Translations under genes and position numbers: made by a program | The notes under the pieces: generated by a model | What the model was told of the DNA's origin: nothing | The model's database searches: none | The model's input: only the letters and a program-made list of their open reading frames with translations | Shown: positions 1-64,000 of the stretch, piece after piece | How the letters are laid out: each line of letters starts with the position of its first letter | Position numbering within the stretch: the first letter of the stretch is position 1 | Assembly (NCBI GenBank): GCA_963717005.1 | Contig: OY970324.1 | Span: 658,937 to 722,936, forward strand | Origin: an uncultured delta proteobacterium | GTDB taxonomy: Bacteria > Desulfobacterota > Binatia > Binatales > Binataceae | Direction of reading: 5' to 3' | DNA: 64,000 nucleotides

Positions 1-1
1 G

Positions 2-241
2 ATCATGACGCATCCAAAGTTTTTGAAGGGCGACTTCGACACGAATTTCATCAACCACGAATACCATCCGAATGAAAACGGCGCGGTGCCGAGCGGCGCC
101 GAGCTGGCGGCGATTTTTCTCGCGGCGATCGCGGCGCAAAAAAACACCAATCACAGCAACGGCGCCGGCGCGCAGCCGGCCGCCGCGCCCAACGGGTCCG
201 CATGGCGGATGCTCGGGCGGCTCGACATGCTGCGGAGATAG
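2..241 (+). CDS. Biotin carboxylase subunit of an acyl-CoA (likely propionyl-CoA) carboxylase, C-terminal part (5'-truncated by window edge)
   Basis: IMTHPKFLKGDFDTNFI matches the biotin carboxylase C-terminal motif; lies directly upstream of a biotin carrier and methylmalonyl-CoA mutase. Confidence 0.75.
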   Translation: MMTHPKFLKGDFDTNFINHEYHPNENGAVPSGAELAAIFLAAIAAQKNTNHSNGAGAQPAAAPNGSAWRMLGRLDMLRR

Positions 242-256
242 GCGGGACTTCGACCG

Positions 257-760
257 ATGCGCTACCTCGCGATTCTTGACGGCAACGAACACGAAATCGA
301 GATTGAAGAACTCGGCGCGGACTCGTTCTCGATAACTTTTGGTAAGAATCGATTCGATGCCGATCTGCGCAGGGTCGGCCCCGTTTCGTTTTCGGTGATC
401 GTCGATAGTCGTTCATTCGATTTCGACGTCGCCCGCGACGGCGAGGAAACCGTGGTCGCATCGCGCAGCGGATCGACGCGGTTGACTGTCGCCGACGCCG
501 CGCGCAGAACGGCGCGCGCGGCCGGCAAGCGGCGCGAGGTGAGCGGCCGCGTTGAAATCAAATCCGCGATGCCGGGACGCGTCGTCAACGTGCTGGTCGC
601 GGTGGGAGACGAGGTCAAAGCGGCGCAGGGAATCATCGTGGTCGAAGCGATGAAGATGGAAAACGAAGTCAAATCGCCCAAAGCCGGCAAGGTCGTGGAA
701 GTGAAGGTGGCCGCGGGCCAGGCGGTCGAGAAGGGCCAACTCATGATCGTGGTCGAGTAA
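257..760 (+). CDS. Biotin carboxyl carrier protein (biotin/lipoyl attachment domain)
   Basis: EAMKMENE biotinylation motif; SAMPGRVV...V..GD.V and [10 protein letters not shown] signatures. Confidence 0.92.
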
Positions 761-765
761 AGACA

Positions 766-2439
766 ATGCCTGAAGACGATCGAAAAATCGCGGAGGCCCG
801 CAAGAATTGGGAGGAGCGCAAGCTCAGCCCTTCGCTCAAGCGCGGCGCCGAGCGCAAGGAAAAATTCGTCACCAGCTCGGGAATCGAGGTCAAGCGCGAG
901 TACGACCCCGAAGACTTGAGCGATCTCGATTTCGTCAACGACCTCGGCTTTCCCGGCGAGTATCCCTTCACGCGCGGCGTGCAGCCGACGATGTATCGCG
1001 GGCGGCTGTGGACGATGCGCCAGTACGCCGGCTTCGGCAGCGCGGAGGAATCGAACCGCCGCTATCGCTACCTCTTCGAGCAGGGGCAGACGGGACTGTC
1101 GGTCGCCTTCGATTTGCCCACGCAGATGGGCCGCGACTCCGATCATCCGCTGGCCGACGGCGAAGTCGGGCGCGTCGGCGTGCCGATATGCTCGCTGGCC
1201 GATATGGACGTGCTGCTGTCCGAGCTGCCGCTCGACAAGATTTCGACCTCGATGACGATCAACTCGACGGCGTCGATCCTGCTGGCGCTCTACCTGGTCG
1301 TGGCGGAGCGGCGCGGCGTCAGCTGGAGCAAGGTCAACGGCACGATTCAGAACGACGTCCTGAAGGAATACGTGGCGCGCGGGACGTACATCTATCCGCC
1401 GCGCGGCTCGATGCGGATTATCACCGATATTTTCAGTTTCGCGACGAAGGAAGTTCCGAACTGGAATACGATTTCGATCTCCGGCTACCACATCCGCGAG
1501 GCCGGCTCGACCGCGGCGCAGGAACTGGCGTTTACGATTGCCGACGGGATCGCGTACGTCGATGCGGCGCTGAAGGCGGGACTGCAAATCGACGCGTTCG
1601 CGAGCCGCCTGTCATTCTTCTTCAACGTGCACAATAATTTCTTCGAGGAAGTCGCGAAGTTCCGCGCGGCGCGGCGGCTGTGGGCGAAGATAATGAAGGA
1701 GCGCTTCGGAGCAAAGGACGAACGCTCGATGATGATGCGGTTTCACGCGCAGACCGCGGGCTCGACGCTCACCGCGCAGCAAGTGGACAACAACGTAGTG
1801 CGGGTGACGATGCAGGCGCTGGCGGCGGTGCTGGGCGGAGCGCAATCGCTGCACACGAACTCCAAGGACGAGGCGCTCGCGCTGCCGACCGAGTCGTCGG
1901 TGCTGCTCGCGCTGCGCACGCAGCAGCTTATCGCGCACGAGTCGGACGTCGCGGACACGATCGATCCGCTCGGCGGATCCTACTACGTCGAGCGGCTGAC
2001 GAACGAGCTCGAAAAAAAGGCGGTCGAGTACCTGGCGAAAATCGACGATTTCGGCGGCGCGGTCGCGGCGATCGAGCGCGGCTACATGCAGCGCGAAATC
2101 CAGAACGCGGCATTCATTTACCAGCGCGAGATTGAAACCGGGCAGCGAATTATCGTAGGGGTCAATCAGTTTACCGGAGGCGGCGAACCGCCGGGGGAAA
2201 TTCTGCGGGTCAAGCCGGAGCTCGAGGCGAAACAGAAGGCGGGGGTAGCGCGGGTGCGGGCGGAACGAAACGCGGAGACAGCGAAAAAGGCGTGCGCGCG
2301 AGTCGAGGTGGCGGCGCGCGACGGGAGTAATCTGATGCCGCCGATCGTCGATGCGGTGCGCGGATGGTGCACGCTTGGGGAAATCTCGGACGCGATGCGC
2401 AAGGTGTTCGGCGAGTATTCGCCGGTAAATACCGTGTAG
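766..2439 (+). CDS. mcmA: Methylmalonyl-CoA mutase, substrate-binding (large) subunit of a split enzyme
   Basis: [64 protein letters not shown] Tyr and REAG Arg are the methylmalonyl-type specificity residues. No B12-binding DxHxxG domain in this chain. Confidence 0.93.
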
Positions 2440-2577
2440 CGTTTGGCGGGCGGATTCGTATAAAAGAAACGGAATCGGAAAGGGGCGGCGCGCGGCCGAT
2501 TTCATGAGCGTCGCAAACCAACTGGGGACGTGAAAATTAGCCGCGGCAACCCGCGCAATCCAGCGGAGAGAACGTAG

Positions 2578-3141
2578 ATGGGGCCGATCCCGAAGGGGAC
2601 ATTTTTAACCAAAGGCGTGGGGCGGCATCGCGAGAAGCTGACTTCTTTCGAGCTGGCGCTGCGGTCCGCGGGAATCGCCGAGTTCAACCTCGTGCGCGTC
2701 AAGTCGATTTTCCCACCCAACTGCAAATTGCTCAGCCAGCAGGAAGGATTGAAGTACCTGACGCCGGGGCAGATCGTTTTTGCGGTGATGAGCGACAATG
2801 CGACCAACGAACCGCATCGGCTGATAGCGTCGTCGGTGGGCGTCGCGCTGCCGAGCAATCCGGTGCAGTACGGATACCTGTCGGAGCATCACAGCACGGG
2901 CGAAACGGATCAGAAGGCAGGTGACTACGCGGAGGATCTGGCGGCGATGATGCTGGCGACGATACTCGGCGTCGATTTCGATCCGAATCTCAGTTACGAC
3001 GAGCGCAAGGACCTGTGGCGCATGTCGGACAAGATCGTGACGACGCGCAACGTCACGCAGTCGGCGATCGGCGATCGCGACGGGCTGTGGTCGTCGGTGG
3101 TCGCCGCTGCGGTCTTCGTCGATATCCCCAACGGCAAGTAG
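2578..3141 (+). CDS. pdaD: Pyruvoyl-dependent arginine decarboxylase proenzyme
   Basis: FLTKGVG.H.EKLTSFELALR.AGI..FNLV.V.SIFPP and GYLSEHH family motifs; cleavage site reads K-S rather than the usual S-S. Confidence 0.85.
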   Translation: MGPIPKGTFLTKGVGRHREKLTSFELALRSAGIAEFNLVRVKSIFPPNCKLLSQQEGLKYLTPGQIVFAVMSDNATNEPHRLIASSVGVALPSNPVQYGYLSEHHSTGETDQKAGDYAEDLAAMMLATILGVDFDPNLSYDERKDLWRMSDKIVTTRNVTQSAIGDRDGLWSSVVAAAVFVDIPNGK

Positions 3142-3207
3142 GTCGTCACCGATCTCATACATATCGCCCAATCAAATTTCGCACGATTAGACTCGCGAGC
3201 AACCACG

Positions 3208-4151
3208 GTGAAGGAGAATATTCTCATCTTTGGCGGCCGCGGGAGTCCTAAGCTGACGCTCAAGATTTGTGAGTACTTGCGGGTGAGGGCCGGTGCGGGG
3301 GAAGTGCTGCGCTTCTCGGATGGGAATCTGTTCGTCCGGGTCAAGGAAAACGTGCGCGGGCGGCGCGTCTATCTCGTGCAATCGACCGTCTTCCCGACCA
3401 ATGACAATTTCATGGAACTGCTCTTCTGGATCGACGCCTTGAAGCGTGCCAGCGCCGAGTCGGTCACGGTTGTAATGCCTTATTTCAGCTATGCGAAAGG
3501 GGACAAGAAGGACGAACCCAGAGTTTCAATCCGTGCCCGCGTATGTGCCGATGCTATTGAAGCCGCCGGCGCCGACCGCGTGGTGACGCTGGACTTGCAC
3601 GCGCCCCAGATCCAGGGCTTCTTCCGGATCCCGGTTGACGACCTTTACGCCCTTCCGGTGCTGGGTGAAAAGATCGCCCGCAAAAACTGGCAGACCTGGT
3701 CGTCGTCTCTCCTGACACGGGCTTCGCGAAGCAAGCACGCAAATTTGCCTCATTCCTCGGGACCTCGCTTGCCATCGCGAATAAGCAACGCAAGGCGCAC
3801 GACGAGCGCGCCGAGGTTCTTGAGATCATCGGAGAGGTGCGTGACAAGACTGCCTTGATTGTCGACGACTTCACGATCTCCGCCGGTACACTGGCCGACG
3901 CCGCGGAGAAACTCATCGAGCGCGGTGCAAAGGCGGTATATGCGGCAGTGTCCCACGGGGTCTTCAGCGGCGCCTCGATGGAGCGGCTCGACCGAAGTCC
4001 GATTCAAAGCCTTCTAATGACGGATTCAATCGAAACCCAGCCGGTGGCGCTCTCGCCGAAGGTCGAGGTTGTTTCCGTGGCACCGCTTTTCGGTGAAGCG
4101 ATTCGCCGCATCCACAATCGCGAAAGCATCAGCAACCTGTTCCCAGCGTGA
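3208..4151 (+). pseudogene. prs: Ribose-phosphate pyrophosphokinase, frameshifted in this sequence (possibly a sequencing error)
   Basis: FSDGNLFV, PYFSYAKGDK, LDLHAPQIQGFF in frame 1. After the A5 run at 3682-3686 the protein continues in another frame as LADLVVVSPDTGFAKQARKFA...IVDDFTISAGTL...SHGVFS to the stop at 4151. Confidence 0.9.
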
Positions 4152-4212
4152 ACCTGTGCTTCATGCTGCGCGCTGCCTCCTGCAAACGAGGGCGACAAAC
4201 GACGACGGTCGT

Positions 4213-4241
4213 TTGAACGACGCGCGAGCGGCGGGTAGGCT
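4213..4241 (+). promoter_or_regulatory. Sigma70-like promoter TTGAAC-N17-TAGGCT; ATG follows 6 nt after the -10 box (likely leaderless)
   Basis: -35 at 4213-4218, -10 at 4236-4241, ATG at 4248, no Shine-Dalgarno sequence. Confidence 0.55.
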
Positions 4242-4247
4242 CTAACT

Positions 4248-4550
4248 ATGGCGACAGAAATTCTCTACTGCTCGGCTTGAGGCTACAAGCCACGCGCGGC
4301 CAGTCTGGCCGCATCATTGGATTCCAGGTTCGGCGAGAAGGCGAACATCACGCCCGGCAAGTCGGGTCAGTTCGACGTGATCGTGAACGGAAGGCTGGCC
4401 TTTTCGAAATCGAGCACCGGCCGATTCCCGGTTGAGGGCGAAGTCGAGGAAATTTTCGCCGCGCTCAAGGAAGGCCGCGAGCCGGCGCCGGTCGAAATAA
4501 AAAAACCGGAGGGCTTCGTCAGTCGTATCCTCGACAAGCTCAGGAACTGA
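4248..4550 (+). CDS. SelW/SelT/SelH (Rdx family) selenoprotein with CxxU motif (100 aa, Sec at residue 11)
   Basis: MATEILYCSA-TGA(4278-4280)-GYKPRAASLA continues in frame into ORF 4317-4550, which has the Rdx features G..GQFDV.V.G.L.FSK...GRFP..GEV; SECIS-like hairpin downstream. Confidence 0.88.
4296..4312 (+). promoter_or_regulatory. Putative bacterial SECIS hairpin (GCGGCCA-GTC-TGGCCGC)
   Basis: Perfect 7-bp stem; G-leading loop 22 nt after the UGA, within the range known for bacterial SECIS elements. Confidence 0.65.
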
Positions 4551-4562
4551 ACTTCGATCCGC

Positions 4563-5660
4563 CTATGGATGCATGTCGAGGAATTCCTTGAAGCCGCTGC
4601 GTTCGTGCGGCCCGAGGATTGCCATCTCGAGAATTCCCATCCCTTCGCGCGAACCCATTTTTGCCTGGCACACCGCCTGGATGTGCTGATGCATCAGGTC
4701 GCGTTCGTTGACGTCGGCGGTTTTGAACGACTCGTAGGTTGAGGCGTCGGGCCCGACATACATTCCGTGGCCCCACTTGGGATGAAAGTAGCCGATGCCC
4801 TGCATGTAGAAGTTGTACAGTGTCTTTAGCTCGATGCGGCTTTCGCCGGCGCGAGGACTCCGCAAAATTATCTCGGCGCTCTTCGCGTGTCGCGTGCCAG
4901 AGGCATAGTTGATGTTGAAATCCACGCCAGTTGCGAGGTCCAGCGGGGCGCCAGGCTCCGCGCGCGTGACGGCGCCGAACTGATGCCAGCGCGAACCGTC
5001 GGCATTTTCGTTGCAATCGGAATGCGTGCAGACATCCTCGAAATTGGTCGGCGACCACAGCCAGTAAAACTGGCCCATCACGGGCGTCGGCGATGGCACT
5101 CCAGCGGGATCCTGCGGGCCGATTCCGCGCACGCCCCACGAGCGGTCGCGCGAACCCCAGACTCGCGCCGGGGTTGCATCGTAAGTCTTGCCGGCGACGG
5201 TCAGGCTGCCGCTGTAGCCGCCGTGCTGCGTGAAGCGCGTCAGGTCCATGATGAGCCGCGGGCCGGCGCGGCGCGAAAAGCGCGGCTCCTCGATTGCGTC
5301 GGCGCGCGCTTCGAACATCAGGTCGGCCTTGACCGCTTCGTGATTGACGCGCAGCCGCATCGAGCGCATCGGGCGCACGATCTCGATCGAGATGGGACCG
5401 ACGCGCGTATCCATCCGCTCGGCGCCGAGCACTCGCGACGCGCGCACGCAATGCTGCACACCGCCGGCGATAACGCTGAACGCGCAATCGATAATTCCGA
5501 CGTTCGGATAAATTCCCATCGCGACGGCGAAGTACGGCTCGCCCTCGCGAAAGTAACCGTTGAAAAAGAATCGATCGTAAAAGTTGCGGTCGCTGGTGAA
5601 GACCTGCTGAACCGGCTCCGGCGTTTGATGAATCGGATAGTCGTCGCCCTGCGTGATCAT
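4563..5660 (-). CDS. Conserved hypothetical protein, aromatic- and beta-strand-rich (possibly tocopherol-cyclase/CrtC-like fold)
   Basis: 365-aa ORF with RBS (GAGGAG); DDYPIHQTP, FYDRFFFNGY and RDRSWGVR segments look like a conserved family; fold assignment is a guess. Confidence 0.6.
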   Translation of the reverse strand: MITQGDDYPIHQTPEPVQQVFTSDRNFYDRFFFNGYFREGEPYFAVAMGIYPNVGIIDCAFSVIAGGVQHCVRASRVLGAERMDTRVGPISIEIVRPMRSMRLRVNHEAVKADLMFEARADAIEEPRFSRRAGPRLIMDLTRFTQHGGYSGSLTVAGKTYDATPARVWGSRDRSWGVRGIGPQDPAGVPSPTPVMGQFYWLWSPTNFEDVCTHSDCNENADGSRWHQFGAVTRAEPGAPLDLATGVDFNINYASGTRHAKSAEIILRSPRAGESRIELKTLYNFYMQGIGYFHPKWGHGMYVGPDASTYESFKTADVNERDLMHQHIQAVCQAKMGSREGMGILEMAILGPHERSGFKEFLDMHP

Positions 5661-5721
5661 GGTTAGCTCCTCATCCTGATTGTTCGATCATAGTCGATAT
5701 CGCGCACCTTTGTCGCTCATC

Positions 5722-7317
5722 CTACTCAGGATGCGGCGCAAGCCACACGTGCTCGAAGCGCGTGGGACGCATCGGATTGATTACGTAGTCGTGCACCCAC
5801 GGCTGGCGGATTATGTAGGTCACCGGGTAGTAGAGAAAAACCCAGGGCGCGTCGGCGACGACGATTTTCTCGGCCTGGTCGTAGAGTGCGTAGCGCTTTT
5901 TCATGTCGGCGATCGGCTCGGCCTCGCGCAGAAGCTGCTCGACCTGGGGATTGGAGTAGAAGCTGTCGTTGTTGGAACCCCACTGCGCGCGTGAGAGCAG
6001 CGCGCCGAGAAAATTTTCGGGGTCGGGAAAGTCGGCCTCCCATCCCTGCATGTACGCCTGCACCGTTTGCGGCTGGCGAATCGCTTCGAGGAACGGACCC
6101 CACGCGACCGGCTTGAGCTTTACATGGATTCCGAGCGGCGCGAGATCCTGCTGGATCGATTGCGCAAGCATCAGGATTGTCTGATCGGCGCGCATCCAGA
6201 TTTCAAAGTCGAAACCGCGCGCGAGATGTGCTTCTTCGAGCAGAGCGCGCGCTTTCGCCGGGTCGTAGTCGTAACCCTTGAGATCGGGATCGTAGCCGGG
6301 CAGGTTCGGCGGCATGACGCCGCGCGCGACGACGCCGCGCCCGTTCAAAATCGCGATCAGCTTGTGGCGATCGATCGCATAACTGAGCGCGCGGCGCACG
6401 CGAACGTCGGTGAACGGCCACATCTGGCAGTTCATGCCGAGATAGCGGGTCGTGACGGTGATTTTCGCCAGGGTCAAAGCTCGCAGCGCGGGAGTTTTCA
6501 TGACGTACGGGAATTCGGCCGGCGGAATATCGACCACGGCGTCGATTTGGCCCGCGTCGAAGCGCAGCCATTGCAGCTCCTGGTTGACGCCGACCGACTC
6601 GACGATCGCGTCGAGATGGGGCAGCGGTTTGGCGAAGTAGTACGGATTTTTAACCAGCACGAGCCGCTGGCCGCTGATCCAATCGCGCAGCATGAAGGCG
6701 CCGCTGCCGACGACGTGACGCGAAAAGTCGTCGCCCCATTTCTCGGCAACGTCGCGCGGAATCGCCGACGCAAACGGCATCGCAAGCTTGTGTCCGAAGA
6801 TCGGATCGGGCGCGCTCAAGTGGAAAACAATAGTCGTGCGGTCAGGCGTCTCGATTCCACTGACATGCGCGGAGCGATGCGCGGCGAAGTCGGCCGCGCC
6901 CACGATCCCCTGGTAGTACTCCATCCCTTTGGAACGGGTGGCGGGATTCAGCACGCGCTCGATTCCATAGCGAAAGTCGTCGCTGGTCACGGTTCGTCCG
7001 TCGGAAAAGCGGGCGTCGGCGCGCAAGTGAAATGTGAAAGTCGTCGCGTCAGGTGAGCTTTCCCAAGTGGTTGCGATATCGGGTTCGAGCTCGATGTTGC
7101 CGTCGCCGTAGCGCACGAGCGTATCGAAGATTGCCTGCTCGAAAGTCCAGGAGACCGTGTCGTAGCCGGCGGCGGGGTCGAGCGTTGGCACATCGTCGGC
7201 GTCAGCGAGCCGCAGCACCATCGCGTGTGGCGGCAAATTGAGCGGTGGAGGCCCGCCGCCGCACCCCGCGGCCACTAGAATCGCGAAGACGATCGGTACG
7301 ATTCTCCGACGGATCAT
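5722..7317 (-). CDS. Peptide/nickel ABC transporter substrate-binding lipoprotein (family 5)
   Basis: Start at ATG 7317 overlapping the upstream stop (ATGA); lipobox VAAGC; TLDPAAG, FHLRADARFSDG, VGSGAF motifs. Confidence 0.9.
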   Translation of the reverse strand: MIRRRIVPIVFAILVAAGCGGGPPPLNLPPHAMVLRLADADDVPTLDPAAGYDTVSWTFEQAIFDTLVRYGDGNIELEPDIATTWESSPDATTFTFHLRADARFSDGRTVTSDDFRYGIERVLNPATRSKGMEYYQGIVGAADFAAHRSAHVSGIETPDRTTIVFHLSAPDPIFGHKLAMPFASAIPRDVAEKWGDDFSRHVVGSGAFMLRDWISGQRLVLVKNPYYFAKPLPHLDAIVESVGVNQELQWLRFDAGQIDAVVDIPPAEFPYVMKTPALRALTLAKITVTTRYLGMNCQMWPFTDVRVRRALSYAIDRHKLIAILNGRGVVARGVMPPNLPGYDPDLKGYDYDPAKARALLEEAHLARGFDFEIWMRADQTILMLAQSIQQDLAPLGIHVKLKPVAWGPFLEAIRQPQTVQAYMQGWEADFPDPENFLGALLSRAQWGSNNDSFYSNPQVEQLLREAEPIADMKKRYALYDQAEKIVVADAPWVFLYYPVTYIIRQPWVHDYVINPMRPTRFEHVWLAPHPE

Positions 7318-8126
7318 TGCGAACGCCTGCGCAGAAATCCGTAGCCGAAAAGATTGAAGCCGAGCACCGCGTAGAAGATCGCGAGACCGGGAAAGGTCGC
7401 CAGCCATGGCGCGGTGCGGAAGTAGATCGTCGCCTCTTCGATCATACGGCCCCAACTCGGCGTTGGCGGCGGCACGCCGAGGCCGAGGAAGCTGAGGGCG
7501 GCGTCGAGCAGCAGGGTGTCGGAGGTTCTGAGCGCGGCCATCACGACGATGATCGGCAAGACGTTCGGCAGGATGTGCAATGCGATCACGCGGCGTGACG
7601 GCGCGCCCAGAGCTTCGGCACCAACGACGAAATCCCGGGTGGACATCGCAAGCGTTTCCGCGCGCACCACGCGAGCGATCGAGGTCCATGAGACGAGACC
7701 GATGACGATGAAGATGGTGCGCAGACTCGGGCCCAGCACCGCTACCAGAGCCATCGCGAGCAGCAGCGGCGGCAGCGACAGCATCAGGTCGGTAAAACGC
7801 ATGAGAATAAAATCGACCGCGCCGCCGAAGAATCCCGAGCACAGGCCGATGGCGATGCCGATGGTCATCGTGACGGCCATCGCGGCGACGCCGACGGTCA
7901 GCGAAATTCGGGCGCCGAAGATGATGCGCGAGAGCACGTCGCGGCCGAGCTCGTCGGTGCCCATCGGAAATGCGCGTGAGGGCGCGCCGGGATCGCCGAA
8001 GGTCGGTGCAACGACGATCGTGGGATCGTGCGGCGCGAGCATCGGGGCGAAGACCGCGACGATCACGAGCACCGTGACCATCGCCGCGCCGACGGTTTCG
8101 AGCGTCACGAAGCGGCGGAGATTCAT
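7314..8126 (-). CDS. Peptide ABC transporter permease (OppC/DppC-like)
   Basis: FPMGTDELGRDVLSRIIFGARISL; EAA loop FVVGAEALGA; start overlaps the oppB-like stop. Confidence 0.92.
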   Translation of the reverse strand: MNLRRFVTLETVGAAMVTVLVIVAVFAPMLAPHDPTIVVAPTFGDPGAPSRAFPMGTDELGRDVLSRIIFGARISLTVGVAAMAVTMTIGIAIGLCSGFFGGAVDFILMRFTDLMLSLPPLLLAMALVAVLGPSLRTIFIVIGLVSWTSIARVVRAETLAMSTRDFVVGAEALGAPSRRVIALHILPNVLPIIVVMAALRTSDTLLLDAALSFLGLGVPPPTPSWGRMIEEATIYFRTAPWLATFPGLAIFYAVLGFNLFGYGFLRRRSQ

Positions 8127-9052
8127 CCGGTCTCCGCCAGCCGAATGCGCGGATCGAGCCACGCGTAAAGCAGATCCACCAGCAGGTTGACGAGGACGAT
8201 CAGGAACGCGGAGAACAGCACGGTGCCCATGATCACCGGGATATCGAGATTGAAGATCGCATCGGCGGCGAGCCGGCCGATTCCCGGCCAATTGAAAACG
8301 GTCTCGGTGAGTACGACGCCCGAGAGCAGTCCCGCAAGATCGAGTCCGGCGAGCGTGACCAGCGGCAGCAGCGCGTTCGCCATCGCATGCTTGAGCATCA
8401 CGCGGACGCGCGAGAGACCCTTGCCGCGCGCGGTGCGGACGTAGTCCTGATCGAACGCGTCGCTGAGGCTCGTGTGCAGGACGCGCGAATAGTAGCCGGC
8501 CGAGCCGAGCGCGAGCGTCACCGTCGGCAGGATCAAACTCATGGGGCCGCTGTAACCGCCAAGCGGAAAAGAACGAAAGGTGGCGGCGACGGCGATCAAC
8601 AGCATCGTGCCGAGCCAAAACACCGGGATTGACACGAGCGCCAGCGATACGACGAGCAGTAGGTTGTCGGCGGCGCGGCCCCGATACGCGGCGGCTATCG
8701 CGCCCATCGCGATTCCAAGGATCAACGACAACGCCATCGCGGCGGCGGCCAGCACGGCGGTCGCGGGAAAGCGATCTGCGATAAGCGTCGTCACACTCTC
8801 GCGGCGGATATACGAGCGGCCGAGGTCGCCGTGAATCGCGCGATCGAGGTAGCGCGCATACTGGATGTAAACCGGCTGGTCGAGGCCCAATTCGCTCCGG
8901 ATGGTTGCGAGAGTTTGCGGATCGGCCTTCGCCCCGGCCATCGCAACCGCGGGATCGGCGGGAACCACGAACGCGATCGCGAAGGTGATGATCGAGGTTC
9001 CGATCAGGACCGCGGCGCCAAAGACGATTCGGCGGACGAGGTAGGCAAGCAT
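8123..9052 (-). CDS. Peptide ABC transporter permease (OppB/DppB-like)
   Basis: LGLDQP...QY..YL...HGDLGRS; QDYVRTARGKGL; VLTETVFNWPGIG. Confidence 0.93.
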   Translation of the reverse strand: MLAYLVRRIVFGAAVLIGTSIITFAIAFVVPADPAVAMAGAKADPQTLATIRSELGLDQPVYIQYARYLDRAIHGDLGRSYIRRESVTTLIADRFPATAVLAAAAMALSLILGIAMGAIAAAYRGRAADNLLLVVSLALVSIPVFWLGTMLLIAVAATFRSFPLGGYSGPMSLILPTVTLALGSAGYYSRVLHTSLSDAFDQDYVRTARGKGLSRVRVMLKHAMANALLPLVTLAGLDLAGLLSGVVLTETVFNWPGIGRLAADAIFNLDIPVIMGTVLFSAFLIVLVNLLVDLLYAWLDPRIRLAETG

Positions 9053-9055
9053 CGT

Positions 9056-9334
9056 TCAGCCGGCGACGATTGCGCGAGCGGCAAGCTCGCGGCGAAGCTG
9101 GAGTTCAGCGCGATCGCGATGGCGTCCGGCGGCGGCACTTTCTTCGCTGGATTCGAGCGCGGCGCGAGCCTCGGGCGCGAGCGTCGCGAGCACCGCCGAC
9201 ATTTCCGCGAACAATCGCTCGTCGTCAGCGCCGCGAGAATTGTCGGACCTTAGTGCGCGGTAGTGCGCGAGAAATGCGGCCAGCGATGAGTACGCAGGGA
9301 TTTTCACGCGAACAAGGTTAGCCTGCGGTTGCAC
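9056..9334 (-). CDS. Small hypothetical protein (start uncertain)
   Basis: 92-aa ORF fills the gap in a tightly packed minus-strand operon; helical composition. Confidence 0.5.
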   Translation of the reverse strand: MQPQANLVRVKIPAYSSLAAFLAHYRALRSDNSRGADDERLFAEMSAVLATLAPEARAALESSEESAAAGRHRDRAELQLRRELAARAIVAG

Positions 9335-10043
9335 CTAGTGGCGAGATCGCGAGTCCGATCAGATAGCCAGCTGCCGCCGCGGTCATCGCGATCGCCAGAA
9401 AGCGCAGGCCCGGCCGCCAGCGATCGACCCGATGCGCAAGCCAGCCCTCGAAGTATCCCACACCGAACAAGGTGAGCGCGGTGGCGCCGAGCGCGCCGCC
9501 CAGGTCGTAGCGCGGAACGCTGATCAACATGTACGGCAATAGCGGGACGAGCGCGCCGACGAGGAACGCGATTCCCATCACAATGCCGTCCAGGGCCGGC
9601 TTACCAAGTGACGGGCCGCTGAACCCGAACATCTTGGCCTCGGCGGTCGATTCAAGCGCCTTGGGCGAAGTGCTGAGCAGGCGCACGATGCGATATCCTG
9701 CCTCGCGACTGAGGCCTTCCTTGCACAGCTCGTCGAGCAGTCCTTCCTGTAGGGTGTACAGCTTGTCGGCCGCGTCCGCGCGCACGAGTTCGAGCTCAGC
9801 GTGCAGCACTTCAGTTTCGGCGCGCCCGCCCAGATAGGCTCCCGCGGCCATCGAGAGCGCACCGGCCGCAGTGGAAGCCAACGCGGCGAGCGCGACCTGT
9901 GAATGCTGCGAGACGGCGCCGCTGAGCCCGCAGAGCACACCCGCGGTCGTCAGCACGCCGTCCTGCACGCCGAAAACAATTTCGCGAATGCTCGACAGGC
10001 GCTCGAAGAGCCGTCGTTTTTCCGCGGGATCGACGGTGGCCAA
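9318..10043 (-). CDS. VIT1/CCC1 family Fe2+/Mn2+ transporter
   Basis: REIVFGVQDGVLT and GALSMAAGAYL motifs; N- and C-terminal TM blocks. Confidence 0.88.
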   Translation of the reverse strand: MATVDPAEKRRLFERLSSIREIVFGVQDGVLTTAGVLCGLSGAVSQHSQVALAALASTAAGALSMAAGAYLGGRAETEVLHAELELVRADAADKLYTLQEGLLDELCKEGLSREAGYRIVRLLSTSPKALESTAEAKMFGFSGPSLGKPALDGIVMGIAFLVGALVPLLPYMLISVPRYDLGGALGATALTLFGVGYFEGWLAHRVDRWRPGLRFLAIAMTAAAAGYLIGLAISPLGATAG

Positions 10044-10050
10044 GCTCGCC

Positions 10051-10587
10051 CTAGAAGTCGCGATCGGTTGGGCCGCACTCCGCGCCCGGCGTCCAATCGG
10101 CCGGGCAGAGTCGGCCGGTTCGGAGCGCGCGCACGATGCGAAGCGTCTCGCTGACGCTGCGTCCGATGTTCAGCGGGCATGACGAGGAATAGGCGACTTT
10201 GCGTTTGCGATCGAGGATGAAGGTCGCACGCAGCGCGACCTTCTCATCTTCGTCAAATACACCGTAGGCGCGCGCGAGACTGCCGTCGGGGTCGGCAAGC
10301 AGCGGGTAGGCGATCCCACCGAGCTCGCGGGCCCATCGAAGATGGCTGTCCACGGTGTCGATGCTGACGCCGACGATGGCGGTCGCTTCGGCGGCGAATT
10401 CCTTCAACGCCTGGTTGAAGCCGGTGACTTCGGTCGGACAGATGAAAGAGAAATCGCGCGGATAAAAAAAGATCAAGACCAGTTCGGACGGAATCTTCGC
10501 GAGACTCAGGTGGGCGCTACGCCCGTCAAGGGCGCATTCGAGATCGAACGGCGGAGCGGGATCGCCGGGCTTCAGCATCGCGGCCAA
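10051..10587 (-). CDS. ahpC: 2-Cys peroxiredoxin (AhpC/TSA family)
   Basis: FFYPRDFSFICPTE peroxidatic motif; LCPADW resolving Cys. Confidence 0.9.
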   Translation of the reverse strand: MAAMLKPGDPAPPFDLECALDGRSAHLSLAKIPSELVLIFFYPRDFSFICPTEVTGFNQALKEFAAEATAIVGVSIDTVDSHLRWARELGGIAYPLLADPDGSLARAYGVFDEDEKVALRATFILDRKRKVAYSSSCPLNIGRSVSETLRIVRALRTGRLCPADWTPGAECGPTDRDF

Positions 10588-10589
10588 AC

Positions 10590-11315
10590 CTACTCAATCT
10601 CGAAGGTTAGCGAAACCGTCGCCGGCACCGTGACTTCGCCGGGTTCGACCGGCGTTGCGACGTTCGCCGACATCGCCATCGCCCTCCCCATATACAACGG
10701 GGTCGGCCGCTGCTCGGATACCGTCGTCGCCTTGAGGACCTTGCCGAGTTTCACGTCGAGCGCCGCTGCGAGCGCTTCGGCTTGCGCGCGAGCGTCGCGA
10801 GTTGCGATCGCGATCGCCGCGGTGCGCGCCTTGGTGTCGTCCTTGACGCTGAAGCTCAGCGAGTTGATGCGATTCGCACCGGCCGCGATCGCCGTATCCA
10901 TCAACGCGCCGACGAGGTCCAGCGCCCCGGTATTCACCGTCACAGAGTTTTGGGCGTCGTAGCCGACGATCGTGGGTTTTTGGCTCGGACGCTGGTCGTA
11001 TTCGGGATTCAGCGAGTAGCCGCCGGTGGTAATCTTGCCCTGGTCGCCGAGTTTGGACTTGAGCGCGTCGATCACCTTCGTGGCCAGCGCGGCGTTGAGG
11101 TTGGCGGCTTGCTCGGCGGTCTTCGCATGAGTCTCAATCGCGAGGTCCAAATCGGCGGTGTCAGGCGACGTGCGGGTCTCTCCGCTGCCGTTAACTTCAA
11201 TCGTGCGGCGTTCGAAAACGTTGGTACCGCTTTGTGTAGGCGCCGCCGAAGCAAAGCCCGCGCTTACAATCACAATCGCAAGGCCGACGGTCGCTGCTCG
11301 GAGTCTCAGCTTCAT
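10590..11315 (-). CDS. SIMPL domain (DUF541) secreted protein
   Basis: Signal peptide MKLRLRAATV...ASA; I.V.G.GE....PD.A, GANRI..LSF, PVEPGEVTV.A.V...FEI. Start at ATG 11315, not the 740-aa ORF start. Confidence 0.88.
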   Translation of the reverse strand: MKLRLRAATVGLAIVIVSAGFASAAPTQSGTNVFERRTIEVNGSGETRTSPDTADLDLAIETHAKTAEQAANLNAALATKVIDALKSKLGDQGKITTGGYSLNPEYDQRPSQKPTIVGYDAQNSVTVNTGALDLVGALMDTAIAAGANRINSLSFSVKDDTKARTAAIAIATRDARAQAEALAAALDVKLGKVLKATTVSEQRPTPLYMGRAMAMSANVATPVEPGEVTVPATVSLTFEIE

Positions 11316-11414
11316 GACTTTCACCTCGGGCGCGCTCCGGACTAAGTTGATTCGAGGCGGCTTTATCCGGAGACTGTACCAATTGACGATAATCAAAGTC
11401 GTCACGCAAGACGA

Positions 11415-12887
11415 ATGGCGGAAAAACAACCAAAGCAGAACGACAAGAAGGTAACGCCGCGTAGCGAGGATTTCGCCGCGTGGTACAACGACATCTGCCT
11501 GCGCGCCGAGCTGGCCGACTACTCGCCGGTGCGCGGATGCATCGTGTTTCGCCCCGACGGCTTTGCGATTTGGGAGGCGCTGCGCGACGAGCTCGACCGC
11601 CGCATCAAGAAGACCGGCGCGCGCAATGCATACTTTCCGCTGTTCATCCCCCAGAGCTTCCTGCAGAAGGAAGCGGAACACGTCGAAGGATTTGCGCCTG
11701 AGCTGGCGGTCGTCACCCACGGCGGCGGCAAGGAGCTCGAAGAGCCGCTGATCGTGCGGCCGACGTCCGAGACGATTATCAACCATATGTTCGCGCAGTG
11801 GATCAGATCGCATCGCGACCTGCCGATGATGGTCAATCAATGGTGCAACGTGGTGCGATGGGAAATGCGCACGCGTATGTTTCTGCGCACCACGGAATTC
11901 CTCTGGCAGGAGGGTCACACCGCGCACGCGACGGCCGAGGAAGCGCAAACCGAGACGCTCGGGATGCTGGAAGTGTATCGGCAGTTCGTCGAAGAGTTTT
12001 TGGCGATCCCGCTGATCGTCGGGCGCAAGAGCGCGGCCGAGCGATTTCCCGGCGCGGTCGAGACTTATTCGATCGAGGGTTTGATGGGTGACGGGCGCGC
12101 GCTGCAATGCGGCACGTCGCATTTTCTCGGCCAGAATTTCGCGAAGCCATTCGAGATTCGCTACCTCGACGAGCAAAACCAGATGCAGTTCGTGTGGCAG
12201 ACGAGTTGGGGCGTATCGACGCGGCTGCTTGGCGCTATTGTGATGGCGCACGGCGACGACCAGGGACTGCGGCTGCCGCCGACGGTCGCATCGACGCAGG
12301 CCGTCATCGTGCCGATTTTCCGCAAACCCGAGGAAGGGGCGACGGTGCTCGCGGCGGCGGGTGCCGCGCTGGAAGCGCTGACGCGGGCCGGCATCCGCGC
12401 GCGCATCGACGAGCGCGAAGGCATGACGCCGGGGTTCAAGTTCAACGATTGGGAGATGCGCGGCGTGCCGGTGCGAATCGAGATCGGACCGCGCGACGTT
12501 GCCTCGGGCGAGGCCGTTCTCGCGCGCCGCGACAAGTCGGGGCCGGAAGCGAAGAGCAAAGCGTCGCTCGCGACAATCGCGGATACGGTGAGCGCGCTGC
12601 TCGGCGAGATTCAGAAAAATCTCTACGCGCAAGCCAGGGCCGCGATGATTGCGAACACGCGAAAGTTCGACGACTACACGGCGTTTCGCAAGCACATGGA
12701 AGGTGAAGGCGGCGGCGGATTTGCCGACGTCTATTGGTGCGGCAATCCGGCGTGCGAGACACGAATCCGCGAAGAGACCAAGGCGACCTGCCGGGTGATT
12801 CCACTCACGCAAGAAGGGAACGCGGGCAAGTGCCTGGTATGCGGTGAATCAGCCACCGAGCGCGCATACTTCGCAAAGTCGTACTGA
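11415..12887 (+). CDS. proS: Proline--tRNA ligase (archaeal/eukaryotic-type)
   Basis: SPVRGCIVFRP, VRPTSETII, RTTEFLWQEGHT, QTSWGVSTRL; C-terminal Zn Cys cluster and terminal AKSY. Confidence 0.96.
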   Translation: MAEKQPKQNDKKVTPRSEDFAAWYNDICLRAELADYSPVRGCIVFRPDGFAIWEALRDELDRRIKKTGARNAYFPLFIPQSFLQKEAEHVEGFAPELAVVTHGGGKELEEPLIVRPTSETIINHMFAQWIRSHRDLPMMVNQWCNVVRWEMRTRMFLRTTEFLWQEGHTAHATAEEAQTETLGMLEVYRQFVEEFLAIPLIVGRKSAAERFPGAVETYSIEGLMGDGRALQCGTSHFLGQNFAKPFEIRYLDEQNQMQFVWQTSWGVSTRLLGAIVMAHGDDQGLRLPPTVASTQAVIVPIFRKPEEGATVLAAAGAALEALTRAGIRARIDEREGMTPGFKFNDWEMRGVPVRIEIGPRDVASGEAVLARRDKSGPEAKSKASLATIADTVSALLGEIQKNLYAQARAAMIANTRKFDDYTAFRKHMEGEGGGGFADVYWCGNPACETRIREETKATCRVIPLTQEGNAGKCLVCGESATERAYFAKSY

Positions 12888-12896
12888 CCGCTGCGA

Positions 12897-13899
<1,003 letters not shown>

Positions 13900-13906
13900 T
13901 CAATAG

Positions 13907-14782
13907 TCAGTTGGCAAACAGACTGCATAATGTCGCCAGGTTCTCGATATCCTCTTTCATCTCGGGTCCCTTCGGTGTTTCCAGGCACATTGGCAGTCCG
14001 AAAAATCGCTCGTCGTTCAGCAGACGGCGAAACGCATCGAGTCCAATAAACCCCTTTCCTATATGCTGATGGCGATCGACGCGCGAATGAAAGTCCTTGA
14101 TCGAGTCGTTCAGATGAAACGCGGCGAGCCGCTTGAGCCCAACAAATTTGTCGAGCTCGCCGAACGTATTTTCGTAGCCTTCGGGCGTGCGAATATCGTA
14201 GCCGGCGGCAAATGCGTGCTCGGTGTCGAAACACAGCCGCAACCGCTCGTTCTCGACTACGGCGTCGAATATCTGCGCCATCTGCTCGAATGTATGGCCC
14301 AGATTACTGCCCTGGCCGGCCGTAATTTCGAGCGCAATCCTGACCTTGAAGCCTTTGCTGGCGGCGTGCGCCTCGTCGATCGATTTCGCGATCGTCCTGA
14401 TGCCGTTCTCGATGCCCGAGCCGACGTGAGCGCCCGGATGGGTGACCAGAATCGGCACGCCAAGCGCCTCGCATCGATGCAGCTCGTCGATAAATCCTTT
14501 GACCGACTTGAGCCGCATCGCTTCATCCGGTGCGCCGAGATTCACCAGGTAGGAGTCGTGCGCGATCACGGTCGCGATGCCGGTCTCGACTCGATTGCGC
14601 CTGAACGTTTCGATTTCCTCTTTCGTGTATGGCTTTGACGCCCACTGCCGCGAGGACTTGGTAAATATCTGGATGCATTCGCAGCCGACTTGTTTGCCCC
14701 GGTTCAGCGCCTCGCCGACTTCGCCGGCAATCGACATATGCGCGCCAAGGATTGGACGACTGGGTTTGCCGGTGTTTGCCAT
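13907..14782 (-). CDS. nfo: Endonuclease IV (AP endonuclease)
   Basis: LGAHMSIAG, HDSYLVNLG, THPGAH, LEITAGQG, CFDTEHAFAAGYD, FHLNDS...DRHQHIG, LETP. Confidence 0.96.
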   Translation of the reverse strand: MANTGKPSRPILGAHMSIAGEVGEALNRGKQVGCECIQIFTKSSRQWASKPYTKEEIETFRRNRVETGIATVIAHDSYLVNLGAPDEAMRLKSVKGFIDELHRCEALGVPILVTHPGAHVGSGIENGIRTIAKSIDEAHAASKGFKVRIALEITAGQGSNLGHTFEQMAQIFDAVVENERLRLCFDTEHAFAAGYDIRTPEGYENTFGELDKFVGLKRLAAFHLNDSIKDFHSRVDRHQHIGKGFIGLDAFRRLLNDERFFGLPMCLETPKGPEMKEDIENLATLCSLFAN

Positions 14783-14905
14783 CGTGAGACGACGCGTCTG
14801 CCCGCCCCCTTCGTTGGACGCGAGCGCATCGCGATTTTATACGAAAGAACGCCCAAAGCGAGTGCCGGAAATCGGCGCCAATGCTCTTGCCCGCGACGCC
14901 CTTCG

Positions 14906-15337
14906 GTGGATACTTCATTACTCGTGCGAATCGCGATCATCATCGGGCTGACGATTGCCGCCACCGGATGCGCTCATGTGGTGTCGCTGCCGCCCCAGGT
15001 CACGCTTTCCGAAGTGGAGCCGTCGGGCCGCGCTGCCAAGCCGCCCGACTGCGATATGCCGGTGTTACGACACGACCCGCTGAGAGATTTTCGCAAGGTC
15101 GCGATCGTGGAGGCGATGGGAAACCGTTATGCCAGCGAAGCCGACGTGCTGCCGGCGGTGCAGCGCAAGGCCTGTGAAACCGGGGCCGACGCGATAGTCG
15201 TACTCACCAGCCGGGCGCAGACCACCGAAGACGCCACCGGCTACTACATCGATTCGGTCGCCATCGTGTATGGCAAGGAAAATCCGGCCACGGGCGGCGC
15301 CGCTTACAAGATTCCTCTGATCCCTCACGGAAATTGA
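14906..15337 (+). CDS. Hypothetical lipoprotein (start GTG 14906 or 14924)
   Basis: Hydrophobic N-terminus with lipobox AATGC; ..KACETGADAIVV resembles a YbjQ/RcsF-like alpha/beta motif. Confidence 0.6.
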   Translation: MDTSLLVRIAIIIGLTIAATGCAHVVSLPPQVTLSEVEPSGRAAKPPDCDMPVLRHDPLRDFRKVAIVEAMGNRYASEADVLPAVQRKACETGADAIVVLTSRAQTTEDATGYYIDSVAIVYGKENPATGGAAYKIPLIPHGN

Positions 15338-15394
15338 AAATGTACATCCAGCGCTTTCGCCTCACTCCGGATTTCGGCGCATGATGAGCATCTG

Positions 15395-16261
15395 ATGGCG
15401 TCGGCAAAGCGCTCCATACAAACGGTCGGGCTGGTCGTCAAGCGCGAGCGGCCCGAAGCGGTTACCATCGCGCGAACCCTCGCCCGCTTTCTGCGCGGCA
15501 AGCACAAGACTCCGATCGCGGATTCGCAGACCGCGCAAAAGATCGGCGCCGACGCCGTCGAGCGCCATCAGCTCGCCGATCATGCCGATCTGATCGTCGT
15601 GCTGGGCGGCGATGGCACACTGCTCGGCGTCGCGCGGCTGGTCGCCGCGAAGGGAATTCCGATTATCGGCGTGAATCTTGGCGGGCTCGGTTTTCTGACC
15701 GAGGTGACCATCAGGGAAGCGCAAGCGGCCCTTGGACGCGTGCTCGCCGGCGACTACGAAGTCGATAAGCGCATCATGCTTGAGGCGATCATCGAACGCG
15801 CATCGGAACAGCTCGCTCAATCGTTTCAAGCCTTCAATGACGTGGTCGTCGGCAAAGGCCCGCTTGGCAGGATGCTCGAGCTCGAGGTGTTCGCCAACCA
15901 CACCGCGTTCTGCTCGTATCGCGCTGACGGCTTGATCGTCGCAACTCCCACCGGATCGACCGCGTACGCGCTCTCGGCCGGCGGCCCAATCGTTTATCCG
16001 ACGCTGGGCGCGATCGTGCTGGCGCCAATCTGTCCCCATACTCTGAGCAACCGCCCGGTGGTATTGCCCGACAGCTACGAAATCGAGATTCACGTCAAAG
16101 CGCCCGATCACGATACGACTTTGACAGTTGACGGCCAGGAGTCGGCGCAGCTTGGTCCGGAGGACATAATCAAGATTCATCGCGGACGCCACGTCGTTTC
16201 GCTGATTCGCTCCGCGCATCCGTATTTCGAAATCTGGCGCGACAAGCTCCACTGGGGATAG
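15395..16261 (+). CDS. nadK: NAD(+) kinase
   Basis: VLGGDGTLL, GVNLGGLGFL, NDVVV, DGLIVATPTGSTAYALSAGGPI. Confidence 0.96.
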   Translation: MASAKRSIQTVGLVVKRERPEAVTIARTLARFLRGKHKTPIADSQTAQKIGADAVERHQLADHADLIVVLGGDGTLLGVARLVAAKGIPIIGVNLGGLGFLTEVTIREAQAALGRVLAGDYEVDKRIMLEAIIERASEQLAQSFQAFNDVVVGKGPLGRMLELEVFANHTAFCSYRADGLIVATPTGSTAYALSAGGPIVYPTLGAIVLAPICPHTLSNRPVVLPDSYEIEIHVKAPDHDTTLTVDGQESAQLGPEDIIKIHRGRHVVSLIRSAHPYFEIWRDKLHWG

Positions 16262-16276
16262 CCGCGCGCGTCCCGA

Positions 16277-17974
16277 ATGCTGCTCGAACTGCACATTCGC
16301 AACTTCGCGATCATCGAAGAAGCCAATCTCGAGTTCGGTGCCGGCCTCAACGTGCTCTCCGGAGAGACCGGCGCCGGCAAAACGATCGTCTTGAGCGCGC
16401 TCGGATTGCTGCTCGGCTCGCGCGCGTCACCCGACCTGATTCGCGCCGGCGAGAAAGAAGCGGTGGTCGAAGGGCTGTTCGAACTCGAGGGCGAAGCCGC
16501 AATGCCGGAGCTGGCCGCGCGCAAAAGCGAGGGCCGCAGCCGCGAGTTGCTCGTGCGCAGGGTAATCGCCGAGGGCGGCGGACGCTCGCGCGTCACCATC
16601 GACGGCGAACTCGCCACGGTGCAGAGCCTCGCCAGGATCGGCGCGTCTTTGGTCCAGGTCTATGGGCAGCACGAGCAGCATTCGCTGCTCCGCGCCGAGA
16701 GCCATCGCGAGATTCTCGATCGCTTCGCAAACCTCGACGCCGAACTCGTATCCTATTGCGAACGTTATGCGCACGCGCAGGAAATCCAGGCGCGCCTTCA
16801 GGACCTGAATCGCCGCGAACGTGAACGGGCGGATTTGCTGGAGCTCGCAAGATTCCGCGCGCTCGAACTCGAACGCGCCGGACTCGTCGCCGGTGAGGAT
16901 GAAGCGCTCGCGCAAGAACGAACCGTGCTCTCCAACGCGAGCAAGCTCGCCAGCGCCGCGCTCGAAGCGGAGCAGGCGCTGTATGGCGCCGACGGCGCTG
17001 CGACCGACACGGTTTCGCGGGCCGAGGCGCGCCTGATCGACGCGGCGGCGCTCGATCCGAAACTTGGCGACGCACTCGAGATGATCAAGTCGGCCCGCGC
17101 GAACCTTGAAGAGGCGGCGCGCACGCTCGGCGCGTACGCGTCCCGGATCGAAGCGGATCCGCCGCGTCTGGAGGAAATCGACAACCGCATCCAGGAGCTG
17201 GCCCGGCTCAAGCGCAAGTACGGCGGGTCGATCGATACCGCGCTCGAAACGCTGGCGCGCTCGCGGGCGGAGATCGGCGAGCTCGAAGGAATCGGCGAGT
17301 CGAAAGCGCAAGTCGAAGCCGCAATGGCGGCGGCGCTCGACGAACTGGCCGCGCATGCGAATAAACTGTCGTCGATTCGCAAACGCGCCGCCGCTGAGCT
17401 CGGCCGCAAGATGGAAGCTGAACTGAAATCGCTTGGGATGCACTCGCCGGGCTTCGAGCCGCGCCTCGCTGAGTTCGCTCCGGACGAAGCCGGCTTCGTG
17501 CACGACGGCGCCGCGCTTGGTCCGTTCGGGATCGATACCGTCGAGTTTCATTTGTCACCGAATGTCGGCCAGCCCGCGATGCCGCTGCTTAGAATCGCCT
17601 CGGGCGGCGAGCTTTCGCGCGTGATGCTCGCGCTCAAGCGCCTCGAGGCGCAGCGCCGCGGCGTCGCCACGATGATTTTCGATGAAGTGGACGCGGGAAT
17701 CGGCGGCGCAATCGCCCAGGTCGTCGGGCGCAAACTGAAACAGCTCTCGCACTTTCATCAAATCTTATGCGTCACGCACCTGGCGCAGATTGCGGCGTTC
17801 GCCGACCGTCATCTCACCGTCGAAAAGGAAGAGCGGCGCGGCTCGACCCGCAGCCGTGTCGCGATCCTCGAACCCGGCGATCGCACCGAGGAGTTGGCGC
17901 GCATGCTCGGCGGTGAGGTCTCCGACAAATTCCGCCGCGCCGCCCGCGAACTGCTGGATCGCGCGCGCGAATAA
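16277..17974 (+). CDS. recN: DNA repair protein RecN
   Basis: IRNFAII, SGETGAGKT Walker A, SGGELSR, FDEVDAGIGG, LCVTHLAQIA; adjacent to nadK. Confidence 0.96.
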   Translation: MLLELHIRNFAIIEEANLEFGAGLNVLSGETGAGKTIVLSALGLLLGSRASPDLIRAGEKEAVVEGLFELEGEAAMPELAARKSEGRSRELLVRRVIAEGGGRSRVTIDGELATVQSLARIGASLVQVYGQHEQHSLLRAESHREILDRFANLDAELVSYCERYAHAQEIQARLQDLNRRERERADLLELARFRALELERAGLVAGEDEALAQERTVLSNASKLASAALEAEQALYGADGAATDTVSRAEARLIDAAALDPKLGDALEMIKSARANLEEAARTLGAYASRIEADPPRLEEIDNRIQELARLKRKYGGSIDTALETLARSRAEIGELEGIGESKAQVEAAMAAALDELAAHANKLSSIRKRAAAELGRKMEAELKSLGMHSPGFEPRLAEFAPDEAGFVHDGAALGPFGIDTVEFHLSPNVGQPAMPLLRIASGGELSRVMLALKRLEAQRRGVATMIFDEVDAGIGGAIAQVVGRKLKQLSHFHQILCVTHLAQIAAFADRHLTVEKEERRGSTRSRVAILEPGDRTEELARMLGGEVSDKFRRAARELLDRARE

Positions 17975-17981
17975 CCCGCGC

Positions 17982-18011
17982 TTGACGCCGCTTCGCCAAC
18001 GGCGCTAAACG
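17982..18011 (+). promoter_or_regulatory. Promoter-like motif TTGACGC-N13-GCGCTAA
   Basis: Identical spacing recurs at 26213 and 28253, each upstream of a + strand gene. Confidence 0.5.
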
Positions 18012-18049
18012 GCGATCAGGCTTCCGACATTTCACCGGAGGATCCCGCA

Positions 18050-19150
18050 ATGGATGGTGACAAAATCCTGTCCGCGGATTCGCATGTGATCGAACCCGCC
18101 AACGTCTGGAGCGCGCGAATCGACAAGCGCTTTCTCGACCGTGCCCCGCGCGTCATCAAGCACGCCGGTAATCGCGAAGGCGACTTCTTCATCGCCGAGG
18201 GGTTGCGGCCGTTCCCGGTAGCCGGATTCGCCGTCGCCGGCGTCGATCCGAAGGACTTTGCCGAGAAGATGGCGGGCGGTTACCCCGGCGTCCGTCCTAG
18301 CGCGTGGGACCCCGATCTCCGAATCAAGGACCAGGATCGCGACGGGGTCTCGGGCGAAGTGCTGTATCCAAGCCTCGGGATGCGCCTGTTTCAAATGGAA
18401 GACGGCGAACTGCGTGCGGCGTGCTTTCGCGCGTACAACGACTGGCTGGCCGACTACTGCGCGCACAGCCCACGGCGCCTGGCTGGAGTCGCGATGGTCT
18501 CGCTCGACGATCCGCTCGAAGGTGTTGAGGAACTCCGTCGCGCGGCGAACAAGGGTCTGCGCGGCGCGATGATCTGGGGCGCGGCGCCGGCCGAGCGTCC
18601 ATACAGCGACCCGTCATACGATCCGTTCTGGGCGGCGGCACAGGATCTCGGAACGCCGCTCAGCTTGCATATCCTGACCGAGCGCCGCGGCGGCAGCGAT
18701 TTTCAAAGCGTGATGAAAGGCTACCCGGCGCTGCATCATTCGGTCGAGCGTTCGCTCACCGAAATCATTTTCGCGGGCGTGCTCGAACGCTTTCCCAGGC
18801 TAAGGTTTGTTTCGGTCGAGAACGATATCGGATGGATTCCGCATTTTCTCCAGCGTCTCGACCATTCGTTCGAGAAATATCGCTACCTCGAGAAGGCGAC
18901 GATAACGAATCCGCCAAGTTACTATTTTCGACGTCAGGTCGCGGCGACTTTTCAGGACGATCGGGTCGGGGTGGTGACGCGGCATTTTATCGGCGTCAAA
19001 AGCCTGATGTGGGGATCGGACTTCCCCCATTCGGACTCGACCTGGCCGAATTCGCTAGAGGTAATTGCGCGCGATTTCGAGGGTGTTCCGGCCGACGAAC
19101 GCCGACTGATGACCTCGGACAACGTCGCCGCGCTTTACGGCTTCGATTGA
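18050..19150 (+). CDS. Amidohydrolase family protein (amidohydrolase_2)
   Basis: SADSHVIEP metal motif, EVLYPSLG, AYNDWLADYC, FVSVENDIGW, WGSDFPHSD. Confidence 0.9.
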   Translation: MDGDKILSADSHVIEPANVWSARIDKRFLDRAPRVIKHAGNREGDFFIAEGLRPFPVAGFAVAGVDPKDFAEKMAGGYPGVRPSAWDPDLRIKDQDRDGVSGEVLYPSLGMRLFQMEDGELRAACFRAYNDWLADYCAHSPRRLAGVAMVSLDDPLEGVEELRRAANKGLRGAMIWGAAPAERPYSDPSYDPFWAAAQDLGTPLSLHILTERRGGSDFQSVMKGYPALHHSVERSLTEIIFAGVLERFPRLRFVSVENDIGWIPHFLQRLDHSFEKYRYLEKATITNPPSYYFRRQVAATFQDDRVGVVTRHFIGVKSLMWGSDFPHSDSTWPNSLEVIARDFEGVPADERRLMTSDNVAALYGFD

Positions 19151-19207
19151 ACAGGTCGGTTGACTCCACCGGCGGTATCCGGTTAGCTGAAAAATCTCGC
19201 CAACGGT

Positions 19208-19284
19208 GGGGCTGTAGCTCAGTTTGGGAGAGCGCCTGAATGGCATTCAGGAGGTCGCGCGTTCGATCCGCGTCAGCTCCACCA
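19208..19284 (+). tRNA. tRNA-Ala (GGC)
   Basis: GGGGCTGTAGCTCAG...; anticodon arm CCTGA-ATGGCAT-TCAGG; T-loop GTTCGATCC; encoded CCA end. Confidence 0.96.
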
Positions 19285-19336
19285 ATCAAATCGAACATTG
19301 TAATGTGACTCGAACGGCGTAACAGGAGTCGTACGC

Positions 19337-19987
19337 ATGGCATTGAAAGTGGTCGGCGCCGGATTTGGACGGACTGGCACGTTGTCACTCAAGATCGCGC
19401 TCGAGAAGCTCGGCTGCGGTCCCTGCTATCACATGATGGAAGTCTTTCCGCGACCCGAGCACGTCGCGATGTGGCATCGGTTGGCTTTCGAGAATCGGAT
19501 GGACTGGGACGAGATCTTCGGGGGCTTCCAGGCAACAGTGGATTGGCCGGCGGCGCGATGGTGGCGCGAAATTGCCGCCCACTTTCCGGACGCGAAAGTT
19601 CTGCTGTCGGTACGCGATCCGGAAGCCTGGTACAAGAGCGTGATCGATACCATCTACCAGCCGATGAAGGAGCCGGCGCCCGACGGCGCGCCGGAAATTG
19701 TCCGCCTCCAGAGCGCGATGGTCCGAAAAGCGATTCTCGCCGAGACGTTCGACAGTCGTTTCGAGGACAAGGCTCACGCAATTGGCGTATTCAAGCGCCA
19801 CAACCAGGAGGTCCGCGATTCGATCGATCCGGCGCGCCTGCTGGTGTTCGACGTGCGCGAAGGATGGGCGCCGCTATGCCGCTTCCTCGAAGTGCCTATA
19901 CCGGACGAGCCGTTCCCGCGGCTTAACGATACCGCTACCACTCAGGCGATGATTCGGATGATGAATGAATCGATGCGCAAAGCCTGA
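19337..19987 (+). CDS. Sulfotransferase-family (P-loop) protein
   Basis: KVVGAGFGRTGTLSLK.ALE.LG..PCYHM; F.ATVDWP; RDPEAWY.S; EGWAPLC.FL. Confidence 0.85.
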   Translation: MALKVVGAGFGRTGTLSLKIALEKLGCGPCYHMMEVFPRPEHVAMWHRLAFENRMDWDEIFGGFQATVDWPAARWWREIAAHFPDAKVLLSVRDPEAWYKSVIDTIYQPMKEPAPDGAPEIVRLQSAMVRKAILAETFDSRFEDKAHAIGVFKRHNQEVRDSIDPARLLVFDVREGWAPLCRFLEVPIPDEPFPRLNDTATTQAMIRMMNESMRKA

Positions 19988-19990
19988 ATG

Positions 19991-20831
19991 CTAGCGCGAG
20001 CGAGACATAAGCTGATCGCGAGGTTCGGCATCGTGCCTCCTTGCCGACTCAATTTTCTTCAAGTAGGGGACGACATCAGGCGCGAACGCCGGATGCTCGC
20101 GCAGTCTGGCGAAGTGGGCAAAGGCCAGCGGAAAATCCGCATCAATAGCGGCGTGCAGAATTGGTTCCAGACCCTTCTTCAGTAGCTCGCCGGGTCGCAT
20201 CCTTTCGTTGAAGAACAAGGCCAATTCGGCGACGAAGCAGATATCCGCTAATGAGATATTTTCACCTACCAGGAACTCGCGGTCGGGCGAAAGCGCCTGG
20301 TTGATTCCTGTCATATAGGCCGCGAAGCCATCGCGCATTCTCGAGTGAATCTCAGGCGACAAAGTTCCGTTGATCAAGGAGAGCAGATAGATCTGCGAGT
20401 CGCGCGCGAACACGAGACTTGCGTCGAGAAAACTATCCACGCGCGCCGCTTCGTAAGCACCGCAGCCGTATAGCGGAAACCGCTTTTCGCCGAGGCGGGC
20501 GACGGCTCGCATAATACTGTTGGATTCGAAGATGCCGGTCTTGCCATCAGGGCTGAAAGCAGCCGGCACGGTGCCAAACGGATGCGCCTCCATGAAGGCG
20601 CTGGTTTTGTGAAGGGTTCCGCTGAAACCTGTCTTGCCAGTCCTGGTGTCGCGCAGAGGCCGCCAGCTCATCGCTCGACAGCGGATGCGCGTCAAAATCC
20701 CATAGCCAGGATTGAAGCTCCTTGGGCGAGCTTCCCCTTACCTCAACCTCGACACCGCAGAGACGCGCAGCGATGGTAGCTTTCCAAATGCGAGGGTTAG
20801 GCAGGTACGAGAATATTCGCAGGTCAGTCAT
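19991..20831 (-). pseudogene. Glutathione S-transferase family protein, frameshifted near 20651-20659
   Basis: N-part MTDLRIFSYLPNPRIWKATIAA and C-part HPFGTVPA...IFESNSIMR...FLVGENISLADI lie in different frames and join into one GST. Confidence 0.75.
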
Positions 20832-20860
20832 GGATCGTTCCTCCGGCTAAGACCTATCGC

Positions 20861-21571
20861 TCACCAGGTCTCTCGAAAGGGCCTGACCTCGACATTGAAT
20901 GACCATGCGCAGCGATCCTGATGCGCTACATGCCAAACTTCATCGGCAATAGCCGCCGGTGTTATGAAGAACTCCTTGGGCGCGTCGGGAAAGCGATTGC
21001 GCGTCCACTCGAGATCGATGACCGCGTCGATAAGAACATAAGCGACGTGCACACCTTTGGGGCCAAGTTCGCGGGCGATCGATTCGGCCAGAATCCGTTG
21101 CGCGGCCTTGGTCGGCGCGAAGCCGGCAAAGTTGGGCTTGCCGCGAAGAGCCGAGGTATTGCCGCTGGCGATGATAGAGCCTTCTCCCGCGGCGACCATC
21201 GCGGGTGCCAGCCGCCGCGCGAGATACAGCAGCGCCATCGTGTTCACCTGGAAGTTCTGGCTTAGCACCTTGGGATCGATTTCCATGAAGTTCCCGAACG
21301 CGCCGCCGACCGCGTTGTGGACTAACACCTTGGGCACGCCTATGTCGGCACGTATCGCATCGAGAGTGGCTGTCGAGTTGCGTTTCATCGGTTACGTCGC
21401 ATTGATAAGCATGCGAATCAGAGATCTCCCGCGCAAGCGAGGCGAAGCGATCGCTTGATTTCGCGCGAGCATCGCAACAGAGTATCCGCCGCGCGCGAAG
21501 CGGCGCGCTATCGCCGCTCCAGTTCCGGGACCTACCCCGGTCACGATTGCCACTGGATTCTTCTTATCCAC
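20861..21571 (-). pseudogene. Short-chain dehydrogenase with two compensating frameshifts (~21452 and ~21369)
   Basis: GTG start, AIVTGVGPGTG; the intervening segment reads DRFASLAREISDSHAYQCDVTDE only in a shifted frame, then returns to VLVHNAVGG...TKAAQRILAESIARELGPKGVHV. Confidence 0.8.
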
Positions 21572-22775
21572 CTGTGGATTCCTTACTCGATTGATTGTGC
21601 ACGACCCGTTCGCTCTCAAGCCGTGCAACGTCGTTTGGACCGTAGTCGAGCTCGGCGAGGATGGCGCGGTTGTCCGCGCCCAGCAAAGGCGCCATCGCGC
21701 GGACCGTAGCCGGCGTCCGATCGAATTGCGCCGCCGCGCGCGGCATCCTCACCTTTCCGAACGCCTCGCTCTCAAACTCTTCGAGTATGTGATTCTCGCG
21801 GACTTGCGCGTCTTGCAGCAGTTCGAAACGGCTAACAACCGGCGCGGATGGAACGTCGTTGGCGAGTAGCCGCGGCAGGATGTCGTCCGCCTGCCACTTC
21901 TCCAGCTCCGCCGAAGTAATCGCGCGGCGTTCAACCGCGTTTATCGATCGGTCGCGCGCCGTCCTGAAGCGAGGGTCGTCGATGAGCTCCTGGCGATTCA
22001 AGGCCCGGCACATTCCGGCCCATTCGTCGTCCGACAGCGCCGCCGCGGTGATATAACGGTCCTGGGTGGCGAAAACGAGATCGGGACCTACCTCGCCATC
22101 CGAAGGATCGACCTCCGCGCCAACAAATGTCAGGTTCGGCATCGCCTCCGGCCACAGATAGGAAATCATCGCGTCGAGCATCGAGAGTTGCACGTGCTGT
22201 CCTTGTCCCGATCGTTCCCGCGCGAAAAGCGCCGCAGTTATCGCCTGAGCAGCGGTCAAGGCGGTCGTGTAGTCGGCGATGATAGTTCGCACCATCCTGG
22301 GACGACCAGTATCGCGGTCACGTTGGATATCCGCTAACCCTGACATAGCCTGAATCACGGGATCATAGGCGCGCTGATTGGCATAGGGACCCTTAGTCCC
22401 ATAGCCGGTGATCGATACATAGACGATGTCGCGCCGTATAGCTCTCACAACCTCTTCGCCGAGACCCATGCGGTCGGCTATTCCGGGCCGGAAGTTGTGC
22501 ACTAATACTTGAGCGGTAGCTATCAGTCGTTTGACGATCTGGAGACCATCAACTGATTTGAGATCGACCGCCAATGAACGTTTGTTGCGGTTGCAGCTAA
22601 GAAAGGCCGCGTTCATGCCGTTGCGGCCGCGGCTAAAGTGACGCATAAGGTCGCCATGCGGCGACTCGACTTTGATGACATCGGCGCCTTGATCGGCAAG
22701 CATCATGGTCGCGACCGGGCCCGCAACCATCGTCGTCAGGTCGAGTACTCGCACTCCATCCATCGCACCCGGCAT
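21564..22775 (-). CDS. CoA-transferase family III (CaiB/BaiF)
   Basis: GVRVLDL...AGP, LADQGADVIKVE, NRNKRSLAVDLK, HNFRPG, AYDPVIQAMSG, APLLGADN. Confidence 0.93.
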   Translation of the reverse strand: MPGAMDGVRVLDLTTMVAGPVATMMLADQGADVIKVESPHGDLMRHFSRGRNGMNAAFLSCNRNKRSLAVDLKSVDGLQIVKRLIATAQVLVHNFRPGIADRMGLGEEVVRAIRRDIVYVSITGYGTKGPYANQRAYDPVIQAMSGLADIQRDRDTGRPRMVRTIIADYTTALTAAQAITAALFARERSGQGQHVQLSMLDAMISYLWPEAMPNLTFVGAEVDPSDGEVGPDLVFATQDRYITAAALSDDEWAGMCRALNRQELIDDPRFRTARDRSINAVERRAITSAELEKWQADDILPRLLANDVPSAPVVSRFELLQDAQVRENHILEEFESEAFGKVRMPRAAAQFDRTPATVRAMAPLLGADNRAILAELDYGPNDVARLESERVVHNQSSKESTGG

Positions 22776-22811
22776 TTCCTTACTCCTCGTTATTGCGCAG
22801 TTTCTGCGGGA

Positions 22812-23453
22812 TTAACCCCTTGCCGGAAAATTTCTCTCCAGCGCCTTCTGGTACGCCGGCCGCATGGAGACGCGCGCGCGATACTCGTGCAAGGTATGGG
22901 ATAAAGGAATCCGGTCGGTAACCGCCCAATCGAGGCAAGTCATCAGAAGGATGTCGGCAATGCTGAACTGATCGCCCATCAGAAATCGTCCTGACTTTGC
23001 GATCCTGGGAGCCATCGCTTCAGCGTTCTCCGTAAAGTAGTTCCTTGCCGCCTCGACTGCCTTGGGTGCGGCCCCATAGACATGCTCCAGACCTACGTGC
23101 CGTCGCATGACGTAGAGTGAGCCTGCGTCGAGCTCCGTGGCGATAAAATAGCACCATTCGTTCAGGGTAGCGCGACTCTCAGCATCGCGAGGTACCGCTA
23201 TCAGCTCGGGCTTGGTGAAGGTTTCACTCAAGTACTGAATTATCGCGGCGCTCTCGGTCAACACAAAGGACCCATGGCGAAGCACCGGAATTTTATGCCT
23301 TGGATTGAGCTGCATGAACTGGTCGGTCTTGGTCTCGCCCGTGCGCGAGCCTATCGCATGGAACTCATAATCCAGTCCGAGTTCGAGCAACATCCAGTGA
23401 GGCCGCATCGTGCGGCTGGTCCCGACTCCCCACAGAGTTAGATCATGGTTCAT
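22812..23453 (-). CDS. Glutathione S-transferase family protein
   Basis: SRTMRPHW.L.ELG, LNPRHKIPVL, LTESAAIIQYL, FLMGDQFSIADI. Confidence 0.92.
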   Translation of the reverse strand: MNHDLTLWGVGTSRTMRPHWMLLELGLDYEFHAIGSRTGETKTDQFMQLNPRHKIPVLRHGSFVLTESAAIIQYLSETFTKPELIAVPRDAESRATLNEWCYFIATELDAGSLYVMRRHVGLEHVYGAAPKAVEAARNYFTENAEAMAPRIAKSGRFLMGDQFSIADILLMTCLDWAVTDRIPLSHTLHEYRARVSMRPAYQKALERNFPARG

Positions 23454-23529
23454 AAGAATTGGCCAACCCTACCCGGCCTGGACGATACTCTGAGCGACTC
23501 TATTGATGGCGGACGTCATGTTTGATATA

Positions 23530-23549
23530 TTAATGACGCTCGTAATTAT
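23530..23549. promoter_or_regulatory. Possible TetR operator (imperfect inverted repeat TAATGAC-gctc-GTAATTA)
   Basis: AT-rich near-palindrome between the divergent GST and TetR genes; one mismatch. Confidence 0.35.
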
Positions 23550-23587
23550 ACGTGTCAAGGACCGATCGCAAACAGTCGGAGGGGTGG

Positions 23588-24193
23588 ATGCGGGTTTCCA
23601 AGGAAAAGGCTGCGCAGAACCGCGAACGAATATTGACCTCGGCCGCGCGTCTGTTCCGCGAGCACGGCATCGGCGCGACCGGCGTTGACGCGATAACCGA
23701 AGCGGCGGGCCTCACGCACGGCGGCTTGTACAGCCAGTTCGGCTCCAAGGAGGCGATCGCGGCCGAGGCGATCCGATTTGCGCTGGGGCGAGGCAAGCGC
23801 GTCTGGCAGCGCGCGTTGGAACGCAATCCGGGCAAGCGCGCGCTCCCCGCGATCGTGGATGGCTACCTGTCGCGCGCTCATCGCGACGCACCCGGCGCAG
23901 GCTGCGTGGTCGCGGCGCTGGGCACAGATATCGCCAGACAACCGCGCCGCGTTCGCCAGGTGTTCACGCGCGAGATCAAAGACGACCTCGAATTCCTGTC
24001 GCGGCTGATGGCGGACGGTGATGATCGCTCGCGCCGATACGAGGATGCGATCGTTGCGTTTGCCACGATGGCGGGCGCGCTGATTCTCGCGCGCGCGGTA
24101 AGCGACGAAGCGCTTTCTGATTTGATATTGAAGAGTACCGCCAAGCGAGTCATCAAGCGTGGCAGGGCCCGCGCGGCTCGCCGCCGTTCCTAG
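23588..24193 (+). CDS. TetR/AcrR family transcriptional regulator
   Basis: RERILTSAARLFREHGIGATGVDAI..AAGLTHGGLYSQF.SKE HTH; RBS GGAGG before ATG 23588. Confidence 0.93.
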   Translation: MRVSKEKAAQNRERILTSAARLFREHGIGATGVDAITEAAGLTHGGLYSQFGSKEAIAAEAIRFALGRGKRVWQRALERNPGKRALPAIVDGYLSRAHRDAPGAGCVVAALGTDIARQPRRVRQVFTREIKDDLEFLSRLMADGDDRSRRYEDAIVAFATMAGALILARAVSDEALSDLILKSTAKRVIKRGRARAARRRS

Positions 24194-24212
24194 ATGCGAG
24201 GAGGACTGCGAG

Positions 24213-24956
24213 TTGGAACACAGAAATGCCACGGCGGCAGTAATCGGTGCCGGCGATTACATCGGCGGCGCAATCGCGAAAAAATTCGCGGCTGAAGGCT
24301 TCACCGTGTTCGCCGGACGCCGGCAAGGCGACAAGCTCGCGCCACTGGTCGCCGAGGTCGAGGCAGGCGGCGGCCGAATTTCCGCGCGATCGCTCGACGC
24401 TCGCAAGGAAGACGACCTCACCGCTTTCCTGCGGGACGCCGACCTGCACGCGCCGCTCGAGGTCTGCATCTTCAACATCGGCGCCAACGTCAATTTTCCG
24501 TTGCTCGAGACGACCGACCGCGTGTTCCGCAAGGTCTGGGAGATGGCCTGCTACTCCGGTTTCATCGCGGGCAGGGAGGCGGCGCGCCTGATGATCCCGC
24601 GCGGGCGCGGCGCGATTTTTTTCACCGGCGCCACCGCGAGCCTGCGCGGCGGAGTCGGATACGCAGCATTCGCAGCCGCGAAATTCGGTCTGCGCGCGGT
24701 TGCGCAAAGTGCCGCGCGGGAACTCGGCCCGAAGAATATCCACGTCGCCCATCTCATAATTGATGCGGGCGTCGATACTGCCTGGGTGCGCGATCGAATC
24801 AGGGAACGGGAGGGCGACGAGGCGATGAAGAATCTCGACCCTGCGCGGCTCATGCGGCCGGCGGCCGTGGCCGAGACCTATTGGCAGCTCTATCAGCAGC
24901 CGCGCGACGCGTGGACCTTCGAGCAGGAAATCCGCCCCTTCGGAGAAAAATGGTGA
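24213..24956 (+). CDS. Short-chain dehydrogenase/reductase
   Basis: TTG start after GAGGAGG; VIGAGDYIG, FNIGAN, FTGATASLRG, F...KFGLRAVAQSAARELGPKNIHV. Confidence 0.9.
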   Translation: MEHRNATAAVIGAGDYIGGAIAKKFAAEGFTVFAGRRQGDKLAPLVAEVEAGGGRISARSLDARKEDDLTAFLRDADLHAPLEVCIFNIGANVNFPLLETTDRVFRKVWEMACYSGFIAGREAARLMIPRGRGAIFFTGATASLRGGVGYAAFAAAKFGLRAVAQSAARELGPKNIHVAHLIIDAGVDTAWVRDRIREREGDEAMKNLDPARLMRPAAVAETYWQLYQQPRDAWTFEQEIRPFGEKW

Positions 24957-24960
24957 GGCT

Positions 24961-25566
24961 ATGGTCAAGGTAGAATTTCATTTCGACTTCGGCAGTCCCA
25001 ATGCCTATCTGAGTCATCTCGTGATCCCACAAATCGAAAAGCGTACCGGAGTGCGGTTCGAGTACGTGCCCGTGTTGCTCGGTGGCGTCTTCAAGCTGAC
25101 CAACAATCGCTCGCCGGCACAAAGCCTCGCCGGCATCAAGAACAAGCCCGAGTACGAGCGGCTCGAGATGACGCGCTTCATCCAGCGTCACGGGATTACG
25201 CGCTTTCAGAGCAATCCATTTTTCCCGGTGAACACCCTGATGATGATGCGCGGGGCGATCGCTGCGCGCTCGCTCGGCGTGTTCGAGCGTTACGTCGATG
25301 AGATGTACCGCAACATGTGGGCTGAACCGAAGAAGATGGACGAGCCCAACGTGTTCCGCGCCGCGCTCGACGAGGCTGGGCTGCCAACCGCAAAGATACT
25401 CGAGCTGATTGAGACCAAGCCGGTGAAGGACGAACTGATCGAGAACACCAATCGTTCGGTCGAGCGCGGCACTTTCGGCTCACCGACGTTTTACGTCGGC
25501 AACGAGATCTTCTTCGGCAAGGATCGCCTGCGCAACGTCGAGGAAATGATCGTGGCTTCCACGTAG
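24961..25566 (+). CDS. 2-hydroxychromene-2-carboxylate isomerase / kappa-GST (DsbA family)
   Basis: FHFDFGSPNAYL, PVLLGGVF, RGTFGSPTFYV..EIFFGKDRL. Confidence 0.9.
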   Translation: MVKVEFHFDFGSPNAYLSHLVIPQIEKRTGVRFEYVPVLLGGVFKLTNNRSPAQSLAGIKNKPEYERLEMTRFIQRHGITRFQSNPFFPVNTLMMMRGAIAARSLGVFERYVDEMYRNMWAEPKKMDEPNVFRAALDEAGLPTAKILELIETKPVKDELIENTNRSVERGTFGSPTFYVGNEIFFGKDRLRNVEEMIVAST

Positions 25567-25673
25567 TCGATTTCGCAATCTCCGCGTCACTTCGCCTTTC
25601 GCGGCCCTTTGCCCTAAACCTGACAACGGCCTAGGCTGTCTGATCCCAGACTACGCGACAGGAGGGCTGACTC

Positions 25674-26201
25674 ATGCCCGGCGACGACGATGACCGCGAG
25701 CTATTCGACGACGAACATCCTGGCCCCCAGGTCCTGGAATCCGCGCTGGCCAACACCGCGCTGAGCGAAGTGGTCTCGCAGCCGGCGCTGATGGTGTCCG
25801 CCTCGGCCACGATCGCAGACACGATTCACCTGATGCAGCAGGAGCGCCGCGCGTGCGTGCTGGTGATGGAGGACGACCGCCTCGCCGGTATCTTCACCGA
25901 GCGCGACATCCTGATGAAGGTCGCCGGCCAGCCGCTCGACCTCGTCCACACGCCGGTGTCGGCGACGATGACGCCAGATCCGTTCACGCTTCCCGACGAC
26001 GCGAATGTGGCGTTCGCGCTGAGCAAGATGGTGCTGGAGGGATTCCGTCACATTCCGCTGGTCGATGACGACGGCCGTCCGACCGCCGTGGTTTCGATGC
26101 GCAATCTGATCGAGTATCTCGGCGAGATCTATTCGCGCGAGTTGCTGACGATGCCGCCCGAGCCGCGTCAGCATCGTTTCAAGAGTCGCGAAGGCGCCTG
26201 A
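25674..26201 (+). CDS. CBS domain protein
   Basis: Two CBS repeats: LAGIFTERDIL, MTPDPFTL, FRHIPLVD. Confidence 0.88.
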   Translation: MPGDDDDRELFDDEHPGPQVLESALANTALSEVVSQPALMVSASATIADTIHLMQQERRACVLVMEDDRLAGIFTERDILMKVAGQPLDLVHTPVSATMTPDPFTLPDDANVAFALSKMVLEGFRHIPLVDDDGRPTAVVSMRNLIEYLGEIYSRELLTMPPEPRQHRFKSREGA

Positions 26202-26212
26202 TTGCGGTTCGC

Positions 26213-26242
26213 TTGACGCCTCGCACACGCTCGCGCTAATGC
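26213..26242 (+). promoter_or_regulatory. Promoter-like TTGACGC-N13-GCGCTAA; ATG 26250 lies 7 nt after TAATGC (likely leaderless lemA)
   Basis: Same motif and spacing as at 17982 and 28253; no SD before lemA. Confidence 0.5.
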
Positions 26243-26249
26243 GGCCTTG

Positions 26250-26852
26250 ATGCATTTGAAATGCTTTCACGCGCTGACTCGCGTCGCCGCCGTCGGGTTG
26301 GTGCTCGTAGGGTTATCGGGATGCGGCGTTAACAAGCTCCCTACCCTCGACGAGCAGGTGAAGGCTGCCTGGAGCGAGGTGCTCAACCAATACCAGCGGC
26401 GCGCCGATCTTATCCCGAACCTGGTCGAGACGGTTAAGGGCTATGCGCACCAGGAGCAGCAGGTCCTGACCGAGGTGACTGAAGCGCGCGCGCATGCGAC
26501 GCAGATGCAACTTCCCGCTGATATCCTGTCGAACCCGCAAGCGTTTCATCAGTTCGAGCAGAACCAGGCCGCCATCGGCGGCGCGCTCGGCCGCTTGCTC
26601 GCGGTAGCCGAGGCCTATCCCGACCTTAAATCGAATCAGAATTTCCTCGCCTTGCAATCGCAGCTCGAAGGCACCGAGAACAGGATCGCTGTCGCGCGCC
26701 GCGATTACATTCTCGCCGTGCAGGAATACAACACTGCGCTGAGGACGATCCCGCAGCGCTGGATAGCATCGATACTCTACCCTGACTTGAAAATCCGCGA
26801 GACTTTCACGATCTCCGACCAAGCCCAACAGGTGCCACAGGTAAAATTCTGA
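26250..26852 (+). CDS. lemA: LemA family protein
   Basis: QYQRRADLIPNLVETVKGYA, AYPDLKSNQNF..LQSQLEGTENRIAVAR. Confidence 0.95.
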   Translation: MHLKCFHALTRVAAVGLVLVGLSGCGVNKLPTLDEQVKAAWSEVLNQYQRRADLIPNLVETVKGYAHQEQQVLTEVTEARAHATQMQLPADILSNPQAFHQFEQNQAAIGGALGRLLAVAEAYPDLKSNQNFLALQSQLEGTENRIAVARRDYILAVQEYNTALRTIPQRWIASILYPDLKIRETFTISDQAQQVPQVKF

Positions 26853-27661
26853 TGCGTCGTCGCTGCGCATGGGCGAGCGGCGTCTCTCGAGCGCGATGGG
26901 CGCTGCTCGTTCCCCTTCTGCTGATTTTCGCCCTGCCCGCCCTCGCCGCCGCACCGAAATTTCCCGCGCTTACCGGCCGGGTTGTTGATGTCGCCGGGAT
27001 TCTAAGCGCTTCGACTCAAAGCGAGCTCACCGCCCTGCTGGCTGCGCACGAACGCCTGACCGGCCAACAAGTCGTAGTGGTCACGCTTCCGTCCCTGCAA
27101 GGCTACACCATCGAAGACTACGGCTATCAACTCGGCCGCTACTGGGGCATCGGCCAGAAGGACAAAAACACCGGCGCGCTGCTTATCGTCGCGCCCAAGG
27201 AGCACAAGGTTCGTATCGAGGTCGGTTACGGCCTCGAAGGAACGCTCACCGACGCCGCGAGCCGCACGATAATCGAGAGCGACATCCTGCCCAGCTTCAA
27301 GCGCGGCGACTTCGACGCCGGAATCCTGGCCGGCACCAAATCGATACTGAGCGTACTCGGTGGCAACTCCCCCGAGACTGGCGAGCCGGCATCGTCCACC
27401 TCTGCTGTCCCGTATCAACCTCCACGGGCCGTTCAAATCGCCATCATAGTAGGGTTCTTTCTTTTCCCGCTGCTGGTCTTCTCGGTAATCGTCCTTGGAC
27501 TCATTTCATCAGCCGGGAACAGGGGCAGGTACGGCGGCCGCGATGGCTGGTATTCGGGTGGCGGGTTCGGCGGAGGAGGATCTTCATCCGGAGGAGGTGG
27601 CGGCGGTTTCTCGGGAGGAGGCGGATCTTTCGGCGGCGGTGGCGCTTCGGGAAGCTGGTAA
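26852..27661 (+). CDS. TPM domain (YgcG-like) membrane protein with Gly-rich tail
   Basis: GRVVDVAGIL, WGIGQKDKNTGALL, RIEVGYGLEG.LTD; GGGSFGGGGASGSW tail. Confidence 0.92.
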   Translation: MRRRCAWASGVSRARWALLVPLLLIFALPALAAAPKFPALTGRVVDVAGILSASTQSELTALLAAHERLTGQQVVVVTLPSLQGYTIEDYGYQLGRYWGIGQKDKNTGALLIVAPKEHKVRIEVGYGLEGTLTDAASRTIIESDILPSFKRGDFDAGILAGTKSILSVLGGNSPETGEPASSTSAVPYQPPRAVQIAIIVGFFLFPLLVFSVIVLGLISSAGNRGRYGGRDGWYSGGGFGGGGSSSGGGGGGFSGGGGSFGGGGASGSW

Positions 27662-27663
27662 CT

Positions 27664-28248
27664 ATGGCAAGTCCGTTCACGGCCGAGGAGCACAATCGCA
27701 TCGATGCTGCGATGGCCGCGATCAAGCACGATACGTCGGCCGACCTTTGCGTCGTCGTGACACGTGTCAGCGACCGCTATGCACGCTATCCAGTCGCAAC
27801 GGCCGCTATCGCCGCGATTCTGCTGGGCGCGCTCGTCAGTTTGGTCCGGCCCAATTTAGCAAGCCTCATCGTCATCGGACTTCAACTATGGTCCCTGATC
27901 GCGATGTCGCTGCTATTCTACTGGCTCCCCGTCCGGCTCCGGCTTGTACCGAAGCCCGTCAAGCACGCGCGCGCCTGGCAGCTCGCGCACCGCGAATTCA
28001 ACGCGCATGTGCTCGCAGCTCCGAACCAACCACACCGAATCCTGCTGTTCGTGTCGCTCGGCGAGCGCTACGTGGAGATCATCGCCGACCACCAGACTCA
28101 CGCCCTTGCTCCAGACGGAGCGTGGAACAGAATCATCGACAGATTTACGCAAACCGTTCAGGCCGGCCGCGTCGCCGACGGCGTCCTCGACGCCATCGCG
28201 GCCTGCGGCGCTATCCTCAAGACCCACCATCCCAGTCAGGCGTCTTGA
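27664..28248 (+). CDS. TPM domain membrane protein
   Basis: ILLFVSLGERYVEIIAD; W..II..F; typical third gene of lemA operons. Confidence 0.85.
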   Translation: MASPFTAEEHNRIDAAMAAIKHDTSADLCVVVTRVSDRYARYPVATAAIAAILLGALVSLVRPNLASLIVIGLQLWSLIAMSLLFYWLPVRLRLVPKPVKHARAWQLAHREFNAHVLAAPNQPHRILLFVSLGERYVEIIADHQTHALAPDGAWNRIIDRFTQTVQAGRVADGVLDAIAACGAILKTHHPSQAS

Positions 28249-28252
28249 ATCC

Positions 28253-28282
28253 TTGACGCAGCGCACTCGACCGCGCTAACCC
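28253..28282 (+). promoter_or_regulatory. Promoter-like TTGACGC-N13-GCGCTAA; ATG 28290 lies 7 nt after TAACCC (likely leaderless)
   Basis: Third copy of the motif with identical spacing; no SD before the cupin gene. Confidence 0.5.
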
Positions 28283-28289
28283 CACAGCT

Positions 28290-29174
28290 ATGCAAACGAT
28301 ACACGCTGCCGACGTTGAATGGGGCGAGGTTTCGGGACATCGCTCCGGCGGAATCGACTTCAAGCGCCTGCTGCAAGGCACGTCCGGCTCGCCCGACAAT
28401 TTCGAGCTGAGCATCGTGCGAACGGCCGGCGATTATTTCACGCCCCGCCATCGCCACAACTTCGATCAGGTCAGGCTGTGCCTGGAGGGCGTGATGAACT
28501 ACGCGCCCGGCAAGGATCTGAAGGCCGGCACGGTCGGCTATTTCCCCGAAGGAACTTTCTACGGCCCGCAGTCCGACACCGGCAAATCCGAAGTGCTGCT
28601 GCTGCAGATGGGCGGGTCGGCCGGCTACGGCTTCATGAGCTATCAGCAGTTGAACCGCGGCTACGAAAAGTTGTCCGACCTCGGCAAATTCGACGCCGGG
28701 GTCTTCACCCGCTCGACTCCCGACGGCCGCGTCATTCGCCAGGACGGCTACGAGGCGATTTGGGAACACGTCAACCGCCGCGCCGTCGAATATCCGCCGC
28801 CGCGCTACGAGGAACCTGTAGTCATTCATCCCGACGGCTTCGGATGGCTCGCGACGCGCGACCCCGGCTTCGAGTTGAAGCACATGGCGACCTTCGGCGA
28901 GCGCGCTCTTAACATTGGCGAGATTCGCGCGACGCGCGGCTCACGCCACAAGGTCGATCGGCATCGCGCGCCCGAGCTGTTATTCGTCGAGCGCGGCGCG
29001 ATTCGCGACGTCACCTCCGGCGAGTTGCTCGACACTCACTCCGCCTTCCGGGTTGATCCCGCCGACACCGGCCGCGAACTCGAAGTCGTCGAGGACTGCC
29101 TGCTGTTCTTCGTCCAGCTGCCCAAGTTCGACACAAAATCCGCGGCCGCTGCCGCGATCGCTGCACGCGACTGA
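28290..29174 (+). CDS. Cupin-superfamily (probably bicupin) protein
   Basis: TPRHRHNFDQVR metal motif and GYFPEG.FYGPQ; second degenerate cupin-like half. Confidence 0.7.
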   Translation: MQTIHAADVEWGEVSGHRSGGIDFKRLLQGTSGSPDNFELSIVRTAGDYFTPRHRHNFDQVRLCLEGVMNYAPGKDLKAGTVGYFPEGTFYGPQSDTGKSEVLLLQMGGSAGYGFMSYQQLNRGYEKLSDLGKFDAGVFTRSTPDGRVIRQDGYEAIWEHVNRRAVEYPPPRYEEPVVIHPDGFGWLATRDPGFELKHMATFGERALNIGEIRATRGSRHKVDRHRAPELLFVERGAIRDVTSGELLDTHSAFRVDPADTGRELEVVEDCLLFFVQLPKFDTKSAAAAAIAARD

Positions 29175-29192
29175 CTACTGGAGGCCTTCACG

Positions 29193-30179
29193 ATGGCATC
29201 TACCACCGCTCTACCGCGCGCGAACCGCGCGCGCGCTCCCAGGACTCGCGTCAAAAAGCCGGCTGGATTCCATCAGTCGTGGTACGCGATCGCGCGCTCG
29301 GACGAAGTCGGCGCCGGCGAAGTGATCGGCCGCGACTTCCTCGACGGCCGCGCAATTGCCTATCGCGCTGAGAACGGCCAAGCCGTCGTGATGAACGCAT
29401 ACTGCCGCCATCTCGGCGCCGATCTCAGCATGGGCAAGGTTGTCGGCAACGACATCCGCTGCGCGTTTCATCATTGGCAATACGGCCCCGATGGCGGATG
29501 CACGAAAATTCCCGCGTCCGAAAAAATTCCCAAGGCGGCGCGAATGTTCAAATACCCCACAGCCGAAAAGTGGGGACTGATTTGGGCATTCAACGGCGCC
29601 CAACCGCTGTTCGACCTGCCCGAATTTGTCGATTACGCCGAGCCCGATCTCGACCTCCGCACCGCCGAGGCCTTCGATTTGCCGGTCGAGCCGTGGGTGC
29701 CGTTCACCAACTCGATGGACTTTCAGCATCTGCGCGTGCTGCACGGCCTCAAAATAGAATGCGACCCCGACGCAATCGAGATCGGCGACTACCGCATCCA
29801 GTACGACGTGCGCTTCGAGGATCCCAACCTCGGCATCTTCGATCAGCGCATCCGCGTGACCGGGACCAACACGATCGCCCTGGCGGGACGTCTCAACGGC
29901 ATGGCGATTCTCTCGATGGCGACCGGGACGCCGACGCCCGACGGCCGCACTCACGGATGGTCGGTCACCGCGACGCCGCGCGCCGAAGGCAGCGACGCCG
30001 AGCGCGAGCAGCGCCTCCAGATCGGCGAGGCATTCTTCCGCCGGCTGATTCAGGAAGACGAGCCCATCATGAAGACCATCCGCTTTCACGACGGCCTGCT
30101 GATAGACGCCGACCGCGCGCTCGCGCGCTTCCTGCAATACGTGCGGCGCTTCCCGACCGCGCGACCCGCCGCGAACTAA
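29193..30179 (+). CDS. Rieske non-heme iron oxygenase alpha subunit (KshA/VanA-like)
   Basis: CRHLGADL...CAFHHW Rieske motif; NSMDFQHLRVLH mononuclear-iron motif. Confidence 0.9.
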   Translation: MASTTALPRANRARAPRTRVKKPAGFHQSWYAIARSDEVGAGEVIGRDFLDGRAIAYRAENGQAVVMNAYCRHLGADLSMGKVVGNDIRCAFHHWQYGPDGGCTKIPASEKIPKAARMFKYPTAEKWGLIWAFNGAQPLFDLPEFVDYAEPDLDLRTAEAFDLPVEPWVPFTNSMDFQHLRVLHGLKIECDPDAIEIGDYRIQYDVRFEDPNLGIFDQRIRVTGTNTIALAGRLNGMAILSMATGTPTPDGRTHGWSVTATPRAEGSDAEREQRLQIGEAFFRRLIQEDEPIMKTIRFHDGLLIDADRALARFLQYVRRFPTARPAAN

Positions 30180-30198
30180 ACCACCGGAGGCAATAGCC

Positions 30199-30978
30199 AT
30201 GGCTCGTCTGACCGGCAAAGTGGCGTTAATCGTCGGCGGCGGCGCCGACGGCCCGGCGAAAGCCGGCGACCAGCTCTCAATCGGCAACGGGCGCGCGACC
30301 GCGATAATGTGCGCGCGCGAAGGCGCGGCCGTGATGGTCGCCGATCGCTCGCTCGAGCTCGCGCAGCAGACTGCCGCCGCGATTCGCGACGAAGGCGGTC
30401 GCGCCGACGCAGTCGCCGCCGACGTCAGCATCGAGGATCAATGCCGTGGCGCGGTCGAAGCCACGATGCGCGCATTCTCCGCGATCCATTTGCTCGTCAA
30501 CAACGTCGGCATCGCGATCGGCGGCAACCTGCTCAAGACCACCACCGAAAATTTCGACAAGATGCTCGCGGTCAACCTGCGCAGCCATTTCCTGATGATG
30601 CGTTACGCGGTGCCCGAAATCGCGAAAGCCGGCGGTGGCGCGATTGTCAACGTGTCGTCGCTGGCCGCGCTCCGCAGCAACTCGCAGATCTCCTACGAGG
30701 CGACCAAGGCCGCGCTGCTCGGACTTTCGCGCTCGGCCGCGGTCTCGCACGCGCGCGACAACATCCGGGTCAACACGATCCTGCCAGGGCTGATTGACTC
30801 CTCGATGGTGCGACGCCTCGTCGGTGACCGCGAAGGCGCCGTCGGCCCGCGAATCCCGATGCGCCGGCAGGGCACGCCGTGGGAAATCGCAAACGCCATC
30901 GTCTTTCTGCTCTCCGACGACGCGTCCTACATCACCGGCACCGAACTGATCGTCGATGGCGGCCTCGCCGCGCGCTGA
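30199..30978 (+). CDS. Short-chain dehydrogenase/reductase
   Basis: LVNNVGI, IVNVSS, YEATK catalytic motif, IRVNTILPG, YITGTELIVDGG. Confidence 0.93.
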   Translation: MARLTGKVALIVGGGADGPAKAGDQLSIGNGRATAIMCAREGAAVMVADRSLELAQQTAAAIRDEGGRADAVAADVSIEDQCRGAVEATMRAFSAIHLLVNNVGIAIGGNLLKTTTENFDKMLAVNLRSHFLMMRYAVPEIAKAGGGAIVNVSSLAALRSNSQISYEATKAALLGLSRSAAVSHARDNIRVNTILPGLIDSSMVRRLVGDREGAVGPRIPMRRQGTPWEIANAIVFLLSDDASYITGTELIVDGGLAAR

Positions 30979-30995
30979 GCGTCGCGAGGTGAATC

Positions 30996-32006
30996 ATGCG
31001 CAAGGTTAAAGTTGGCTATCAGCTCGATTTCCGCAATCCGCCCGGCTCGGGGTTGTCGTTTCGCGATCTCTATCGCGAGTCGCTCGCGCAGGTTGAGGCG
31101 GCCGAGCGCCTCGGCTTCGATTCCATCTGGCTCACCGAACATCATTTCACCGACGACGGCTACCTCCCGGCGCTGATGCCGGCGGCCGCCGCTATCGCGG
31201 CGCGCACCGCGCGCGTGACTATCGGCACCTACGTCCTGCTCGCGCCGTTCTTTCATCCGCTGAAGCTGGCGGAGGACGCCGCCTTCGTCGATGTAATCTC
31301 GAACGGACGGCTGCGGCTGGGAATCGGTCTCGGCTACCGCGCCGAGGAGTTCGAAGGCTTTGGCGTGCCGCGCGCCCAGCGACTCGGGCGTACGCTCGAG
31401 ACGATTGAGATTCTCAAGCGCGCGTGGACTGGCGAGCGTTTCAGCTTCGACGGCAAATATTTCAAGTTTCGCGATGTGCGCGTGCTGCCGCGACCCGTCA
31501 GTCAGCCGCATCCGGAATTGTTGTGGGGAGCGGGCGCCGCAAAATCGATTCGGCGCGCCGCCGAGCTCGAGATGGGATTCGCATGCGTCGGCGGACGCCG
31601 CGAAATCGGCATCTATCTCGACGCGCTCAAGACCGCCGGCAAGGACGCCGCGCGCTATAGCATCGTCAACAGCCGCGTCGTGTACGTCGCCGACAGCGAA
31701 GAGGATGCGTGGCGCGACACCCGCGACGCGCTGATGTACCAGGCCGAGCTGTACGGCAAATGGCTCTCGGCCGCGGCCGGCACCACCGACCAGAGCAAGG
31801 TGCTGATTCGTCCCGACGCCGAGCGCTTGAGGCGCACCAGCGTGCTCGGAACGGCGTCAGAGGTAGCCGCACGGCTCGAGGAAATACTCGAATCGACTCC
31901 TATGACCGAGCTAATCGTCGTGACCCAATTGCCGGGACTCGATCCCGCCAAGGCGCGTCGCTCGCTGGATCGATTCGGCGCCGAAGTTTTGCCGCGCTTC
32001 AAGTAG
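30996..32006 (+). CDS. LLM class flavin-dependent oxidoreductase
   Basis: AERLGFDSIWLTEHHF, HPLKLAEDAA.VD.IS.GRL.LGIGLGYR..EF. Confidence 0.93.
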   Translation: MRKVKVGYQLDFRNPPGSGLSFRDLYRESLAQVEAAERLGFDSIWLTEHHFTDDGYLPALMPAAAAIAARTARVTIGTYVLLAPFFHPLKLAEDAAFVDVISNGRLRLGIGLGYRAEEFEGFGVPRAQRLGRTLETIEILKRAWTGERFSFDGKYFKFRDVRVLPRPVSQPHPELLWGAGAAKSIRRAAELEMGFACVGGRREIGIYLDALKTAGKDAARYSIVNSRVVYVADSEEDAWRDTRDALMYQAELYGKWLSAAAGTTDQSKVLIRPDAERLRRTSVLGTASEVAARLEEILESTPMTELIVVTQLPGLDPAKARRSLDRFGAEVLPRFK

Positions 32007-32018
32007 CCCGCTTCTGCC

Positions 32019-34052
32019 TCACTCCTCCAGGTCTGGCGAGAGCGACGCGATCGAGTGCCTCATGCTCTTGAGCTGGTTGATGATACCGACCAGTTTACCG
32101 CGATTGCGCTGCTCGGCAGCCTTCTTGAGCTCGTTCTCGAGCTTGCGAGCCTGCATCTGGACGGTGAGGTAGTTGGGCGGCACGGTCACCTGGGCACCCG
32201 CGATCAAGCGATCGACATCGGCCAGCTCTCCCGTGCACAGCAGGACTTGCACTTTAGTTGGCTGGTTAAGATTGATCAGGGTAACCGAATCGCCTACCAG
32301 CCGCTCGCAGTCGGCGATCGCGTACACCGAGCTCAACGACCGTAGGAAGAAGCCCAACGTATTTAATACTTGCTGAGTTTCGGTCGGGTCGGAGAAGTAA
32401 GTGTTGGCGAGAGTGGCCAGCGCCTGGGCCCCGGTCTCGCCCTTCCTGGGAGCTGTAAATGCCTTGATCGCATCGCCCGTGGGTGAAAAATAAAATGAAA
32501 TAGCGCCTTCGAGGGTATTGAAAGCGCCATTGTGGAAAAACGACTTCTTGCGGGCCGATTCGATCAAAGGTTGAAGATTGAAGGCGCCCTCTTTCAAACC
32601 GGATCCGCTGATACACCCGGTGTTGCCGCCTGAATTTATGCCGTTGTTACAGTCACTGCCCGACGACGATACCGCTGTCGCCCCATTGGCAACTTTATCG
32701 CCCGCATCCTGAGGAAAGATGATCGGCGCCACCATCGCGTTGAGTCCATGCGCGGTTGCCGTCGCGCCGTTGAGGCATGTGGTCGGCGAGCCGTTTGCGT
32801 CAGTGCACCTCAGAAGATCCACCAATTGCTTCGAGGTGAAGTTACGTCCCGGAAAAGGAGCGGAGGGGTCATTGGGGTTGGGTGCATGGACCAGACCGGT
32901 GGCGTCGTTTGCGCCGGCATTGAAGTGGCAAAGATTGCACTCGGTATTGCCGTTGAGAAATATCGCCTTACCCGTTTCAGCCGTGCTGTCCTTGAAGGTG
33001 ATAACGGGTTGCGATGCGTCGACCTGCGTTCCCGCGGCGAAATTGGTCAGTGTATCGGTGCCATCGTCCGCGTCGCTGTTCACGCCCTGCTTCAGAGCGA
33101 ACTCGTATCGGCGGCCGAGGTACTCCTGGAAAGCCGCGATGGCGTCCAGTTCCGCGGACGTTGGACAGCGGAAATCGACGCCGGGTACCCGGTTGAGGCT
33201 CCGCGTCAGGTGAGTCTGGACCGCGGTGAGCGAAAAGGCTCGCAGCGACTTGGTCAGATCCAGGGGGTCGGCGTTCGCCGCGTCGATAGCATCCCGGCAG
33301 TCCTGATTCAGGGAAGTAGTGGTGGCTCCGAAAGCATCGGGGTCGGCGAGCGTGCCGTCTCCTGACCAACCGAGCTCGATATTGCGAGTGCCGTCATCAA
33401 CCCCCGGATTTGCGGTCCCGAACGTTGGAGGATTATCATTAAGAAATACGTTAGTCAGCGGAAAAGGCACCGCGCTGGCCGGAAACGGCGGCGGCAAAGA
33501 CCCGCAAATGACCGCGACCAAATCTGTGCCGTTCTCGATTACCCCAGGCGGCGAGTCGTTAGCGCAGAAATCTGGCAGGAAGTTCGAGGTTGTTAAGCTC
33601 AACCCCGCAATCGTCATCGAAGCGCGAAACGGGCCGACCGGCGTGTTGGTTGATCCTACTTCATCAGGTGTGCCCCCTACACCAGCGTTGATGTTGAACA
33701 GCCCGAGGGTTTGCACCATCGTCGAGTTCTCCAACGTGCCGTTGCCGGCGTTCCCTGGGGCGACGCTGGCCGCGAAGAGCAATTTCTTCTGATGAGCGCT
33801 CAGCGTCGGGATGTCTGCCGGGGTGATATCGAAGTCGCTTTGCGGGAGATGGCAGGTTGAGCAGGTGCGGCCGTTTCCGTTGAAGGTTTGCTTGGTGAAA
33901 ATCTTGAATCCGTGATCGATTAGCTTGGCCGATTTGGCGTCAATCGCCCACGCTCTCGAGCCAATCGTACCCGGAAGCAGCAGTGCCAGAGCATGGATCG
34001 CGAGGATCGACGACCACGTGCTTCGTCTTGCAACTGTTCGCTGTGCTTTCAT
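32019..34052 (-). CDS. Secreted diheme c-type cytochrome, cytochrome c peroxidase/MauG superfamily-like
   Basis: Signal peptide ending RAWA; two CxxCH motifs (GRTCSTCH, GKAIF...ECNLCH); FNLQPL...FFHNGAFNTLEGAISFY resembles the CCP C-terminal motif; 10 additional Cys. Confidence 0.75.
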   Translation of the reverse strand: MKAQRTVARRSTWSSILAIHALALLLPGTIGSRAWAIDAKSAKLIDHGFKIFTKQTFNGNGRTCSTCHLPQSDFDITPADIPTLSAHQKKLLFAASVAPGNAGNGTLENSTMVQTLGLFNINAGVGGTPDEVGSTNTPVGPFRASMTIAGLSLTTSNFLPDFCANDSPPGVIENGTDLVAVICGSLPPPFPASAVPFPLTNVFLNDNPPTFGTANPGVDDGTRNIELGWSGDGTLADPDAFGATTTSLNQDCRDAIDAANADPLDLTKSLRAFSLTAVQTHLTRSLNRVPGVDFRCPTSAELDAIAAFQEYLGRRYEFALKQGVNSDADDGTDTLTNFAAGTQVDASQPVITFKDSTAETGKAIFLNGNTECNLCHFNAGANDATGLVHAPNPNDPSAPFPGRNFTSKQLVDLLRCTDANGSPTTCLNGATATAHGLNAMVAPIIFPQDAGDKVANGATAVSSSGSDCNNGINSGGNTGCISGSGLKEGAFNLQPLIESARKKSFFHNGAFNTLEGAISFYFSPTGDAIKAFTAPRKGETGAQALATLANTYFSDPTETQQVLNTLGFFLRSLSSVYAIADCERLVGDSVTLINLNQPTKVQVLLCTGELADVDRLIAGAQVTVPPNYLTVQMQARKLENELKKAAEQRNRGKLVGIINQLKSMRHSIASLSPDLEE

Positions 34053-34219
34053 ACGGAAGTCCTCCTCTCCCGGCCAACAGTCGAATCCCCTCTGACCCCT
34101 TTCGTTACTCCCCCGCTGGCCGCGTCCGGCCTTCTTGGACTCTTGGACGCGAATGAAAACCTCAATAATCTAGCTAAATATTGCGTACAAGTCTCTTAAC
34201 AGCTCTTAGAGACACAAAA

Positions 34220-34249
34220 GAAAGCCCCTAGTGTTACCTAGGGGCTTTC
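34220..34249 (-). terminator. Intrinsic terminator after the collagen-like genes
   Basis: Perfect 12-bp stem GAAAGCCCCTAG/CTAGGGGCTTTC with 6-nt loop, followed by TTTTGT on the minus strand. Confidence 0.8.
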
Positions 34250-34280
34250 GGTCTCTCAATTCGATCGGTCGCGTGTGCGG

Positions 34281-35261
34281 TTACGGAACAATAAGCCCCG
34301 CACCGTGATCGTAAGTCACCGACCATTTCACGTTGGCGTGATTCGCGCCCGGATAGTCGGCGTACGCCCACAGACTCATTTCATCGGGATTCGGCACCGG
34401 CTGGCCACCAACCCCAGGAGGGGGTGTGACAGTCACATTGAAGAATTGCGAGCCAGTCAGGTCGCTGCAGGTCGTGTCGGGCCCGGTAATGAAGCAGCTA
34501 AGACCGCAATTCGACGGAAAGTTATTACCGTTGCACAGGAAGAACCAGAAAGTGCTCGGGATCCCGGTATTCATCTGGGTGCCGGGGTCATTGTCCACGT
34601 TCACGAACAAGCGTCTCGCAGTTCCTATCTCGGACATCGGCACTTCAGGCGCCTGGGACGTGTCTGAACCGTTGCCCGGTCCGAGGATCAGGATGGTGCC
34701 AGGATTTCCGACGCTGTTATTACCCGAGAGATCGACGTTGAAGAGGTTTCCGAGCGTGCCCATCGAGCCGCCCGTGAAGACGGAAATATTCGGCTCCGGG
34801 ATTCCGGGCGTGCCTGAAGGTCCAATCGGCCCAGTCACGCCGACCAACCCGGTTGGGCCGCGGAGTCCATCTTCACCCATTATTCCTGCCGGCCCAGTCG
34901 GGCCTGTCGGTCCGATGGCGCCCTGAGGACCCTGCGGTCCAAAAGCCCCCTGCGCACCCGCAGGTCCCTGGTCGCCTGGGTAGCCTTGGGGCCCCTGTGT
35001 GCCAGGGAGACCGGGATCACCGGCCACGCCTCGCATCCCGGTGTAACCGGCGGGACCGGTCGTCACCCAATCCAGTTCACTGGTGTTGCCGGTGCAGCCG
35101 TCAATCCCGAGATTGATGCCCTTGATTTTACCGGTGTGGTTGTTGATACAGATCTCAATATTCTCGGCGCGGCCGACGCCCGGTAGTGCCGCCACGCAGA
35201 GTATCGTAGCGGCGGTCGCACCGACCAGCCAACGCCACGCGAATTTAGACAAAGCAGGCAT
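34281..35261 (-). CDS. Secreted collagen-like protein (29 Gly-X-Y triplets)
   Basis: RBS GGAGG before ATG 35261; signal peptide ending GRA; Cys-pair N-domain; uninterrupted G-X-Y tract; Cys-containing C-domain with GPGNG. Confidence 0.88.
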
Positions 35262-35348
35262 GTTGACGCCCTCCATTTTCTGTTGCCCTCCACCCGTGAT
35301 GACTTCCGATCGCGATTTCATCTGTCTTGTCCTCCTCGCGTCCCGGAA

Positions 35349-36362
35349 TCAGAAAGCGTCCGCAGGGGCGATCGCATAGTCCAGCGACCAATTGACGTTG
35401 ACGGGATTGGTGGCGATTGTGGCCTCGGATTTGTAGGCCTGAATCGAGAGAGTATCGCCTGGCGCGTAATCCAGGCTCAGGGCGCTTCCGATAAAGGTGG
35501 AAGTCGAGCAAACCGTCGAATCCGAATTCGGGAAAGTGTCATTCGCGACAGCGCAGAACGGATTCGTCATTATGTCGCAGTCCGCCTCGTTACACAGGAT
35601 GAAAGTGTATTGGGCACCGAGAGGACCCGCATCTCCGGGTGTAATCGCAACCGTCATATTGAAAGCTGTGCCGCCCGGAGTTGGCACCTGAACGCTGGTC
35701 TGCGGACCTGCAACCGGGGCAGGAGGAATCGAAGTGATGCCTTCTCCCGAGGCGCCATTTCCCGGTCCCAGGTACAAGGGGGTGGTTGGCACTCCGAGGT
35801 TTCCCGAAAACTGAGTCAGTTGGATAGACGCAGCCCCGCTGATTGTTCCGCCAAGCGTGCCGCCGCTGAGAATCTCAACGTTGTCGCCCGGACCAAATGA
35901 GGGAGTTCCGCTGGGTCCCGTCGGCCCGACTGCGCCCACAGGCCCGGTTGGTCCCGGATATCCCGTATTGCCCGTCGGTCCCGCAATACCGGTAAAGCCT
36001 TGCACTCCGGCCGGACCAGTCAGGCCCTGCGATCCCATTGGGCCCGTCGGACCTACTGGACCAACCAGACCTTGCGAGCCTGTCGGTCCGACCGCGCCGG
36101 GTGCACCAGCGGGACCGGTGTAACCCTGATATCCCTGTGGACCCTGTGGCCCGGGAAGATTCCAGACCAATGAGATGTTGTGGTTTTTGCAAACATGGTT
36201 GACCCCGATAATCTTGCCGCTCCTGGCGATGCAGAGATTGATGGGTCCGGTATCCGGTGTCTGCGCCAGCGCGTTCGATGCCGGCGCGATAGCCGCTATT
36301 AACATCGCAGCCGCCGATGCTCCGACGAGCCAGCGCCACGCGTTCTTGAAAGAATGAGGCAT
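35349..36362 (-). CDS. Secreted collagen-like protein (28 Gly-X-Y triplets)
   Basis: RBS AGGGAGG before ATG 36362; signal peptide ending ALA; same domain plan as its neighbours. Confidence 0.88.
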
Positions 36363-36427
36363 TATCGTCCCCTCCCTGACTGTTACCATTCGCGTACTCG
36401 GCATTCCCATTCCCCTATTCCGCCCGC

Positions 36428-37384
36428 TCAAGGGCCAACCACGATTGGGACATCGCCACCGGTCTGATGAACTACGACCATCCACGAAAGCTCGGTCGGC
36501 TCCGCACCATTGCTCGCGGTCGCCTTGAGGGCGATGGTGTCACCGGCGTTGAAGTGCTGGCTATCCACGAGATCCTTGCACTCGGTCAGGTTCGGCTGAT
36601 TGATAAAGCAGGTGACCGGTGACGACGAGCAGTCGCTATTTTTGCACAGTTGGAAGGTATAGCTCTCGCCCGGTCCCGGCACGTTCTTGGTCTGGACCCA
36701 GAGCTGAGTCACAGTCGAAGCGTCGATTGGTACCGCTACGCTCTCAAGCTGCGTATCAGCGCCATTACCCGGACCATAGTAAATCGGGCTATTGCTGCAA
36801 GTGCCGGTCGAGCAGAATGGGTTTGCGCCGGTCGGGCCGGACGGGCCACCCAATACGCTCGTATAGCCAAACAGCAGTTCGACGTTGCTGCCCAAGTCGC
36901 CGCCGCCAAGCGTGTAGAATTGGGTTCCGTTGACGCCGTTAACACCGGCGGCTCCTGTCGGTCCAGTCGGACCAGTCGCTCCAGTCGGTCCAGTAGGGCC
37001 TTGCGGTCCCTGCTGACCCATTTCTCCGGCAGGACCGATTGGCCCAGTGGCTCCCACATCTCCTACTGGCCCGATCGCACCGGCCGGTCCTACAGGACCT
37101 TGAGGTCCCTTCTCACCCGCAGTGCCGGTAGGTCCTTGCGGTCCTTGCTGACCCTTGGGACCCTGAGGTCCGGTTGGCCCGGTCACGCCGTTGCTATCCC
37201 AGGTGATCAACCGATTCGGCTTGCTGCAGGTGCCACCGAGCGGCAAAACAACCTTCTGGGCGCTCGGCGATATACAGAGCGTGAGTATGTCCGCCTGACC
37301 GGATCCCGGCGCGGCGGCGAGTAACAGCGCCCCCACCGCGACGCCCAGTACCATGCGTCGGGCATGCTTGAGTGATTCGTGCAT
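36428..37384 (-). CDS. Secreted collagen-like protein (30 Gly-X-Y triplets)
   Basis: RBS AGGGAGG; signal peptide ending GQA; Thr/Gln-rich G-X-Y tract; C-domain with GPGNG and FQLC. Confidence 0.88.
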
Positions 37385-37747
37385 TTACCATCCCTCCCTA
37401 GAAACTCGCGCCAGAGATTAGCTGGCCTGCCTCGCCCAAATCGGGAACCCGAAGTATGATCGCGGCCCCCCCCGGGACACTTTGCCGAAACCTTTGTCGC
37501 AGAAAACCACAGGTAGAGTCAACCACCCCTGACAAATGCCTTTTCGCCCTAGCCATCGATAACGGTCGCATCCTTCAGTTCCGTGTAGCTTAGGCATCTG
37601 TTGGGAGCCTGTTTCGTGCCTGTTGATTGTCAGAGGCTCGCACGCTCTAATCGACTCTCCCGCAATGAATATTTCACGCGCTTAAAGCCGCACGCGGAGA
37701 ATTGAAGCTCCGGGGAACGGCCCTTGCCGCTGACCGCTGTCGTGTGT

Positions 37748-37776
37748 TTGCCGAATTCTCCTTGCAGTCGTAGAGT
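37748..37776 (+). promoter_or_regulatory. Sigma70-like promoter TTGCCG-N17-TAGAGT; ATG 37784 lies 7 nt downstream
   Basis: Canonical 17-nt spacer directly before the selenoprotein start. Confidence 0.5.
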
Positions 37777-37783
37777 GAGGCGC

Positions 37784-38632
37784 ATGCCAGTCGCATACAT
37801 TCCTCGCACGCGCGATCTCTACAACGAGTTCACTCCTTATCGATGGGTCGAGAACGATTCCGCGCCGTTCACTCCGCTCACAAAATCCATCGCCGAGTGC
37901 AGAATCGCGATGATCAGCTCCGGCGGCATCATGTATCGCGATCAGCCGCGCTTCCATCGCGAGGACGCGTCGTATCGCCGCATCCCAAAGGATGCGCGCC
38001 GCGACGACCTGAGCGTGTGGCACTTCGGCTATCCGACCCGCGACGCCGAGCGCGACGTCAACTGCGTGTTCCCGCTCGAGCGGATGCGCGAGCTCGAAGC
38101 GGCCGGCGTAATCGGCGCGCTAATCGATCCGGCGTTCAGCTTCATGGGCGGAATTTATTCGGCGCGCAAAGTCCGCGACGAACTCGCTCCACAAATTCTC
38201 GATGAGCTCAAGCGCGCGCATGCCGACGCTTTCTTCCTCGTCCCGGCCTGACCCGTTTGCCATCAGTCCGTTGGACTGATCGCACGCGCGGTCGAGGAAG
38301 CGGGAATCCCCACGCTCGCAATGACTTCCGCCCTCGACATCACGCAGTCGGTGAAGCCGCCGCGCGCGGTGTTCGTAAATTTCCCGCTCGGTCATCAGAC
38401 CGGACCGCCCGATCAACCCGAACTCCAGCGCCGGATCGTCAGCGACGCGATGCGCGCCTTCGAGACCATCACGGCGCCCGCGACCATCGTCGAGCTGCCC
38501 TACGTGTGGGACGCCAACGATCGATCGTGGGAAGAAATCGACTACACGAAAGGATGGATGCCGGCGCGTCCGTCGCGCGAAGCCGCCGACCAACAAGAAG
38601 CCGCGCGCCGGGCAAAATTCCGCCGCCGCTAG
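37784..38632 (+). CDS. PrdB/GrdB-like (proline/glycine reductase selenoprotein B family) selenoprotein with UxxC motif (282 aa, Sec156)
   Basis: IAMISSGG, DVNCVFPLERM.EL...G.IG, FSFMG, then FLVPA-TGA(38249-38251)-PVCHQSVGLIARAVEEAGIPT...PPRAVFVNFPLGH in frame; SECIS-like hairpin after the TGA. Confidence 0.9.
38262..38280 (+). promoter_or_regulatory. Putative bacterial SECIS hairpin (ATCAGTCC-GTT-GGACTGAT)
   Basis: Perfect 8-bp stem with G-leading loop 18 nt after the UGA. Confidence 0.72.
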
Positions 38633-38727
38633 TCGCGACTGGGCACATCTCGCACTTTTCGCGCCGCGCGAGTAGCTTCATCGCAACGGCCCGTCGTCGC
38701 GACGAGAATAACGGGAGGGATTCTATC

Positions 38728-39117
38728 GTGGGATATCATGAGCTCGATCTGGTGACGCTGCTCGCGTTGCTCGAATATTCGATCCTCGGCGTGATGGTTG
38801 GACGCGCGCGGCTGACCTACGGAGTCGAGGCGCCGGCCACCACCGGCAATCCCGACTTCGAGCGCTACTTCCGCGTCCATGAAAACACGCTCGAGGCCCT
38901 GATCGTCTTCATCCCCGCGGTCTGGATATTCTCGCTCACGGTGAACTATCACTTCGGCGTCGCGCTCGGACTGTTGTTCCTGATCGCGCGGATCGTTTAC
39001 GCCCGCGGCTATTTGAGCGCAGCCGCCAAGCGCGGACCGGGGGCAATCGCGTCGGTCGCAATCAACGGCATCCTGGTGCTGGTCAGCCTGGTGTGGATCG
39101 TAATCAAAGTTCTCTGA
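38728..39117 (+). CDS. MAPEG family membrane protein (glutathione metabolism)
   Basis: GTG start after GGGAGG; VGRAR..YGV.APATTG.PDFER.FRVHENTLE; LIARIVYARGY. Confidence 0.9.
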   Translation: MGYHELDLVTLLALLEYSILGVMVGRARLTYGVEAPATTGNPDFERYFRVHENTLEALIVFIPAVWIFSLTVNYHFGVALGLLFLIARIVYARGYLSAAAKRGPGAIASVAINGILVLVSLVWIVIKVL

Positions 39118-39134
39118 GCCATCGCTCACACCCC

Positions 39135-39164
39135 CTGACCTCTTCGTGCGGAAGAAGAGGTCAG
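39135..39164 (+). terminator. Hairpin downstream of MAPEG gene (terminator or REP-like)
   Basis: 11-bp perfect stem CTGACCTCTTC/GAAGAGGTCAG; U-tract weak. Confidence 0.45.
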
Positions 39165-39261
39165 CTTCATCACGCCGCTGCTTTACCTCTCACCCCGACG
39201 CTACTAGTCTCTGTTAGTTCACGATTTCATTTTCAATTCATCACTCAAGGAGAAGTTGCTC

Positions 39262-39783
39262 ATGGCCGAAGAACGCAAAGGCGCCGTTACGATGCGGGGA
39301 AACCCGATGACCCTGGTCGGTCCCGAAATCAAGGTCGGACAAAAAGCACCCAACTTCAACGTCGTCGGCAAGGGGATGGCGCCGGCGACGCTCGATCAGT
39401 TCAAAGGCAAAGTCAAAATCATCACGACCATCCCTTCGCTCGACACTCCGGTCTGCGATGCGGAGACGCGCCGCTTCAACCTCGAGGCAAGCAATCTGCC
39501 GGGCGACGTGCAGATTCTCTCGGTCTCGATGGATCTGCCGTTCGCGCAGGCGCGATGGTGCGGCGCGGCCGGGGTGGACAAGGTCACCACGCTGAGCGAC
39601 TGGCGCAGCGCAAGCTTCGGCACCAACTACGGTGTGTTGATCAAGGAGCTACACCTGCTGGCGCGATGTGTGTTCGTGGTCGATAAGAATGACAACGTGA
39701 CCTACGTCGAGTACGTCAAGGAAGTCGCGGAGCAGCCGAACTACGAAGCCGCGTTGGCAGCGGCCAGGAAGGCAGCCGCCTGA
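39262..39783 (+). CDS. tpx: Thiol peroxidase Tpx
   Basis: MRGNPMTLVG, IPSLDTPVCD.ETRRFN, SMDLPFAQARWC, LARCVFVVD, EQPNYEAAL. Confidence 0.95.
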   Translation: MAEERKGAVTMRGNPMTLVGPEIKVGQKAPNFNVVGKGMAPATLDQFKGKVKIITTIPSLDTPVCDAETRRFNLEASNLPGDVQILSVSMDLPFAQARWCGAAGVDKVTTLSDWRSASFGTNYGVLIKELHLLARCVFVVDKNDNVTYVEYVKEVAEQPNYEAALAAARKAAA

Positions 39784-39810
39784 CATCAACTGCAAGCCGT
39801 CCGGATCCTA

Positions 39811-39971
39811 ACCTCTCCTTGTCCGAGGAGAGGTCGGCGCCGCCGCAAGGAGGCGCCGGGTGAGGTACAACGCCGGCACTCGCACACACGGTTTTATGCG
39901 ATGAGCAATTCCGAGATGGCGAGGAGTCGAGCGTGGTACCTCTCCTAACCCCCTCCTCGGACCAGGAGAGA
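39811..39971. repeat. Inverted pair of REP-like palindromes
   Basis: CCTCTCCTTGTCCGAGGAG (39812-39830) matches the reverse complement of 39953-39971 with 2 mismatches; the left arm forms a 9-bp hairpin. Confidence 0.55.
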
Positions 39972-39980
39972 ATTCCCGCG

Positions 39981-40760
39981 ATGTCTATCTCCAGCACCAA
40001 TCGCTACGCGTTCGCCGACGCGCTCAAGCGCGGTCTCTACGAGGCTGTCTTCCGCCGCCGCGACATCCGCGAGTTCATTTCCGATCCGATTCCCGACGAC
40101 GTGCTCGCCCGCGTGCTCATCGCCGCCCATCATGCCGCCAGCGTCGGCTTCACCCAGCCGTGGGATTTCATCGTGGTGCGCAGCGTCGAGCAGCGCCGCC
40201 GGGTGAAACAAGTCTTCGAGGCCGAGCACAAAAGGAATGCGGCCCAGTTCAGCGGCGAGCGCCGCGATAAATATCTGTCGCTCAAGCTCGAGGGCATCCT
40301 GGAAGCGCCGCTCAATCTGATCGTCACCTGCAAGCCCGAGCGCTTCGGCCCCGCCGTGCTCGGCAAGACCAGTATCCGCGACGTCGAGATTTATTCGGCC
40401 TGCCTGGCCGTCGAAAATATGTGGCTGACGGCGCGCGCCGAGGGGCTGGGCATGGGATGGGTCAGCATCATGCGCAATGACGCGCTGGCGGAAATTTTCG
40501 GCATCCCCGGCGACGTCATTCCCATCGCCTATCTGTGCCTCGGCTACGTGCGCAAGTTTCCCGATCGCCCAATACTGGCGAGCGCGGATTGGGCGCAGCG
40601 GCTGCCGCCGAAATCGCTGATTCACTTCGATTGCTGGAATGACGCCGCCGATCGAGCTTCGCCCGCCGCCGAATCCCTGCTGAAAAAGATCGACGACCAT
40701 TCGATCTGGCTCGCCATCTTTCCCGAAGATTCGCCGGACAAGCCGCCGTCGCGCGACTGA
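39981..40760 (+). CDS. bluB: 5,6-dimethylbenzimidazole synthase BluB
   Basis: LYEAVFRRRDIREF, AHHAASVGFTQPWDF, YLSLKLEGILEAP, S.CLAVENMWL.ARAEGLGMGWVSI. Confidence 0.9.
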   Translation: MSISSTNRYAFADALKRGLYEAVFRRRDIREFISDPIPDDVLARVLIAAHHAASVGFTQPWDFIVVRSVEQRRRVKQVFEAEHKRNAAQFSGERRDKYLSLKLEGILEAPLNLIVTCKPERFGPAVLGKTSIRDVEIYSACLAVENMWLTARAEGLGMGWVSIMRNDALAEIFGIPGDVIPIAYLCLGYVRKFPDRPILASADWAQRLPPKSLIHFDCWNDAADRASPAAESLLKKIDDHSIWLAIFPEDSPDKPPSRD

Positions 40761-40888
40761 CTCGACCGGACCTTCGGTGAAACTCCTGCTGCGCTGGCTG
40801 GACAGACGCAGGATTGATCAGGCAACCTTTCAGCCGTCCGAAAACTCGAAACTCGACAGTTCGGTTTCAAGATGGAAGGCGGTGGGCA

Positions 40889-42934
40889 ATGACGAGATCG
40901 ATTGGTGCTTTGCGATCAGTGGCGCTGGCAATGCTGTGCGTGGTGATTGTGAGTGGCAGCGGACTTGCCGCGGGAACCGGGAATTCCAGGCGAACGCGTA
41001 CTCCGATCAAGCATCTGATCGTCGTGATCGGTGAGAATCGCAGCTTTGACAACGTCTTTGCGACCTATGTTCCGCCCGATCCCACGCAGCACGTATGGAA
41101 TCTGCTCTCTGAGGGGATTGTAAATCAGGCCGGTTTGCCCGGGCCAAATTATGCCCTGGCGCTTCAGAATCAAGCGACCGATCCGACCACCTACCAACTG
41201 AGTCCTGCGCAGACCGGTCCATTCTCGCTCCTTCCTCAGCCGAGCACCACGCTCAACGCGCTGCCGGCCTCACCGTGCGACTTATCAATCTTACTTCTCG
41301 AATTTGGCAAGGACCCGGCACAGATTCTGTTTTGCACCGATGACGCTCTGGAACCCACGGCACAGAGCCTGTTGGATATCAGCGGTACCGGACAATCGTT
41401 TTATGGAGTTCCCCTCGGCCTAGGCTCCTTTCCGGTCCCCGACTGCCGCTATCCATCGGATCTGCCGAACGGGCCCTATTCCATGGTCGGAGCGTCGCAG
41501 CTGAATTCCTGCCCGTCTCCGTCATTCAAGTCGTCGATAACACCTACCAAGTTCACCGATAATGCCGGCGACCCGGTGCATCGATTCTTCCAGATGTGGC
41601 AGCAGAATGATTGCAGCGTCGCAAATATATCCGCCAGCAATCCTTCCGGATGCGCTCATGACTTTTATACCTGGGTCGCGACGACAGTCGGCTGGCAGAT
41701 TACCATGGACGGCCATCCACCGATGAGCGATCAAGGCACCTTCCAGGGCGGAATCGCGATGGGCTTCTACAACATGGCTGCTGGTGACTATCCGTACTTT
41801 CGGTCGCTCGCGTCGAGCTACGCTATTAGCGACAACTATCACCAATTCGAGATGGGCGGGACGGGTCCCAACTCGCAATCGATTGGGACGGCTGACCTCT
41901 ACTACTATACCGACAGCAATGGCACACCGGCGACTCCGGCGGGTAACCTGATCGAAAATCCGGATCCGCAATCGGGCAGCAATAACTTCTATACCAACGA
42001 CAGTCCCGCTACGGGCGATCTCGGCAACACCAGCACCGGTGGATTCGTTAACTGTTCGGATGCGGCTCAGCCGGGGGTGACGGCGATCAGCGGCTATCTT
42101 GCCGGGCTTCCGTATTCGCCATTCAACGACGGCAATTGCGCGCCCGGGAATTACTACCAGGTGGACAACGAGTACCCGAGCTACGATCACCTGGGCAATC
42201 CGATCCAGCAGGGCAACGAATTCCCCAATGGCCCGGCCTTCGCGATCGGACCGCAGACCGTTCGTACGATTGGCGACGCATTATCCGCCAGGCACGTCTC
42301 GTGGAAATATTACGGAGAGGGAATGAATTCCGCGGATGACCCGGCGCTGGCCAACGAACTGTACTGCGCGATCTGTAACCCCTTTCAGTTCTCGCGTTCG
42401 ATCATGACCGGACCGCTCAAAAACAACCTCGTGGACCTCGACGTCTTTTTCAGCGACGTAAATGACGGCACGCTTCCAGCAGTCTCATTCGTGAAGCCTG
42501 ATATTCTTCTCGACAGCCATCCGGGAACCTCGACTCCTCCGCTGTTCGAGGCGTTCACTCAGCGGATCATCAACGCGGTTCAGAGCAATCCGGATATCTG
42601 GAAGGACACTGCCATATTGGTTACTTTCGACGAATCCGGCGGCGAGTACGATTCGGGATATATACAACCGATCGACTTCTTCGGCGACGGCCCGCGCACC
42701 GTTATGATAGCTGTCTCGCCATACTCCAAATTCGGCTATGTCGATCACACCTACTCGGACCACGCTTCGATCATCAAGTTCATCGAGCGCAACTGGAAGC
42801 TCAAGCCGCTCTCCAAACGGAGCCGCGACAATCTGCCTAATCCCAGGAGTCTTTCGTCGGCCCCGTATTTTCCAACTAACAGTCCTGCGATCGGCGATCT
42901 AACACATATGTTCACCTTCAAAGCGAGAAGATAG
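40889..42934 (+). CDS. Secreted phosphoesterase (phospholipase C / AcpA-like family)
   Basis: Signal peptide; TPIKHLIVVIGENRSFDNVF, SDNYHQ, DSHPG, TFDESGG.YD, YSDHASIIKFIE.NW. Confidence 0.88.
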   Translation: MTRSIGALRSVALAMLCVVIVSGSGLAAGTGNSRRTRTPIKHLIVVIGENRSFDNVFATYVPPDPTQHVWNLLSEGIVNQAGLPGPNYALALQNQATDPTTYQLSPAQTGPFSLLPQPSTTLNALPASPCDLSILLLEFGKDPAQILFCTDDALEPTAQSLLDISGTGQSFYGVPLGLGSFPVPDCRYPSDLPNGPYSMVGASQLNSCPSPSFKSSITPTKFTDNAGDPVHRFFQMWQQNDCSVANISASNPSGCAHDFYTWVATTVGWQITMDGHPPMSDQGTFQGGIAMGFYNMAAGDYPYFRSLASSYAISDNYHQFEMGGTGPNSQSIGTADLYYYTDSNGTPATPAGNLIENPDPQSGSNNFYTNDSPATGDLGNTSTGGFVNCSDAAQPGVTAISGYLAGLPYSPFNDGNCAPGNYYQVDNEYPSYDHLGNPIQQGNEFPNGPAFAIGPQTVRTIGDALSARHVSWKYYGEGMNSADDPALANELYCAICNPFQFSRSIMTGPLKNNLVDLDVFFSDVNDGTLPAVSFVKPDILLDSHPGTSTPPLFEAFTQRIINAVQSNPDIWKDTAILVTFDESGGEYDSGYIQPIDFFGDGPRTVMIAVSPYSKFGYVDHTYSDHASIIKFIERNWKLKPLSKRSRDNLPNPRSLSSAPYFPTNSPAIGDLTHMFTFKARR

Positions 42935-42948
42935 GGAGAGCTGGCGTT

Positions 42949-43443
42949 TTGAAAAAACTATTCACTGTATGCCTGCTGGTCGCGGTCGCAGGCTGCGGCT
43001 CGCAGAATCCTTCGGCGGGCGCGCCGGGCAACTCCTCAAGCCAGAGCTCGTCGAGCTCTCCGGCGCCCGCGCCGCCCGCGGCTTCGATTCTTCATCACGA
43101 GGGCTGCACGATCGATATCGTGAAAGTCTGCAAGTCCTTCATCGATCAGCCGCAATTCACCTACAACGGCGACGTGTACACCTGGGAGCGTTTCCAGGAG
43201 ACCTCTAACCGGCATCCTGACGTCGAAATCTGGGCACGATATCCCGACGGCAAGGTGGTCGCCGACATTGAATGCCATGTTGACGCACAAAATCGCAAAG
43301 TCGATTGGGCCCGTCTCTTGCCCGATCCGCCGCTCACCGACAAGTCATGGGACTATGCCAAGAGCAAGCGGTGGTGCCAGGAGGATTCGCCCGACTACAG
43401 CGCCTGGAGCGACTACTGGCGCAGCGAATCCACCCAACAATAG
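42949..43443 (+). CDS. Hypothetical lipoprotein
   Basis: TTG start after GGAGAG; lipobox VAGC, Ser/Pro linker, four further Cys. Confidence 0.7.
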   Translation: MKKLFTVCLLVAVAGCGSQNPSAGAPGNSSSQSSSSSPAPAPPAASILHHEGCTIDIVKVCKSFIDQPQFTYNGDVYTWERFQETSNRHPDVEIWARYPDGKVVADIECHVDAQNRKVDWARLLPDPPLTDKSWDYAKSKRWCQEDSPDYSAWSDYWRSESTQQ

Positions 43444-43528
43444 CGCACCGCACCACGATTTTCCCGGAGACCGTGTATCGCCTTGCGAACGCATGCTACA
43501 AGAAGCCATGCTTCGATAGGGCGAGACG

Positions 43529-46500
43529 ATGCGCTGCGCGAAATGCGGGACTGAGAGCGAGACCGGCAAGAAATTCTGCGCCGAGTGCGGCAGCCCGTTG
43601 TCGAATCGATGCGCGAGGTGCGGTTCGGATAACGCCTTCGGCGCGAAGTTCTGTGCTGAGTGCGGGGCCTCGCTGATTGCGGCCGCAGCGGATGCGACTC
43701 GCGTCGAAGCCGCGACGGCCGCAGTACGTGTCACCGCGCCTGCCGAAGCATCGGCGCTCGCAACCGAGGGCGAGCGCAAGACCGTCACCGCGCTGTTCGC
43801 CGATATCAAGGGCTCGACCGAACTCGAGCAGGATCTCGATCCTGAAGAGGCGCGCGCAATCGTCGATCCGGCGCTGAAGCTGATGATCGACGCGGTCCGC
43901 CGCTACGACGGCTACATCGTGCAGAGCACCGGCGACGGCATCTTCGCGCTGTTCGGCGCGCCGGTTGCCCACGAGGATCATCCGCAACGCGCGCTCTACG
44001 CCGCGCTGCGCATGCAGGAAGAAATTCGGCGCTACGGCGAGCGGCTGCGCGCCGACGGCCGCGCGCCAATTCAGATTCGGGTCGGTGTGAACACCGGCGA
44101 GGTGGTCGTGCGCTCGATTGCGACCGGACAAGGTCAAGCCGAGTACACACCGATTGGGCACACCACCAATCTCGCCTCGCGGCTGCAGACCCTGGCCGAC
44201 CCCGGCGCGACCGCAATCTCGGAAAGCACGCGCCGGCTGGTCGAGGGCTACTTCGTGCTCAAGCCGCTGGGACCGGCGCGGATCAAGGGCGTCACCGAAC
44301 CGGTCAACCTCTACGAAGTGACCGGACTCGGCCCCTTGCGCACGCGCTTGCAGCGCTCGGCCGGACGCGGGTTCACGAAGTTCGTCGGGCGCCAGCGCGA
44401 GATGGATGCGATGCGCAACGCGGCCGATCGCGCGAAGTCGGGGCACGGACAAATCGTGGCGGCGGTGGCCGAGGCCGGCGTCGGCAAGTCGCGCCTGATC
44501 TTCGAGTTCAAAGCCACCAGCGCGGCCGGCTGGATGGTGCTCGAGGCCTACTCGGTCTCGCACGGCAAGGCGTCGTCGTATCTGCCGGTCATCGACCTGC
44601 TGCACAGCTACTTCAAGATCGAGTCGCAGGATGACCAGCGGACCCGCCGCGAAAAAATTGCCGGCCGCATCGCGATTCTGGATCGCACGCTCGAGGACAC
44701 GCTGCCCTACCTGTATGGCCTGCTCGGAATCGGCGAAGATCCCGACCCGCTCGGCCAGATGGACGCGCGAATCCGCAAGCGCGGCACGTTCGACGCGATC
44801 AAACGCATCCTGTTGCGCGAGAGCCTCAACCAGCCGCTGATGCTTATCTTCGAGGACCTGCACTGGGTCGATGAAGAGACCCAGTCGCTGCTTAACACTC
44901 TCGCCGATTCGATTGGCACCGCGAAGATTCTCCTGCTGGTGAATTACCGCCCCGAGTATTCGCATCAATGGAGCGGCAAGACTTACTACACGCAGCTTCG
45001 GCTCGACCCGCTCGGACGCGAAAGCGCCGGCGAGATGCTGCTCTCCATGCTCGGCGACAGCGCGGAGCTTGGCCCGCTCAAGCATCTCATCATCGAAAAG
45101 ACCGAGGGCAACCCCTTCTTCATGGAAGAGACCGTCGAAGTGCTGTTCGACGACGGCGCGCTCCTGCGCAATGGCAGCATCAAACTGACCAAGCCGCTCG
45201 CCGAGTTGAAGATCCCGGCTACGGTAAAGGCAATCCTCGCCGCGCGCATCGATCGCCTCTCGCCAGCCGACAAGGACTTGCTGCAAACCCTCGCGGTGGT
45301 CGGCAAGGAGTTCCCGCTAAGTCTCGTGCGCGCGGTGGTAGGAACTTCCGACGACGAGCTAGCCTTGATGCTTGACGATCTACAGCTAAGCGAGTTCATC
45401 TACGAGCAGCCCGCCTTCGGCGACATCGAATACACCTTCAAGCACGCGCTGACCCTGGAAGTCGCCTATAACTCTATCCTTACCGAGCGGCGCAAGACCC
45501 TTCACGAACGGATCGGCGATGCCATCGGTGCGCTGTTCAAGGATTCGCTCGACGACCATCTCAGCCAGATCGCTGACCATTATGCCCGCAGCTCCAACGC
45601 AGAAAAGGCAATCGAGTACCAGGCGTCGGCGGCCAAACGCGAGCGGGCGCAAAGCGCCTACCAGGGGGCGCTCCAGCGTCTGCAGAATGCTATCGAGCTG
45701 TTCGCGAAATTGCCGGATTCGATGGCGCGCGCCGAGTTGGAGCTCAACCTTCAGATCGATTACGGCTCCGCCCTGCTGGCAACCAAAGGATGGTGGGTTC
45801 CTGAGGCCGGACAAGCCTACCGGCGCGCCCGCGAACTATGCCAGGAAAACACCGACGACCCACGGCTGTTTTCGGTGCTAAGCGGACTTCACTCCTTCCA
45901 TCTCGTTCGCGGCGAGCACCCGATCGCTCTCGGCTATACCGCCGAAGCGATCAGCCTCGCGAACCGGCTCGGCAACCGTCGAATGCAAGCCAGCGCTTGT
46001 GTGTTGGAAGGTTTCAGTAAGTTCTTCATGGGTGACTTCACTGACGCGCATTCGAGTTTCGAACTGAGTATCGGCTATTACGATCCAGAAAGTCATCGCC
46101 GCTTCGACGCCGAGACTTCTGACCAGGATCCACTGGTCAGTGCCCTCTGTTATGACGCGATGGTCCTGTGGATGCTTGGCTATCCGGATCAGGCCGATAA
46201 AAGAGCTGCCGATTCGATCCTTCATGCCCGACAGATCGGCTCGCCATTTTCTCTGACCTGGAGCTTGTCGCAAGTCAGCGTGTACTACACCATCAGCCGC
46301 AACTTTGAGTCAGCGGACAAGACCACCAAAGAAGGGCTGGCGCTCGCCCGCAAGCACGGCCTGGGCTTCTTAGCGGACCAGATCGTCAACTACATAATGT
46401 TAGGTGCGGTCGCTCAAGGAAAGTTCGATCAACCGGCCGAAGGCGGCCCCGGCGAGGAAGTGTTCGCGGAGGCCGGCTTTGAGCTGGCTCATACGTGGGC

Positions 46501-46924
46501 GCGCTCGGTGATCGCGGAGGGGTTGGCGGGCGTCGGGCAAATCGATGCCGGGCTTGCCTTGATCGCGCAAGCCGTGCACCTGGTCGAGAAGAACCACGAG
46601 CGCTATGTCGAGTCGGAAGTCCATCGAATTACCGGCGAACTAACCCGCGTGCGAGCCAAAGGTCTATCCGGTACGTCGGAAGAAGTCCGTTCAGTCCTAT
46701 CCGCCGCGGAACAGAGCTATCTGAAGGCGATCGAGGTCGCACGCAAGCAGCGCGCAAAATCGTTGGAATTGCGCGCAACCGTCTGCCTCGCACGCCTGCT
46801 GCGCGACACCGATCGCCGTGACCAGGCCCGCGCCGCGCTCGCCGAAATCTACGATCAATTCACCGAAGGCCTGAACACCCCCGACTTGAAGGACGCAAAG
46901 TCCCTGCAAGACAGTATCAGGTAA
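43529..46924 (+). CDS. Double zinc ribbon - class III nucleotidyl cyclase - AAA ATPase - TPR protein (STAND-like)
   Basis: CAKC..KKFCAECG x2; LFADIKGST, GDGIFALFGAP, GVNTGEV, NLASRLQ; AEAGVGKSRL; FEDLHW; GNPFF; C-terminal AKSLELRA. Confidence 0.92.
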   Translation: MRCAKCGTESETGKKFCAECGSPLSNRCARCGSDNAFGAKFCAECGASLIAAAADATRVEAATAAVRVTAPAEASALATEGERKTVTALFADIKGSTELEQDLDPEEARAIVDPALKLMIDAVRRYDGYIVQSTGDGIFALFGAPVAHEDHPQRALYAALRMQEEIRRYGERLRADGRAPIQIRVGVNTGEVVVRSIATGQGQAEYTPIGHTTNLASRLQTLADPGATAISESTRRLVEGYFVLKPLGPARIKGVTEPVNLYEVTGLGPLRTRLQRSAGRGFTKFVGRQREMDAMRNAADRAKSGHGQIVAAVAEAGVGKSRLIFEFKATSAAGWMVLEAYSVSHGKASSYLPVIDLLHSYFKIESQDDQRTRREKIAGRIAILDRTLEDTLPYLYGLLGIGEDPDPLGQMDARIRKRGTFDAIKRILLRESLNQPLMLIFEDLHWVDEETQSLLNTLADSIGTAKILLLVNYRPEYSHQWSGKTYYTQLRLDPLGRESAGEMLLSMLGDSAELGPLKHLIIEKTEGNPFFMEETVEVLFDDGALLRNGSIKLTKPLAELKIPATVKAILAARIDRLSPADKDLLQTLAVVGKEFPLSLVRAVVGTSDDELALMLDDLQLSEFIYEQPAFGDIEYTFKHALTLEVAYNSILTERRKTLHERIGDAIGALFKDSLDDHLSQIADHYARSSNAEKAIEYQASAAKRERAQSAYQGALQRLQNAIELFAKLPDSMARAELELNLQIDYGSALLATKGWWVPEAGQAYRRARELCQENTDDPRLFSVLSGLHSFHLVRGEHPIALGYTAEAISLANRLGNRRMQASACVLEGFSKFFMGDFTDAHSSFELSIGYYDPESHRRFDAETSDQDPLVSALCYDAMVLWMLGYPDQADKRAADSILHARQIGSPFSLTWSLSQVSVYYTISRNFESADKTTKEGLALARKHGLGFLADQIVNYIMLGAVAQGKFDQPAEGGPGEEVFAEAGFELAHTWARSVIAEGLAGVGQIDAGLALIAQAVHLVEKNHERYVESEVHRITGELTRVRAKGLSGTSEEVRSVLSAAEQSYLKAIEVARKQRAKSLELRATVCLARLLRDTDRRDQARAALAEIYDQFTEGLNTPDLKDAKSLQDSIR

Positions 46925-47098
46925 CTTGGCTCCTGCTTCTCTAATAGCGCCAGTTGTTCCCCTGACCCGGAGAATGCCTTGTGCTCGACTGCGCGGCTCC
47001 TTTGTCTCCTCGCCCGTTCAGGCCGGGATGAAGGTGAGGATCCGCTTACCGCGCGCGCCGCGCGCGATTCAGGATTCTTTCTCCCTCGTCGCCTCGCC

Positions 47099-47133
47099 CC
47101 TTGTCATTCAGAGCCGCCGCGGCGAAGAATCCC
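47099..47133. repeat. Degenerate REP-like element (TGTCATTCAGAGC...GCGAAGAATCCC)
   Basis: Begins with the same TGTCAT stem as the repeats at 52279-52585. Confidence 0.35.
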
Positions 47134-47450
47134 GGATCTGTTTCTCTTTCCGCGCAACCACAAGGACGAGGACGGTTCGCGTCCCGACGAGAACCCTCGC
47201 AAAGCCCTGCCCACTGCGGGGATGAACTTTTCAGCCTGACGCGGTCGCCGCATCTCGTGCTATCTTGATCCGCTCATGCACACCCTCCTCACAATACCTC
47301 TCGTCCGCGCCTTTCTCACTTCCACAGCCCAATCCGAAAAACACAATTTGACGGAACGAAGCTACCGGTAGTGGTATGCTGCCGCCGGAACACAACCGAT
47401 AGTATGAAATTGCCCTTTTACGCCACAGGATCCACCGCCCTTACACCTTC

Positions 47451-48512
47451 ATGAGTCTCCTCACCCAAACCATCGCGTCAATTTTGCCTATCGACAACGA
47501 AGCGGCGTGGGCCGCTGACGCGCGGCTTAACTCCCTGACCAAGCCGCCCGGCAGCCTCGGCTATCTCGAACAGCTCGTGCGCCGCTACGCCGCGATCCGT
47601 CACGACGAATCGGTAAAATCCGGGCGCGGCGCGATCGCTGTCTTCGTCGCCGATCATGGCGTCGCGGACGAAGGCGTCAGCGCGTTTCCGCAAGCAGTCA
47701 CGGCCGAGATGCTGCGCAACATCGCGGCCGGCGGCGCCGCGATCAGCGTCCTCGCGCGCCGCTTCGGTTATTCACTGAAAGTTGTGGACGTTGGCGTCAA
47801 GATCGATACCAGCGCCAAGCCGCTCAGCGGTGTGACATATCGCCGCATCGCCGCCGGCACGCGCAACTTCCTCGACGGGCCGGCGATGACGCCCGATGAA
47901 ACGACACGCGCACTCGAAATCGGAATCGAAATCGCACGCGAACTGTCCGACGGCGGCGCGACACTCATCGGCATCGGCGAGATGGGCATCGCGAACAGCA
48001 CGCCCGCCGCCGCAATCCTGTGCGCGCTTACCGGGCTGCGACCCGAGTCGATAGTCGGACGAGGAACCGGCCTCGACGACGCCGGCGTCCGCCGCAAAAT
48101 CGAGGTGGTCACGCGCGCGCTCGAGATTCATCGCGACAAACTTACGCCGGAGTCGATGCTGGCGGCGCTCGGCGGCTTCGAAATCGCCGCGATGGCCGGG
48201 GTCTGCATCGGCGGCGCCGCATCCAGGATCCCAGTGGTAGTTGACGGCTTCATCGCGACCGCCGCCGCCGCGGTCGCGGAAAAGATTTATCCGGGCCTGT
48301 TCGATCACCTGTTTTTCAGCCATCGCTCGGCCGAAGGCGGCCATGCGCTCGCGCTCGATCACTTCAAGCTCCGTCCAATTCTCGATCTCGACCTCCGACT
48401 CGGCGAAGGCACCGGCGCCGCGCTCGCGATGAACGTGATCGACTCCGCGCTTGACCTGCTCGACCACATGGCGACGTTCGAGAGCGCGGACGTCTCCGGC
48501 AAAGTCCGATGA
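47451..48512 (+). CDS. cobT: Nicotinate-nucleotide--dimethylbenzimidazole phosphoribosyltransferase
   Basis: LTKPPGSLG.LE, FVADHGV..EGVSAFPQ.VT, IGEMGIANST, GGFEIAAM.G, VDGFI, LRLGEGTGA. Confidence 0.95.
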   Translation: MSLLTQTIASILPIDNEAAWAADARLNSLTKPPGSLGYLEQLVRRYAAIRHDESVKSGRGAIAVFVADHGVADEGVSAFPQAVTAEMLRNIAAGGAAISVLARRFGYSLKVVDVGVKIDTSAKPLSGVTYRRIAAGTRNFLDGPAMTPDETTRALEIGIEIARELSDGGATLIGIGEMGIANSTPAAAILCALTGLRPESIVGRGTGLDDAGVRRKIEVVTRALEIHRDKLTPESMLAALGGFEIAAMAGVCIGGAASRIPVVVDGFIATAAAAVAEKIYPGLFDHLFFSHRSAEGGHALALDHFKLRPILDLDLRLGEGTGAALAMNVIDSALDLLDHMATFESADVSGKVR

Positions 48513-49285
48513 GCGCCGACGCGACTGCGCCCGCATCGAAAAGCGGCTTCTTCACCGAACTGCCGCTCGCGATCAGCTTCCTGACGATCCTTCCGGTGAT
48601 CGACCAAGGTCCCGCGTCTGAGGAGACCGTCGCCGCCTCGTTCGCGTGGTTCCCGATTGTCGGCTTCCTGATCGGGTTGGCGCTGGCCGGCGAGGACTGG
48701 ATTCTCGCTCACGTCTTCGCGCAGGTGATTCGCTCGGTTCTCATCATCGTCTCGCTCACCGTCATCACCGGCGCGGTTCATCTCGACGGACTGGCCGACA
48801 CCGCCGACGCGCTCGGCGCTGGACGGGACCGCACCCGCGCCCTCGACATCCTCCGCGACAGCCGCGTCGGCACCTTCGGCGCGAGCGCAATCTTCTTCGA
48901 CCTGGCGCTGAAGATCCTCGCGCTTTCGACGCTGGCGGGCCATCGCCGCTACGCCGCGCTGATCGTCGCACCGATGCTCGCGCGGTGGGCGATGCTGCTG
49001 GTCGCCCGCGGCCTGCCTTATCTGCGCGCCTCCGGCTCGGGCTCGACCCTGCTCAACGGAACAGTCTCAGGTGCACGAACCGCCGTCGTCGCAATTTTCA
49101 CAATCGTCGTAATGCTGATGCTTGGCGCGCTACGGCCGATCGCACTCGCCACCGCGGTCGCAATCGCAATCGTCTTCACGATGCGGGCGTTCTACCGGCG
49201 CTGGCTGGGCGGCGTCACGGGCGATTTGATCGGAGCGTGCGGCGAGCTGGTCGAGATAGCCGTGCTGGTCACGATGGCATCGTGA
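48509..49285 (+). CDS. cobS: Adenosylcobinamide-GDP ribazoletransferase (cobalamin synthase)
   Basis: FLTILP, TGAVHLDGLADTAD, L.ILRDSRVGTFG, GGVTGDLIGA..E. Confidence 0.95.
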   Translation: MSADATAPASKSGFFTELPLAISFLTILPVIDQGPASEETVAASFAWFPIVGFLIGLALAGEDWILAHVFAQVIRSVLIIVSLTVITGAVHLDGLADTADALGAGRDRTRALDILRDSRVGTFGASAIFFDLALKILALSTLAGHRRYAALIVAPMLARWAMLLVARGLPYLRASGSGSTLLNGTVSGARTAVVAIFTIVVMLMLGALRPIALATAVAIAIVFTMRAFYRRWLGGVTGDLIGACGELVEIAVLVTMAS

Positions 49286-49287
49286 TG

Positions 49288-49809
49288 TCACTTCACCCTG
49301 AGCGGGTATCCCGCGACCATCAGGATCACCTGCTCAGCGACGCCCGCGACTTTCTGATTGGTCCATCCCAGCAGATCGCGGAAGCGGCGCGACTCGGCGT
49401 GATCGGTCGGCACGATTCCCGATCCAACTTCGTCGGTCACGACGATACTCGCGAACGGCGCGTCCTTCAGCGTGTTGGCAAGCTGGTCCGCCGCGCCGAG
49501 CACCGGGCCGTCGTCTCGCCCGTGGCGTTGCATCAGGTTGGACACCCACAGCGTCAGGCAATCGAGCACCACGAGGTCGGCGCTGTGGCGCAGCTTGTCG
49601 AGCGCGGCGACAACTGCGACCGGCTCTTCGACCGTCTGAAAGTCCGGCGGCCGCGTCGTGCGATGAAATTCGATTCGCGCCGTCATTTCGTCGTCGAGCG
49701 CCTCGCCCGTCGCCACAAAGAACTTACGCTGATACGGGAGCGCGAGCTTCGACGCCCGCATGCTCTTGCCGCTGCGTGCACCGCCGGTGATTAGCGTTAC
49801 CGTGCCCAT
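49288..49809 (-). CDS. cobU: Bifunctional adenosylcobinamide kinase / cobinamide-phosphate guanylyltransferase
   Basis: LITGGARSGKS, DDEM.ARI..H...RP, LDCLTLWVSN, VTDEVGSGIVP, RFRD.LG..NQ, MVAGYPL. Confidence 0.95.
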   Translation of the reverse strand: MGTVTLITGGARSGKSMRASKLALPYQRKFFVATGEALDDEMTARIEFHRTTRPPDFQTVEEPVAVVAALDKLRHSADLVVLDCLTLWVSNLMQRHGRDDGPVLGAADQLANTLKDAPFASIVVTDEVGSGIVPTDHAESRRFRDLLGWTNQKVAGVAEQVILMVAGYPLRVK

Positions 49810-49875
49810 CCGAATGATCGAGCGTACACGATTGCAGCCCGCGTGACGAAAATTTTTCGAGCGCCGCACGCGCGG

Positions 49876-49904
49876 TTGACTGTGCGCGGTGCCGCGCGTA
49901 ACTT
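49876..49904 (+). promoter_or_regulatory. Sigma70 promoter TTGACT-N17-TAACTT driving riboswitch-btuB
   Basis: Near-consensus boxes immediately upstream of the aptamer. Confidence 0.65.
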
Positions 49905-49910
49905 CGGCGT

Positions 49911-50050
49911 CGCACCCGGTGCTCGGGAAGCCGGTTCAAATCCGGCGCTGCCCCGCAACTGTGTGGGGGGACGACGGCCCATCATGCCACCGCTTCGGCG
50001 GGAAGGCGGGCCCGAGGACGAACCCCAAGCCAGGAGACCGGCCGGGTCAC
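49911..50050 (+). ncRNA. Cobalamin riboswitch
   Basis: GGGAAGCCGGTTCAAATCCGGCGCTGCCCCGCAACTGT, GCCAC...GGGAAGGC and the B12 box AAGCCAGGAGACCGGCC; upstream of a TonB-dependent receptor. Confidence 0.93.
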
Positions 50051-50101
50051 TAACTGTCTGCCTTCCGCGGGGAGGGTGGCCTCAGGCCCGCTTTCCTGAA
50101 G

Positions 50102-50140
50102 CCCGATCCCTCGATCCGCGAGCGGTCGGGTTTTTGTTTT
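50102..50140 (+). terminator. Riboswitch expression-platform terminator
   Basis: CCCGATC...GGTCGGG stem followed by TTTTTGTTTT, between the aptamer and the btuB start. Confidence 0.75.
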
Positions 50141-50194
50141 TCGTCGCCCGATCTTCCTCCGCGCGCCGGCAGCCTTTGAACTCGGAGGAAGTTC

Positions 50195-52267
50195 ATGCGG
50201 TTTCCTATTTTGATCGTCGCGACAATTCTGACGACAGCGCTGCTTGCGCCGATCGCTCGCGCTCAGACGCCCACGGCCGCGTCTTCGCCAGCGCAGACAC
50301 AAACCAATTCTAGATCGGCAAAGAATAAAGCGAGTCAGCCGGCGACGGCGCCCAAAAAGGAAGAGGCGCAGAAGCTGAATCCGGTGGTCGTCACCGCGAC
50401 TCGCATCCCGCAGCCAATCGGCGAGATCGGCACGACCATCACGGTGGTCGAAGATCCGCAGATCCAGGCGCAGAAGATCCAGCGGGTCGAAGACGTGTTG
50501 CGGCAGGTGCCCGGCGTGCAGGTCACTCAGAGCGGCTCACCCGGCTCGGTCACCGACGTGTCGATTCGCGGCGCGACGCCGTCGCAAACGCTGGTGCTCA
50601 TCGACGGGGTCGAGGTCAACGCGGGCGCGACCGGCAGCTTCGACATGGCTAACCTGACCACAGACAATCTCGATCGCGTCGAGATTTTGCGCGGCGCGGG
50701 CGGCTCGCTCTACGGCTCGCAGGCTATCGGCGGCGTCGTCAACGTGCTGACTCCGGAGGGCGAAGGCCCCCCGACCGCGAGCATCCTTTCCGCTGGCGGC
50801 AATCGCGCGACCAGCCAGCAAGTTGGGACCTTCAGCGGCGCCGATGGAAACCTCCACTACTCGGGCGGAGTGTCGTACTTCTCGACCGAAGGATATCGCC
50901 CGGTCAACGACAACTCTGACGACCTCGCCGGCAACGTGCGGCTCGACTACCATCTCGGCGACGACACCGTGCTCCGCGGCTTCGCGCGTTACTCCGCGTC
51001 GAACGTCAGCCTGCCAAATTTCCTGGTGTTTTCGGGCGTGCCGCTCGACTCGACTGCGCATCAGCGCGACGAGTTCATGCTGTTCAAGGGCGAAGTCGAG
51101 CATCACTTCGGCGAAAGCCTGCTCGTGCGCGTGAGCGCCTCCTTCGTGCGCCAGGACGTGCGCGTGAACGCGCCGCCATTTCCGGGTGGCACCGTTTTCG
51201 GCACACCTTATTTCGAGACCGATTCGATTCCCGAGGAGACCCGCGGCGTCAACGCGGAGGCGACCTACACCTGGCCCGCCGCCTTGCCCGGCTTCCGCAC
51301 GCTGGTGGGCTTCGATTTTCTCGATCGATGGCTGCGCACGGACAGCTCCTGCAGCTTTTGCGATCCGCTGCCGCCGTTCGGAATCGGAGTGACCAAATTC
51401 CACGCGGGCCGCCAGGAATACGCCGGCTATCTCGAGCAGGAGGGCAGTCTCTTCGACGGCCACTTGCTCGTCACCGGCGGATTCCGCGTCGATGGCAACA
51501 GCCAGTTCGGCGAGGAGGTCAGTCCCGCGTGGTCGGTCGCGATTCCGATTACTAAAATCTCGACCACGCTGCGCGGCAGCTACAGCGAAGGCTTTCGCGC
51601 GCCCGCATTCGACGAGCTGTACTACCCGAACTTCGGCAATCCCAATCTGAAGCCCGAAATTTCGAGCGAGTACGACGGCGGCTTCACCACCAACTTCGGC
51701 GAGCGTGCCTCATTCACCGCGACCTACTTTTCGCGCCGCGTGAAGAACCTGATTGTCACCGTGCCATGCCCGACCTGTGTCTTCGGATCGGAAGCGGGCA
51801 ACGCGGCGCGCGTCGATGTGCAAGGCGTCGAGATCGCGCCGAGCCTCACGATGGCCAAGGGACTAACGCTGAGCGGCAACGTGACTATTCTCGACGAGAC
51901 GCACGTCGATGCGCGCGGCTCGACGGCGCAGCCGCTGCGGGTGGCGAAGCACACGGCGTCGGCGCTGGTGCAATACGTGCGCAGCGGGACTTTTCTGCCG
52001 CACGACAAAATCGTCGCCAACGTGAGCTACGTCTTTGTCGGCGATCGCGACGACATTACGGTCGAGTCCACGATCGCGAATCACTCGGCGTACAACCTGG
52101 TAAATGCGGTCGTGTCGTACACGATGGGAATCCCGCTGAATCACATAAACAACGAAGAGGTCTTCGCGCGCGTAGGCAACCTGATGGACCGCAACTACTC
52201 GGAGGCCTTCGGCTTCAAAGCCCCGACGATCAACGTGCTCGCCGGCATCAAGCTGGATTTCGAGTAG
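50195..52267 (+). CDS. btuB: TonB-dependent cobalamin/cobinamide receptor
   Basis: Signal peptide; VVVTATR TonB-box region; plug domain (VEILRG.GGSLYGSQAIGGVVN); NPNLKPE; terminal Phe-Glu; B12 riboswitch upstream. Confidence 0.9.
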   Translation: MRFPILIVATILTTALLAPIARAQTPTAASSPAQTQTNSRSAKNKASQPATAPKKEEAQKLNPVVVTATRIPQPIGEIGTTITVVEDPQIQAQKIQRVEDVLRQVPGVQVTQSGSPGSVTDVSIRGATPSQTLVLIDGVEVNAGATGSFDMANLTTDNLDRVEILRGAGGSLYGSQAIGGVVNVLTPEGEGPPTASILSAGGNRATSQQVGTFSGADGNLHYSGGVSYFSTEGYRPVNDNSDDLAGNVRLDYHLGDDTVLRGFARYSASNVSLPNFLVFSGVPLDSTAHQRDEFMLFKGEVEHHFGESLLVRVSASFVRQDVRVNAPPFPGGTVFGTPYFETDSIPEETRGVNAEATYTWPAALPGFRTLVGFDFLDRWLRTDSSCSFCDPLPPFGIGVTKFHAGRQEYAGYLEQEGSLFDGHLLVTGGFRVDGNSQFGEEVSPAWSVAIPITKISTTLRGSYSEGFRAPAFDELYYPNFGNPNLKPEISSEYDGGFTTNFGERASFTATYFSRRVKNLIVTVPCPTCVFGSEAGNAARVDVQGVEIAPSLTMAKGLTLSGNVTILDETHVDARGSTAQPLRVAKHTASALVQYVRSGTFLPHDKIVANVSYVFVGDRDDITVESTIANHSAYNLVNAVVSYTMGIPLNHINNEEVFARVGNLMDRNYSEAFGFKAPTINVLAGIKLDFE

Positions 52268-52278
52268 GATGCGCCTTT

Positions 52279-52585
52279 TGTCATTTTGAGCGCGGAGAGA
52301 TGGCTTGTCATCGTGACTGAAGCGAGCAGCGCGGGCTCTTAACTCTGTCCTCCTGACGAAGCGAGCAACGCGACCATTTTTGTCATCCTGACAAAGCGAG
52401 CAACGCGAGCGGTCGGAACAATCTCGGACAGCTTCGCGTCAGCGAAGCTGGTACCGGTTTTGTAATCGCGCAGATGTCCTTACTCTCATTGGATGCAGCA
52501 ATGCAGAACCGGAACCGGCGGCGCTCACGCGCCGCTGTCCGAGATCCTTCCTGCCGCTCGCGCTGCTCGCTTCGTCAGGATGACA
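52279..52585. repeat. REP/REPIN-like cluster: three degenerate direct copies plus a 52-bp inverted pair
   Basis: TGTCATCCTGAC.AAGCGAGCA.CGCGAGCGG..GGAA..ATCTCGGACAGC at 52381-52432 and inverted at 52534-52585 (46/52 identical); partial copies start at 52279, 52306 and 52346. Confidence 0.8.
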
Positions 52586-52618
52586 AGAGTTGCGTGCCCG
52601 CTGTGGCGTCGGAGACCC

Positions 52619-53188
52619 TCACACAATCTCAGTGTGGAGCAAGCTGTTCTGCGCGGCGGCGAAATATCTATCGAAGATTGCGCGGGTTCGATCGCGACGC
52701 TCCGCCAGTTTCGCAAGCATTCGGGCTGCAGGATCTGACGTATTCGGTTCCAGGGACTGAGGGCCAACCGGAAGCTCCGGGGGGAGCGGAGTGTTCATCG
52801 GGGTCGGTATCGCGGCTCCTGATGGCGCTGGCGCGGGGCCGCTTCCCGGGGCTGTATTGGCTGCTCCGCTGAAGACGCTTGAGAGCGTTATACAGAGCTG
52901 CCAGTCGGAATTGGGGAAAGGCGTAAGCTTTTTCAGCTCCTCCGGAGTCATGTTTTGGGCGGAGGCGGACTGACTGAATACGGCGCGGCAATGTTCGCGC
53001 ATGGCCGTCCATCCTGCCTGATCCCACCCATTGGCCCTAAAATTCGGTGGGATCCCTTCTGGAATGAAGCCTACCGGAGCATTGCCGGTCGGCGCTGCAG
53101 ACGGCGTCTGCGCGTTGGCGTTCGTCCCCACCAGCGCTGCGACCAGAGTGACGACGATCACGATTGGCGCTGCTCTTACAGCGTTCAG
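52619..53188 (-). CDS. Hypothetical secreted Pro/Ala-rich protein fused in frame to a displaced copy of the glnE C-terminus
   Basis: GGAGG then CTG at 53188 (or GTG 53161); signal peptide ending ANA; ends AARMLAKLAERRDRTRAIFDRYFAAAQ. Confidence 0.55.
   Translation of the reverse strand: MNAVRAAPIVIVVTLVAALVGTNANAQTPSAAPTGNAPVGFIPEGIPPNFRANGWDQAGWTAMREHCRAVFSQSASAQNMTPEELKKLTPFPNSDWQLCITLSSVFSGAANTAPGSGPAPAPSGAAIPTPMNTPLPPELPVGPQSLEPNTSDPAARMLAKLAERRDRTRAIFDRYFAAAQNSLLHTEIV
52649..52729 (-). repeat. Diverged direct-repeat copy of the glnE 3' end (partner 53357-53437)
   Basis: 69/81 identical; 9 of 12 differences are synonymous in the glnE frame. Confidence 0.9.
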
Positions 53189-53341
53189 TTATTCCTCCGG
53201 TTGCTTGCGGATCGAATGCCAATCACGACGCATCTTGCTGACCGAGAGTTACTTTGTCCTACCGGCAGTTGACACCCGAAATTGCGATGAAAGTCAAACG
53301 GAAGTGCTGCGCGCAGATGACGACCGCAAAGGCTCAGTGCA

Positions 53342-56308
53342 TCAAGCTCCCCTTGCCTGCTCGGCCGCAAAATATCGATCGAAGATTGCGCGGATGCGGT
53401 CGCGGCGCTCGGCCAGTTCCGCGAGCATTCGGGCGGCGCCGTCGGCGCCGTCGAAGCCCATTCGGCGCGCCAGTGGGCGAATGCCAATCACGGAGGTTTG
53501 GATCGCCCAGGCCGGCTGGTCGCTCTCGATGCGCAGCCGGTTTTCCAGGCGCGACAGGAATCGGTAGTCGTCTTTGAGAATCGCGGCATCGGCGGCCTTC
53601 AGCAGATGCAAGCCGGCGAGCGCTTCAAGCGATTCCATCGTGTTGCGCACGCGCAGCTCGCGATGCCGATGGCCGTGGCTCAGCGCCATCATCTGCACCA
53701 GGAACTCGACATCGACCAGACCGCCGTGGCCCTGCTTGATGTTGAGCCGGGTCTTGTCCTCGGCGCCGATTTCCATTTCCATCCGCCGGCGCATCGCCGC
53801 TATCTCGCCGACCTCGGCCGCCGTCAGTCCGCGGCCGTACACGAATTCCTGGCGCGCCGCTTCGACTTCGCGGCCGAGTTCGGCGTCGCCCGTTATCACG
53901 CGCGCGCGCACCAGCGCCTGCCGCTCCCATACCGCGGAACTTTGCCGATGATAGTCGCGAAAGCCCGCCAGCGACGTGACCAACGGGCCCGCGTTGCCCG
54001 ACGGACGCAGGCGCAGATCGAGTTTGTAGGCGTAGCCCTCGCGCGTGCGCGATTCGAGGATCGCGATCAGCTTCTGCGTGATTCGCGACGCGATTTCGGG
54101 GCTGCCCGCGGCCGCTTCCGCGCGATCGTCATAAACAAAAATCAGATCGAGGTCGGAGTTGTACGACATCTCGCTGGCGCCGAGCCGGCCCATCGCGATC
54201 GCGCACAGGCGCATCGTGGGCGGAATCGTGAAGCGCGCCGCAGTCTGAATTCGCGCCAGCGCCATCGCTTCGTCCAGCACCGTTTCCGCCAGACTCGTCA
54301 GCTCGCGCTCGACCTCGAACAACTCGAGGCTGCCGGCCAGGTCGGCAATCGCGATGCGCAAGAATTCCTGGTGACGAAAGACGCGCAGCGCATCGAGCTT
54401 GCTCTCGAAATCGGGACTCGCCGCGATCAATCCCGCCAGCTCGTCGCGCAGCTCGGCCGGACTGCGCCGCGTCGCCGCCAGGTCCGAGCGCACCAGCGTG
54501 TCGAGCATGTCGGGATGGCGGATGAAGATGGTCGAGAGGTAGGCGCTCGAGGCGAACAGCCGCAGCAGGATGCGGCGGGTCGCGGGATGTTGCTCGAGCA
54601 GCGCGAGGAACGACGTTCGCGCGCCGACCGCGGCGATGAACTCGGCGAGGTTCATCAGCGCCAGATCGGGATCGGGCAGTTTGCCGATCTCGTCGATCAT
54701 CATCGGGCCGAGGCGCTCGAGCAGCTCGCGGCGGCGCGGGCTGGTCGGCGCGTGCGAGGGTCCCCGTGCGAGCAGTTCGAGATGGCGCGCGCTCTCGTCG
54801 GCGCGCGCGAAGCCAAGCTCGCGCAGGTAGCGCGTCGAGGATTCCGGATCGAGCGCTGAGTTCCAGGCGAGTTCCGCCGCGGAGGAGACCGAGCGGGTTG
54901 AGTCTTCCTCGCCGCCGGCCAGGGTCTCGCGGAACTGCAGCTCGACCAGTGCGCGATGAGTCCTGAGCAGCTCGCTGAATTTCCTGATCGCCGCCGCACC
55001 TTTGCCAAAACCCATTCGCGCCGCCAGCGCGTGCATCCCGTCCTTGTCGGGGGGCAGCACGTGCGTCTGCAGTCCGGCCACGACTTGCAGCTTGTGCTCG
55101 ACGTCGCGCAGGAACAGGTATGCGTCGGCGAGTTCGCGCGCGCGTTTCGATGGCAGGTAGCCGAGCGCGTCAAGCTTGTCGAGCGCGGCGACGGTCTGCT
55201 CGATTCGCAGCCGGGGATCGCGTCCGCCATAAATCAGCGTCAGCGCCTGCACGATAAATTCGAGTTCGCGGATTCCGCCGCGGCCGAGCTTGATGTTGCG
55301 CTCGATCATCGCCGGCGTCTTCAGCTCGGCCTCGATCTGATGCTTCATCGCGCGCAACTGACGCAGCGTGTCGAAGTCGAGGTAGCTGCGAAACACAAAA
55401 TGATTCAGCTCCGCGCGCAACTGATAGCCGATTTCCAGATCGCCGGCGACCGGCCGCGCCCGCAGCAGCGCCGCCCGTTCCCACGGCTCGCCCAGGTTCT
55501 CGTAGTAGTTGATCGCACCGTCAATCGGCGTGACCAGCGGCGCCGAACGACCGCCGGGGCGCAGCCGCAGATCGATTCGAAAGCATCGCGCCGACAGAAT
55601 TTCGGTGAACCATTCGCCCAGCCGCGCCGCCGCTTCGGAACTGTCCGGCGATCCCGGCGACGCGTGAAGATAAATCAAATCGACGTCCGAGCTGAGGTTG
55701 AGCTCGCGCGCGCCAAGCTTGCCCATCGCCAGCACGCAGAATCGCCCAATCGCCCGCGAGCGCTCGCCCAGAAACCGGGTCGCAAGATTAAGCGCGGTGC
55801 GAATGCATTCGTCGGCCAGCTCCGACATCGCGAGCGCCGTCTCGCCGACGCTCAGCCGGTCGAGCAAATCGGCAATCGCCACCTGCACCATGATGCGGCG
55901 CATGAACTGTCCGAGCACCGCCGCGGCAGCCTGGCGATCGGGCGCGTCGATCGCAGCCCGCTCGGTGCGCATCGCAGCGACGAGACCGTCAACGGTCTGG
56001 GCGCGCGCATCGAGAAAAATGTTTGCCCAACTCTCGCCGGCTAGAGACAGCTCGGTCGCGACCAGCTCCGACGAGCCGAGACAAAAGATCAGATCGGCGC
56101 CGGCCGCGCGGTCGCGCAACACCTCCTTCAGGTCGGTGGCGGAATTTTCGGCGAGCTTGGTCAGAAACGCGAGCGCCAACTGCTCGTCAGGCGCACGATC
56201 TTCGACGGCGGCAAGCGCCTGCTGGGCCAGCCGATCGTTGCCGAGCCTCTCCTTCAGCCGTCTGGCGAGGACGGCGAGTTGCGGCGATTGCGCGGCCTTG
56301 CGTGGCAT
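53342..56308 (-). CDS. glnE: Bifunctional glutamine synthetase adenylyltransferase / adenylyl-removing enzyme
   Basis: Two NTase domains: MGKLGARELNLSSDVDLI and MGRLGASEMSYNSDLDLIF; IDLRLRP.G; NIKLGRGGIRELEF; WERQAL.RAR. Confidence 0.96.
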   Translation of the reverse strand: MPRKAAQSPQLAVLARRLKERLGNDRLAQQALAAVEDRAPDEQLALAFLTKLAENSATDLKEVLRDRAAGADLIFCLGSSELVATELSLAGESWANIFLDARAQTVDGLVAAMRTERAAIDAPDRQAAAAVLGQFMRRIMVQVAIADLLDRLSVGETALAMSELADECIRTALNLATRFLGERSRAIGRFCVLAMGKLGARELNLSSDVDLIYLHASPGSPDSSEAAARLGEWFTEILSARCFRIDLRLRPGGRSAPLVTPIDGAINYYENLGEPWERAALLRARPVAGDLEIGYQLRAELNHFVFRSYLDFDTLRQLRAMKHQIEAELKTPAMIERNIKLGRGGIRELEFIVQALTLIYGGRDPRLRIEQTVAALDKLDALGYLPSKRARELADAYLFLRDVEHKLQVVAGLQTHVLPPDKDGMHALAARMGFGKGAAAIRKFSELLRTHRALVELQFRETLAGGEEDSTRSVSSAAELAWNSALDPESSTRYLRELGFARADESARHLELLARGPSHAPTSPRRRELLERLGPMMIDEIGKLPDPDLALMNLAEFIAAVGARTSFLALLEQHPATRRILLRLFASSAYLSTIFIRHPDMLDTLVRSDLAATRRSPAELRDELAGLIAASPDFESKLDALRVFRHQEFLRIAIADLAGSLELFEVERELTSLAETVLDEAMALARIQTAARFTIPPTMRLCAIAMGRLGASEMSYNSDLDLIFVYDDRAEAAAGSPEIASRITQKLIAILESRTREGYAYKLDLRLRPSGNAGPLVTSLAGFRDYHRQSSAVWERQALVRARVITGDAELGREVEAARQEFVYGRGLTAAEVGEIAAMRRRMEMEIGAEDKTRLNIKQGHGGLVDVEFLVQMMALSHGHRHRELRVRNTMESLEALAGLHLLKAADAAILKDDYRFLSRLENRLRIESDQPAWAIQTSVIGIRPLARRMGFDGADGAARMLAELAERRDRIRAIFDRYFAAEQARGA

Positions 56309-56386
56309 CTCTTAAACGATAACAGACGCGGAGAGTGCGCGCGCCGCAACTATTGGCGCTGTCAGGTCACCGCCGGCGGGACGCGA

Positions 56387-57553
56387 TCAGGCCTTTTGTG
56401 CGAGGGTCTTTTTCGAATGATGAGTCGTCTTCGACGAAGCGCGAGAATGGTGATGAGAATGTGACGCATGCCCTTTCGCGGCGCGGCGCGGGGCGAAGTC
56501 GGTCTTGATCGGTGCCGGTCGAATCGCGGGTTCATCCTCGATGCCGGGGAAATACTTTTCCTCGTCGCGATGCACCTGCAAGGCGGCCAGGAATTCCGCG
56601 TAGTAATTCTTCACCGCGAAGCCAAAATGCGGCCCCTGGTAGTGCTGGACCATTTCGGAGTAGTCGCCGCCGTAGATTCCTGCCGCGCGCGCCACTCCGC
56701 CGGTGCCATAGTTGTACGCCGTAATCGCCAGCGGCCAATCGCCCAGCGTCTCGTAGTTCGAGCGCAACAGCTTGGCCGCCGCCACCGTCTCGCGCTCGGG
56801 GTTCAGCCGATCGTCGTGATAGCGCGTGATTCTCATGTAGTGCTTGCCGGTATCGCGCGTGAACTGCCAGATCCCGACCGCGCCGGCGCTCGAGCGCGAA
56901 GCGCCGTGGAAGCCCGACTCGACATGCGCGAGCGTCACCAGCTCGGGCGGGATTCCGGCCTCGCGGAAGATCCGCTCCATCGACGGCATGTAATAGCGGC
57001 TGCGCAGCAGCCCTTCATGGAATTGCTCGCGCAGCCCTTCCTGCACGCGCAAATTCTGTGCGGCGGCGGTGTAGGCGCTCGGCGGCTCGCCCTTGAACAT
57101 CGCGGCAATCTCGCGCTCCTCGTCATCGGCGGGCGGACGGGTCGCGAGGCGATTCAGGATGTCGGAATATTTGGTCTTGAGGTAGTCGTTGGCCCAATCG
57201 ATATCGGTGCGAGTGGGCTGACCGTCGCCGGGAAGATGAAAGACGTGGTAGATGCGCGCAACATTGTCGCGATCCATCACGATGAAGTCATTCTCGGAGT
57301 ACTTGGTAAACACATCGATCCAGAAATTCACGTTGGGCTGGATCGCCGCCGGCCGCGGGAATGGGAGCGTGGTTTCCGACGAGGCGTCGGGCGGGGTCGC
57401 AACCGCAAACAGCATCGCGAGCGCGAACGCCCCGATTACTTTTGCGATTCGATTCGCCGACAATTTCTCTTGCAACAAAAGCTCTTCCCCCGCGCATGAG
57501 TCTCCGCTCGCGCGCGTCTCCCGGGCTGCCCGCAAGGAAGCAGGCTTTATCAA
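56387..57553 (-). CDS. Lytic transglycosylase (MltD-like SLT domain); true start probably downstream of the ORF start
   Basis: IP.EL..LAHVESGF...RSSAGAVGIWQF...TG; DDRL.PE..T.AAA..L; WPLAITAYNYG.G; no LysM, His/Lys-rich tail. Confidence 0.88.
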   Translation of the reverse strand: MIKPASLRAARETRASGDSCAGEELLLQEKLSANRIAKVIGAFALAMLFAVATPPDASSETTLPFPRPAAIQPNVNFWIDVFTKYSENDFIVMDRDNVARIYHVFHLPGDGQPTRTDIDWANDYLKTKYSDILNRLATRPPADDEEREIAAMFKGEPPSAYTAAAQNLRVQEGLREQFHEGLLRSRYYMPSMERIFREAGIPPELVTLAHVESGFHGASRSSAGAVGIWQFTRDTGKHYMRITRYHDDRLNPERETVAAAKLLRSNYETLGDWPLAITAYNYGTGGVARAAGIYGGDYSEMVQHYQGPHFGFAVKNYYAEFLAALQVHRDEEKYFPGIEDEPAIRPAPIKTDFAPRRAAKGHASHSHHHSRASSKTTHHSKKTLAQKA

Positions 57554-57754
57554 TTAGCTGCCCTTGCTCCCGTAGTCAACAAATTCGACGCCTAAGCTAA
57601 AGGGGATTCCTGCAATCATCCGTTTAGATACTCGACAGCACGCACAATTTACCGCCTCGCCAGGGTTTCCGTGACGCGAGGTTCCGCACAGCATCGGTTC
57701 GGCGGCGGGAGAGTCGCTGTGGGCAGCGGCTTGACCTTTGGGTCTCGGTGATGT

Positions 57755-57776
57755 AAATGAGAATCATTCTCAATTT
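57755..57776 (+). promoter_or_regulatory. Fur-box-like operator overlapping a promoter
   Basis: Perfect 7-1-7 palindrome TGAGAAT-C-ATTCTCA (57758-57772), close to the Fur consensus TGATAATnATTATCA; TTGACC at 57731. Confidence 0.75.
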
Positions 57777-57792
57777 CAGGAGCGCCCGCCTC

Positions 57793-58146
57793 GTGACTCT
57801 AAAATTCATCTCGACCATTACCTCAACCGCATTCGCTTCACTGGCACTACTCGCCCTATTCGCTGCGCCGCCGGCGCGTGCGGCTGACGATTCTTCGTTG
57901 CGCTTTCATGCCGGCGCGGTCGAGCCCGCGAGCCTAACGGTGCCTGCCAACACTCCTGTGAAATTGCAGGTCACCAACTCCGGTGACGCGGCCGTCGAGT
58001 TCGAGAGCTTCGAACTGCATCGCGAGCGCGTCGTGCAGCCCGGGCAGACAATCACTGTGTACATTCCGGCGCTGCCGCCCGGCACCTACCCGTTCTTCGA
58101 CGACTTCAGCCACGGCGCGGTAAAGGGCGAGATTGTCTCGCGCTGA
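57793..58146 (+). CDS. Periplasmic cupredoxin-domain protein (FtrB/EfeO-cupredoxin-like)
   Basis: GTG start after CAGGAG; signal peptide ending ARA; EFESFELHRERVVQPG and YPFFDDF motifs. Confidence 0.8.
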   Translation: MTLKFISTITSTAFASLALLALFAAPPARAADDSSLRFHAGAVEPASLTVPANTPVKLQVTNSGDAAVEFESFELHRERVVQPGQTITVYIPALPPGTYPFFDDFSHGAVKGEIVSR

Positions 58147-58594
58147 GGATGCGCCGGGTCGCCGCGCGTTTCGGGCGATCCTTTGGTCAGCGGCGATCGC
58201 GATCATGGCGGCTCAATTCGTGCGCCCCGATCGTGCGAATCCCCCCGTGAGCGGCGATTTGTCCGCGCCGCCGCCGGTCAAAAGTGCAATTCAACGCGCC
58301 TGCTACGACTGTCATTCGAACCAAACGCGATGGCCCTGGTACAGCGCCGTGGCGCCGCTCTCATGGTGGATTCACTACGAGGTCGATAAGGGCCGGAGGC
58401 GGCTGAACTTCTCGTCATGGACTGACTACACCTCCGACCCCGGCACCGAGGATCAAAAGCTCGACGAGGCCGCGCGGCTGATCGCCAGCAACGCGATGCC
58501 GCCGTGGTACTACCTCGCGATGCATCCCGCGGCGCGACTGACATCCACCGAGCGCGACGCAATCACGCGATGGATTGCCGGCGAGAAATCGTGA
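58133..58594 (+). CDS. Monoheme c-type cytochrome (Haem_bd domain)
   Basis: ACYDCHSN..WPWYS.VAP.SW; GR..LNFS.W; MPPWYYLAMHP. Confidence 0.88.
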   Translation: MSRAEDAPGRRAFRAILWSAAIAIMAAQFVRPDRANPPVSGDLSAPPPVKSAIQRACYDCHSNQTRWPWYSAVAPLSWWIHYEVDKGRRRLNFSSWTDYTSDPGTEDQKLDEAARLIASNAMPPWYYLAMHPAARLTSTERDAITRWIAGEKS

Positions 58595-59400
58595 TGATCA
58601 TCCGCGCAATCGTTTTCGGCGCGGCGATGTTGGTGATCGCGGCGAATGCGTCGGCGCAAGTCGATCCGTTCGAGTTCGAGGTGTATCCGTATCAGAGCGT
58701 GGGCAGGGGCATGGTCGAGCTGGAGTCTCTCAACAGCTTCGTGCCGAACGGTCACAGCCACGGCGGCGACGGCACCTCGGCCGGCGATTACCCGAGCCAG
58801 GCGATGTATCGCACCGCGTTCGAGCTCACTTACGGGTTCACGGACCACGTCGAGGCCGCCGCGTACCTGAATCTCGCGCATCCCAACGCCGACTCGTTCG
58901 AATACGCCGGCTCCAAGTTTCGCGTGCGCGGCAGCCTGTTCGAGCAGGGCGAGTTGCCGGTGGATCTCGGATGGTATCTCGAACTGGAATGGCATCGAAC
59001 GCCGCAATTCGACGACAACGAACTGGAACTCGAGCTGAAGCCGATTATCGAGAAGGACTTCCGGAAATTTGAAATCTCACTCAATCCGATTTTCGAAAAG
59101 AGCGTCTTTGTCGGACCCAACAAGAACAAGGGCTTCGAGTTCGGCTACGCCGCGGGCATCTACTACGACTACCTTCGCGAGATTTCACCCGGCCTCGAGT
59201 TCTACGGCGCGCTCGGGCTTATCGACGACAACGATCCGCTGCACGCGCAGCAGCACTACATCTTCCCGGTACTAAAGGGCTCGCTGCCGCGCGGAATCGA
59301 GTACAACCTCGGCCCCGGCATCGGCCTGACCCGCGGCTCCGACCGCGTCATCGTGAAGTTCAACCTGGAGCTGGAACGCTTCGTCGGCTCGCTGTTCTAG
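58594..59400 (+). CDS. Predicted outer-membrane beta-barrel protein
   Basis: Signal peptide ending ASA; alternating aromatic/polar strands; C-terminal Phe; TGATG-coupled to the cytochrome gene. Confidence 0.65.
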   Translation: MIIRAIVFGAAMLVIAANASAQVDPFEFEVYPYQSVGRGMVELESLNSFVPNGHSHGGDGTSAGDYPSQAMYRTAFELTYGFTDHVEAAAYLNLAHPNADSFEYAGSKFRVRGSLFEQGELPVDLGWYLELEWHRTPQFDDNELELELKPIIEKDFRKFEISLNPIFEKSVFVGPNKNKGFEFGYAAGIYYDYLREISPGLEFYGALGLIDDNDPLHAQQHYIFPVLKGSLPRGIEYNLGPGIGLTRGSDRVIVKFNLELERFVGSLF

Positions 59401-60362
59401 GTCTTGCCTGCGAATTCGTCGGTCGCACCAATCAATTCCTCCGTGATGCTTGCATTCGACGCGTCGTGGCCAGCGTTATCAACGATCGCCAGCTTTGCGC
59501 GCGGCCATGCGCGCTTGAGGTCGTACGCCCATCCGATTGGCGCTTGCAGGTCGAAGCGTCCGTTCACCATGATGCCGGGAGTGCCGGCGATCGCGCCGGC
59601 CTCGCGCAGCAAACTGCCGTCCTCGAGCCACGCATAGTGGCGGACGTAGTGCGTCACGATGCGCGCGAACGCCATCCTGAAGGCGGGATCTCTGAACCGC
59701 GGCGATAACCCATGCGTGGGCGGCCATGCGGGCGTCGCGGATTCCCACGTACACCATGCCAGCGCGGCTTGCTCGCGAATCGATGCGTCGGGATCGCTCA
59801 GCAACGCGTAGTATGCCTCGATGATATCGCCATCGCGCAGCGCGGGCGGGACCGCGACGCGCAGGCGCTCCCAATCCTCGGGGAATAGGTCAGCCACTCC
59901 GCCGCGGAATAACCAGTCGAACTCTTTGTGGCGACCGGTCGTCACGCCGAACAAAACTATTTCAGTGACGCGATTCGGATAACGCTCCGCATAAGCCAGC
60001 GCGAGCGTGCTGCCCCACGATCCGCCGAGCACCAGCCATCGCTCGACGCGCAGATGCTCACGCAAACGCTCGATATCCGCGATGAGGTTCGCAGTATTGT
60101 TGCTCGCAAGGTCGGTGTCCGCCGCGCTCGCATACGGCGTGCTCCGTCCGCAATTGCGCTGATCGAACAGCACTATGCGATAGGCAGACGGGTCGAACAG
60201 CCGGCGATGCCACGGCGTGCATCCCGATCCGGGACCACCATGCAGCACGATGGCCGTCTTGCCGCGTGGATTGCCGCAGGTCTCCCAGTACACCCGATTG
60301 CCGTGACCGACCTCCAGCATCCCGTGCGCGTAAGGTTCAATTGCTGGATATAGCTGCGTCAT
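59397..60362 (-). CDS. pip: Proline iminopeptidase
   Basis: LYPAIEPY, WETCGNP.G, LHGGPGSG, FDQRNCGRSTP, LGGSWGSTL.LAY, NGRFDL. Confidence 0.95.
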   Translation of the reverse strand: MTQLYPAIEPYAHGMLEVGHGNRVYWETCGNPRGKTAIVLHGGPGSGCTPWHRRLFDPSAYRIVLFDQRNCGRSTPYASAADTDLASNNTANLIADIERLREHLRVERWLVLGGSWGSTLALAYAERYPNRVTEIVLFGVTTGRHKEFDWLFRGGVADLFPEDWERLRVAVPPALRDGDIIEAYYALLSDPDASIREQAALAWCTWESATPAWPPTHGLSPRFRDPAFRMAFARIVTHYVRHYAWLEDGSLLREAGAIAGTPGIMVNGRFDLQAPIGWAYDLKRAWPRAKLAIVDNAGHDASNASITEELIGATDEFAGKT

Positions 60363-60461
60363 CGAGATAGCCGGGCTCAGATTCGCATCCGATGGCCCGG
60401 CACGCCAGTCCGGACGGATCATCCGCGGGCGTTGTTGCCGCTCGCGGATGCTCCCTGCGAA

Positions 60462-61013
60462 TCACTTCACGTCCACTTCCATCCGCATCCATGGATGGAT
60501 GCAGCACTCGAACAGATGTTTTCCCTTTGACAGGCCGGTGATATCGAGATGGCTGCCCTGAAGAACTCGGGTCTTGGCCACAGCGACGCTGCCAAAGCCG
60601 CCGCTGCATTCCGGAATGACGCTCGTCGCGCCGCCCGGGTTGAGCGGCGGCACGAATCCGTTACCGAATGCTTTCACCTCGGTAAAGGTGTGAACCTCAC
60701 CGCCCTGGTTGACTGCGGACACGACAGTCCCTTGCTTGATGGTTAGCGTGTCGGGTTCGAAATCCCAGCCCGGATCGGGGGTTCCAGCCTCCGCCCCCGC
60801 AACTAGATTGGACAGCAGGGTGCTGAATCCAGCCGCAATGTTCTTACATTCGTCAGGGCCCAGAGCAGCGTTGAACGTGGTCGGATCGCATTCGTCCAAT
60901 GCCACAACCTGGGTGATACCCGGCGAGTTTCCATTTCCCTGAGCGATCGCGTGTGTTGCGCCGGCTAAAATCGCCCACCCAGCCAGCAGAGTTAGCATCG
61001 CTACCTTTTTCAT
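60462..61013 (-). CDS. Secreted cupredoxin-like (type 1 copper) protein
   Basis: Signal peptide ending AIA; NQGGEVHTFT and FECCIHPWM supply His/Cys/His/Met ligands. Confidence 0.75.
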   Translation of the reverse strand: MKKVAMLTLLAGWAILAGATHAIAQGNGNSPGITQVVALDECDPTTFNAALGPDECKNIAAGFSTLLSNLVAGAEAGTPDPGWDFEPDTLTIKQGTVVSAVNQGGEVHTFTEVKAFGNGFVPPLNPGGATSVIPECSGGFGSVAVAKTRVLQGSHLDITGLSKGKHLFECCIHPWMRMEVDVK

Positions 61014-61085
61014 TACTCGTTCCTCCTCTTGAACTTTTGAAGTTGATCATTCGCGGGGTTAATCTTGTTCCGCCAACCGCGCCCG

Positions 61086-61979
61086 CTAGGGATAGATGCC
61101 GGTCGCGGTGGTCACGCTTTCACCGTCGCCGCCGAGAATGCTCGAGATCTCGCCGCTCGCCGTGTTGTCACTGCCGCCACTGACGCTCGAGAGCGCGCCG
61201 CTCGCCACGTTGCCAAAGCCGCCGCCGACGCTCGAGGTCTCACCGCTCGCCGTGTTGTCTTGGCCGCCGCTGATGCTAGAGACAAGGCCGCTCGCTCGGT
61301 TGTCAAAACCACCAGTGACGCTCGCGCCGTCGGCAGAGACCGAAGACGCAAAGCACACGAATGGGTAGGAAGTCTGGCCCGCGGTGTTGCATTCGCCACC
61401 GGTAACACTGGCGAATTTGACGCTGGTGAAGTTCGCGTAGCCGAAGACCACGCTGCCGCTGCTGGTGAACTCGTGCTGTGGGCCGACTACCAGGTTATGT
61501 GACCCGCTCCGGTTGCCGTCGATGGTCGATGCGGCCATTGAGTCCTCGTCATAGCCGATCACCAGGTTCCCCAGCCCGCTGCTGTCCACCGTGGAGCCCG
61601 ACCCGCTCTCGATGTGGACGTTGGCCCCGCTGAAGATGATGTGCGGTCCCTTGAGACCGTTCTCCGCGCTGCTGTCCACGCTGACGTAGGGACCCAGCGC
61701 CAGCGCATGGTTGTTCTGCACGGCGGTCAGCGTGGTCTGGAGCGACGAGACCTGTGAGGTCAAGCTGGTGACCTGTGCCTGGAGCGCCGTGATCGCTGTG
61801 AGCAGGCACCTGGCCGAGGTACTGGTGGGCTTGCAGGTTTTCTTGGACGCGGCAACATCCTGTGCCTGAAAGTCCGATGTTCCCGCGGCGGACGCCTCCT
61901 GCGCCAGCACCTGCGCGCATCGCCCGCATACCAGGAACAGTGCCACCACGAAGACCAGGATCAGGTTGAGCTGCTTCAT
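61086..61979 (-). CDS. Secreted fibre/adhesin-like protein (coiled coil plus Gly/Ser-rich 15-aa repeats)
   Basis: Signal peptide; heptad stretch LLTAITALQAQVTSLTSQVSSLQTTL; GLGNLVIGYDE..SGSHNLVVG; repeats SSVSGG.DN.ASG. Confidence 0.7.
   Translation of the reverse strand: MKQLNLILVFVVALFLVCGRCAQVLAQEASAAGTSDFQAQDVAASKKTCKPTSTSARCLLTAITALQAQVTSLTSQVSSLQTTLTAVQNNHALALGPYVSVDSSAENGLKGPHIIFSGANVHIESGSGSTVDSSGLGNLVIGYDEDSMAASTIDGNRSGSHNLVVGPQHEFTSSGSVVFGYANFTSVKFASVTGGECNTAGQTSYPFVCFASSVSADGASVTGGFDNRASGLVSSISGGQDNTASGETSSVGGGFGNVASGALSSVSGGSDNTASGEISSILGGDGESVTTATGIYP
61153..61325. repeat. 45-bp intragenic tandem repeat (about 3.8 copies)
   Basis: CCGCTCGC units start at 61153, 61198, 61243 and 61288, encoding the 15-aa repeats. 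Confidence 0.85.
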
Positions 61980-62163
61980 ATGCCTTGCAATGACTCGTTC
62001 ATCCGTTTTGAAGTGAATCATTCGTTCTTGCGCGCATCTTCTGCGGATTGCGGCCTGCCAACAATGGAGAAGGGATGGATGTTTCCTGCATTTGTTGTGT
62101 AGGAAACGCAGCTAGCCAGTGACAGACTACGCAACTAGAATTGGGCACTCCCAAGGGGTTCGA

Positions 62164-63999
62164 ATGCCTACGAATATCTGCAGTTTTGCGGACTACGAGC
62201 TTGACCGGACTGCCTACCAGCTCCGGCGCAAGGGCCGTCCCGTGCAGCTGGAGCGTATCCCCCTCGAGGTGCTCTTCATTCTTGCCGACCGGCGCGGGCA
62301 GCTCGTTACGCGCGAGGAAATTCTGGAGCGCGTGTGGGGCAAAGGCGTCTTCCTGGATACCGACAACGCCATCAATACGGCGGTGCGAAAGATCCGGCAC
62401 GCACTACACGACGACTCCGATTCGCCGCGATTCGTGGCCACCGTGCCGGCAAAGGGCTATCGATTCGTCGCGGAGATTCGCGCGCCGAAGACAAGTAGAG
62501 CGGAGCAATTTCGAGCTCGGCCGCCTAGTGGGATGGTGGGACGCGAGCGCGAGCTCGCTTCGCTGCTGAACGGACTCGACGAGGCGCCTTCACGGCACGG
62601 GCGCCTCTTCCTGATTTCCGGCGAGCCCGGCGTCGGCAAGACGCGGATGGCGGACGAGGTTGCGGCCGCGGCCGACGCAAAGCGAATGGCGATTATGGTC
62701 GGGCATTGCTCCGAGCACGACGAAGCCGTCGCTTATCTGCCGTTCGTGGAAATCCTGGAAGACTTTGTCGATCGCGAATCAAACCCGGAGGTGCTGCGCG
62801 CCGCTCTCGGCGACCAGGCATCGGAGTTGGCGCGCTTGATCCCCAAACTCAAGCACATCCTGCCGGAACTTCCGCCTCCGCTCGATTTGCCGCCGGCTCA
62901 GGCGCGGCGCCATTTGTTCAATTGCTTTTTCGACTTCGTTGCTCGAATCGCTTCGGAACGATCGACTCTGATGATTCTCGAGGACCTTCACTGGGCCGAC
63001 GATTCGACCTTGTCGCTGCTCGATCATCTGACCCAGCGGCTTTCCGAGCTGCCTCTGATGCTGATCGGCACCTACCGCGACGCCGAGCTCAATGTCACTC
63101 ACCAGCTGGCAAAGACGCTGGAAGATTTGCTGCGGGGCCGACTCGCCACTCACGTGAGGCTGAAAGGCTTGCCGCGCGACGGGGTGGCCGCGATGCTCGA
63201 TAGCTTGAGCGGGAAATCGGCGCCCGCCGCGGTGGTTGGCGAAATATTCGCCGAGACCGAAGGCAATCCTTTCTTCGTCGAGGAACTGTTCCGCCATCTC
63301 GAAGAGGAAAATCAACTGTACGATTCGTCGGGACAGTTTCGCTCGGAGCTCAAGATTGGAGAGCTGGACGCGCCGCCGACTGTGCGGCTGGTCGTGGCGC
63401 GGCGACTGGCGCGGCTCAACGATCTGACACAGAGGATGCTCGCGACGGCGGCGGTGATCGGACGCCTTTTCAGTTTTGAAATTCTTCAGGCTTCGTGCGA
63501 CGCCGATGCGGATTCGATTCTGGAACGAGTCGAGGAAGCTGAAAAGGCCGGCGTGATCTTCTCGGTCGCGGAAAGTCCGAAGGTCAGGTTTGAGTTCTCT
63601 CACGAGCTTATTCGCCAGACGGTGCTCGCCGACCTGTCTGCGGCGCGACGCCAGCGGCTGCATCTCGAGGTGGCCGAAGCGATCGAGCGAACCTGTGCCG
63701 CTGGGTCGGGATCCACATTTGCCGGCAGCCTCGACGACCACATCACCGAACTGGCGCATCACTACTCGCATAGCGCCAACGCCTGGCAGGCGGTGAAATA
63801 TCTCCATCTGGCGGGCGAGCGGGCGGCGGCGTGCTGCGCGATGCTCGAGGCGGAGCGTCACTACATGACCGCGCTCCAGCTGCTTGACGAATTGCCCGAA
63901 ACGACCGAACGAGATCGTCGGGAGCTTGCCTTGCAGATCCTGCTCGGTTCGGCCGCTGCAGCCGTCAAGGGAATTGGCGCGCCTGAAAGAGCGCGCAGC
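62164..63999 (+). CDS. Winged-helix (OmpR/CadC-type) - AAA ATPase - TPR regulator, 3'-truncated by window edge
   Basis: Not in the ORF track because it has no stop; GQLVTREEILERVW, TVPAKGYRF, GEPGVGKTR, LEDLHWAD, EGNPFFVEEL; frame checked at several points to the end. Confidence 0.9.
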   Translation, partial: MPTNICSFADYELDRTAYQLRRKGRPVQLERIPLEVLFILADRRGQLVTREEILERVWGKGVFLDTDNAINTAVRKIRHALHDDSDSPRFVATVPAKGYRFVAEIRAPKTSRAEQFRARPPSGMVGRERELASLLNGLDEAPSRHGRLFLISGEPGVGKTRMADEVAAAADAKRMAIMVGHCSEHDEAVAYLPFVEILEDFVDRESNPEVLRAALGDQASELARLIPKLKHILPELPPPLDLPPAQARRHLFNCFFDFVARIASERSTLMILEDLHWADDSTLSLLDHLTQRLSELPLMLIGTYRDAELNVTHQLAKTLEDLLRGRLATHVRLKGLPRDGVAAMLDSLSGKSAPAAVVGEIFAETEGNPFFVEELFRHLEEENQLYDSSGQFRSELKIGELDAPPTVRLVVARRLARLNDLTQRMLATAAVIGRLFSFEILQASCDADADSILERVEEAEKAGVIFSVAESPKVRFEFSHELIRQTVLADLSAARRQRLHLEVAEAIERTCAAGSGSTFAGSLDDHITELAHHYSHSANAWQAVKYLHLAGERAAACCAMLEAERHYMTALQLLDELPETTERDRRELALQILLGSAAAAVKGIGAPERARS

Positions 64000-64000
64000 C

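Follow-up and report, generated by a model that had tools for sequence, protein, structure and literature searches.

The investigated stretch of DNA (64 kb, called the window in the following) belongs to a bacterium of the Binataceae (phylum Binatota) and contains a small gene that almost certainly encodes a SelW-like selenoprotein of the Rdx family. In the ORF list this gene appears as an ORF of 77 aa, which starts at TTG 4317 and ends at 4550. An ATG at 4248 is located in frame with this TTG, 23 codons upstream of it, and both starts named in the preliminary description are thus present in the sequence. From ATG 4248 the frame reads M-A-T-E-I-L-Y-C-S-A-TGA-G-Y-K-P-R-A-A-S-L-A-A-S before it passes into the called ORF. 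Codons 7–13 are Y-C-S-A-TGA-G-Y with the TGA at 4278–4280, which is the CxxU signature that had been proposed, and since codon 11 is a UGA the first 23 codons were lost by the gene caller. The features of the locus are listed here:

4213–4218, plus strand: −35-like hexamer TTGAAC; TTGnnn is found at the same register in 63 of 81 orthologues
4236–4241, plus strand: −10-like hexamer TAGGCT; spacer of 17 nt to the −35-like hexamer, gap of 6 nt to the ATG
4248–4550, plus strand: coding sequence (100 codons, then the TGA stop at 4548–4550) for the SelW-like selenoprotein of the Rdx family, very likely with Sec at codon 11
4269–4280, plus strand: redox motif C8-S9-A10-U11 (TGC TCG GCT TGA), aligned with 2FA8, 2LJK and 2NPB
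4278–4280, plus strand: in-frame UGA, codon 11, almost certainly read as Sec; TGA in 81 of 81 orthologues and in the additional contig L082
4296–4312, plus strand: hairpin of the bacterial SECIS type, stem 4296–4302/4306–4312, loop GUC 4303–4305
4317–4319, plus strand: TTG chosen as start by the ORF caller, equivalent to Leu24; not conserved as a start
4512–4547, plus strand: C-terminal tail G89–N100 (GFVSRILDKLRN), located beyond the Rdx domain and conserved in most orthologues

Relatives of the gene were collected by scanning one genome per species, by which 85 were found and 80 were kept (loci L001–L080). All 80 are metagenome-assembled genomes of Candidatus Binatus or Binataceae. The Rdx gene is situated directly after a gene for a pyruvoyl-dependent arginine decarboxylase in 79 of the 80 loci, and the decarboxylase gene itself follows a gene of the methylmalonyl-CoA-mutase family (766–4550 in the window; L001–L080). 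About 36 nt separate the decarboxylase stop from the Rdx ATG, and soil RNA contigs span this junction; no functional link between the two genes is obvious. A prs gene, which encodes ribose-phosphate pyrophosphokinase, lies between them only in the window, L006 and L048 (L005 shows a short partial match), and the promoter-like motif described below stays with the Rdx gene in both arrangements, with or without prs. In the window prs (3208–4151) is split into two frames by a deletion of 1 nt in an A-run (gcAAAAAct, near 3681–3686) in comparison with the intact gene of L006. As prs is essential, this frameshift looks like a homopolymer error of long-read sequencing rather than a pseudogene; run X12 yielded no contigs over prs. 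Similar frameshifts were observed in the orthologous Rdx copies of L025, L028, L039, L048 and L069. On the other side, a gene of 365 aa (4563–5660, minus strand) is convergent with the Rdx gene, leaving 12 nt between the two stops; it adjoins the Rdx gene in 47 loci and gave no Pfam match at E ≤ 1e-5. The annotated remainder of the window resembles an ordinary chromosome (peptide ABC transporter, VIT, RecN-like, cobalamin salvage and GlnE). It includes a cobalamin riboswitch (49900–50060, 99.8 bits) upstream of a TonB-dependent receptor gene, with B12 region genes at 47451–49869 and 50195–52267 and the region extending over 49900–60060; the riboswitch adjoins cobT-like, cobS and cobU genes, as in an ordinary cluster for B12 uptake and salvage.

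We compared the protein obtained by reading through the TGA (written as Cys) with family profiles. It reaches 63.9 bits on Pfam PF10262 (Rdx; cutoff 22.6 bits) and covers profile positions 3–70 of 74, so that read-through restores the whole Rdx/SelW domain. The called ORF of 77 aa scores 33.5 bits and begins only at profile position 29 of 74, which means that the first strand and the motif of the active site are missing from it. On NCBIfam TIGR02174 (CXXU_selWTH) the full protein scores 55.2 bits, above the cutoff of 34.2 bits, and on the equivalog NF041051 (SelTWH_Campy) it scores 75.8 bits, below the cutoff of 88 bits; the protein is therefore related to the Campylobacter-type subgroup but stands outside it. 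Among solved structures the best matches are human MIEN1 (2LJK, 3e-7), mouse SelW (2NPB, 1e-5) and six bacterial Rdx proteins. The column of the UGA is occupied by the second Cys of CxxC in 2FA8 and 2LJK and by Cys in the mouse SelW chain 2NPB, where it is the Sec position; these homologs hence carry Cys, or mark the site of Sec, exactly where the preliminary description had placed Sec. The GYKP following the UGA is identical to that of mouse SelW.

The fold was predicted from an AlphaFold2 model of the homologue P0001, which is 82% identical to the window protein and has Gly written at the Sec position. The model has a pLDDT of about 80 over the domain and contains the elements E3–8, H14–28, E32–37, E42–46, E49–53 and H65–74, followed by a disordered linker (77–90) and a short helix (92–95) in the C-terminal tail. 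The CxxU motif is placed between strand E3–8 and helix H14–28. When the model was compared with the PDB by Foldseek, the top 23 matches were all members of the Rdx family (best rmsd 1.1 Å over 74 residues), and thioredoxins came next. The predicted fold is thus thioredoxin-like with a beta-alpha-beta-beta-beta-alpha order of the Rdx type.

Next, we regarded the conservation of codon 11. It is TGA in 81 of 81 orthologues and a Cys codon (TGC/TGT) in none of them, and a further metagenome contig from JGI (L082) has TGA at this codon as well. ATG 4248 is conserved in all 81 orthologues. The N-terminal consensus is MATEILYC[SA]A-TGA-GYKPRAASLA, and it varies at third codon positions: at codons 2, 3, 9 and 15 the third-position entropy amounts to 1.6–1.8 bits while their amino acids are 66–99% conserved. 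Variation of third positions with retained amino acids indicates translation of the sequence before as well as after the TGA. As its terminal stop the gene has TGA in 48, TAG in 18 and TAA in 14 orthologues, and the internal TGA is invariant.

This pattern bears on two simpler explanations of the locus. According to the first, the TGA would be a sequencing error or an inactivating mutation, and the gene a pseudogene derived from one with a Cys codon. The assembly does contain indel errors, as seen for the frameshifted prs, and several orthologous copies are frameshifted. However, the errors observed are indels and not substitutions, and the genomes of 80 species, all independent, share the TGA with the JGI contig and with contigs from DNA as well as RNA runs. 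We consider this explanation effectively refuted, with next to no chance of being correct. According to the second, the gene caller would be right: TGA 4278 would be a true stop, the gene would consist of the 77-aa ORF, and the upstream ATG…TGA would be a leader of 10 codons or non-coding. Such an ORF is what a mechanical list gives (4317–4550), and its product still passes the Pfam cutoff with the 33.5 bits mentioned above. But this product would be devoid of strand beta1, of the CxxC/U motif and of half of helix 1. In the orthologues codon 24 is CTN, TTA/TTG or ATN, from which it follows that the TTG of the caller is not a conserved start. Furthermore, if the frame of ATG 4248 is followed from the TGA to TTG 4317, the protein sequence of these 12 codons is conserved and synonymous changes occur, and promoter-like or Shine–Dalgarno motifs are positioned by ATG 4248 and not by 4317. 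A true stop at this place is accordingly highly improbable.

We also considered that TGA might be reassigned in the whole genome (code 4 or 25). This was ruled out, as TGA ends 20 of the 37 confident ORFs of the window and the Rdx gene itself. UGA is therefore an ordinary stop elsewhere in the organism, and recoding is specific to the position at codon 11.

Downstream of this codon we examined the hairpin at 4296–4312. Its letters are GCGGCCA (4296–4302), GTC (4303–4305) and TGGCCGC (4306–4312), which form seven perfect pairs. The perfect 7-bp stem and the loop led by G had been described correctly before, but the distance of 22 nt given for the hairpin applies to the loop: the stem begins 15 nt after the TGA. 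A bacterial SECIS element is a hairpin that closely follows the UGA and has a G in its small apical loop (PMC1088965), and the hairpin at 4296–4312, with its 7-bp stem and small loop with G, fits this published description. In a single sequence the fold energy of the region is unexceptional (z = −1.36), and a scan for sigma-70 consensus promoters and terminators over 4100–4700 returned 0 sites. From the window sequence by itself, neither the hairpin nor the promoter would thus be better than chance, and it is the comparison with relatives that settles both the hairpin and the promoter-like motif as conserved.

In the alignment of 81 sequences (73 of them distinct) 98% of the cells are paired over the seven pairs, compared to 29–47% when the 3′ partner was slid by 1–3 columns as a control. 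The changes in the stem comprise ten GC>GU, three CG>UG and two AU>GU (15 G–U wobbles); one compensatory GC>CG in L075 is the only pair changed on both sides, and a few mismatches occur at the outermost pair. Covariation is scarce because the element hardly varies, which makes synonymous sites the stronger test. The third-position entropy of the stem codons A17, A18, L20 and A21 is 0.17, 0, 0 and 0.67 bits (mean 0.21), whereas the neighbouring fourfold codons outside the stem, P15 and A22, show 1.80 and 1.77 bits. For 21 other conserved fourfold codons the average is 1.18 bits (one-sided Mann–Whitney test against the stem, p = 0.002). Ser19 is encoded by AGT in 78 of 78 sequences with Ser at this place, and the T of this codon is the U of the loop. 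The GC3 of the genome is about 0.75, i.e. G or C is strongly preferred at third positions and AGT is disfavoured. The G and the U of the loop are invariant in the 81 sequences, and the amino-acid changes A>V and S>G in the stem keep the pairing via G–U wobbles.

Could the hairpin nevertheless be a by-product of the peptide AASLAA, or have another role (mRNA stability or attenuation) that is unrelated to the decoding of UGA? The conserved peptide, the near absence of covariation and the weak z-score of the fold would agree with this. It is contradicted by the fourfold sites, which are frozen inside the stem and free one codon outside of it, by the invariance of a disfavoured codon that supplies the loop U, by wobbles that preserve the pairs through amino-acid changes, and by an apex that equals a curated SECIS consensus. 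We therefore rate this explanation as very unlikely. Judged from the alignment, selection acts on the RNA structure of the hairpin in addition to the encoded protein.

Among the Rfam families, SECIS_3 matches the region best (4290–4319), with 15.6 bits against a gathering score of 63. The agreement is confined to the 13-nt apex of the hairpin, GGCCAGUCUGGCC, which equals the SECIS_3 consensus letter for letter. That the score is far below the gathering score is due to the Rfam SECIS models also encoding sequence of formate dehydrogenase; as a control, fdhF of E. coli was scored with SECIS_2, where it obtained 87 bits, and with SECIS_3, where it obtained 36 bits (the gathering scores of the two models are 63 bits for SECIS_3 and 70 bits for SECIS_2).

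We further analyzed the sequence upstream of the ATG. A motif TTGnnn-N17(16)-TAnnnT precedes the ATG in 63 of 81 orthologues, with a spacer of 17 nt in 60; the gap between TAnnnT and the ATG measures 6 nt in 56 orthologues and 7 nt in 5. As a background value, such a motif ends 4–8 nt upstream of only 0.09% of the window positions. A GGAG Shine–Dalgarno sequence is found in 15 orthologues, all of them without the promoter-like motif, and in none of the sequences do both occur together. This distribution suggests that the mRNA is leaderless in most species and that the hexamers act as a putative promoter. For the promoter TTGAAC-N17-TAGGCT of the preliminary description, the hexamers, the spacer and their conservation stand, but the hexamers are below the threshold of the promoter scanner, and transcripts also enter from the upstream gene. 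Several soil RNA contigs extend upstream into the PvlArgDC gene, so that read-through transcripts or DNA carry-over exist and a leaderless start is something we infer.

Public sequencing runs contained at most 12% of the sampled words over 3900–4900, so none of them represents the exact organism. Words of the gene are present in 24 metatranscriptomes of soil or peat. Contigs from four soil metatranscriptomes cover 4230–4420 and beyond, including the part upstream of TTG 4317, and for the contigs from these four no variant at the TGA is listed.

The C-terminal tail is conserved as GFVxRxLxKLRN in most orthologues and is missing in the short-form orthologues L050, L051, L061, L063–L065, L071–L075 and L078–L080. 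In another clade the tail reads ..LRRLxDKFRN and follows a long linker rich in Ala, Pro and Lys. The tail may be an amphipathic helix for docking or membrane contact. In the metagenome-assembled genome SMAG_U14043 the region with the mutase, decarboxylase and Rdx genes occurs twice (L041 and L071). The Rdx gene has the long tail in one copy and is of the short form in the other, and the two copies stem either from a genuine duplication or from two strains that were placed in one bin.

In the protein database nearly all of 119 close relatives (clusters) are fragments of 57, 77 or 81 aa, a pattern to be expected when all gene callers end the frame at the UGA. Two entries have full length; at the site of Sec, P0001 shows Gly and P0070 shows Trp. 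For P0001 no coding DNA is on record. The Trp of P0070 corresponds to a TGA in its DNA (locus L082, 653–883) and is hence a translation artefact; annotation pipelines appear to have translated P0070 with another genetic code. The stored fragments are without the active site, and a corrected annotation would restore the catalytic CxxU motif. On the whole we regard 4248–4550 as very likely a true gene for a recoded selenoprotein, which the databases annotate wrongly.

In order to find the machinery for Sec insertion and further selenoproteins, the surroundings of the gene were searched. By tblastn on the window and the 80 loci (~1.4 Mb of flanks), no match to selA, selB or selD better than E = 0.4 was obtained, with E. 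coli SelA, SelB and SelD probes that serve as leads only. ARAGORN and Rfam gave no tRNA-Sec in the 64 kb of the window or in the flanks of the orthologues. Nothing predicts that sel genes are close to the Rdx gene. An 89-nt ‘tRNA-Ala(tgc)’ called by ARAGORN in L061 (3103–3191, anticodon position 30) corresponds to no Rfam tRNA and is probably a false call. A screen of the 1.4 Mb for conserved ORFs bridged by TGA was overwhelmed by ordinary genes that show conservation off-frame; when the window was screened more strictly by GC3, the Rdx gene was the only convincing TGA-bridged candidate.

The residue inserted at codon 11 deserves separate consideration. The UGA might be recoded to something other than Sec, either to Cys via a tRNA(Cys) resembling tRNA-Sec and SelB, or to Trp or Cys by near-cognate read-through; the product would then be a CxxC-type Rdx protein without selenium. 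Insertion of Cys at UGA in dependence on SelB has been described for some bacteria, the sel genes and tRNA-Sec were not found in the window or the orthologue flanks, and the sequence evidence shows recoding, not which amino acid is used. If the product contained Cys, however, a one-step change of TGA to TGC or TGT would be neutral, yet it is seen in none of the 81 orthologues. The protein moreover belongs to a classic Sec family, with a U-GYKP context as in mammalian SelW, and bacterial SelW-like proteins are reported to have few Cys homologues in Sec-using organisms (PMC1794560). Another residue is consequently unlikely. The classic Sec family, the lack of any Cys codon in 81 orthologues and the SECIS-type hairpin together point to Sec as the inserted residue, and the UGA of codon 11 almost certainly encodes selenocysteine. 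The use of Sec in this lineage, which the preliminary description had put forward, is a strong inference; the UGA and the hairpin have been retained by all Binataceae orthologues that were found.

SelW-like selenoproteins that have CxxU and a SECIS inside the gene have been known from bacteria since 2005, and in the Sargasso Sea data no selenoprotein family was more abundant (PMC1088965, PMC1794560); few Cys homologues of SelW-like proteins were noted in Sec-using bacteria (PMC1794560). The gene of the window shares several properties with the bacterial SelW-like proteins of Zhang, Gladyshev and colleagues (TIGR02174): the protein is small and of the Rdx type, the UGA of its CxxU is close to the N-terminus, and a SECIS hairpin with a G in its small apical loop follows directly. 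It differs from them in its origin from soil Binataceae/Binatota and in the extra conserved tail GFVxRxLxKLRN. With mouse SelW (2NPB) the window protein has the YC-x-A-U-GYKP motif and the fold in common (sequence match E = 1e-5), but no more than about 29% of the residues are identical, and the C-terminal tail is without a counterpart in mouse SelW. In addition, the SECIS of eukaryotic SelW is located in the 3′-UTR, whereas in the window the element is part of the coding sequence and begins 15 nt downstream of the UGA. The Rdx structures with Cys (2FA8, 2P0G, 2OJL, 2OKA, 2OBK and 3DEX) and human MIEN1 (2LJK) have the motif at the same position and superimpose on the P0001 model with an rmsd of 1.1–1.3 Å over ~74 residues (TM-score 0.75–0.90, target-normalised); they are CxxC proteins with Cys where the window gene has UGA, and their identity is 22–30%.

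The SECIS of E. coli fdhF (SECIS_2) and SECIS_3 resemble the window hairpin in being placed directly after the UGA and in the apex …A-GUC-U…. Counted from the U of UGA, the G-U of the loop is at nt 23–24 in fdhF, which was studied experimentally, and at nt 26–27 in the window, i.e. one codon further. Unlike the fdhF SECIS and SECIS_3, the window hairpin has neither a bulged U nor a lower stem. In the literature we found no paper linking Binatota with selenocysteine or selenoproteins, nor does the BSepDB paper name this phylum in its text. The gene is very probably a SelW-like selenoprotein gene in a lineage for which we found no earlier report, with the tail and a presumably leaderless promoter as its peculiarities.

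From these data the following course can be proposed. Translation would start at AUG 4248, and UGA 4278–4280 (codon 11) would be decoded as selenocysteine instead of a stop. The hairpin at 4296–4312, 15 nt downstream and with its loop G-U-C, would be the SECIS that recruits SelB with Sec-tRNA(Sec) to the ribosome, and translation would then run on to the ordinary UGA stop at 4548–4550. The product would adopt a thioredoxin-like beta1-alpha1-beta2-beta3-beta4-alpha2 fold, in which Cys8 and Sec11, located in the loop before helix 1, could form a reversible selenenylsulfide; by means of this bond the protein would act as a thiol-dependent oxidoreductase. The lineage-specific C-terminal helix may serve for docking. 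In a leaderless mRNA the UGA would be only 30 nt and the SECIS 48 nt away from the 5′ end.

A combined reading would be that Sec is universal in Binataceae, which has been unreported, that the SelW-like protein strictly retains Sec and that its mRNA is mostly leaderless. We consider this combination possible but rather doubtful as a whole; if it is true, the gene would exemplify, in nature, SelB-dependent recoding in an mRNA without a leader. The absence of a Cys replacement in 80 species fits earlier reports that Cys forms of SelW-like proteins are rare in Sec-using bacteria. The understanding of Sec insertion or of the Rdx family is left unchanged by the finding. The Binataceae are an uncultured lineage that is widespread in soil; many soil metatranscriptomes contain transcripts of the gene, and our result implies that UGA is decoded as Sec in this lineage.

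Follow-up and report, generated by a model that had tools for sequence, protein, structure and literature searches.

Three adjacent collagen-like genes of an uncultured member of the Binataceae, here called A, B, and C, very probably encode the three chains of one collagen triple helix, assembled as an obligate 1:1:1 ABC heterotrimer. Computational comparison revealed a conserved gene triad, helix lengths matched to the residue, and charge pairs specific to one register, which together support the heterotrimer that a first-pass annotation had put forward as a candidate, along with a C1q-like predicted fold for the C-terminal domain. Stoichiometry and register are read from sequence, all of the evidence being computational. 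If the interpretation is correct, bacteria would gain their first well-supported natural heterotrimeric collagen, and the working assumption of homotrimeric prokaryotic collagens would be overturned.

Organization of the gene triad

Within the window, as we call the whole 64-kb stretch of DNA that was analyzed, ORF calling and translation showed that positions 34281-37384 exactly span three co-oriented ORFs on the minus strand (Table 1). The listed ORF of gene B runs further 5', to a GTG. The chosen starts of A, B, and C are supported by a conserved Shine-Dalgarno sequence (GGGAGG or GGAGG) 7 to 9 nt upstream of each, seen as GGGAGGG before the ATG of gene A and as GGGAGG before the ATG of gene B at 36362.

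Table 1. Features of the collagen-like gene triad and its flanking signals (window coordinates)
Feature	Position	Strand	Remarks
Gene A	36428..37384	minus	318 aa, ATG at 37384; predicted leading chain; first triad gene in all loci
A signal peptide	37292..37384	minus	Residues 1-31; putative cleavage after GQA, by the AXA rule only
A N-domain	37190..37291	minus	Cys37, Cys53, Trp62; small predicted beta mini-domain
A collagen tract	36920..37189	minus	30 Gly-X-Y triplets; Lys at Y4 and Y9
A C-domain	36431..36919	minus	163 aa; predicted C1q/TNF-like jelly roll; four conserved Cys
Gene B	35349..36362	minus	337 aa, ATG at 36362; predicted trailing chain
B signal peptide	36264-36362	minus	
B N-domain	36153-36263	minus	
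B collagen tract	35901-36152	minus	28 triplets; without charged residue in the window copy
B C-domain	35352-35900	minus	
Gene C	34281..35261	minus	326 aa, ATG at 35261; predicted middle chain
C signal peptide	35166-35261	minus	
C N-domain	35058-35165	minus	
C collagen tract	34797-35057	minus	29 triplets; Asp at X5 and X10; Arg at Y3 and Y22
C C-domain	34284-34796	minus	
Intrinsic-terminator-like hairpin and T run	34220..34249	minus	Just 3' of gene C; closes the three-gene unit
Conserved upstream region (probable promoter plus leader)	37385..37535	minus	TTGACT at 37522-37517, TTTTCTGCGA block, G-rich hairpin at ~37462-37480, Shine-Dalgarno

As the first-pass annotation had described, a signal peptide, an N-domain with a C..C..W motif, a Gly-X-Y tract, and a homologous C-domain are present in each of A, B, and C, and translation confirmed uninterrupted tracts of the lengths it gave. 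The C-domain features that it listed (GPGNG, F.LC, further Cys residues, and a terminal Trp) are invariant among the three proteins. The paralogs are also as strongly diverged as had been claimed: their C-domains, of ~165 aa, align at 29 to 32% identity, the X and Y positions of their collagen parts are only 16 to 27% identical, and the longest DNA word common to these parts is 11 to 14 nt. With shared words of no more than 14 nt and so low an X/Y identity, gene conversion was ruled out as a cause of the equal tract lengths described below.

The Pfam Collagen model (PF01391) matches A, B, and C at 51 to 53 bits against a cutoff of 27.2, with E values of ~1e-13 to 1e-14 (1.2e-13 for the gene A tract), and no further Gly-X-Y tract of at least eight triplets was found elsewhere in the 64-kb window. 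NCBIfam models match only the collagen part, at 45 to 61 bits, far under the family cutoffs of 325 to 500. The signal-peptide region of A is the sole hydrophobic segment of the protein (residues 10 to 29, with an AF2 helix at 4 to 23). In accord with the earlier remark that no anchor is visible, A, B, and C have a single N-terminal hydrophobic segment each, with no second one, and contain no LPXTG, lipobox, or PEP-CTERM motif. In the N-domain of A, conservation is complete for C37 and W62 and at least 90% for C53; AF2 places strands at residues 33 to 39, 44 to 46, and 58 to 63, with a pLDDT of 60 to 69.

The co-oriented genes do end at one terminator, as had been noted: a G+C-rich terminator-like hairpin of 12 pairs, 7 of them G-C, followed by TTTTGTGTCT, lies just after gene C. 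At the other end, alignment of 18 to 37 loci showed that the region upstream of gene A contains blocks better conserved than the coding sequence, which suggests that it is probably a promoter plus leader. The single-sequence fold of the leader was no better than that of shuffles, RNAalifold returned no supported consensus, and no Rfam family matched the operon or the leader. A downstream gene for a 677-aa di-heme protein (two CxxCH motifs) was considered as an obligatory collagen-modifying partner and rejected, as it occurs in only 6 of the ~37 loci with that flank, and no functional link was evident to the flanking Rieske, SDR, luciferase-like, GRDB-like, MAPEG, Tpx, and nitroreductase genes.

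Conservation of the triad and of helix length

The comparison drew on 97 loci, each taken either from a Binataceae MAG or from a soil metagenome; many of them are related, so that per-locus counts are not independent. A check set beforehand concerned gene number in these homologous loci, and three genes, co-oriented and in the order A-B-C, were found in 18/18 genome loci and in every sufficiently long metagenome locus. At the contig end of L089 another C-like gene begins, which suggests a possible extra copy of C. The triad occupies the same chromosomal site throughout, between housekeeping genes that are 85 to 97% identical, and it evolves fast relative to these neighbors. An exhaustive profile search yielded 63 family clusters, and the organism-named proteins in the 10 that were examined all belong to Candidatus Binataceae.

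The companion check on repeat length showed that the counts co-vary. Triplet numbers in A/B/C are 27/24/25, 29/27/28, 30/28/29, 29/29/28, 30/30/29, and 38/38/37, and in the longer states 46/~46/45, 54/54/53, 60/60/60 (with a one-residue break in chain C), 78/78/77, and 86/86/85; helix length thus varies about three-fold across loci, from 24 to 27 up to 86 triplets, yet is matched among the three genes. The match is closer still when measured between domain anchors, from the N-domain Trp to the h-x-G-G of the C-domain. In the window this span is 96 (A), 97 (B), and 96 (C) residues, and the triplet offsets of 30/28/29 are boundary effects. Spans of A and C are identical in 33 of 34 unique triads. 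Length matching has its exceptions, among them L073, in which the A chain is five triplets short (78 versus 93/93 residues). In a second clade the spans are equal in all three chains (93/93/93, 96/96/96, 120/120/120, and 264/264/264), and in the window clade B is longer by 1 to 6 residues through a non-collagen linker. Long versions have grown by the same 8-triplet module, inserted in A, B, and C alike at a matching height along the helix.

The apparent length exceptions of L001 (30/27/29) and L086/L089 (30/29/28) vanish when spans are measured between the domain anchors, and two supposedly independent one-triplet deletions in the window clade were withdrawn on finding a common junction motif in the 27-triplet B chains; because the motif is shared, a single origin of these chains is possible.

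Predicted fold of the C-terminal domain

The C-domain of A was modeled as a single chain by AF2 with a mean pLDDT of 85.4 and a pTM of 0.82. When this predicted, rather than solved, structure was compared with the PDB by Foldseek, the top 50 matches were nearly all gC1q, TNF-ligand, or ExsF chains, with E values of 1e-4 to 2e-3 and a probability of 1.0, at TM-scores of only 0.38 to 0.49. The best among them were the gC1q domains of C1QL1, C1QL3, Caprin-2, and Cbln1, TNF ligands, and Bacillus ExsF, and a viral structure library returned collagen-repeat, C1q, and BclB-C proteins at a TMq of up to 0.68. The C-domain is accordingly predicted to be a C1q/TNF-like jelly roll that would superpose on gC1q and TNF domains. 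Membership in the C1q/TNF family at the sequence level was rejected: outside the collagen part, A, B, and C match neither Pfam C1q nor any other Pfam or NCBIfam model, and a profile search of PDB sequences with the C-domain gave nothing relevant.

Charge pairs and chain register

As a second, independent line of evidence, one that the first-pass annotation had not anticipated, axial pairs were counted between a basic residue at Y of triplet n and an acidic residue at X of triplet n+1, or n+2 for contacts from the trailing to the leading chain. Summed over 37 unique triads, register ACB has 34 pairs and BAC 24, each of the other four hetero-registers has at most 7, and the homotrimers have 3 (AAA), 2 (BBB), and 6 (CCC). 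The pairs are almost all Lys-Asp. An acid is paired with 33 of the 37 Lys residues at Y, and Asp or Glu stands at the predicted partner position for 10 of 14 distinct Lys sites (background, 5.7%; binomial P = 3e-10). Arg(Y)-acid pairing was essentially absent (1/44) and was rejected as a feature.

The Lys-Asp pairs fit one predicted register, with A leading, C in the middle, and B trailing, and form a closed cycle, A>C>B>A, that includes the n+2 offset expected only from trailing to leading chain. Their direction, from Lys of the leading or middle chain to Asp of the middle or trailing chain, is the one established in designed ABC heterotrimers (PMC7824840). All five Lys residues are paired in L067, a result that 0/5000 triplet shuffles reached in any register, as are 4/4 in L073 (P = 0.001), 3/4 in L069 (P = 0.012), 2/4 in L094, the most distant locus (P = 0.05), and 2/2 in the window copy (P = 0.03), which has only two informative Lys-Asp pairs. 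A zero offset between chains is the unique optimum in L067, L069, and L073 and ties with other offsets in the window and L094. The window pairs are K4 of A with D5 of C and K9 of A with D10 of C; A-K4 and C-D5 were lost jointly in L004, in L020, and in the L012/L050/L058 group, and A-K9 and C-D10 were gained jointly, in the window only.

Nearly all of these pairs would go unmet in three separate homotrimers, in which equal length would stem from a structure of fixed thickness, such as a surface nap or a spacer between layers. Such an arrangement would agree with the homotrimeric nature of the characterized bacterial collagens (PMC8968730) and with AF3 modeling of C. difficile BclA1-3, which gave no heterotrimers, and a layer of this kind would likewise select for length matching alone; however, a shared thickness would demand neither spans equal to the residue nor the same module inserted at one helical level. 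The n+2 pairs are peculiar to contacts that run from a trailing to a leading chain of another kind, the joint loss and gain involve Lys and Asp residues on different genes, and we regard separate homotrimers as unlikely.

The chains of collagen VIII combine in variable ratios, and a similarly mixed or promiscuous assembly (A2C, AC2, ABC, and others), lacking a fixed register, would accommodate the window copy, in which C-A-C has 3 pairs and AAC and ACC have 2, versus 2 for A-C-B. In that copy these compositions equal or outscore A-C-B because B of the window has no charges. In the charge-rich L067, L073, and L069, however, of the 27 possible compositions and registers ACB alone scores highest, and across loci B is engaged in both C>B and B>A pairs. 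The three genes are kept in strict order everywhere, and the N-domain is missing from all three chains together in L014, all of which makes mixed assembly quite improbable in our estimation. That the tracts form no functional triple helix, or that the genes are decaying and their regularities reflect shared ancestry and compositional bias, is barely credible: the frameshifts in L016 B, L018 A, L014 C, and L009 B come from MAGs assembled from long reads and leave the total length as expected, whereas the tracts are uninterrupted and conserved over ~100 loci, with 38 to 53% Pro at X and Thr/Gln at Y, the ORFs are intact, the Shine-Dalgarno sequence and leader are conserved, and shuffling controls rule out composition as the cause of charge pairing.

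Separately from the charge pairs, the residue opposite the conserved Arg at C-Y22 is Phe or His, located at B-X23 in one clade and at B-X22 in the window clade. A cation-pi contact between these residues is possible and is offered as a lead only.

Proposed assembly and function

In the ABC heterotrimer as we picture it, one operon would supply three different chains, each exported by the Sec pathway. The three C1q/TNF-like heads would then join as an asymmetric trimer, thereby picking one chain of each kind, and nucleate folding that would proceed from the C to the N terminus. The Gly-X-Y tracts would zip into a single triple helix ~26 nm long, on which axial Lys(Y)-Asp(X) salt bridges would set a one-residue stagger with A leading, C in the middle, and B trailing, and the three small Cys-containing N-domains would cap the far end, the cysteines presumably having disulfide roles. 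Because the chains would share one helix, any change in length would have to hit all three genes, and the stalk appears to have been reset between ~25 and 86 triplets across the family, largely by 8-triplet modules. It is probable that this is a natural, self-contained, register-defined ABC system, in which heads choose the chains, Lys-Asp pairs lock the order A-C-B, and growth occurs in lockstep by 8-triplet modules.

The product may be a secreted or surface rod whose asymmetric C1q-like binding head is held at a distance that differs with the lineage by tuning of the stalk, although we suggest this with low confidence. Such a rod would be an adhesin or surface fiber comparable to BclA, a role that the fast evolution of the triad relative to its neighbors would fit. 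A bolder and less likely proposal is that trimers are linked through their N-terminal Cys domains into C1q-like bouquets, which would serve as bacterial pattern-recognition or adhesion molecules. The triad would also point to a protein of the uncultured Binataceae, either secreted or of the envelope, that is conspicuous and evolves fast.

Animal biology depends centrally on heterotrimeric collagens, such as types I, IV, and IX and C1q, and how their chains are selected and registered is still debated. A review from 2025 that covers the structural data bearing on chain selection and register makes no mention of bacteria. Recombinant bacterial collagens are a favored model and biomaterial, and reviews name their homotrimeric nature as a limitation for heterotrimer studies (PMC8968730). 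A natural bacterial ABC collagen would bring selection domains of its own, a register that can be read from the sequence, and ~100 natural variants of 25 to 86 triplets, so that chain selection, staggering, and length control could be tested in Escherichia coli. It would also offer a ready scaffold for recombinant heterotrimeric collagens and for the display of heterotrimer-specific sites.

Comparison with known collagen systems

Streptococcal Scl1 and Scl2 and Legionella Lcl resemble the Binataceae proteins in being secreted and in their uninterrupted Gly-X-Y tracts, the part that NCBIfam models match. They are homotrimers, however, and the Binataceae proteins lack the LPXTG anchor and the N-terminal V domain; with no LPXTG and scores of 31 to 61 bits against 325 to 400, identity as an anchored collagen of the Scl1/Scl2 type was rejected. 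BclA, BclB, and F-BclA, which form exosporium or appendage fibers in Bacillus and Clostridioides, share with the triad a strain-variable Gly-X-Y stalk, Thr-rich triplets, and a C-terminal C1q/TNF-like head, which in these fibers trimerizes. They are single-gene homotrimers of Firmicute spores with an N-terminal exosporium-targeting segment, whereas the Binataceae have three obligatorily linked paralogs, a different N-domain, and membership in a non-spore-forming candidate phylum. Assignment to the BclA type was likewise rejected, since the triad occurs in Candidatus Binatota MAGs and homotrimers would leave its charge pairs unsatisfied.

The only prior bacterial triad of such a kind that we found in the literature is that of the Pasteuria ramosa PCL genes, which occur as co-oriented triplets with one member from each of sequence groups 1 to 3 in a fixed order (McElroy et al. 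2011; PMC13233619). The likeness is one of organization only: the PCL genes belong to a Firmicute parasite in which host-parasite selection acts on dozens of duplicated triplets, and in the papers available a heterotrimer is raised only as a possibility, with neither length co-variation nor register evidence. The designed ABC heterotrimers of Hartgerink and co-workers (PMC7824840) obey the same rule, by which Lys at Y pairs with Asp at X of the next triplet to fix composition and register. They are synthetic peptides of 30 residues, rich in charge pairs and devoid of a folding domain, whereas the Binataceae helices have only 1 to 5 pairs per helix of 84 to 258 residues. Chain selection in the Binataceae system would presumably be mainly the work of the globular heads.

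In vertebrates, the A, B, and C chains of complement C1q are encoded by three paralogous clustered genes, and each carries, after its signal peptide, a short N-region with Cys, then a collagen stalk and a C-terminal jelly-roll head of the C1q type. One chain of each kind enters an ABC heterotrimer with an asymmetric head. The Binataceae triad likewise has three clustered paralogs and a stalk of similar size with a C1q-like predicted head. It differs in having no homology to C1q detectable in Pfam and PDB sequence searches, in a helix free of interruption or kink, in giving no sign of a hexamer-of-trimers bouquet, and in belonging to a soil bacterium whose lineages vary greatly in stalk length. 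Should the heterotrimer prove real, the design of C1q, with three genes, a stalk, and an asymmetric head, would have been used again outside animals, and its origin would be either convergent or very ancient.

RESULTS

Three minus-strand ORFs fill positions 34281-37384 of the window, and each encodes a collagen-like chain, designated A, B, or C. The starts of B and C were set at internal ATGs because conserved Shine-Dalgarno sequences lie 7 to 9 nt before both. Each protein has one N-terminal hydrophobic segment (in the AF2 model of A, residues 4-23 of this segment form a helix), an N-domain of about 35 residues containing a Trp and two Cys, a Gly-X-Y tract that runs without a break for 30 (A), 28 (B), or 29 (C) triplets and matches Pfam Collagen at E values of about 1e-13, and a C-domain of 163 to 183 residues. 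Pro occupies 38 to 53% of the X positions of the tracts, and the Y positions are mostly Thr or Gln. Pairwise identity among the C-domains is 29 to 32%, with GPGNG, F.LC, further Cys, and a late Trp invariant. No other collagen tract occurs in the window. ORFs, translations, and alignments bear out the gene description of the first-pass annotation (signal peptide, C..C..W N-domain, 29, 28, and 30 triplets, homologous C-domain). The single terminator it placed after three co-oriented genes corresponds to a strong hairpin 3' of gene C, and its remark that no anchor was visible agrees with the lack of a recognisable LPXTG, lipobox, PEP-CTERM, or second membrane segment in the three sequences.

Features of the collagen-like locus and its neighbours (window coordinates)
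Feature	Position	Strand	Description
Gene A	36428-37384	minus	318 aa, ORF
Gene B	35349-36362	minus	337 aa, internal ATG of second ORF
Gene C	34281-35261	minus	326 aa, internal ATG of third ORF
Helix end of A	36920-36946		conserved Asn-Gly-Thr/Ser sequons before the head, GVNGVNGTQ
Terminator-like hairpin	34249-34220		strong, 3' of gene C
Conserved upstream elements	37385-37535	minus	TTGACT, TTTTCTGCGATGA block, G-rich hairpin GTCCC-GGG-GGGAC
GRDB-like frame	37724-38632	plus	glycine/sarcosine/betaine reductase selenoprotein B, PF07355; single in-frame TGA at 38249-38251
Secreted protein	32019-34052	minus	677 aa, two CxxCH haem-binding motifs, directly downstream of the triad terminator

Four related loci of another clade (L015, L016, L018, and L082) carry GTNGTNGT sequons at the helix ends of all three chains. 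Such sequons may serve for glycosylation or may form a structural ladder of Asn where helix and head meet.

The first-pass annotation had proposed a three-chain heterotrimer, to be checked by whether homologous loci keep three genes with co-varying repeat counts, and they do. In every locus long enough to show gene number, three genes share one orientation and follow the order A-B-C (a triad), and helix length varies about three-fold across loci yet is matched among the chains. The A/B/C triplet states are 27/24/25 (locus L014), 29/27/28, 30/28/29, 29/29/28, 30/30/29, 38/38/37, 46/~46/45 (B frameshifted in a long-read MAG), 54/54/53 (a 1-nt indel in A), 60/60/49+11 (a one-residue break in C), 78/78/77 (pieced from two contigs), and 86/86/85, several of the long-helix loci being from error-prone assemblies. 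Lengths were also compared as the span from the N-domain Trp to the h-x-G-G motif at the start of the C-domain; of 34 unique triads, 33 have A and C spans that agree to the residue. In a second clade the span is equal in all three chains (93/93/93, 96/96/96, 120/120/120, and 264/264/264); in the clade of the window, B is 1 to 6 residues longer by way of a non-collagen linker, the window itself having 96/97/96. Since these anchor-to-anchor spans are near equal, the 30/28/29 offsets are boundary effects. Gene conversion was ruled out as the source of equal lengths, the paralogs being too diverged.

Long helices are built up by an 8-triplet module (24 residues, about 6.9 nm; e.g., triplets 25-56 of each chain in L082), the sequence of which differs between chains while its period, copy number, and level in the helix are common to all three, and long-helix lengths fit 30+8k triplets. 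Traces of the period appear even in short helices.

Two loci do not fit. In L073 (A gene, 129-200), the helix of A lacks five triplets toward its C-terminal end (78 versus 93/93 residues), and the Asp partner of the deleted A Lys is also missing from C; in L089, what may be a second C-like gene begins beyond gene C (5600-5943) and runs off the contig end. Both may be assembly artefacts. The N-domain is missing from all three chains of L014 (5653-8344), where the signal peptide leads directly into collagen and gene C is frameshifted in the head, a state that reflects either co-ordinated N-domain loss or a locus in decay. In the long-helix loci L016 (7720-9192), L018 (7711-9270), and L082, C alone has a tail of at least 100 aa after the head, rich in Thr, Pro, Ala, and Asp; some long-helix loci have a short tail on A. 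A tail confined to C would give one tail per trimer and additional chain asymmetry.

The chains of a collagen helix are staggered by one residue, such that Lys in the Y position of triplet n comes within reach of an acidic X of n+1 on the next chain and, by geometry, of an acidic X of n+2 at the trailing-to-leading step. The axial Lys-Asp bridge from leading to middle or middle to trailing chain is a design rule for ABC heterotrimers (PMC7824840). Triplet numbering began at the first Gly following the N-domain Trp, and every register was scored. In total over 37 unique triads, axial pairs number 34 in register A-C-B (leading, middle, trailing), 24 in B-A-C, which shares the A>C contact, and at most 7 in each remaining hetero-register and every homotrimer, and 33 of 37 Lys(Y) are paired across the family; because the loci are phylogenetically related and these per-locus counts overstate independence, a per-site test and per-locus shuffles are also given. 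Asp or Glu stands at the predicted partner of 10 of the 14 distinct Lys sites (background frequency, 5.7%; P=3e-10). All five Lys of the charge-rich locus L067 are paired (A-K17>C-D18, A-K23>C-D24, C-K18>B-D19, C-K24>B-D25, and B-K14>A-D16), five pairs arise in none of 5000 triplet shuffles, whatever the register, and A-C-B is the sole best among all 27 compositions. In the same register, pairing is 4/4 in L073 (P=0.001), 3/4 in L069 (P=0.012), 2/2 in the window (A-K4>C-D5 and A-K9>C-D10; P=0.03), and 2/4 in L094, the most distant locus (P=0.05). Zero chain offset is the only optimum in L067, L069, and L073; other offsets tie with it in the window and L094. Among unique triads, A-K4 and C-D5 are both present in 18, both absent in 6, and discordant in only 2, and their joint absence spans at least three separate groups (L004, L020, and L012/L050/L058). 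A-K9 and C-D10 occur in the window only, and together. Homotrimers AAA, BBB, and CCC would leave these charges unpaired. The pattern is hard to explain otherwise than by A, B, and C sharing one helix, with A leading, C in the middle, and B trailing.

The C-domain of A is modelled confidently as an all-beta sandwich (AF2; pLDDT 85.4, pTM 0.82). Its closest solved structures are gC1q domains (C1QL1, C1QL3, Caprin-2, and cerebellin), TNF-family ligands, and Bacillus exosporium ExsF, at E values of 1e-4 to 2e-3, yet with TM-scores of just 0.38 to 0.49; the closest viral models are giant-virus and phage collagen-repeat proteins, C1q-domain proteins, and a BclB C-terminal domain (TMq up to 0.68). 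Searches of Pfam, NCBIfam, and PDB sequences gave no sequence-level match to the C-domain. In C1q, BclA, and collagens VIII and X, the folding of collagen is nucleated by C1q/TNF domains, which act as trimerisation modules, and by this analogy we infer that the three paralogous heads would form an ABC trimer that selects the chains. The conserved Cys (four in the head, two in the N-domain) are consistent with an oxidising extracytoplasmic location. In the full-length model of A, three short strands make up the N-domain (modest confidence), and the collagen part is unstructured, as expected for a monomer.

A profile of the three C-domains matched 224 proteins, all from metagenomes or MAGs. Scanning one genome per species gave 18 triad loci, one per genome, all in Binataceae-type MAGs (deposited as "uncultured delta proteobacterium," Candidatus Binatus, or Binataceae), and a metagenome scan gave 79 more. 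HMMER, run exhaustively against 1.84 billion representative proteins, returned only 63 clusters; in the 10 examined, organism-named proteins were from Binataceae. The family is narrow. The triad keeps a constant chromosomal site between metabolic genes of 85 to 97% identity across loci, whereas the collagen C-domains are only 34 to 85% identical; the triad is therefore vertically inherited and evolving much faster than its surroundings.

About 150 nt 5' of gene A are conserved across clades above the coding sequence (compared in L001-L089). The hairpin there is spelled ATCCGG-GGGG-CCGGAT in L015, L017, and L089, and an inverted repeat, GCCAGAA...TTCTGGC, precedes the Shine-Dalgarno sequence of A. 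This region matched no Rfam family, and RNAalifold gave no supported consensus. Reading through the TGA of the GRDB-like frame yields ...FFLVPA-U-PVCHQS..., a UxxC motif, and the frame on either side of the TGA is about 90% conserved among related loci, so it is probably one selenocysteine-containing gene rather than two ORFs. The 677-aa protein has weak similarity only, to the di-haem peroxidase, MauG, and MbnH families; its gene is present in 6 of about 37 related loci covering that flank and is therefore a variable insertion.

DISCUSSION

All of the evidence is computational: sequences and their comparative regularities are what we observed, and from them we infer stoichiometry, assembly order, and disulfide pattern. 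Most likely, the chains would be exported by Sec, the heads would trimerise, the helix would zip from C to N, Lys-Asp bridges would lock the register, and the N-domains would cap the rod. At an assumed 0.286 nm per residue, the assembled rod would measure about 26 nm here and as much as about 74 nm in relatives, and it would bear an asymmetric C1q-like head. The analogy with BclA-type fibres and the C1q head, fast evolution, and variable stalk length tentatively favour a surface or secreted adhesin or fibre.

With its three clustered paralogs, its stalk, and its asymmetric head, the design predicted here from sequence resembles that of complement C1q. The parts are like those of BclA-type bacterial collagens, which, however, are single-gene homotrimers; for C. 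difficile BclA1-3, AF3 modelling argued against heterotrimers. Bacteria go unmentioned in a 2025 review of the determinants of heterotrimers. As a precedent, the PCL gene triplets of Pasteuria ramosa come closest: three groups contribute one gene apiece, in fixed order, and heterotrimers have been raised for them as no more than a possibility. Sequence-level evidence for heterotrimer composition and register is unusually strong in the Binataceae triad.

Follow-up and report, generated by a model that had tools for sequence, protein, structure and literature searches.

Analysis of a 64-kb window of Binataceae DNA (the whole stretch under study, referred to below as the window) indicates that one of its genes encodes a genuine selenoprotein, in which an in-frame UGA, codon 156, specifies selenocysteine (Sec). 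Profile and alignment comparisons place the product as a stand-alone member of the GrdB/PrdB superfamily, distinct from the PrdB subunit of D-proline reductase. With regard to function, the reading that we regard as reasonably probable is that of a genuine stand-alone selenoprotein from a non-Stickland PrdB-like family, which would act as a selenol-thiol reductase on an activated carboxylate or a conjugate. The gene is a mis-annotated addition to a family that has been catalogued but is biochemically uncharacterised. What is new here, judged from sequence comparison, is Sec decoding in Binataceae and the pattern of gene partners across phyla.

Gene structure and selenocysteine decoding

Mechanical open reading frame (ORF) calls at 37724-38251 and 38321-38632 represent the two halves of the PrdB-like gene, and an earlier note on this DNA had proposed to join them through an in-frame TGA. 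The coordinates given there proved exact: translation on the forward strand from the ATG at 37784 to the TAG at 38632 is continuous over 282 residues, with one internal stop. The start, MPVAYIPRTRDLY, is common to homologues. The internal codon lies in the context FFLVPA-*-PVCHQSVGLIARAVEEAGIPT, which gives the motif VPA-U-PVC-HQ. Recognition of a UxxC motif of the PrdB type in the same note is likewise borne out, as U156-P-V-C159-H aligns with C-G-T-C-H of a true PrdB (P0197). Cys159, which falls on the CxxC of that protein, is kept in all 60 Binataceae sequences. Features of the gene and its surroundings are collected in Table 1.

Table 1. Position and supporting evidence of the PrdB-like gene, its elements and selected neighbours in the window.
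Feature	Position	Strand	Evidence or remark
PrdB-like selenoprotein CDS, stand-alone, complete	37784..38632	+	Translation with one internal TGA; 282 codons including Sec156
In-frame UGA, predicted to be read as selenocysteine (U156)	38249..38251	+	Conserved TGA; Cys codons in some homologues
Cys159 codon, second residue of the UxxC centre, putative resolving cysteine	38258..38260	+	Conservation, PrdB alignment
SECIS hairpin	38258..38284	+	Fold; synonymous-site constraint; pairing and covariation
MAPEG-family membrane protein	38728..39117	+	PF01124, E = 5.8e-20; 96 bp downstream of PrdB-like gene
Thiol peroxidase Tpx	39256..39783	+	NF001808, 213.4 bits, cut-off 123
BluB, 5,6-dimethylbenzimidazole synthase	39933..40760	+	TIGR02476, 238.6 bits, cut-off 150
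SDR and luciferase-like monooxygenase (LLM) genes	30199..32006	+	Pfam; remnant of the SDR-LLM-GST-PrdB-like order of relatives
Rieske protein	29193-30179		

For a comparison of codon 156 across species, one genome per species was scanned, which yielded 80 loci. All 60 distinct Binataceae coding sequences have TGA at this codon, as do two Rokubacteria, a single Actinomycetota locus and a Syntrophaceae paralogue. TGC or TGT stands there in Desulfobacteraceae and ten Burkholderiales, among them the isolate Lacisediminimonas profundi. Together with P0006, a full-length homologue of 291 residues that is 57% identical and carries Cys at the Sec site (VPV-C-PVCHQ), the latter two groups supply the full-length Cys forms for which the earlier note had recommended a search. 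Across the 60 Binataceae sequences, identity to the window protein is 81% after the TGA as against 75% before it, and the better conservation of the downstream part argues that this part is translated. A 96-nt tRNA with the anticodon UCA was detected by ARAGORN in three Binataceae relatives (L018, L020 and L039), 3-7 kb upstream of the orthologue; that of L020 scores 71.2 bits with Rfam model RF01852 (gathering score 47). For the lineage, Sec machinery, whose absence had been named beforehand as grounds for rejection, is thus represented by a tRNA-Sec gene near the orthologue.

Public gene calls stop at the TGA. A protein search returned 577 close homologues; of those listed, almost all measure 155-157 residues and were thus cut at the same TGA codon. 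Hundreds of database entries show the gene in two pieces, a 'PrdB' fragment of 155 residues and a 103-residue ORF without a name. Such entries are what would be expected if there were no selenoprotein at all and the TGA were either a true stop, leaving two small genes or a pseudogene, or a site of read-through that does not involve Sec. No tRNA-Sec is found in the 64-kb window, and selA, selB and selD are not seen among those of its ORFs that give a Pfam match, which is consistent with the same view. Nevertheless, we hold it to be exceedingly unlikely. The TGA and the downstream frame are kept in all of the Binataceae sequences and in three other phyla, full-length homologues carry a Cys codon at the same site, relatives possess a tRNA-Sec, and the C-terminal ORF taken alone has no start codon common to homologues. 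TGA is also the normal stop codon of 26 of the 52 window genes, which argues against a change of the genetic code, and a scan of the window for in-frame TGA read-through candidates found the PrdB-like gene only.

Selection at the RNA level also stands against a stop or a non-Sec read-through. The hairpin that follows the TGA has a perfect upper stem of 8 bp, formed by 38262-38269 (ATCAGTCC) and 38273-38280 (GGACTGAT), and a lower stem of three more pairs (38258-38260 with 38282-38284). Its loop (38270-38272) is GTT in the window and GUN across homologues, with G and U invariant. In bacteria, a SECIS element is recognised as a stem-loop that starts some 11 nt past the UGA and has G and U in its apical loop, and SelB-binding loops are known to carry such a G and U; here the stem begins 10 nt past the TGA, and the G-U-N loop agrees with that pattern. 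The folding energy of the region (MFE) is -38 kcal/mol over 91 nt (z = -2.3). The perfect 8-bp SECIS-like stem described in the earlier note was therefore found at the site indicated, and its conservation is far beyond chance.

In the 60 Binataceae coding sequences, synonymous entropy is the lowest of the gene at the hairpin, at 0.23 bits for codons 159-165 compared with a gene mean of 1.10. Within codons 160-165, CAT, CAG, TCC and CTG are each synonymously frozen (60/60); variation is free at the third loop base and in the codons flanking the hairpin. Double changes keep the stem in L071 (CAGACA..GGTCTG) and L076 (CAAACC..GGTTTG), and wobble changes do so in L041, L059 and L088. When 20 sequences were aligned over the hairpin, 95% of cells were paired, as opposed to at most 34% for slid-partner controls; compensatory changes occur on both sides in two pairs, and the covariation score was reached by none of 500 shuffles. 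RNA-level selection acts on this hairpin. The recently converted Cys form P0006 retains 7 of the 8 stem pairs, and a SECIS-type hairpin is absent from distant Cys forms. At both gathering and permissive thresholds no SECIS-type family of Rfam was matched, a result that is uninformative since bacterial SECIS elements are poorly modelled there.

Conservation of the TGA, the Cys homologues, selection on the hairpin, the conserved downstream part and the tRNA-Sec of relatives all agree in pointing to Sec at codon 156. With the gene correctly annotated, Binataceae, an uncultured lineage widespread in soil, gain a selenoprotein and with it the Sec-decoding trait.

Family placement and search for a pyruvoyl partner

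The best NCBIfam match of the window protein is the PrdB model TIGR04483 (E = 1.5e-50), at a score of 171.9 bits that lies below the equivalog cut-off of 300. As controls, the true PrdB P0197 scored 453.2 bits with this model, and eight other stand-alone relatives about 70-140 bits. The Pfam family GRDB (PF07355) was matched by residues 19-153 over model positions 206-345 (43.7 bits, E = 3e-11, gathering threshold 22). TIGR01918 (glycine/betaine/sarcosine/D-proline reductase selenoprotein B) was matched over model positions 213-429 only, at 63.1 bits and thus short of its cut-off of 65.45. Identity to P0197 is 32% over 218 residues.

An exhaustive search with P0006 gave 1638 clusters (50% identity) at E <= 0.001. 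Among the best 150 of these 1638 clusters, 70 have Cys at the Sec site (59 also with the second Cys), and 33 representatives end exactly at this site and are thus probably Sec forms. A further 26 of the 150 have neither Cys nor Sec at the position, so that not every family member can use selenol or thiol chemistry. PrdB-like proteins thus constitute a large single-domain family with frequent Sec/Cys exchange, whose members are found in bacteria that are aerobic or otherwise non-Stickland.

No Pfam match to Trx, Grx or Prx was obtained for the PrdB-like protein, and a sequence search of the PDB gave no match at E <= 1. The structural model used was the AlphaFold model of P0006 (mean pLDDT 88), that is, of the 57%-identical Cys homologue and not of the window protein itself. 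A Foldseek comparison of this model with the PDB returned nothing at E <= 0.001, the best TM being about 0.3. The predicted fold differs from that of thioredoxin and has no match among solved peroxidases or oxidoreductases; since no relative has been solved, the structure gave no functional lead.

In known prd operons, prdA and prdB adjoin. Neighbouring genes in the 80 genome loci were obtained by a codon-position GC filter on ORFs and BLAST clustering, and Pfam annotation covered the top clusters together with selected genes. PF09338, the PrdA/GrdE family, was absent from all Pfam-labelled neighbourhoods and from the annotated recurrent neighbour clusters of these loci, and no PrdA or GrdE was found among annotated genes within 6-10 kb of homologues at about 90 loci in six phyla. 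Within the window, PrdA/GrdE (PF09338), GrdA, GrdC and GrdD are likewise lacking among the ORFs with a Pfam match, 7 ORFs being matchless and a few, including the collagen-like one at 35349-36485, unscanned. To this extent the gene is PrdB-like but orphan, with no PrdA or GrdA/C/D partner in its annotated neighbourhood, as had been stated in the earlier note. A pyruvoyl-dependent arginine decarboxylase encoded at 2578-3141 was considered as a surrogate pyruvoyl partner and rejected, as it is 35 kb off and belongs to an unrelated family.

It might be argued that the protein is simply the PrdB subunit of an ordinary D-proline (or glycine/betaine) reductase, with PrdA/GrdE and the other partners encoded elsewhere in the genome. 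PrdB is, after all, the best model match, the identity to a true PrdB extends across the whole domain, and the inspected part of the genome amounts to 64 kb. Against this, the TIGR04483 score is little more than half the curated cut-off, PrdA/GrdE is missing from the annotated genes around homologues at all of the loci mentioned, BluB, which requires O2, is encoded by the host along with a Rieske protein and luciferase-like monooxygenases, and Cys forms are present in an isolate, Lacisediminimonas profundi. We consider an ordinary PrdB very improbable. The window protein is not regarded as PrdB proper because its TIGR04483 score is far under the cut-off and PF09338 is absent from the Pfam-labelled neighbourhoods, and orphan PrdB-like proteins in general seem to be a stand-alone family in their own right, for which no pyruvoyl partner was detected.

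Gene neighbourhoods and proposed function

The typical gene order in Binataceae (for example in L001 and L006) is SDR, LLM, GST, PrdB-like, MAPEG, Tpx, BluB and cob genes. In the window, the MAPEG and Tpx neighbours reported in the earlier note are present directly downstream on the same strand, with a gap of 138 bp between them. Upstream, on the opposite strand, there are three collagen-repeat genes and a gene for a 677-residue protein of unknown family; opposite-strand genes occupy the region 32019-37384. The GST of relatives is missing here, and no GST homologue of the Binataceae upstream type is found in the window. Neither a CoA-transferase nor a GST lies beside the PrdB-like gene here, the nearest being 15 kb away. 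A promoter and terminator scan of 37300-40900 gave no promoter-like sites, and terminator-like sites at chance level. Among relatives, a GST is found upstream in 28 of 70 Binataceae loci (median distance 51 bp), MAPEG downstream in 34 of 82 clustered loci, all of them Binataceae, and Tpx downstream in 54 of the 82. As the Binataceae loci are related by descent, these counts are not independent, and the linkage to MAPEG and Tpx may be inherited synteny.

In relatives, BluB is followed by cobT, cobS and cobU. A link between the PrdB-like gene and BluB or the cobalamin genes was considered and rejected: the latter form a cob cluster of their own with a riboswitch, and there is no linkage to the PrdB-like gene outside Binataceae. 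BluB is a context marker of an aerobic lifestyle and is probably not functionally linked to the PrdB-like gene. The aerobic context that the earlier note suggested from a Rieske oxygenase and BluB is upheld by the equivalog match of BluB, and a Rieske protein is likewise encoded in the window.

Across lineages, the neighbourhoods of PrdB-like genes are heterogeneous. A family III CoA-transferase gene is directly adjacent in one Rokubacteria locus. It is also adjacent in both Desulfobacteraceae loci, where the genes overlap by 4 bp and a nitroreductase gene follows. In Burkholderiales, a CoA-transferase III is adjacent in 8 of 10 loci (the remaining two have none or are cut off too early), although family III CoA-transferases are very numerous in this order, which makes the adjacency weaker as evidence there. 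In each of the ten Burkholderiales loci the PrdB-like gene is followed by one for glutaredoxin, which lies between the PrdB-like and CoA-transferase genes. On a marine contig, genes for a CoA-transferase and an AhpD-like protein lie next to a more distant member, the Actinomycetota locus L071 has a thiolase upstream, and in Dongia sedimenti two GSTs flank the PrdB-like gene, with a flavin reductase also present. Other loci contain MFS transporters, a dehydrogenase, or a sulfite reductase with a sulfonate-type transporter. Natural fusions of an AMP-binding (adenylate-forming) enzyme with a PrdB-like domain are represented by two clusters, P0157 and P0201; the PrdB-like domain of P0157 shares 35% identity with the window protein along its full length. 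CoA-activating enzymes as recurrent partners outside Binataceae had not been foreseen in the earlier note.

The proposed mechanism follows from analogy with PrdB. The selenolate of U156 would attack an electrophilic centre of the substrate, and C159 would then resolve the adduct to give a selenenyl-sulfide, which a thiol system (glutaredoxin/glutathione or thioredoxin) might reduce again. Glutaredoxin/glutathione is the most likely candidate for the electron donor, because of the glutaredoxin gene in the Burkholderiales operon and the GSTs elsewhere. The substrate could be a carboxylic acid in the activated form of its CoA thioester or, alternatively, a glutathione conjugate, and the reaction might be the reductive removal of a substituent adjacent to the carbonyl. 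Such an activated carboxylate or thiol conjugate is suggested by the recurrent CoA-transferases, adenylate-forming fusions, thiolase, glutaredoxin and GSTs; we put this substrate and its reductive cleavage forward with more reserve than the redox cycle itself.

A different function would be that of a general thiol/selenol antioxidant, in which peroxides or disulfides are reduced directly at the UxxC centre, the protein being one component of a MAPEG-Tpx defence module with no carbon substrate. The position and recurrence of MAPEG and Tpx downstream, the GST upstream in Binataceae and the glutaredoxin of the Burkholderiales operon would all fit this function, and UxxC is typical of redox selenoproteins (PMC1088965). 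However, the linkage to MAPEG and Tpx is limited to one bacterial family and is gone in all other lineages, and the gaps of 96 bp before MAPEG and 138 bp before Tpx show no translational coupling. The lack of a thioredoxin-like predicted fold, or of a match to any solved peroxidase or oxidoreductase, also speaks against it, and adenylate-forming fusions and CoA-transferase adjacency are not expected for a peroxide scavenger. Thus, an antioxidant role seems rather unlikely. The earlier note had suggested peroxide or glutathione-linked chemistry. The glutathione-linked part receives some support from the GSTs in 28 of 70 Binataceae loci, the glutaredoxin in 10 of 10 Burkholderiales loci and the two GSTs in Dongia, whereas for peroxide chemistry only the Tpx neighbourhood within one bacterial family can be cited.

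A reductase acting on an activated carboxylate or conjugate is therefore the function that we prefer for the window protein. Extended to the family, the idea becomes tentative: orphan PrdB-like proteins could possibly be a distinct class of Sec/Cys reductases that work with no pyruvoyl subunit, act on CoA-activated carboxylic acids or on glutathione conjugates, reductively cleave a carbon-heteroatom bond beside the carbonyl, and draw electrons from glutaredoxin/glutathione. Betaine reductase demonstrates that the GrdB/PrdB superfamily can act on a substrate unable to form a Schiff base.

Relation to known PrdB and GrdB systems

Genes of this kind have been counted for some time, and the novelty claimed for the gene in the earlier note was overstated, given 577 close matches, 1638 clusters matching a relative, and surveys since 2005 that include such genes. 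A survey of the Sargasso Sea recorded 42 'proline reductase PrdB' sequences from the oxic surface ocean (PMC1088965), the GOS survey 235 Sec and 110 Cys forms of PrdB with the UxxC motif (PMC2398784), and PrdB selenoproteins have been counted in the non-Stickland genera Anaeromyxobacter and Geobacter (PMC1794560). In these surveys, PrdB ranks among the most abundant selenoprotein families (PMC1088965, PMC2398784, PMC1794560). Their 'PrdB' genes, which come from settings like that of the window gene, are comparable with it at the level of Pfam family and UxxC motif, and the surveys keep the PrdB name without separating the genes from true D-proline reductase or proposing a function (PMC1088965, PMC2398784, PMC1794560). 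Recent reviews treat only D-proline reductase under TIGR04483 (PMC9312934, PMC13188914). Our literature search found no paper that separates an orphan PrdB-like family or proposes its function, and nothing relevant on selenocysteine in Binatia.

For twenty years, abundant 'proline reductase' selenoproteins have been noted in oxic habitats, where Stickland fermentation makes little sense. Should the orphan proteins indeed be such a class of reductases, they would represent Stickland-type reductase chemistry in an aerobic and non-fermentative form, and this would explain why 'PrdB' selenoproteins have long been found so abundant in oxic oceans and soils. The operons with Cys forms in isolated strains (Lacisediminimonas profundi and Dongia sedimenti) make the function testable; once a substrate is defined, aerobic carbon or sulfur metabolism would be seen to employ the selenol-thiol mechanism in a new way.

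Among the closest known systems is PrdB of Clostridium sticklandii and Clostridioides difficile (TIGR04483). It is a single domain of the same length as the window protein with U/C-x-x-C-H at the same position, and its SECIS element, like that of the window gene, comes directly after the UGA. Catalysis probably follows the same logic in both, with a selenolate nucleophile and a resolving cysteine. PrdB differs in lacking the basic C-terminal tail (residues 245-282) of the window protein. Furthermore, the window gene has no PrdA pyruvoyl proprotein, PrdC, PrdD/E or proline racemase nearby; genes of its type are found in aerobic soil bacteria, and their neighbours are GST, MAPEG and Tpx here and CoA-transferases or glutaredoxin elsewhere.

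GrdB, GrdF and GrdH (PF07355, TIGR01917/01918) belong to the same superfamily and have the UxxC motif in common with the window protein, which matches the C-terminal half of these 430-residue proteins. By contrast, the N-terminal portion of GrdB, about 200 residues, is missing from the window protein, and no grdA, grdC/D or grdE genes accompany it. In glycine, sarcosine and betaine reductases, the carboxymethyl group of the substrate becomes a thioester on protein C. GrdB-type systems thus likewise couple Sec chemistry to acyl-thioester chemistry.

A GrdB-like protein of Synergistota has reportedly been implicated in the reductive defluorination of fluoroacetate (PMC10838667). The chemistry of the superfamily is thus proposed to reach non-amine alpha-substituents of a carboxylate. 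Unlike the window gene, the Synergistota system, as reported, is anaerobic and keeps the context of the glycine-reductase complex (PMC10838667).

Surroundings of the PrdB-like gene in the window

In the relatives L001 and L006 a GST gene lies directly upstream of the PrdB-like gene. In the window this position is taken by the minus-strand genes of 32019-37384, which encode a tandem trio of collagen-triple-helix-repeat proteins and a protein without a Pfam match; the collagen genes are arranged in this way in L002-L005 too. A family III CoA-transferase gene and a GST gene do adjoin each other on the upstream side of the selenoprotein gene, 15 kb away, and both families accompany PrdB-like genes in other loci, but the identity of the window proteins to those partners is only ~34%.

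Downstream, BluB and cobT/cobS/cobU are separated by three genes (40814-46924), coding for a phosphoesterase-family protein, a 164-residue protein to which no family was given, and a 1131-residue zinc-ribbon/adenylate-cyclase/AAA/TPR protein. Because CobT directly follows BluB in the relatives L001 and L002, this segment looks, from gene order, like an insertion. A cobalamin riboswitch precedes a gene that is the positional counterpart of a TonB-dependent receptor in relatives.

Two other genes of the window appear broken or partial. The class I Trp/Tyr tRNA-synthetase gene (12897-13896, minus strand) is apparently split over two frames; the cause would be a frameshift or else an error in the assembly. 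A short-chain dehydrogenase ORF matches only part of its Pfam model, and its N-terminal nucleotide-binding part seems to be absent or to lie in another frame.

Coordinates of features in the window and of tRNA-Sec genes in related loci
Feature	Location	Strand	Remarks
tRNA-synthetase, part 1	13144-13896	-	Pfam model positions 7-215
tRNA-synthetase, part 2	12897-13355	-	Pfam model positions 214-291; overlaps part 1
Short-chain dehydrogenase	20861-21388	-	Pfam model positions 65-177
Family III CoA-transferase	21564-22775	-	
GST	22812-23453	-	
677-residue protein	32019-34052	-	No Pfam match
Collagen-repeat gene 1	34281-35321	-	
Collagen-repeat gene 2	35349-36485	-	
Collagen-repeat gene 3	36428-37384	-	
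cobT/cobS/cobU	47451-49869		
Cobalamin riboswitch	49900-50060		Rfam RF00174, 99.8 bits
690-residue gene	50195-52267		In region 49900-60060
tRNA-Sec	L018 1249-1344	-	Anticodon UCA, 96 nt
tRNA-Sec	L020 1089-1184	-	Anticodon UCA, 96 nt
tRNA-Sec	L039 1890-1985	-	Anticodon UCA, 96 nt

tRNA-Sec genes and tandem paralogues

Three Binataceae species (L018, L020, L039) have a tRNA-Sec gene within a few kb of the PrdB-like orthologue, on its upstream side; neither selA nor selB was recognised adjoining these tRNA genes. A Syntrophaceae contig (L076 3253-5100) carries two PrdB-like paralogues in tandem, one with TGA (U-PKC-HQ) and the other with TGT (C-PVC-HQ).

Cys-form operons, fusions and distant relatives

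In Burkholderiales (L077 2028-7963 and the corresponding stretch in other loci), the Cys-form PrdB-like-glutaredoxin-CoA-transferase operon is preceded by genes for a rhodanese protein with four domains, a protein of 205 residues that matches no Pfam family, a TctC-type binding protein and a molybdopterin oxidoreductase, and followed by an IclR regulator. Taken together, these genes are suggestive of organosulfur or organic-acid catabolism.

In two database proteins, P0157 (805 aa) and P0201 (514 aa), a PrdB-like domain is naturally fused to an AMP-binding enzyme of the acyl-CoA-synthetase type. A third relative, P0216, weakly matches UGSC, a further selenoprotein family that is abundant in marine samples (E = 9e-4), and this similarity hints at a remote relationship between the families.

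Follow-up and report, generated by a model that had tools for sequence, protein, structure and literature searches.

Downstream of the intact nitrogen-regulation gene glnE of an uncultured soil bacterium, we have found that the 3′ end of the gene occurs a second time, beyond a truncated gene for a secreted protein; the duplicated end is probably a scar left where two haplotypes of the glnE-btuB locus have recombined in Candidatus Binatus. A scar of this kind is ordinary, as is the biology otherwise, yet it is a clean natural example: it belongs to a multi-genome record, from an uncultured soil phylum (Binatota), of gene-sized DNA being gained and partly erased at a junction of core genes without the machinery of mobile elements. 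The duplicated gene end, which has diverged in the manner of coding sequence, is a built-in marker of two lineages having contributed to one locus, and it calls for caution in annotation, i.e. a duplicated gene end alone is not evidence of an integrase att site.

The features of the locus are listed below by their positions in the window, the whole stretch of 64,000 nucleotides that has been analysed; the genome of the window (4.58 Mb) is referred to as G000, and an asterisk stands for a stop codon.

50195..52267, plus strand: btuB-like gene of a TonB-dependent receptor, convergent with glnE (right-hand neighbour in the genomes with an empty site)
52305..52612, no strand: cluster of REP/REPIN-like repeats, with units of 35-36 nt and an 83-nt inverted repeat (repeat search)
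52619..52648, minus strand: tip of copy B, NSLLHTEIV* (comparison with genome G012)
52649..52729, minus strand: tail copy B, the second 3′ end of glnE, in frame with the truncated gene and fused to it (repeat)
52730..53188, minus strand: first 153 codons of the secreted-protein gene, i.e. signal peptide, N-terminal domain and Pro-rich linker
53189..53341, minus strand: leader or upstream region of the secreted-protein gene
53342..53356, minus strand: ARGA* tip and stop codon of glnE (comparison with relatives)
53357..53437, minus strand: tail copy A, the functional glnE 3′ end, AARML...FAAEQ (repeat and clade comparison)
53342..56308, minus strand: glnE (glutamine synthetase adenylyltransferase), 988 aa, intact (ORF list and Pfam)

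The product of glnE is identified as GlnE by its domains, with PF03710 (GlnE, 1.5e-106) and PF08335 (GlnD_UR_UTase, 6e-52) each matching in two stretches.

The two copies of the glnE end

A repeat finder has detected a single long direct repeat at the locus, 52649-52729 against 53357-53437, where 69 of 81 nt (85%) are identical; with an E value of 2e-20 against the whole genome, chance similarity of the two copies is rejected, and only one further, partial copy of the glnE tail occurs genome-wide (C1:2949750-2949804). Both copies are read on the minus strand, in the frame of glnE (copy A, AARMLAELAERRDRIRAIFDRYFAAEQ; copy B, AARMLAKLAERRDRTRAIFDRYFAAAQ), and they differ by 9.0 synonymous and 3.0 non-synonymous changes according to the Nei-Gojobori method (dS 0.65, dN 0.05, omega 0.08). 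The probability that at least 9 of the 12 changes would be synonymous under neutrality is 4.7e-4, and the omega matches that of glnE between species (0.10). The counts of the preliminary description are thereby confirmed, and its claim that each copy evolved as the coding end of a glnE gene, the two in different lineages, is supported by the low omega. An assembly chimera, which would have overturned that description, is excluded by a 151-nt metagenome contig that spans 52626-52776, including the junction of copy B with the adjoining ORF, with 0 differences, as well as by the independently assembled sister genome G003, which has the same order of copy A, islet and copy B.

The 5′ part of copy A resembles the host clade, and its last ~21 nt and tip match a clade of the “occupied” haplotype (G007, G050 and G002); the end of copy B (AAAQ) and its tip match the host clade. 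The tip of copy B resembles the native glnE tip of the clade-mate G012 (DSLSV*), with a 2-nt difference in length that shifts the stop codon; in G000 as well as in G003, the point at which copy B diverges is exactly that of the glnE orthologues. The ARGA* type of tip is linked to the islet in G000, G003, G001, G007 and G056, and also at a second locus of G000 that contains a paralog of the secreted-protein gene. It is supported that the functional end, copy A, belongs with the inserted block, while copy B would be either the displaced native end or an end imported from the “empty” haplotype. The 2 clade-informative sites in the 81-nt tail do not suffice to place the crossover in G000; sliding-window identity has given no clear breakpoint along glnE in G000, and along btuB it has revealed a mosaic without a close donor.

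The glnE-btuB site in related genomes

The comparison of about 45 related soil-bacterium genomes has revealed a gene of the secreted-protein family between glnE and the convergent btuB in eight Candidatus Binatus genomes (G000, G003, G001, G005, G007, G050, G056 and G042), and empty sites in about 24 genomes of the genus, where glnE directly faces btuB and the family gene is absent. Of the empty sites and larger integrase-bearing islands that the preliminary description had proposed to look for in relatives, empty sites do occur, and so do larger islets, none of which is an integrase-bearing island: inspection of the ORFs has found no recombinase or integrase at the eight occupied sites and no recombinase in the other glnE-downstream regions of the relatives examined, and the genome search for tyrosine recombinases (PF00589) has its nearest match more than 800 kb away from the window and 190 kb away from the paralog locus, so that the window and the surroundings of the paralog are free of them. 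The statement that no integrase remains is thus borne out.

In G000, the remainder of the glnE-btuB spacer is occupied by the REP/REPIN-like cluster, which matches well over 100 places in the genome. The cargo of the spot varies between genomes, consisting of the family gene, of REP elements or, in G061, of a toxin-antitoxin-like pair.

The second glnE end is 96 nt long in G000, 108 nt in G003, where it is located directly 3′ of the terminator of the family gene, 30 nt in G007 and 0-3 nt in G050. In G042, it is the end of btuB that is duplicated instead (192 nt; the two btuB 3′ ends are identical at 188 of 200 positions), and this end meets the leader at a microhomology of 10/11 nt, GCG(G/T)CGTGATT; at the junction of G000, where CCT meets GCAGCC, the microhomology is at most 1-2 nt and not definable. 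The sister pair G007 and G013 is particularly close, with 97.2% identity in glnE and 98.3% in the downstream flank, and G007 has an insert of 849 nt. The last 85 nt of glnE contain 15 mismatches between the two, against a background of ~2.7 per 100 nt, and this excess points to an imported tract of ~100 nt; after the insert, a 30-nt remnant (FATEQAIGF*) matches the functional tip of G013 at 29 of 30 positions. A donor-type substitution tract at the homologous junction is therefore present in G007, while in G000 it is suggestive only (the 3′ 21 nt of copy A).

At the paralog locus (C1:2.949 Mb, 2.2 Mb away), a glnE tail of 55-70 nt, the ARGA* tip and the leader are located upstream of the paralog; this tail begins exactly at the end of a 301-nt duplicated gene flank, which implies the same topology of a duplicated anchor. 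The dS of the islet between G000 and G003 (0.12) is lower than that of glnE (0.37), so that the islet has been shared more recently than the split of the hosts.

Origin of the duplicated end

The recombination that we favour would have involved an “occupied” haplotype, in which glnE has the ARGA* type of tip and is followed by the conserved leader and the gene for a secreted protein of ~950 aa, and an “empty” haplotype, in which glnE has a different tip and directly adjoins btuB. A piece of DNA from one haplotype would have entered a genome with the other; one of its ends would have recombined by homology, in glnE or btuB, and the other would have been joined illegitimately at a short microhomology, which is clear in G042 but, as a point against this reading, not in G000. 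The gene end would now be present twice because the incoming piece bore its own copy of an end that the recipient already had; the order that results in G000 would be glnE ending in tail A and the ARGA* tip, then the leader and 153 codons of the truncated gene, and after these tail B with its own tip, the REP elements and btuB. Both the pathway and the route of DNA entry are inferred; homologues of ComEC and DprA are present in G000, but they are weak support, because most control genomes (10 of 14) have them too.

The joining of the second end would follow homology-facilitated illegitimate recombination (de Vries and Wackernagel), in which one end is reportedly anchored by homology and the other joined at a microhomology of a few bases. 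As in that process, foreign DNA is trapped beside the anchor, and the functions of recombinases or mobile elements are not needed; unlike in that process, the event is deduced from natural genomes, a gene end is duplicated and the partners are two haplotypes of one locus. Since the textbook form deletes recipient DNA and does not duplicate the anchor, the observed topology requires an incoming piece from the opposite haplotype, or two steps. Integrase-free hotspots between core genes are known in bacterial pangenomes and are usually ascribed to clean double crossovers in the flanks; they share with the present site a single intergenic spot with different cargo in different genomes but, unlike the glnE site, they leave no duplicated gene ends.

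A direct repeat of the homologous segment on both sides of an insert is also produced by insertion-duplication of the Campbell type, which requires a circular intermediate and enough homology. A circularised fragment that comprises the glnE tail (from about -108) with its ARGA* tip, and the family gene with its leader and terminator, could have integrated without an integrase, through a single RecA-dependent crossover within ~100 nt of glnE homology, leaving two reciprocal hybrid tails; in G000, the remainder of the gene would have later been lost by deletion. All three duplications (the glnE tail, the 192 nt of btuB and the 301-nt flank at the paralog locus) have the required form of an insert between two homologous segments, the host-like 5′ and donor-like 3′ parts of tail A and the host-like 3′ part of copy B are as reciprocal hybrids would be, and a block bearing ~108 nt of glnE would accommodate the boundaries at -96, -104 and -108. 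We nevertheless regard this origin as unlikely: homologous recombination would act poorly on 81-108 nt that are 85-90% identical and contain no exact match longer than 16 nt, the haplotype boundary in the pair G005/G042 and in G003 is located at the tip (about -15) and not at -108, the 5′ part of copy B is not clearly like the donor clade, and no circular form has been seen. That three boundaries are located near -96 to -108 nt of glnE (copy B in G000 and in G003, the tract in G007) nevertheless tells somewhat against the favoured origin, as it may point to a block whose end is defined. It is very improbable that the gene, its leader and ~70-108 nt of glnE tail form a recombinase-free, “self-homing” cassette, in which the tail would be a homology arm that repeatedly re-targets glnE in naive genomes and would be carried along even on landing elsewhere, e.g. 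at the paralog locus; as a lesser variant of this reading, the stump with the N-terminal domain would be a candidate functional small secreted protein.

The preliminary description had seen in the locus the footprint of an element that brings, in its att site, a replacement 3′ end for glnE; on this reading, later deletions would have removed the integrase together with most of the cargo. A parallel would be the prophages phage 21 and e14 of Escherichia coli, which integrate in the 3′ end of icd and have an integrase, an att core that is defined and boundaries that are fixed; there, as here, the insert supplies a replacement 3′ end that keeps the gene intact, and a diverged second end with mostly synonymous differences is found beyond the insert. 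The flanking direct repeat of the end of the target gene, the empty sites in relatives and the lengths of copy B in G000 and G003, which are within the range of att-borne gene ends, agree with such an element. Against it, a recombinase occurs at none of the places searched, independent occupants do not share the same boundaries, with glnE ends of variable length and with btuB duplicated in G042, the right end of the insert in G003 is the own terminator of the family gene, and the cargo is an ordinary chromosomal gene of a host paralog family, host-like in its GC content (0.58-0.62), that also occurs with its leader at non-glnE loci without any glnE tail; we regard the att-site interpretation as very improbable. 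A local tandem duplication of the glnE tail, the leader and the start of the gene, in an ancestor where the gene already lay downstream of glnE, with deletions thereafter, would produce exactly the junction between gene interior and glnE tail, and an internal tandem duplication of the N-terminal domain does occur in G003. Such copies would have been identical at birth, with copy B expected to decay neutrally, which is at odds with the low omega between the copies; moreover, copy B is not followed by an ARGA* tip and leader, its divergence coincides with that of the glnE orthologues, and the tips of the two copies are from different clades, so that this origin is hardly credible.

The truncated gene and its family

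The ORF at 52619-53188 (minus strand) has a signal-peptide-like N-terminus that runs in frame into copy B, and the codon that follows GGAGG-N5 (GGAGG at 53194-53198) is CTG, directly preceded by an in-frame TAA; the fusion and the CTG codon of the preliminary description are thus real, and so is the signal-peptide-like N-terminus of the secreted ORF. This ORF is not an orphan, however, but a truncated member of a family of ~950-aa secreted proteins that is specific to Candidatus Binatus. The start codon is ATG in four relatives and in the paralog, GTG in G003 and CTG in G000, where it has decayed from ATG. The stump with the N-terminal domain is open in G000, G003, G007 and G050; in G000 it is most likely a decaying pseudogene, and with it the proposed chimeric secreted protein, the in-frame fusion to copy B being incidental.

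A homologue search for the family has returned only 15 unnamed metagenome proteins, and the stump and the paralogs of 615 aa and 954 aa match no family in Pfam or NCBIfam. The AlphaFold model of one family member is poor (mean pLDDT 52.6); its weak resemblance in Foldseek to beta-propellers (GH32/GH43 enzymes and sialidases, TM at most 0.47) is a lead, and not a finding, that the family protein may be a beta-propeller. The Rfam search of the leader and the islet has given no real match, only spurious plant-miRNA matches to the REP hairpin, and the promoter and terminator scan of the islet has given nothing that exceeds shuffled sequences. Within the leader, a block of 68 nt (53244-53311) is identical to the leader of the paralog.

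The duplicated end of glnE

In the window, which occupies C1:658937-722936 of a 4.58-Mb single-contig genome (G000), the repeat finder has returned a single long direct repeat: the 3' end of the functional glnE (tail A, 53357-53437) and a second glnE end (tail B, 52649-52729), identical at 69 of 81 positions and separated by DNA that we call the islet. The two reading frames concerned are:

53342-56308, minus strand: glnE, 988 aa, with the expected GlnE and GlnD_UR_UTase domains
52619-53188, minus strand: open reading frame fused in frame to tail B, with a signal-peptide-like start

The A/B pair has an E value of 2e-20 against the whole genome, and the whole-genome comparison has revealed only one further copy of the glnE tail, a partial one. 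Both tails are in the glnE frame, and our substitution counts agree with the preliminary description: nine synonymous and three non-synonymous changes separate them (dS 0.65, dN 0.05, omega 0.08), the omega being equal to that of glnE between species (0.10). Neutral decay would produce this many synonymous changes with a probability of 4.7e-4, which bears out the statement that both copies have evolved as coding glnE ends. An assembly artefact is excluded: a 151-nt metagenome contig crosses the junction of tail B and the fused frame with zero differences, and the sister genome G003, assembled independently, shares the layout.

Two related structures were also encountered. In a soil-metagenome contig (run X2; window 52587 / 53364), the REP region and the glnE tail are joined without the 776 nt that separate them in the window, nine other letters standing in between; its likely source is a related organism that has an empty site with a REP element after it. 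Genome G004 has glnE twice on one contig, about 330 kb apart; the C-terminal part of the second copy (G004:C10:378939-379821) lies in two frames (frameshift near query residue 202), and cobU comes directly after this copy.

The secreted-protein family and its paralog locus

The frame fused to tail B starts with CTG after GGAGG, as had been described as a possibility; the spacing is 5 nt, and an in-frame TAA immediately precedes the CTG. The frame is not the orphan that it was taken for. Codons 1-153 share homology with the beginning of a 615-aa frame at C1:2.949 Mb, and this homology ends exactly at 52729/52730, i.e. at the start of tail B; the 615-aa frame and the next one are a frameshifted paralog of the adjoining 954-aa secreted protein. 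No Pfam or NCBIfam model matches this family, whose homologues in our search are only 15 unnamed metagenome proteins; a low-confidence structural model suggests a beta-propeller core with a beta-sandwich, to be taken as a lead only. The gene opens with ATG in G007, G050, G056 and in the paralog, with GTG in G003 and with CTG in G000, and a comparison of the G000 stump with that of G003 gives an omega of 0.56. Most likely, therefore, the G000 frame is the stump of a pseudogene; its fusion in frame, proposed earlier to give a chimeric protein, is then a one-in-three accident. The full-length family gene of G005 (L052, reverse-complement coordinates 1146-1148) has one in-frame stop between codons 124 and 125, the sign of a pseudogene or else of an error in sequencing.

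At the paralog locus (L009, C1:2945000-2954000), two family genes lie in tandem, one of 954 aa and one frameshifted (615 aa + 394 aa), each followed by a 301-nt flank (the two 93.7% identical). The third glnE tail begins exactly at the end of this flank: the paralog is preceded by the last 55-70 nt of the tail, the same "ARGA*" tip and stop, and a 153-nt leader, so that the inserted unit starts with a glnE tail. It follows from this tail, tip and leader that the family gene travels with a piece of glnE. A 68-nt leader block (window 53244-53311) is identical at both paralogous loci.

The coding sequences beside this block share only ~52% protein identity, and the Pro-rich linker holds another near-identical patch, with exact stretches of 39 and 25 nt. 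This pattern suggests either gene conversion in patches or a regulatory element that is conserved and includes the inverted repeat TTGAC-N20-GTCAA; the leader has no Rfam match.

Occupancy and junctions among relatives

Eight genus genomes (G000, G003, G001, G005, G007, G050, G056 and G042), scattered across the glnE tree, carry the family gene in the space that separates glnE from the convergent btuB-like receptor gene; glnE faces btuB over 10-500 nt in about 24 of the genomes examined, and btuB is absent from this position in a few. The glnE tip past "FAAxQ" differs between species, and an ARGA*-type tip and the leader start accompany occupancy. Among the genus genomes examined, the G061 spacer holds different cargo, a toxin-antitoxin-like pair. 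This cargo (C1:1384620-1386800, L083) is 1.3 kb long and lower in GC, with two minus-strand frames of 229 and 133 aa that, judged by sequence, look like a DUF433-type / PIN-like pair.

The junctions differ from genome to genome. The G003 islet contains two rearranged family genes and ends with the gene's own 3' end, the terminator hairpin and 15 nt, the join to glnE lying at -108; its second glnE tail has its own tip (GR*), followed by rearranged DNA. Compared with its 97%-identical empty-site sister G013, G007 carries an 849-nt insert and 15 substitutions clustered in the last 85 nt of glnE, an imported tract; past the truncated gene, a 30-nt remnant (FATEQAIGF*) matches the functional tip of G013 at 29/30. 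In G050 the family gene breaks off at about codon 137, and the join falls at the native stop codon. In G042, glnE keeps an empty-type tip; between it and a complete btuB lie, in this order, 192 nt of the btuB 3' end, the leader starting at position 111, and gene fragments. The two btuB ends are identical at 188/200, with the junction within GCG(G/T)CGTGATT.

Probable recombination between haplotypes

The last 21 nt and the tip of tail A match the G007/G050/G002 clade, whereas its 5' part, like the 3' part and tip of tail B, matches the host clade, the B tip resembling that of G012. The islet dS between G000 and G003 is 0.12, one third of their glnE dS (0.37), so the islet was shared after the hosts diverged. 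Since A and B differ mostly synonymously even where both look host-clade-like, tail B may have come in from an empty haplotype instead of being the resident end that was displaced; the informative sites are too few for a firm choice. An import of this kind would, moreover, have removed most of the family gene.

All structures are covered most simply by recombination of occupied with empty haplotypes, homologous at one end and illegitimate at the other, in which the incoming piece would bring a gene end already present in the recipient. The second glnE ends would be short because a longer glnE arm would recombine cleanly, without a scar. Homology-facilitated illegitimate recombination and insertion-duplication are expected to give products that match the layout seen here. 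A circular fragment integrated by a single crossover is a possible alternative, yielding the same topology. Tandem duplication in situ is rejected on two grounds, the coding-type divergence of A and B and the different tip of B.

The preliminary description favoured an element whose att site carries a replacement glnE end. The layout does mimic that of phage 21/e14 at icd, and comparison of relatives has supplied both empty sites and other cargo; however, every element-specific feature of the phage case is missing, and two of the three features that define an integrase/att remnant fail here. Inspection of reading frames and a PF00589 genome search have found no recombinase at any of the junction sites described, within the window or near the paralog locus, in agreement with the earlier remark that no integrase is left. 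Recombination between haplotypes would make this locus a new natural example of a kind of event already known, from a phylum that has been little studied.

On the btuB side, window 52305-52612 is a REP/REPIN-like cluster of 35-36-nt tandem units, with an 83-nt inverted repeat (41-nt loop); it matches well over 100 places across the genome, often just past gene stops, and the family also lies after the glnE stop in G055 and G043. In the window (50195-52267) and in relatives, btuB shows two sharply different allele types (about 60-70% vs 80-90% identity to G000) in a ~300-nt stretch 800-1100 nt from the stop, and their distribution conflicts with the glnE tree; recombination around the glnE-btuB junction is therefore frequent. 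A cobalamin riboswitch (101.6 bits) upstream of the receptor gene in G007 (L047 735-895) confirms its B12 link.
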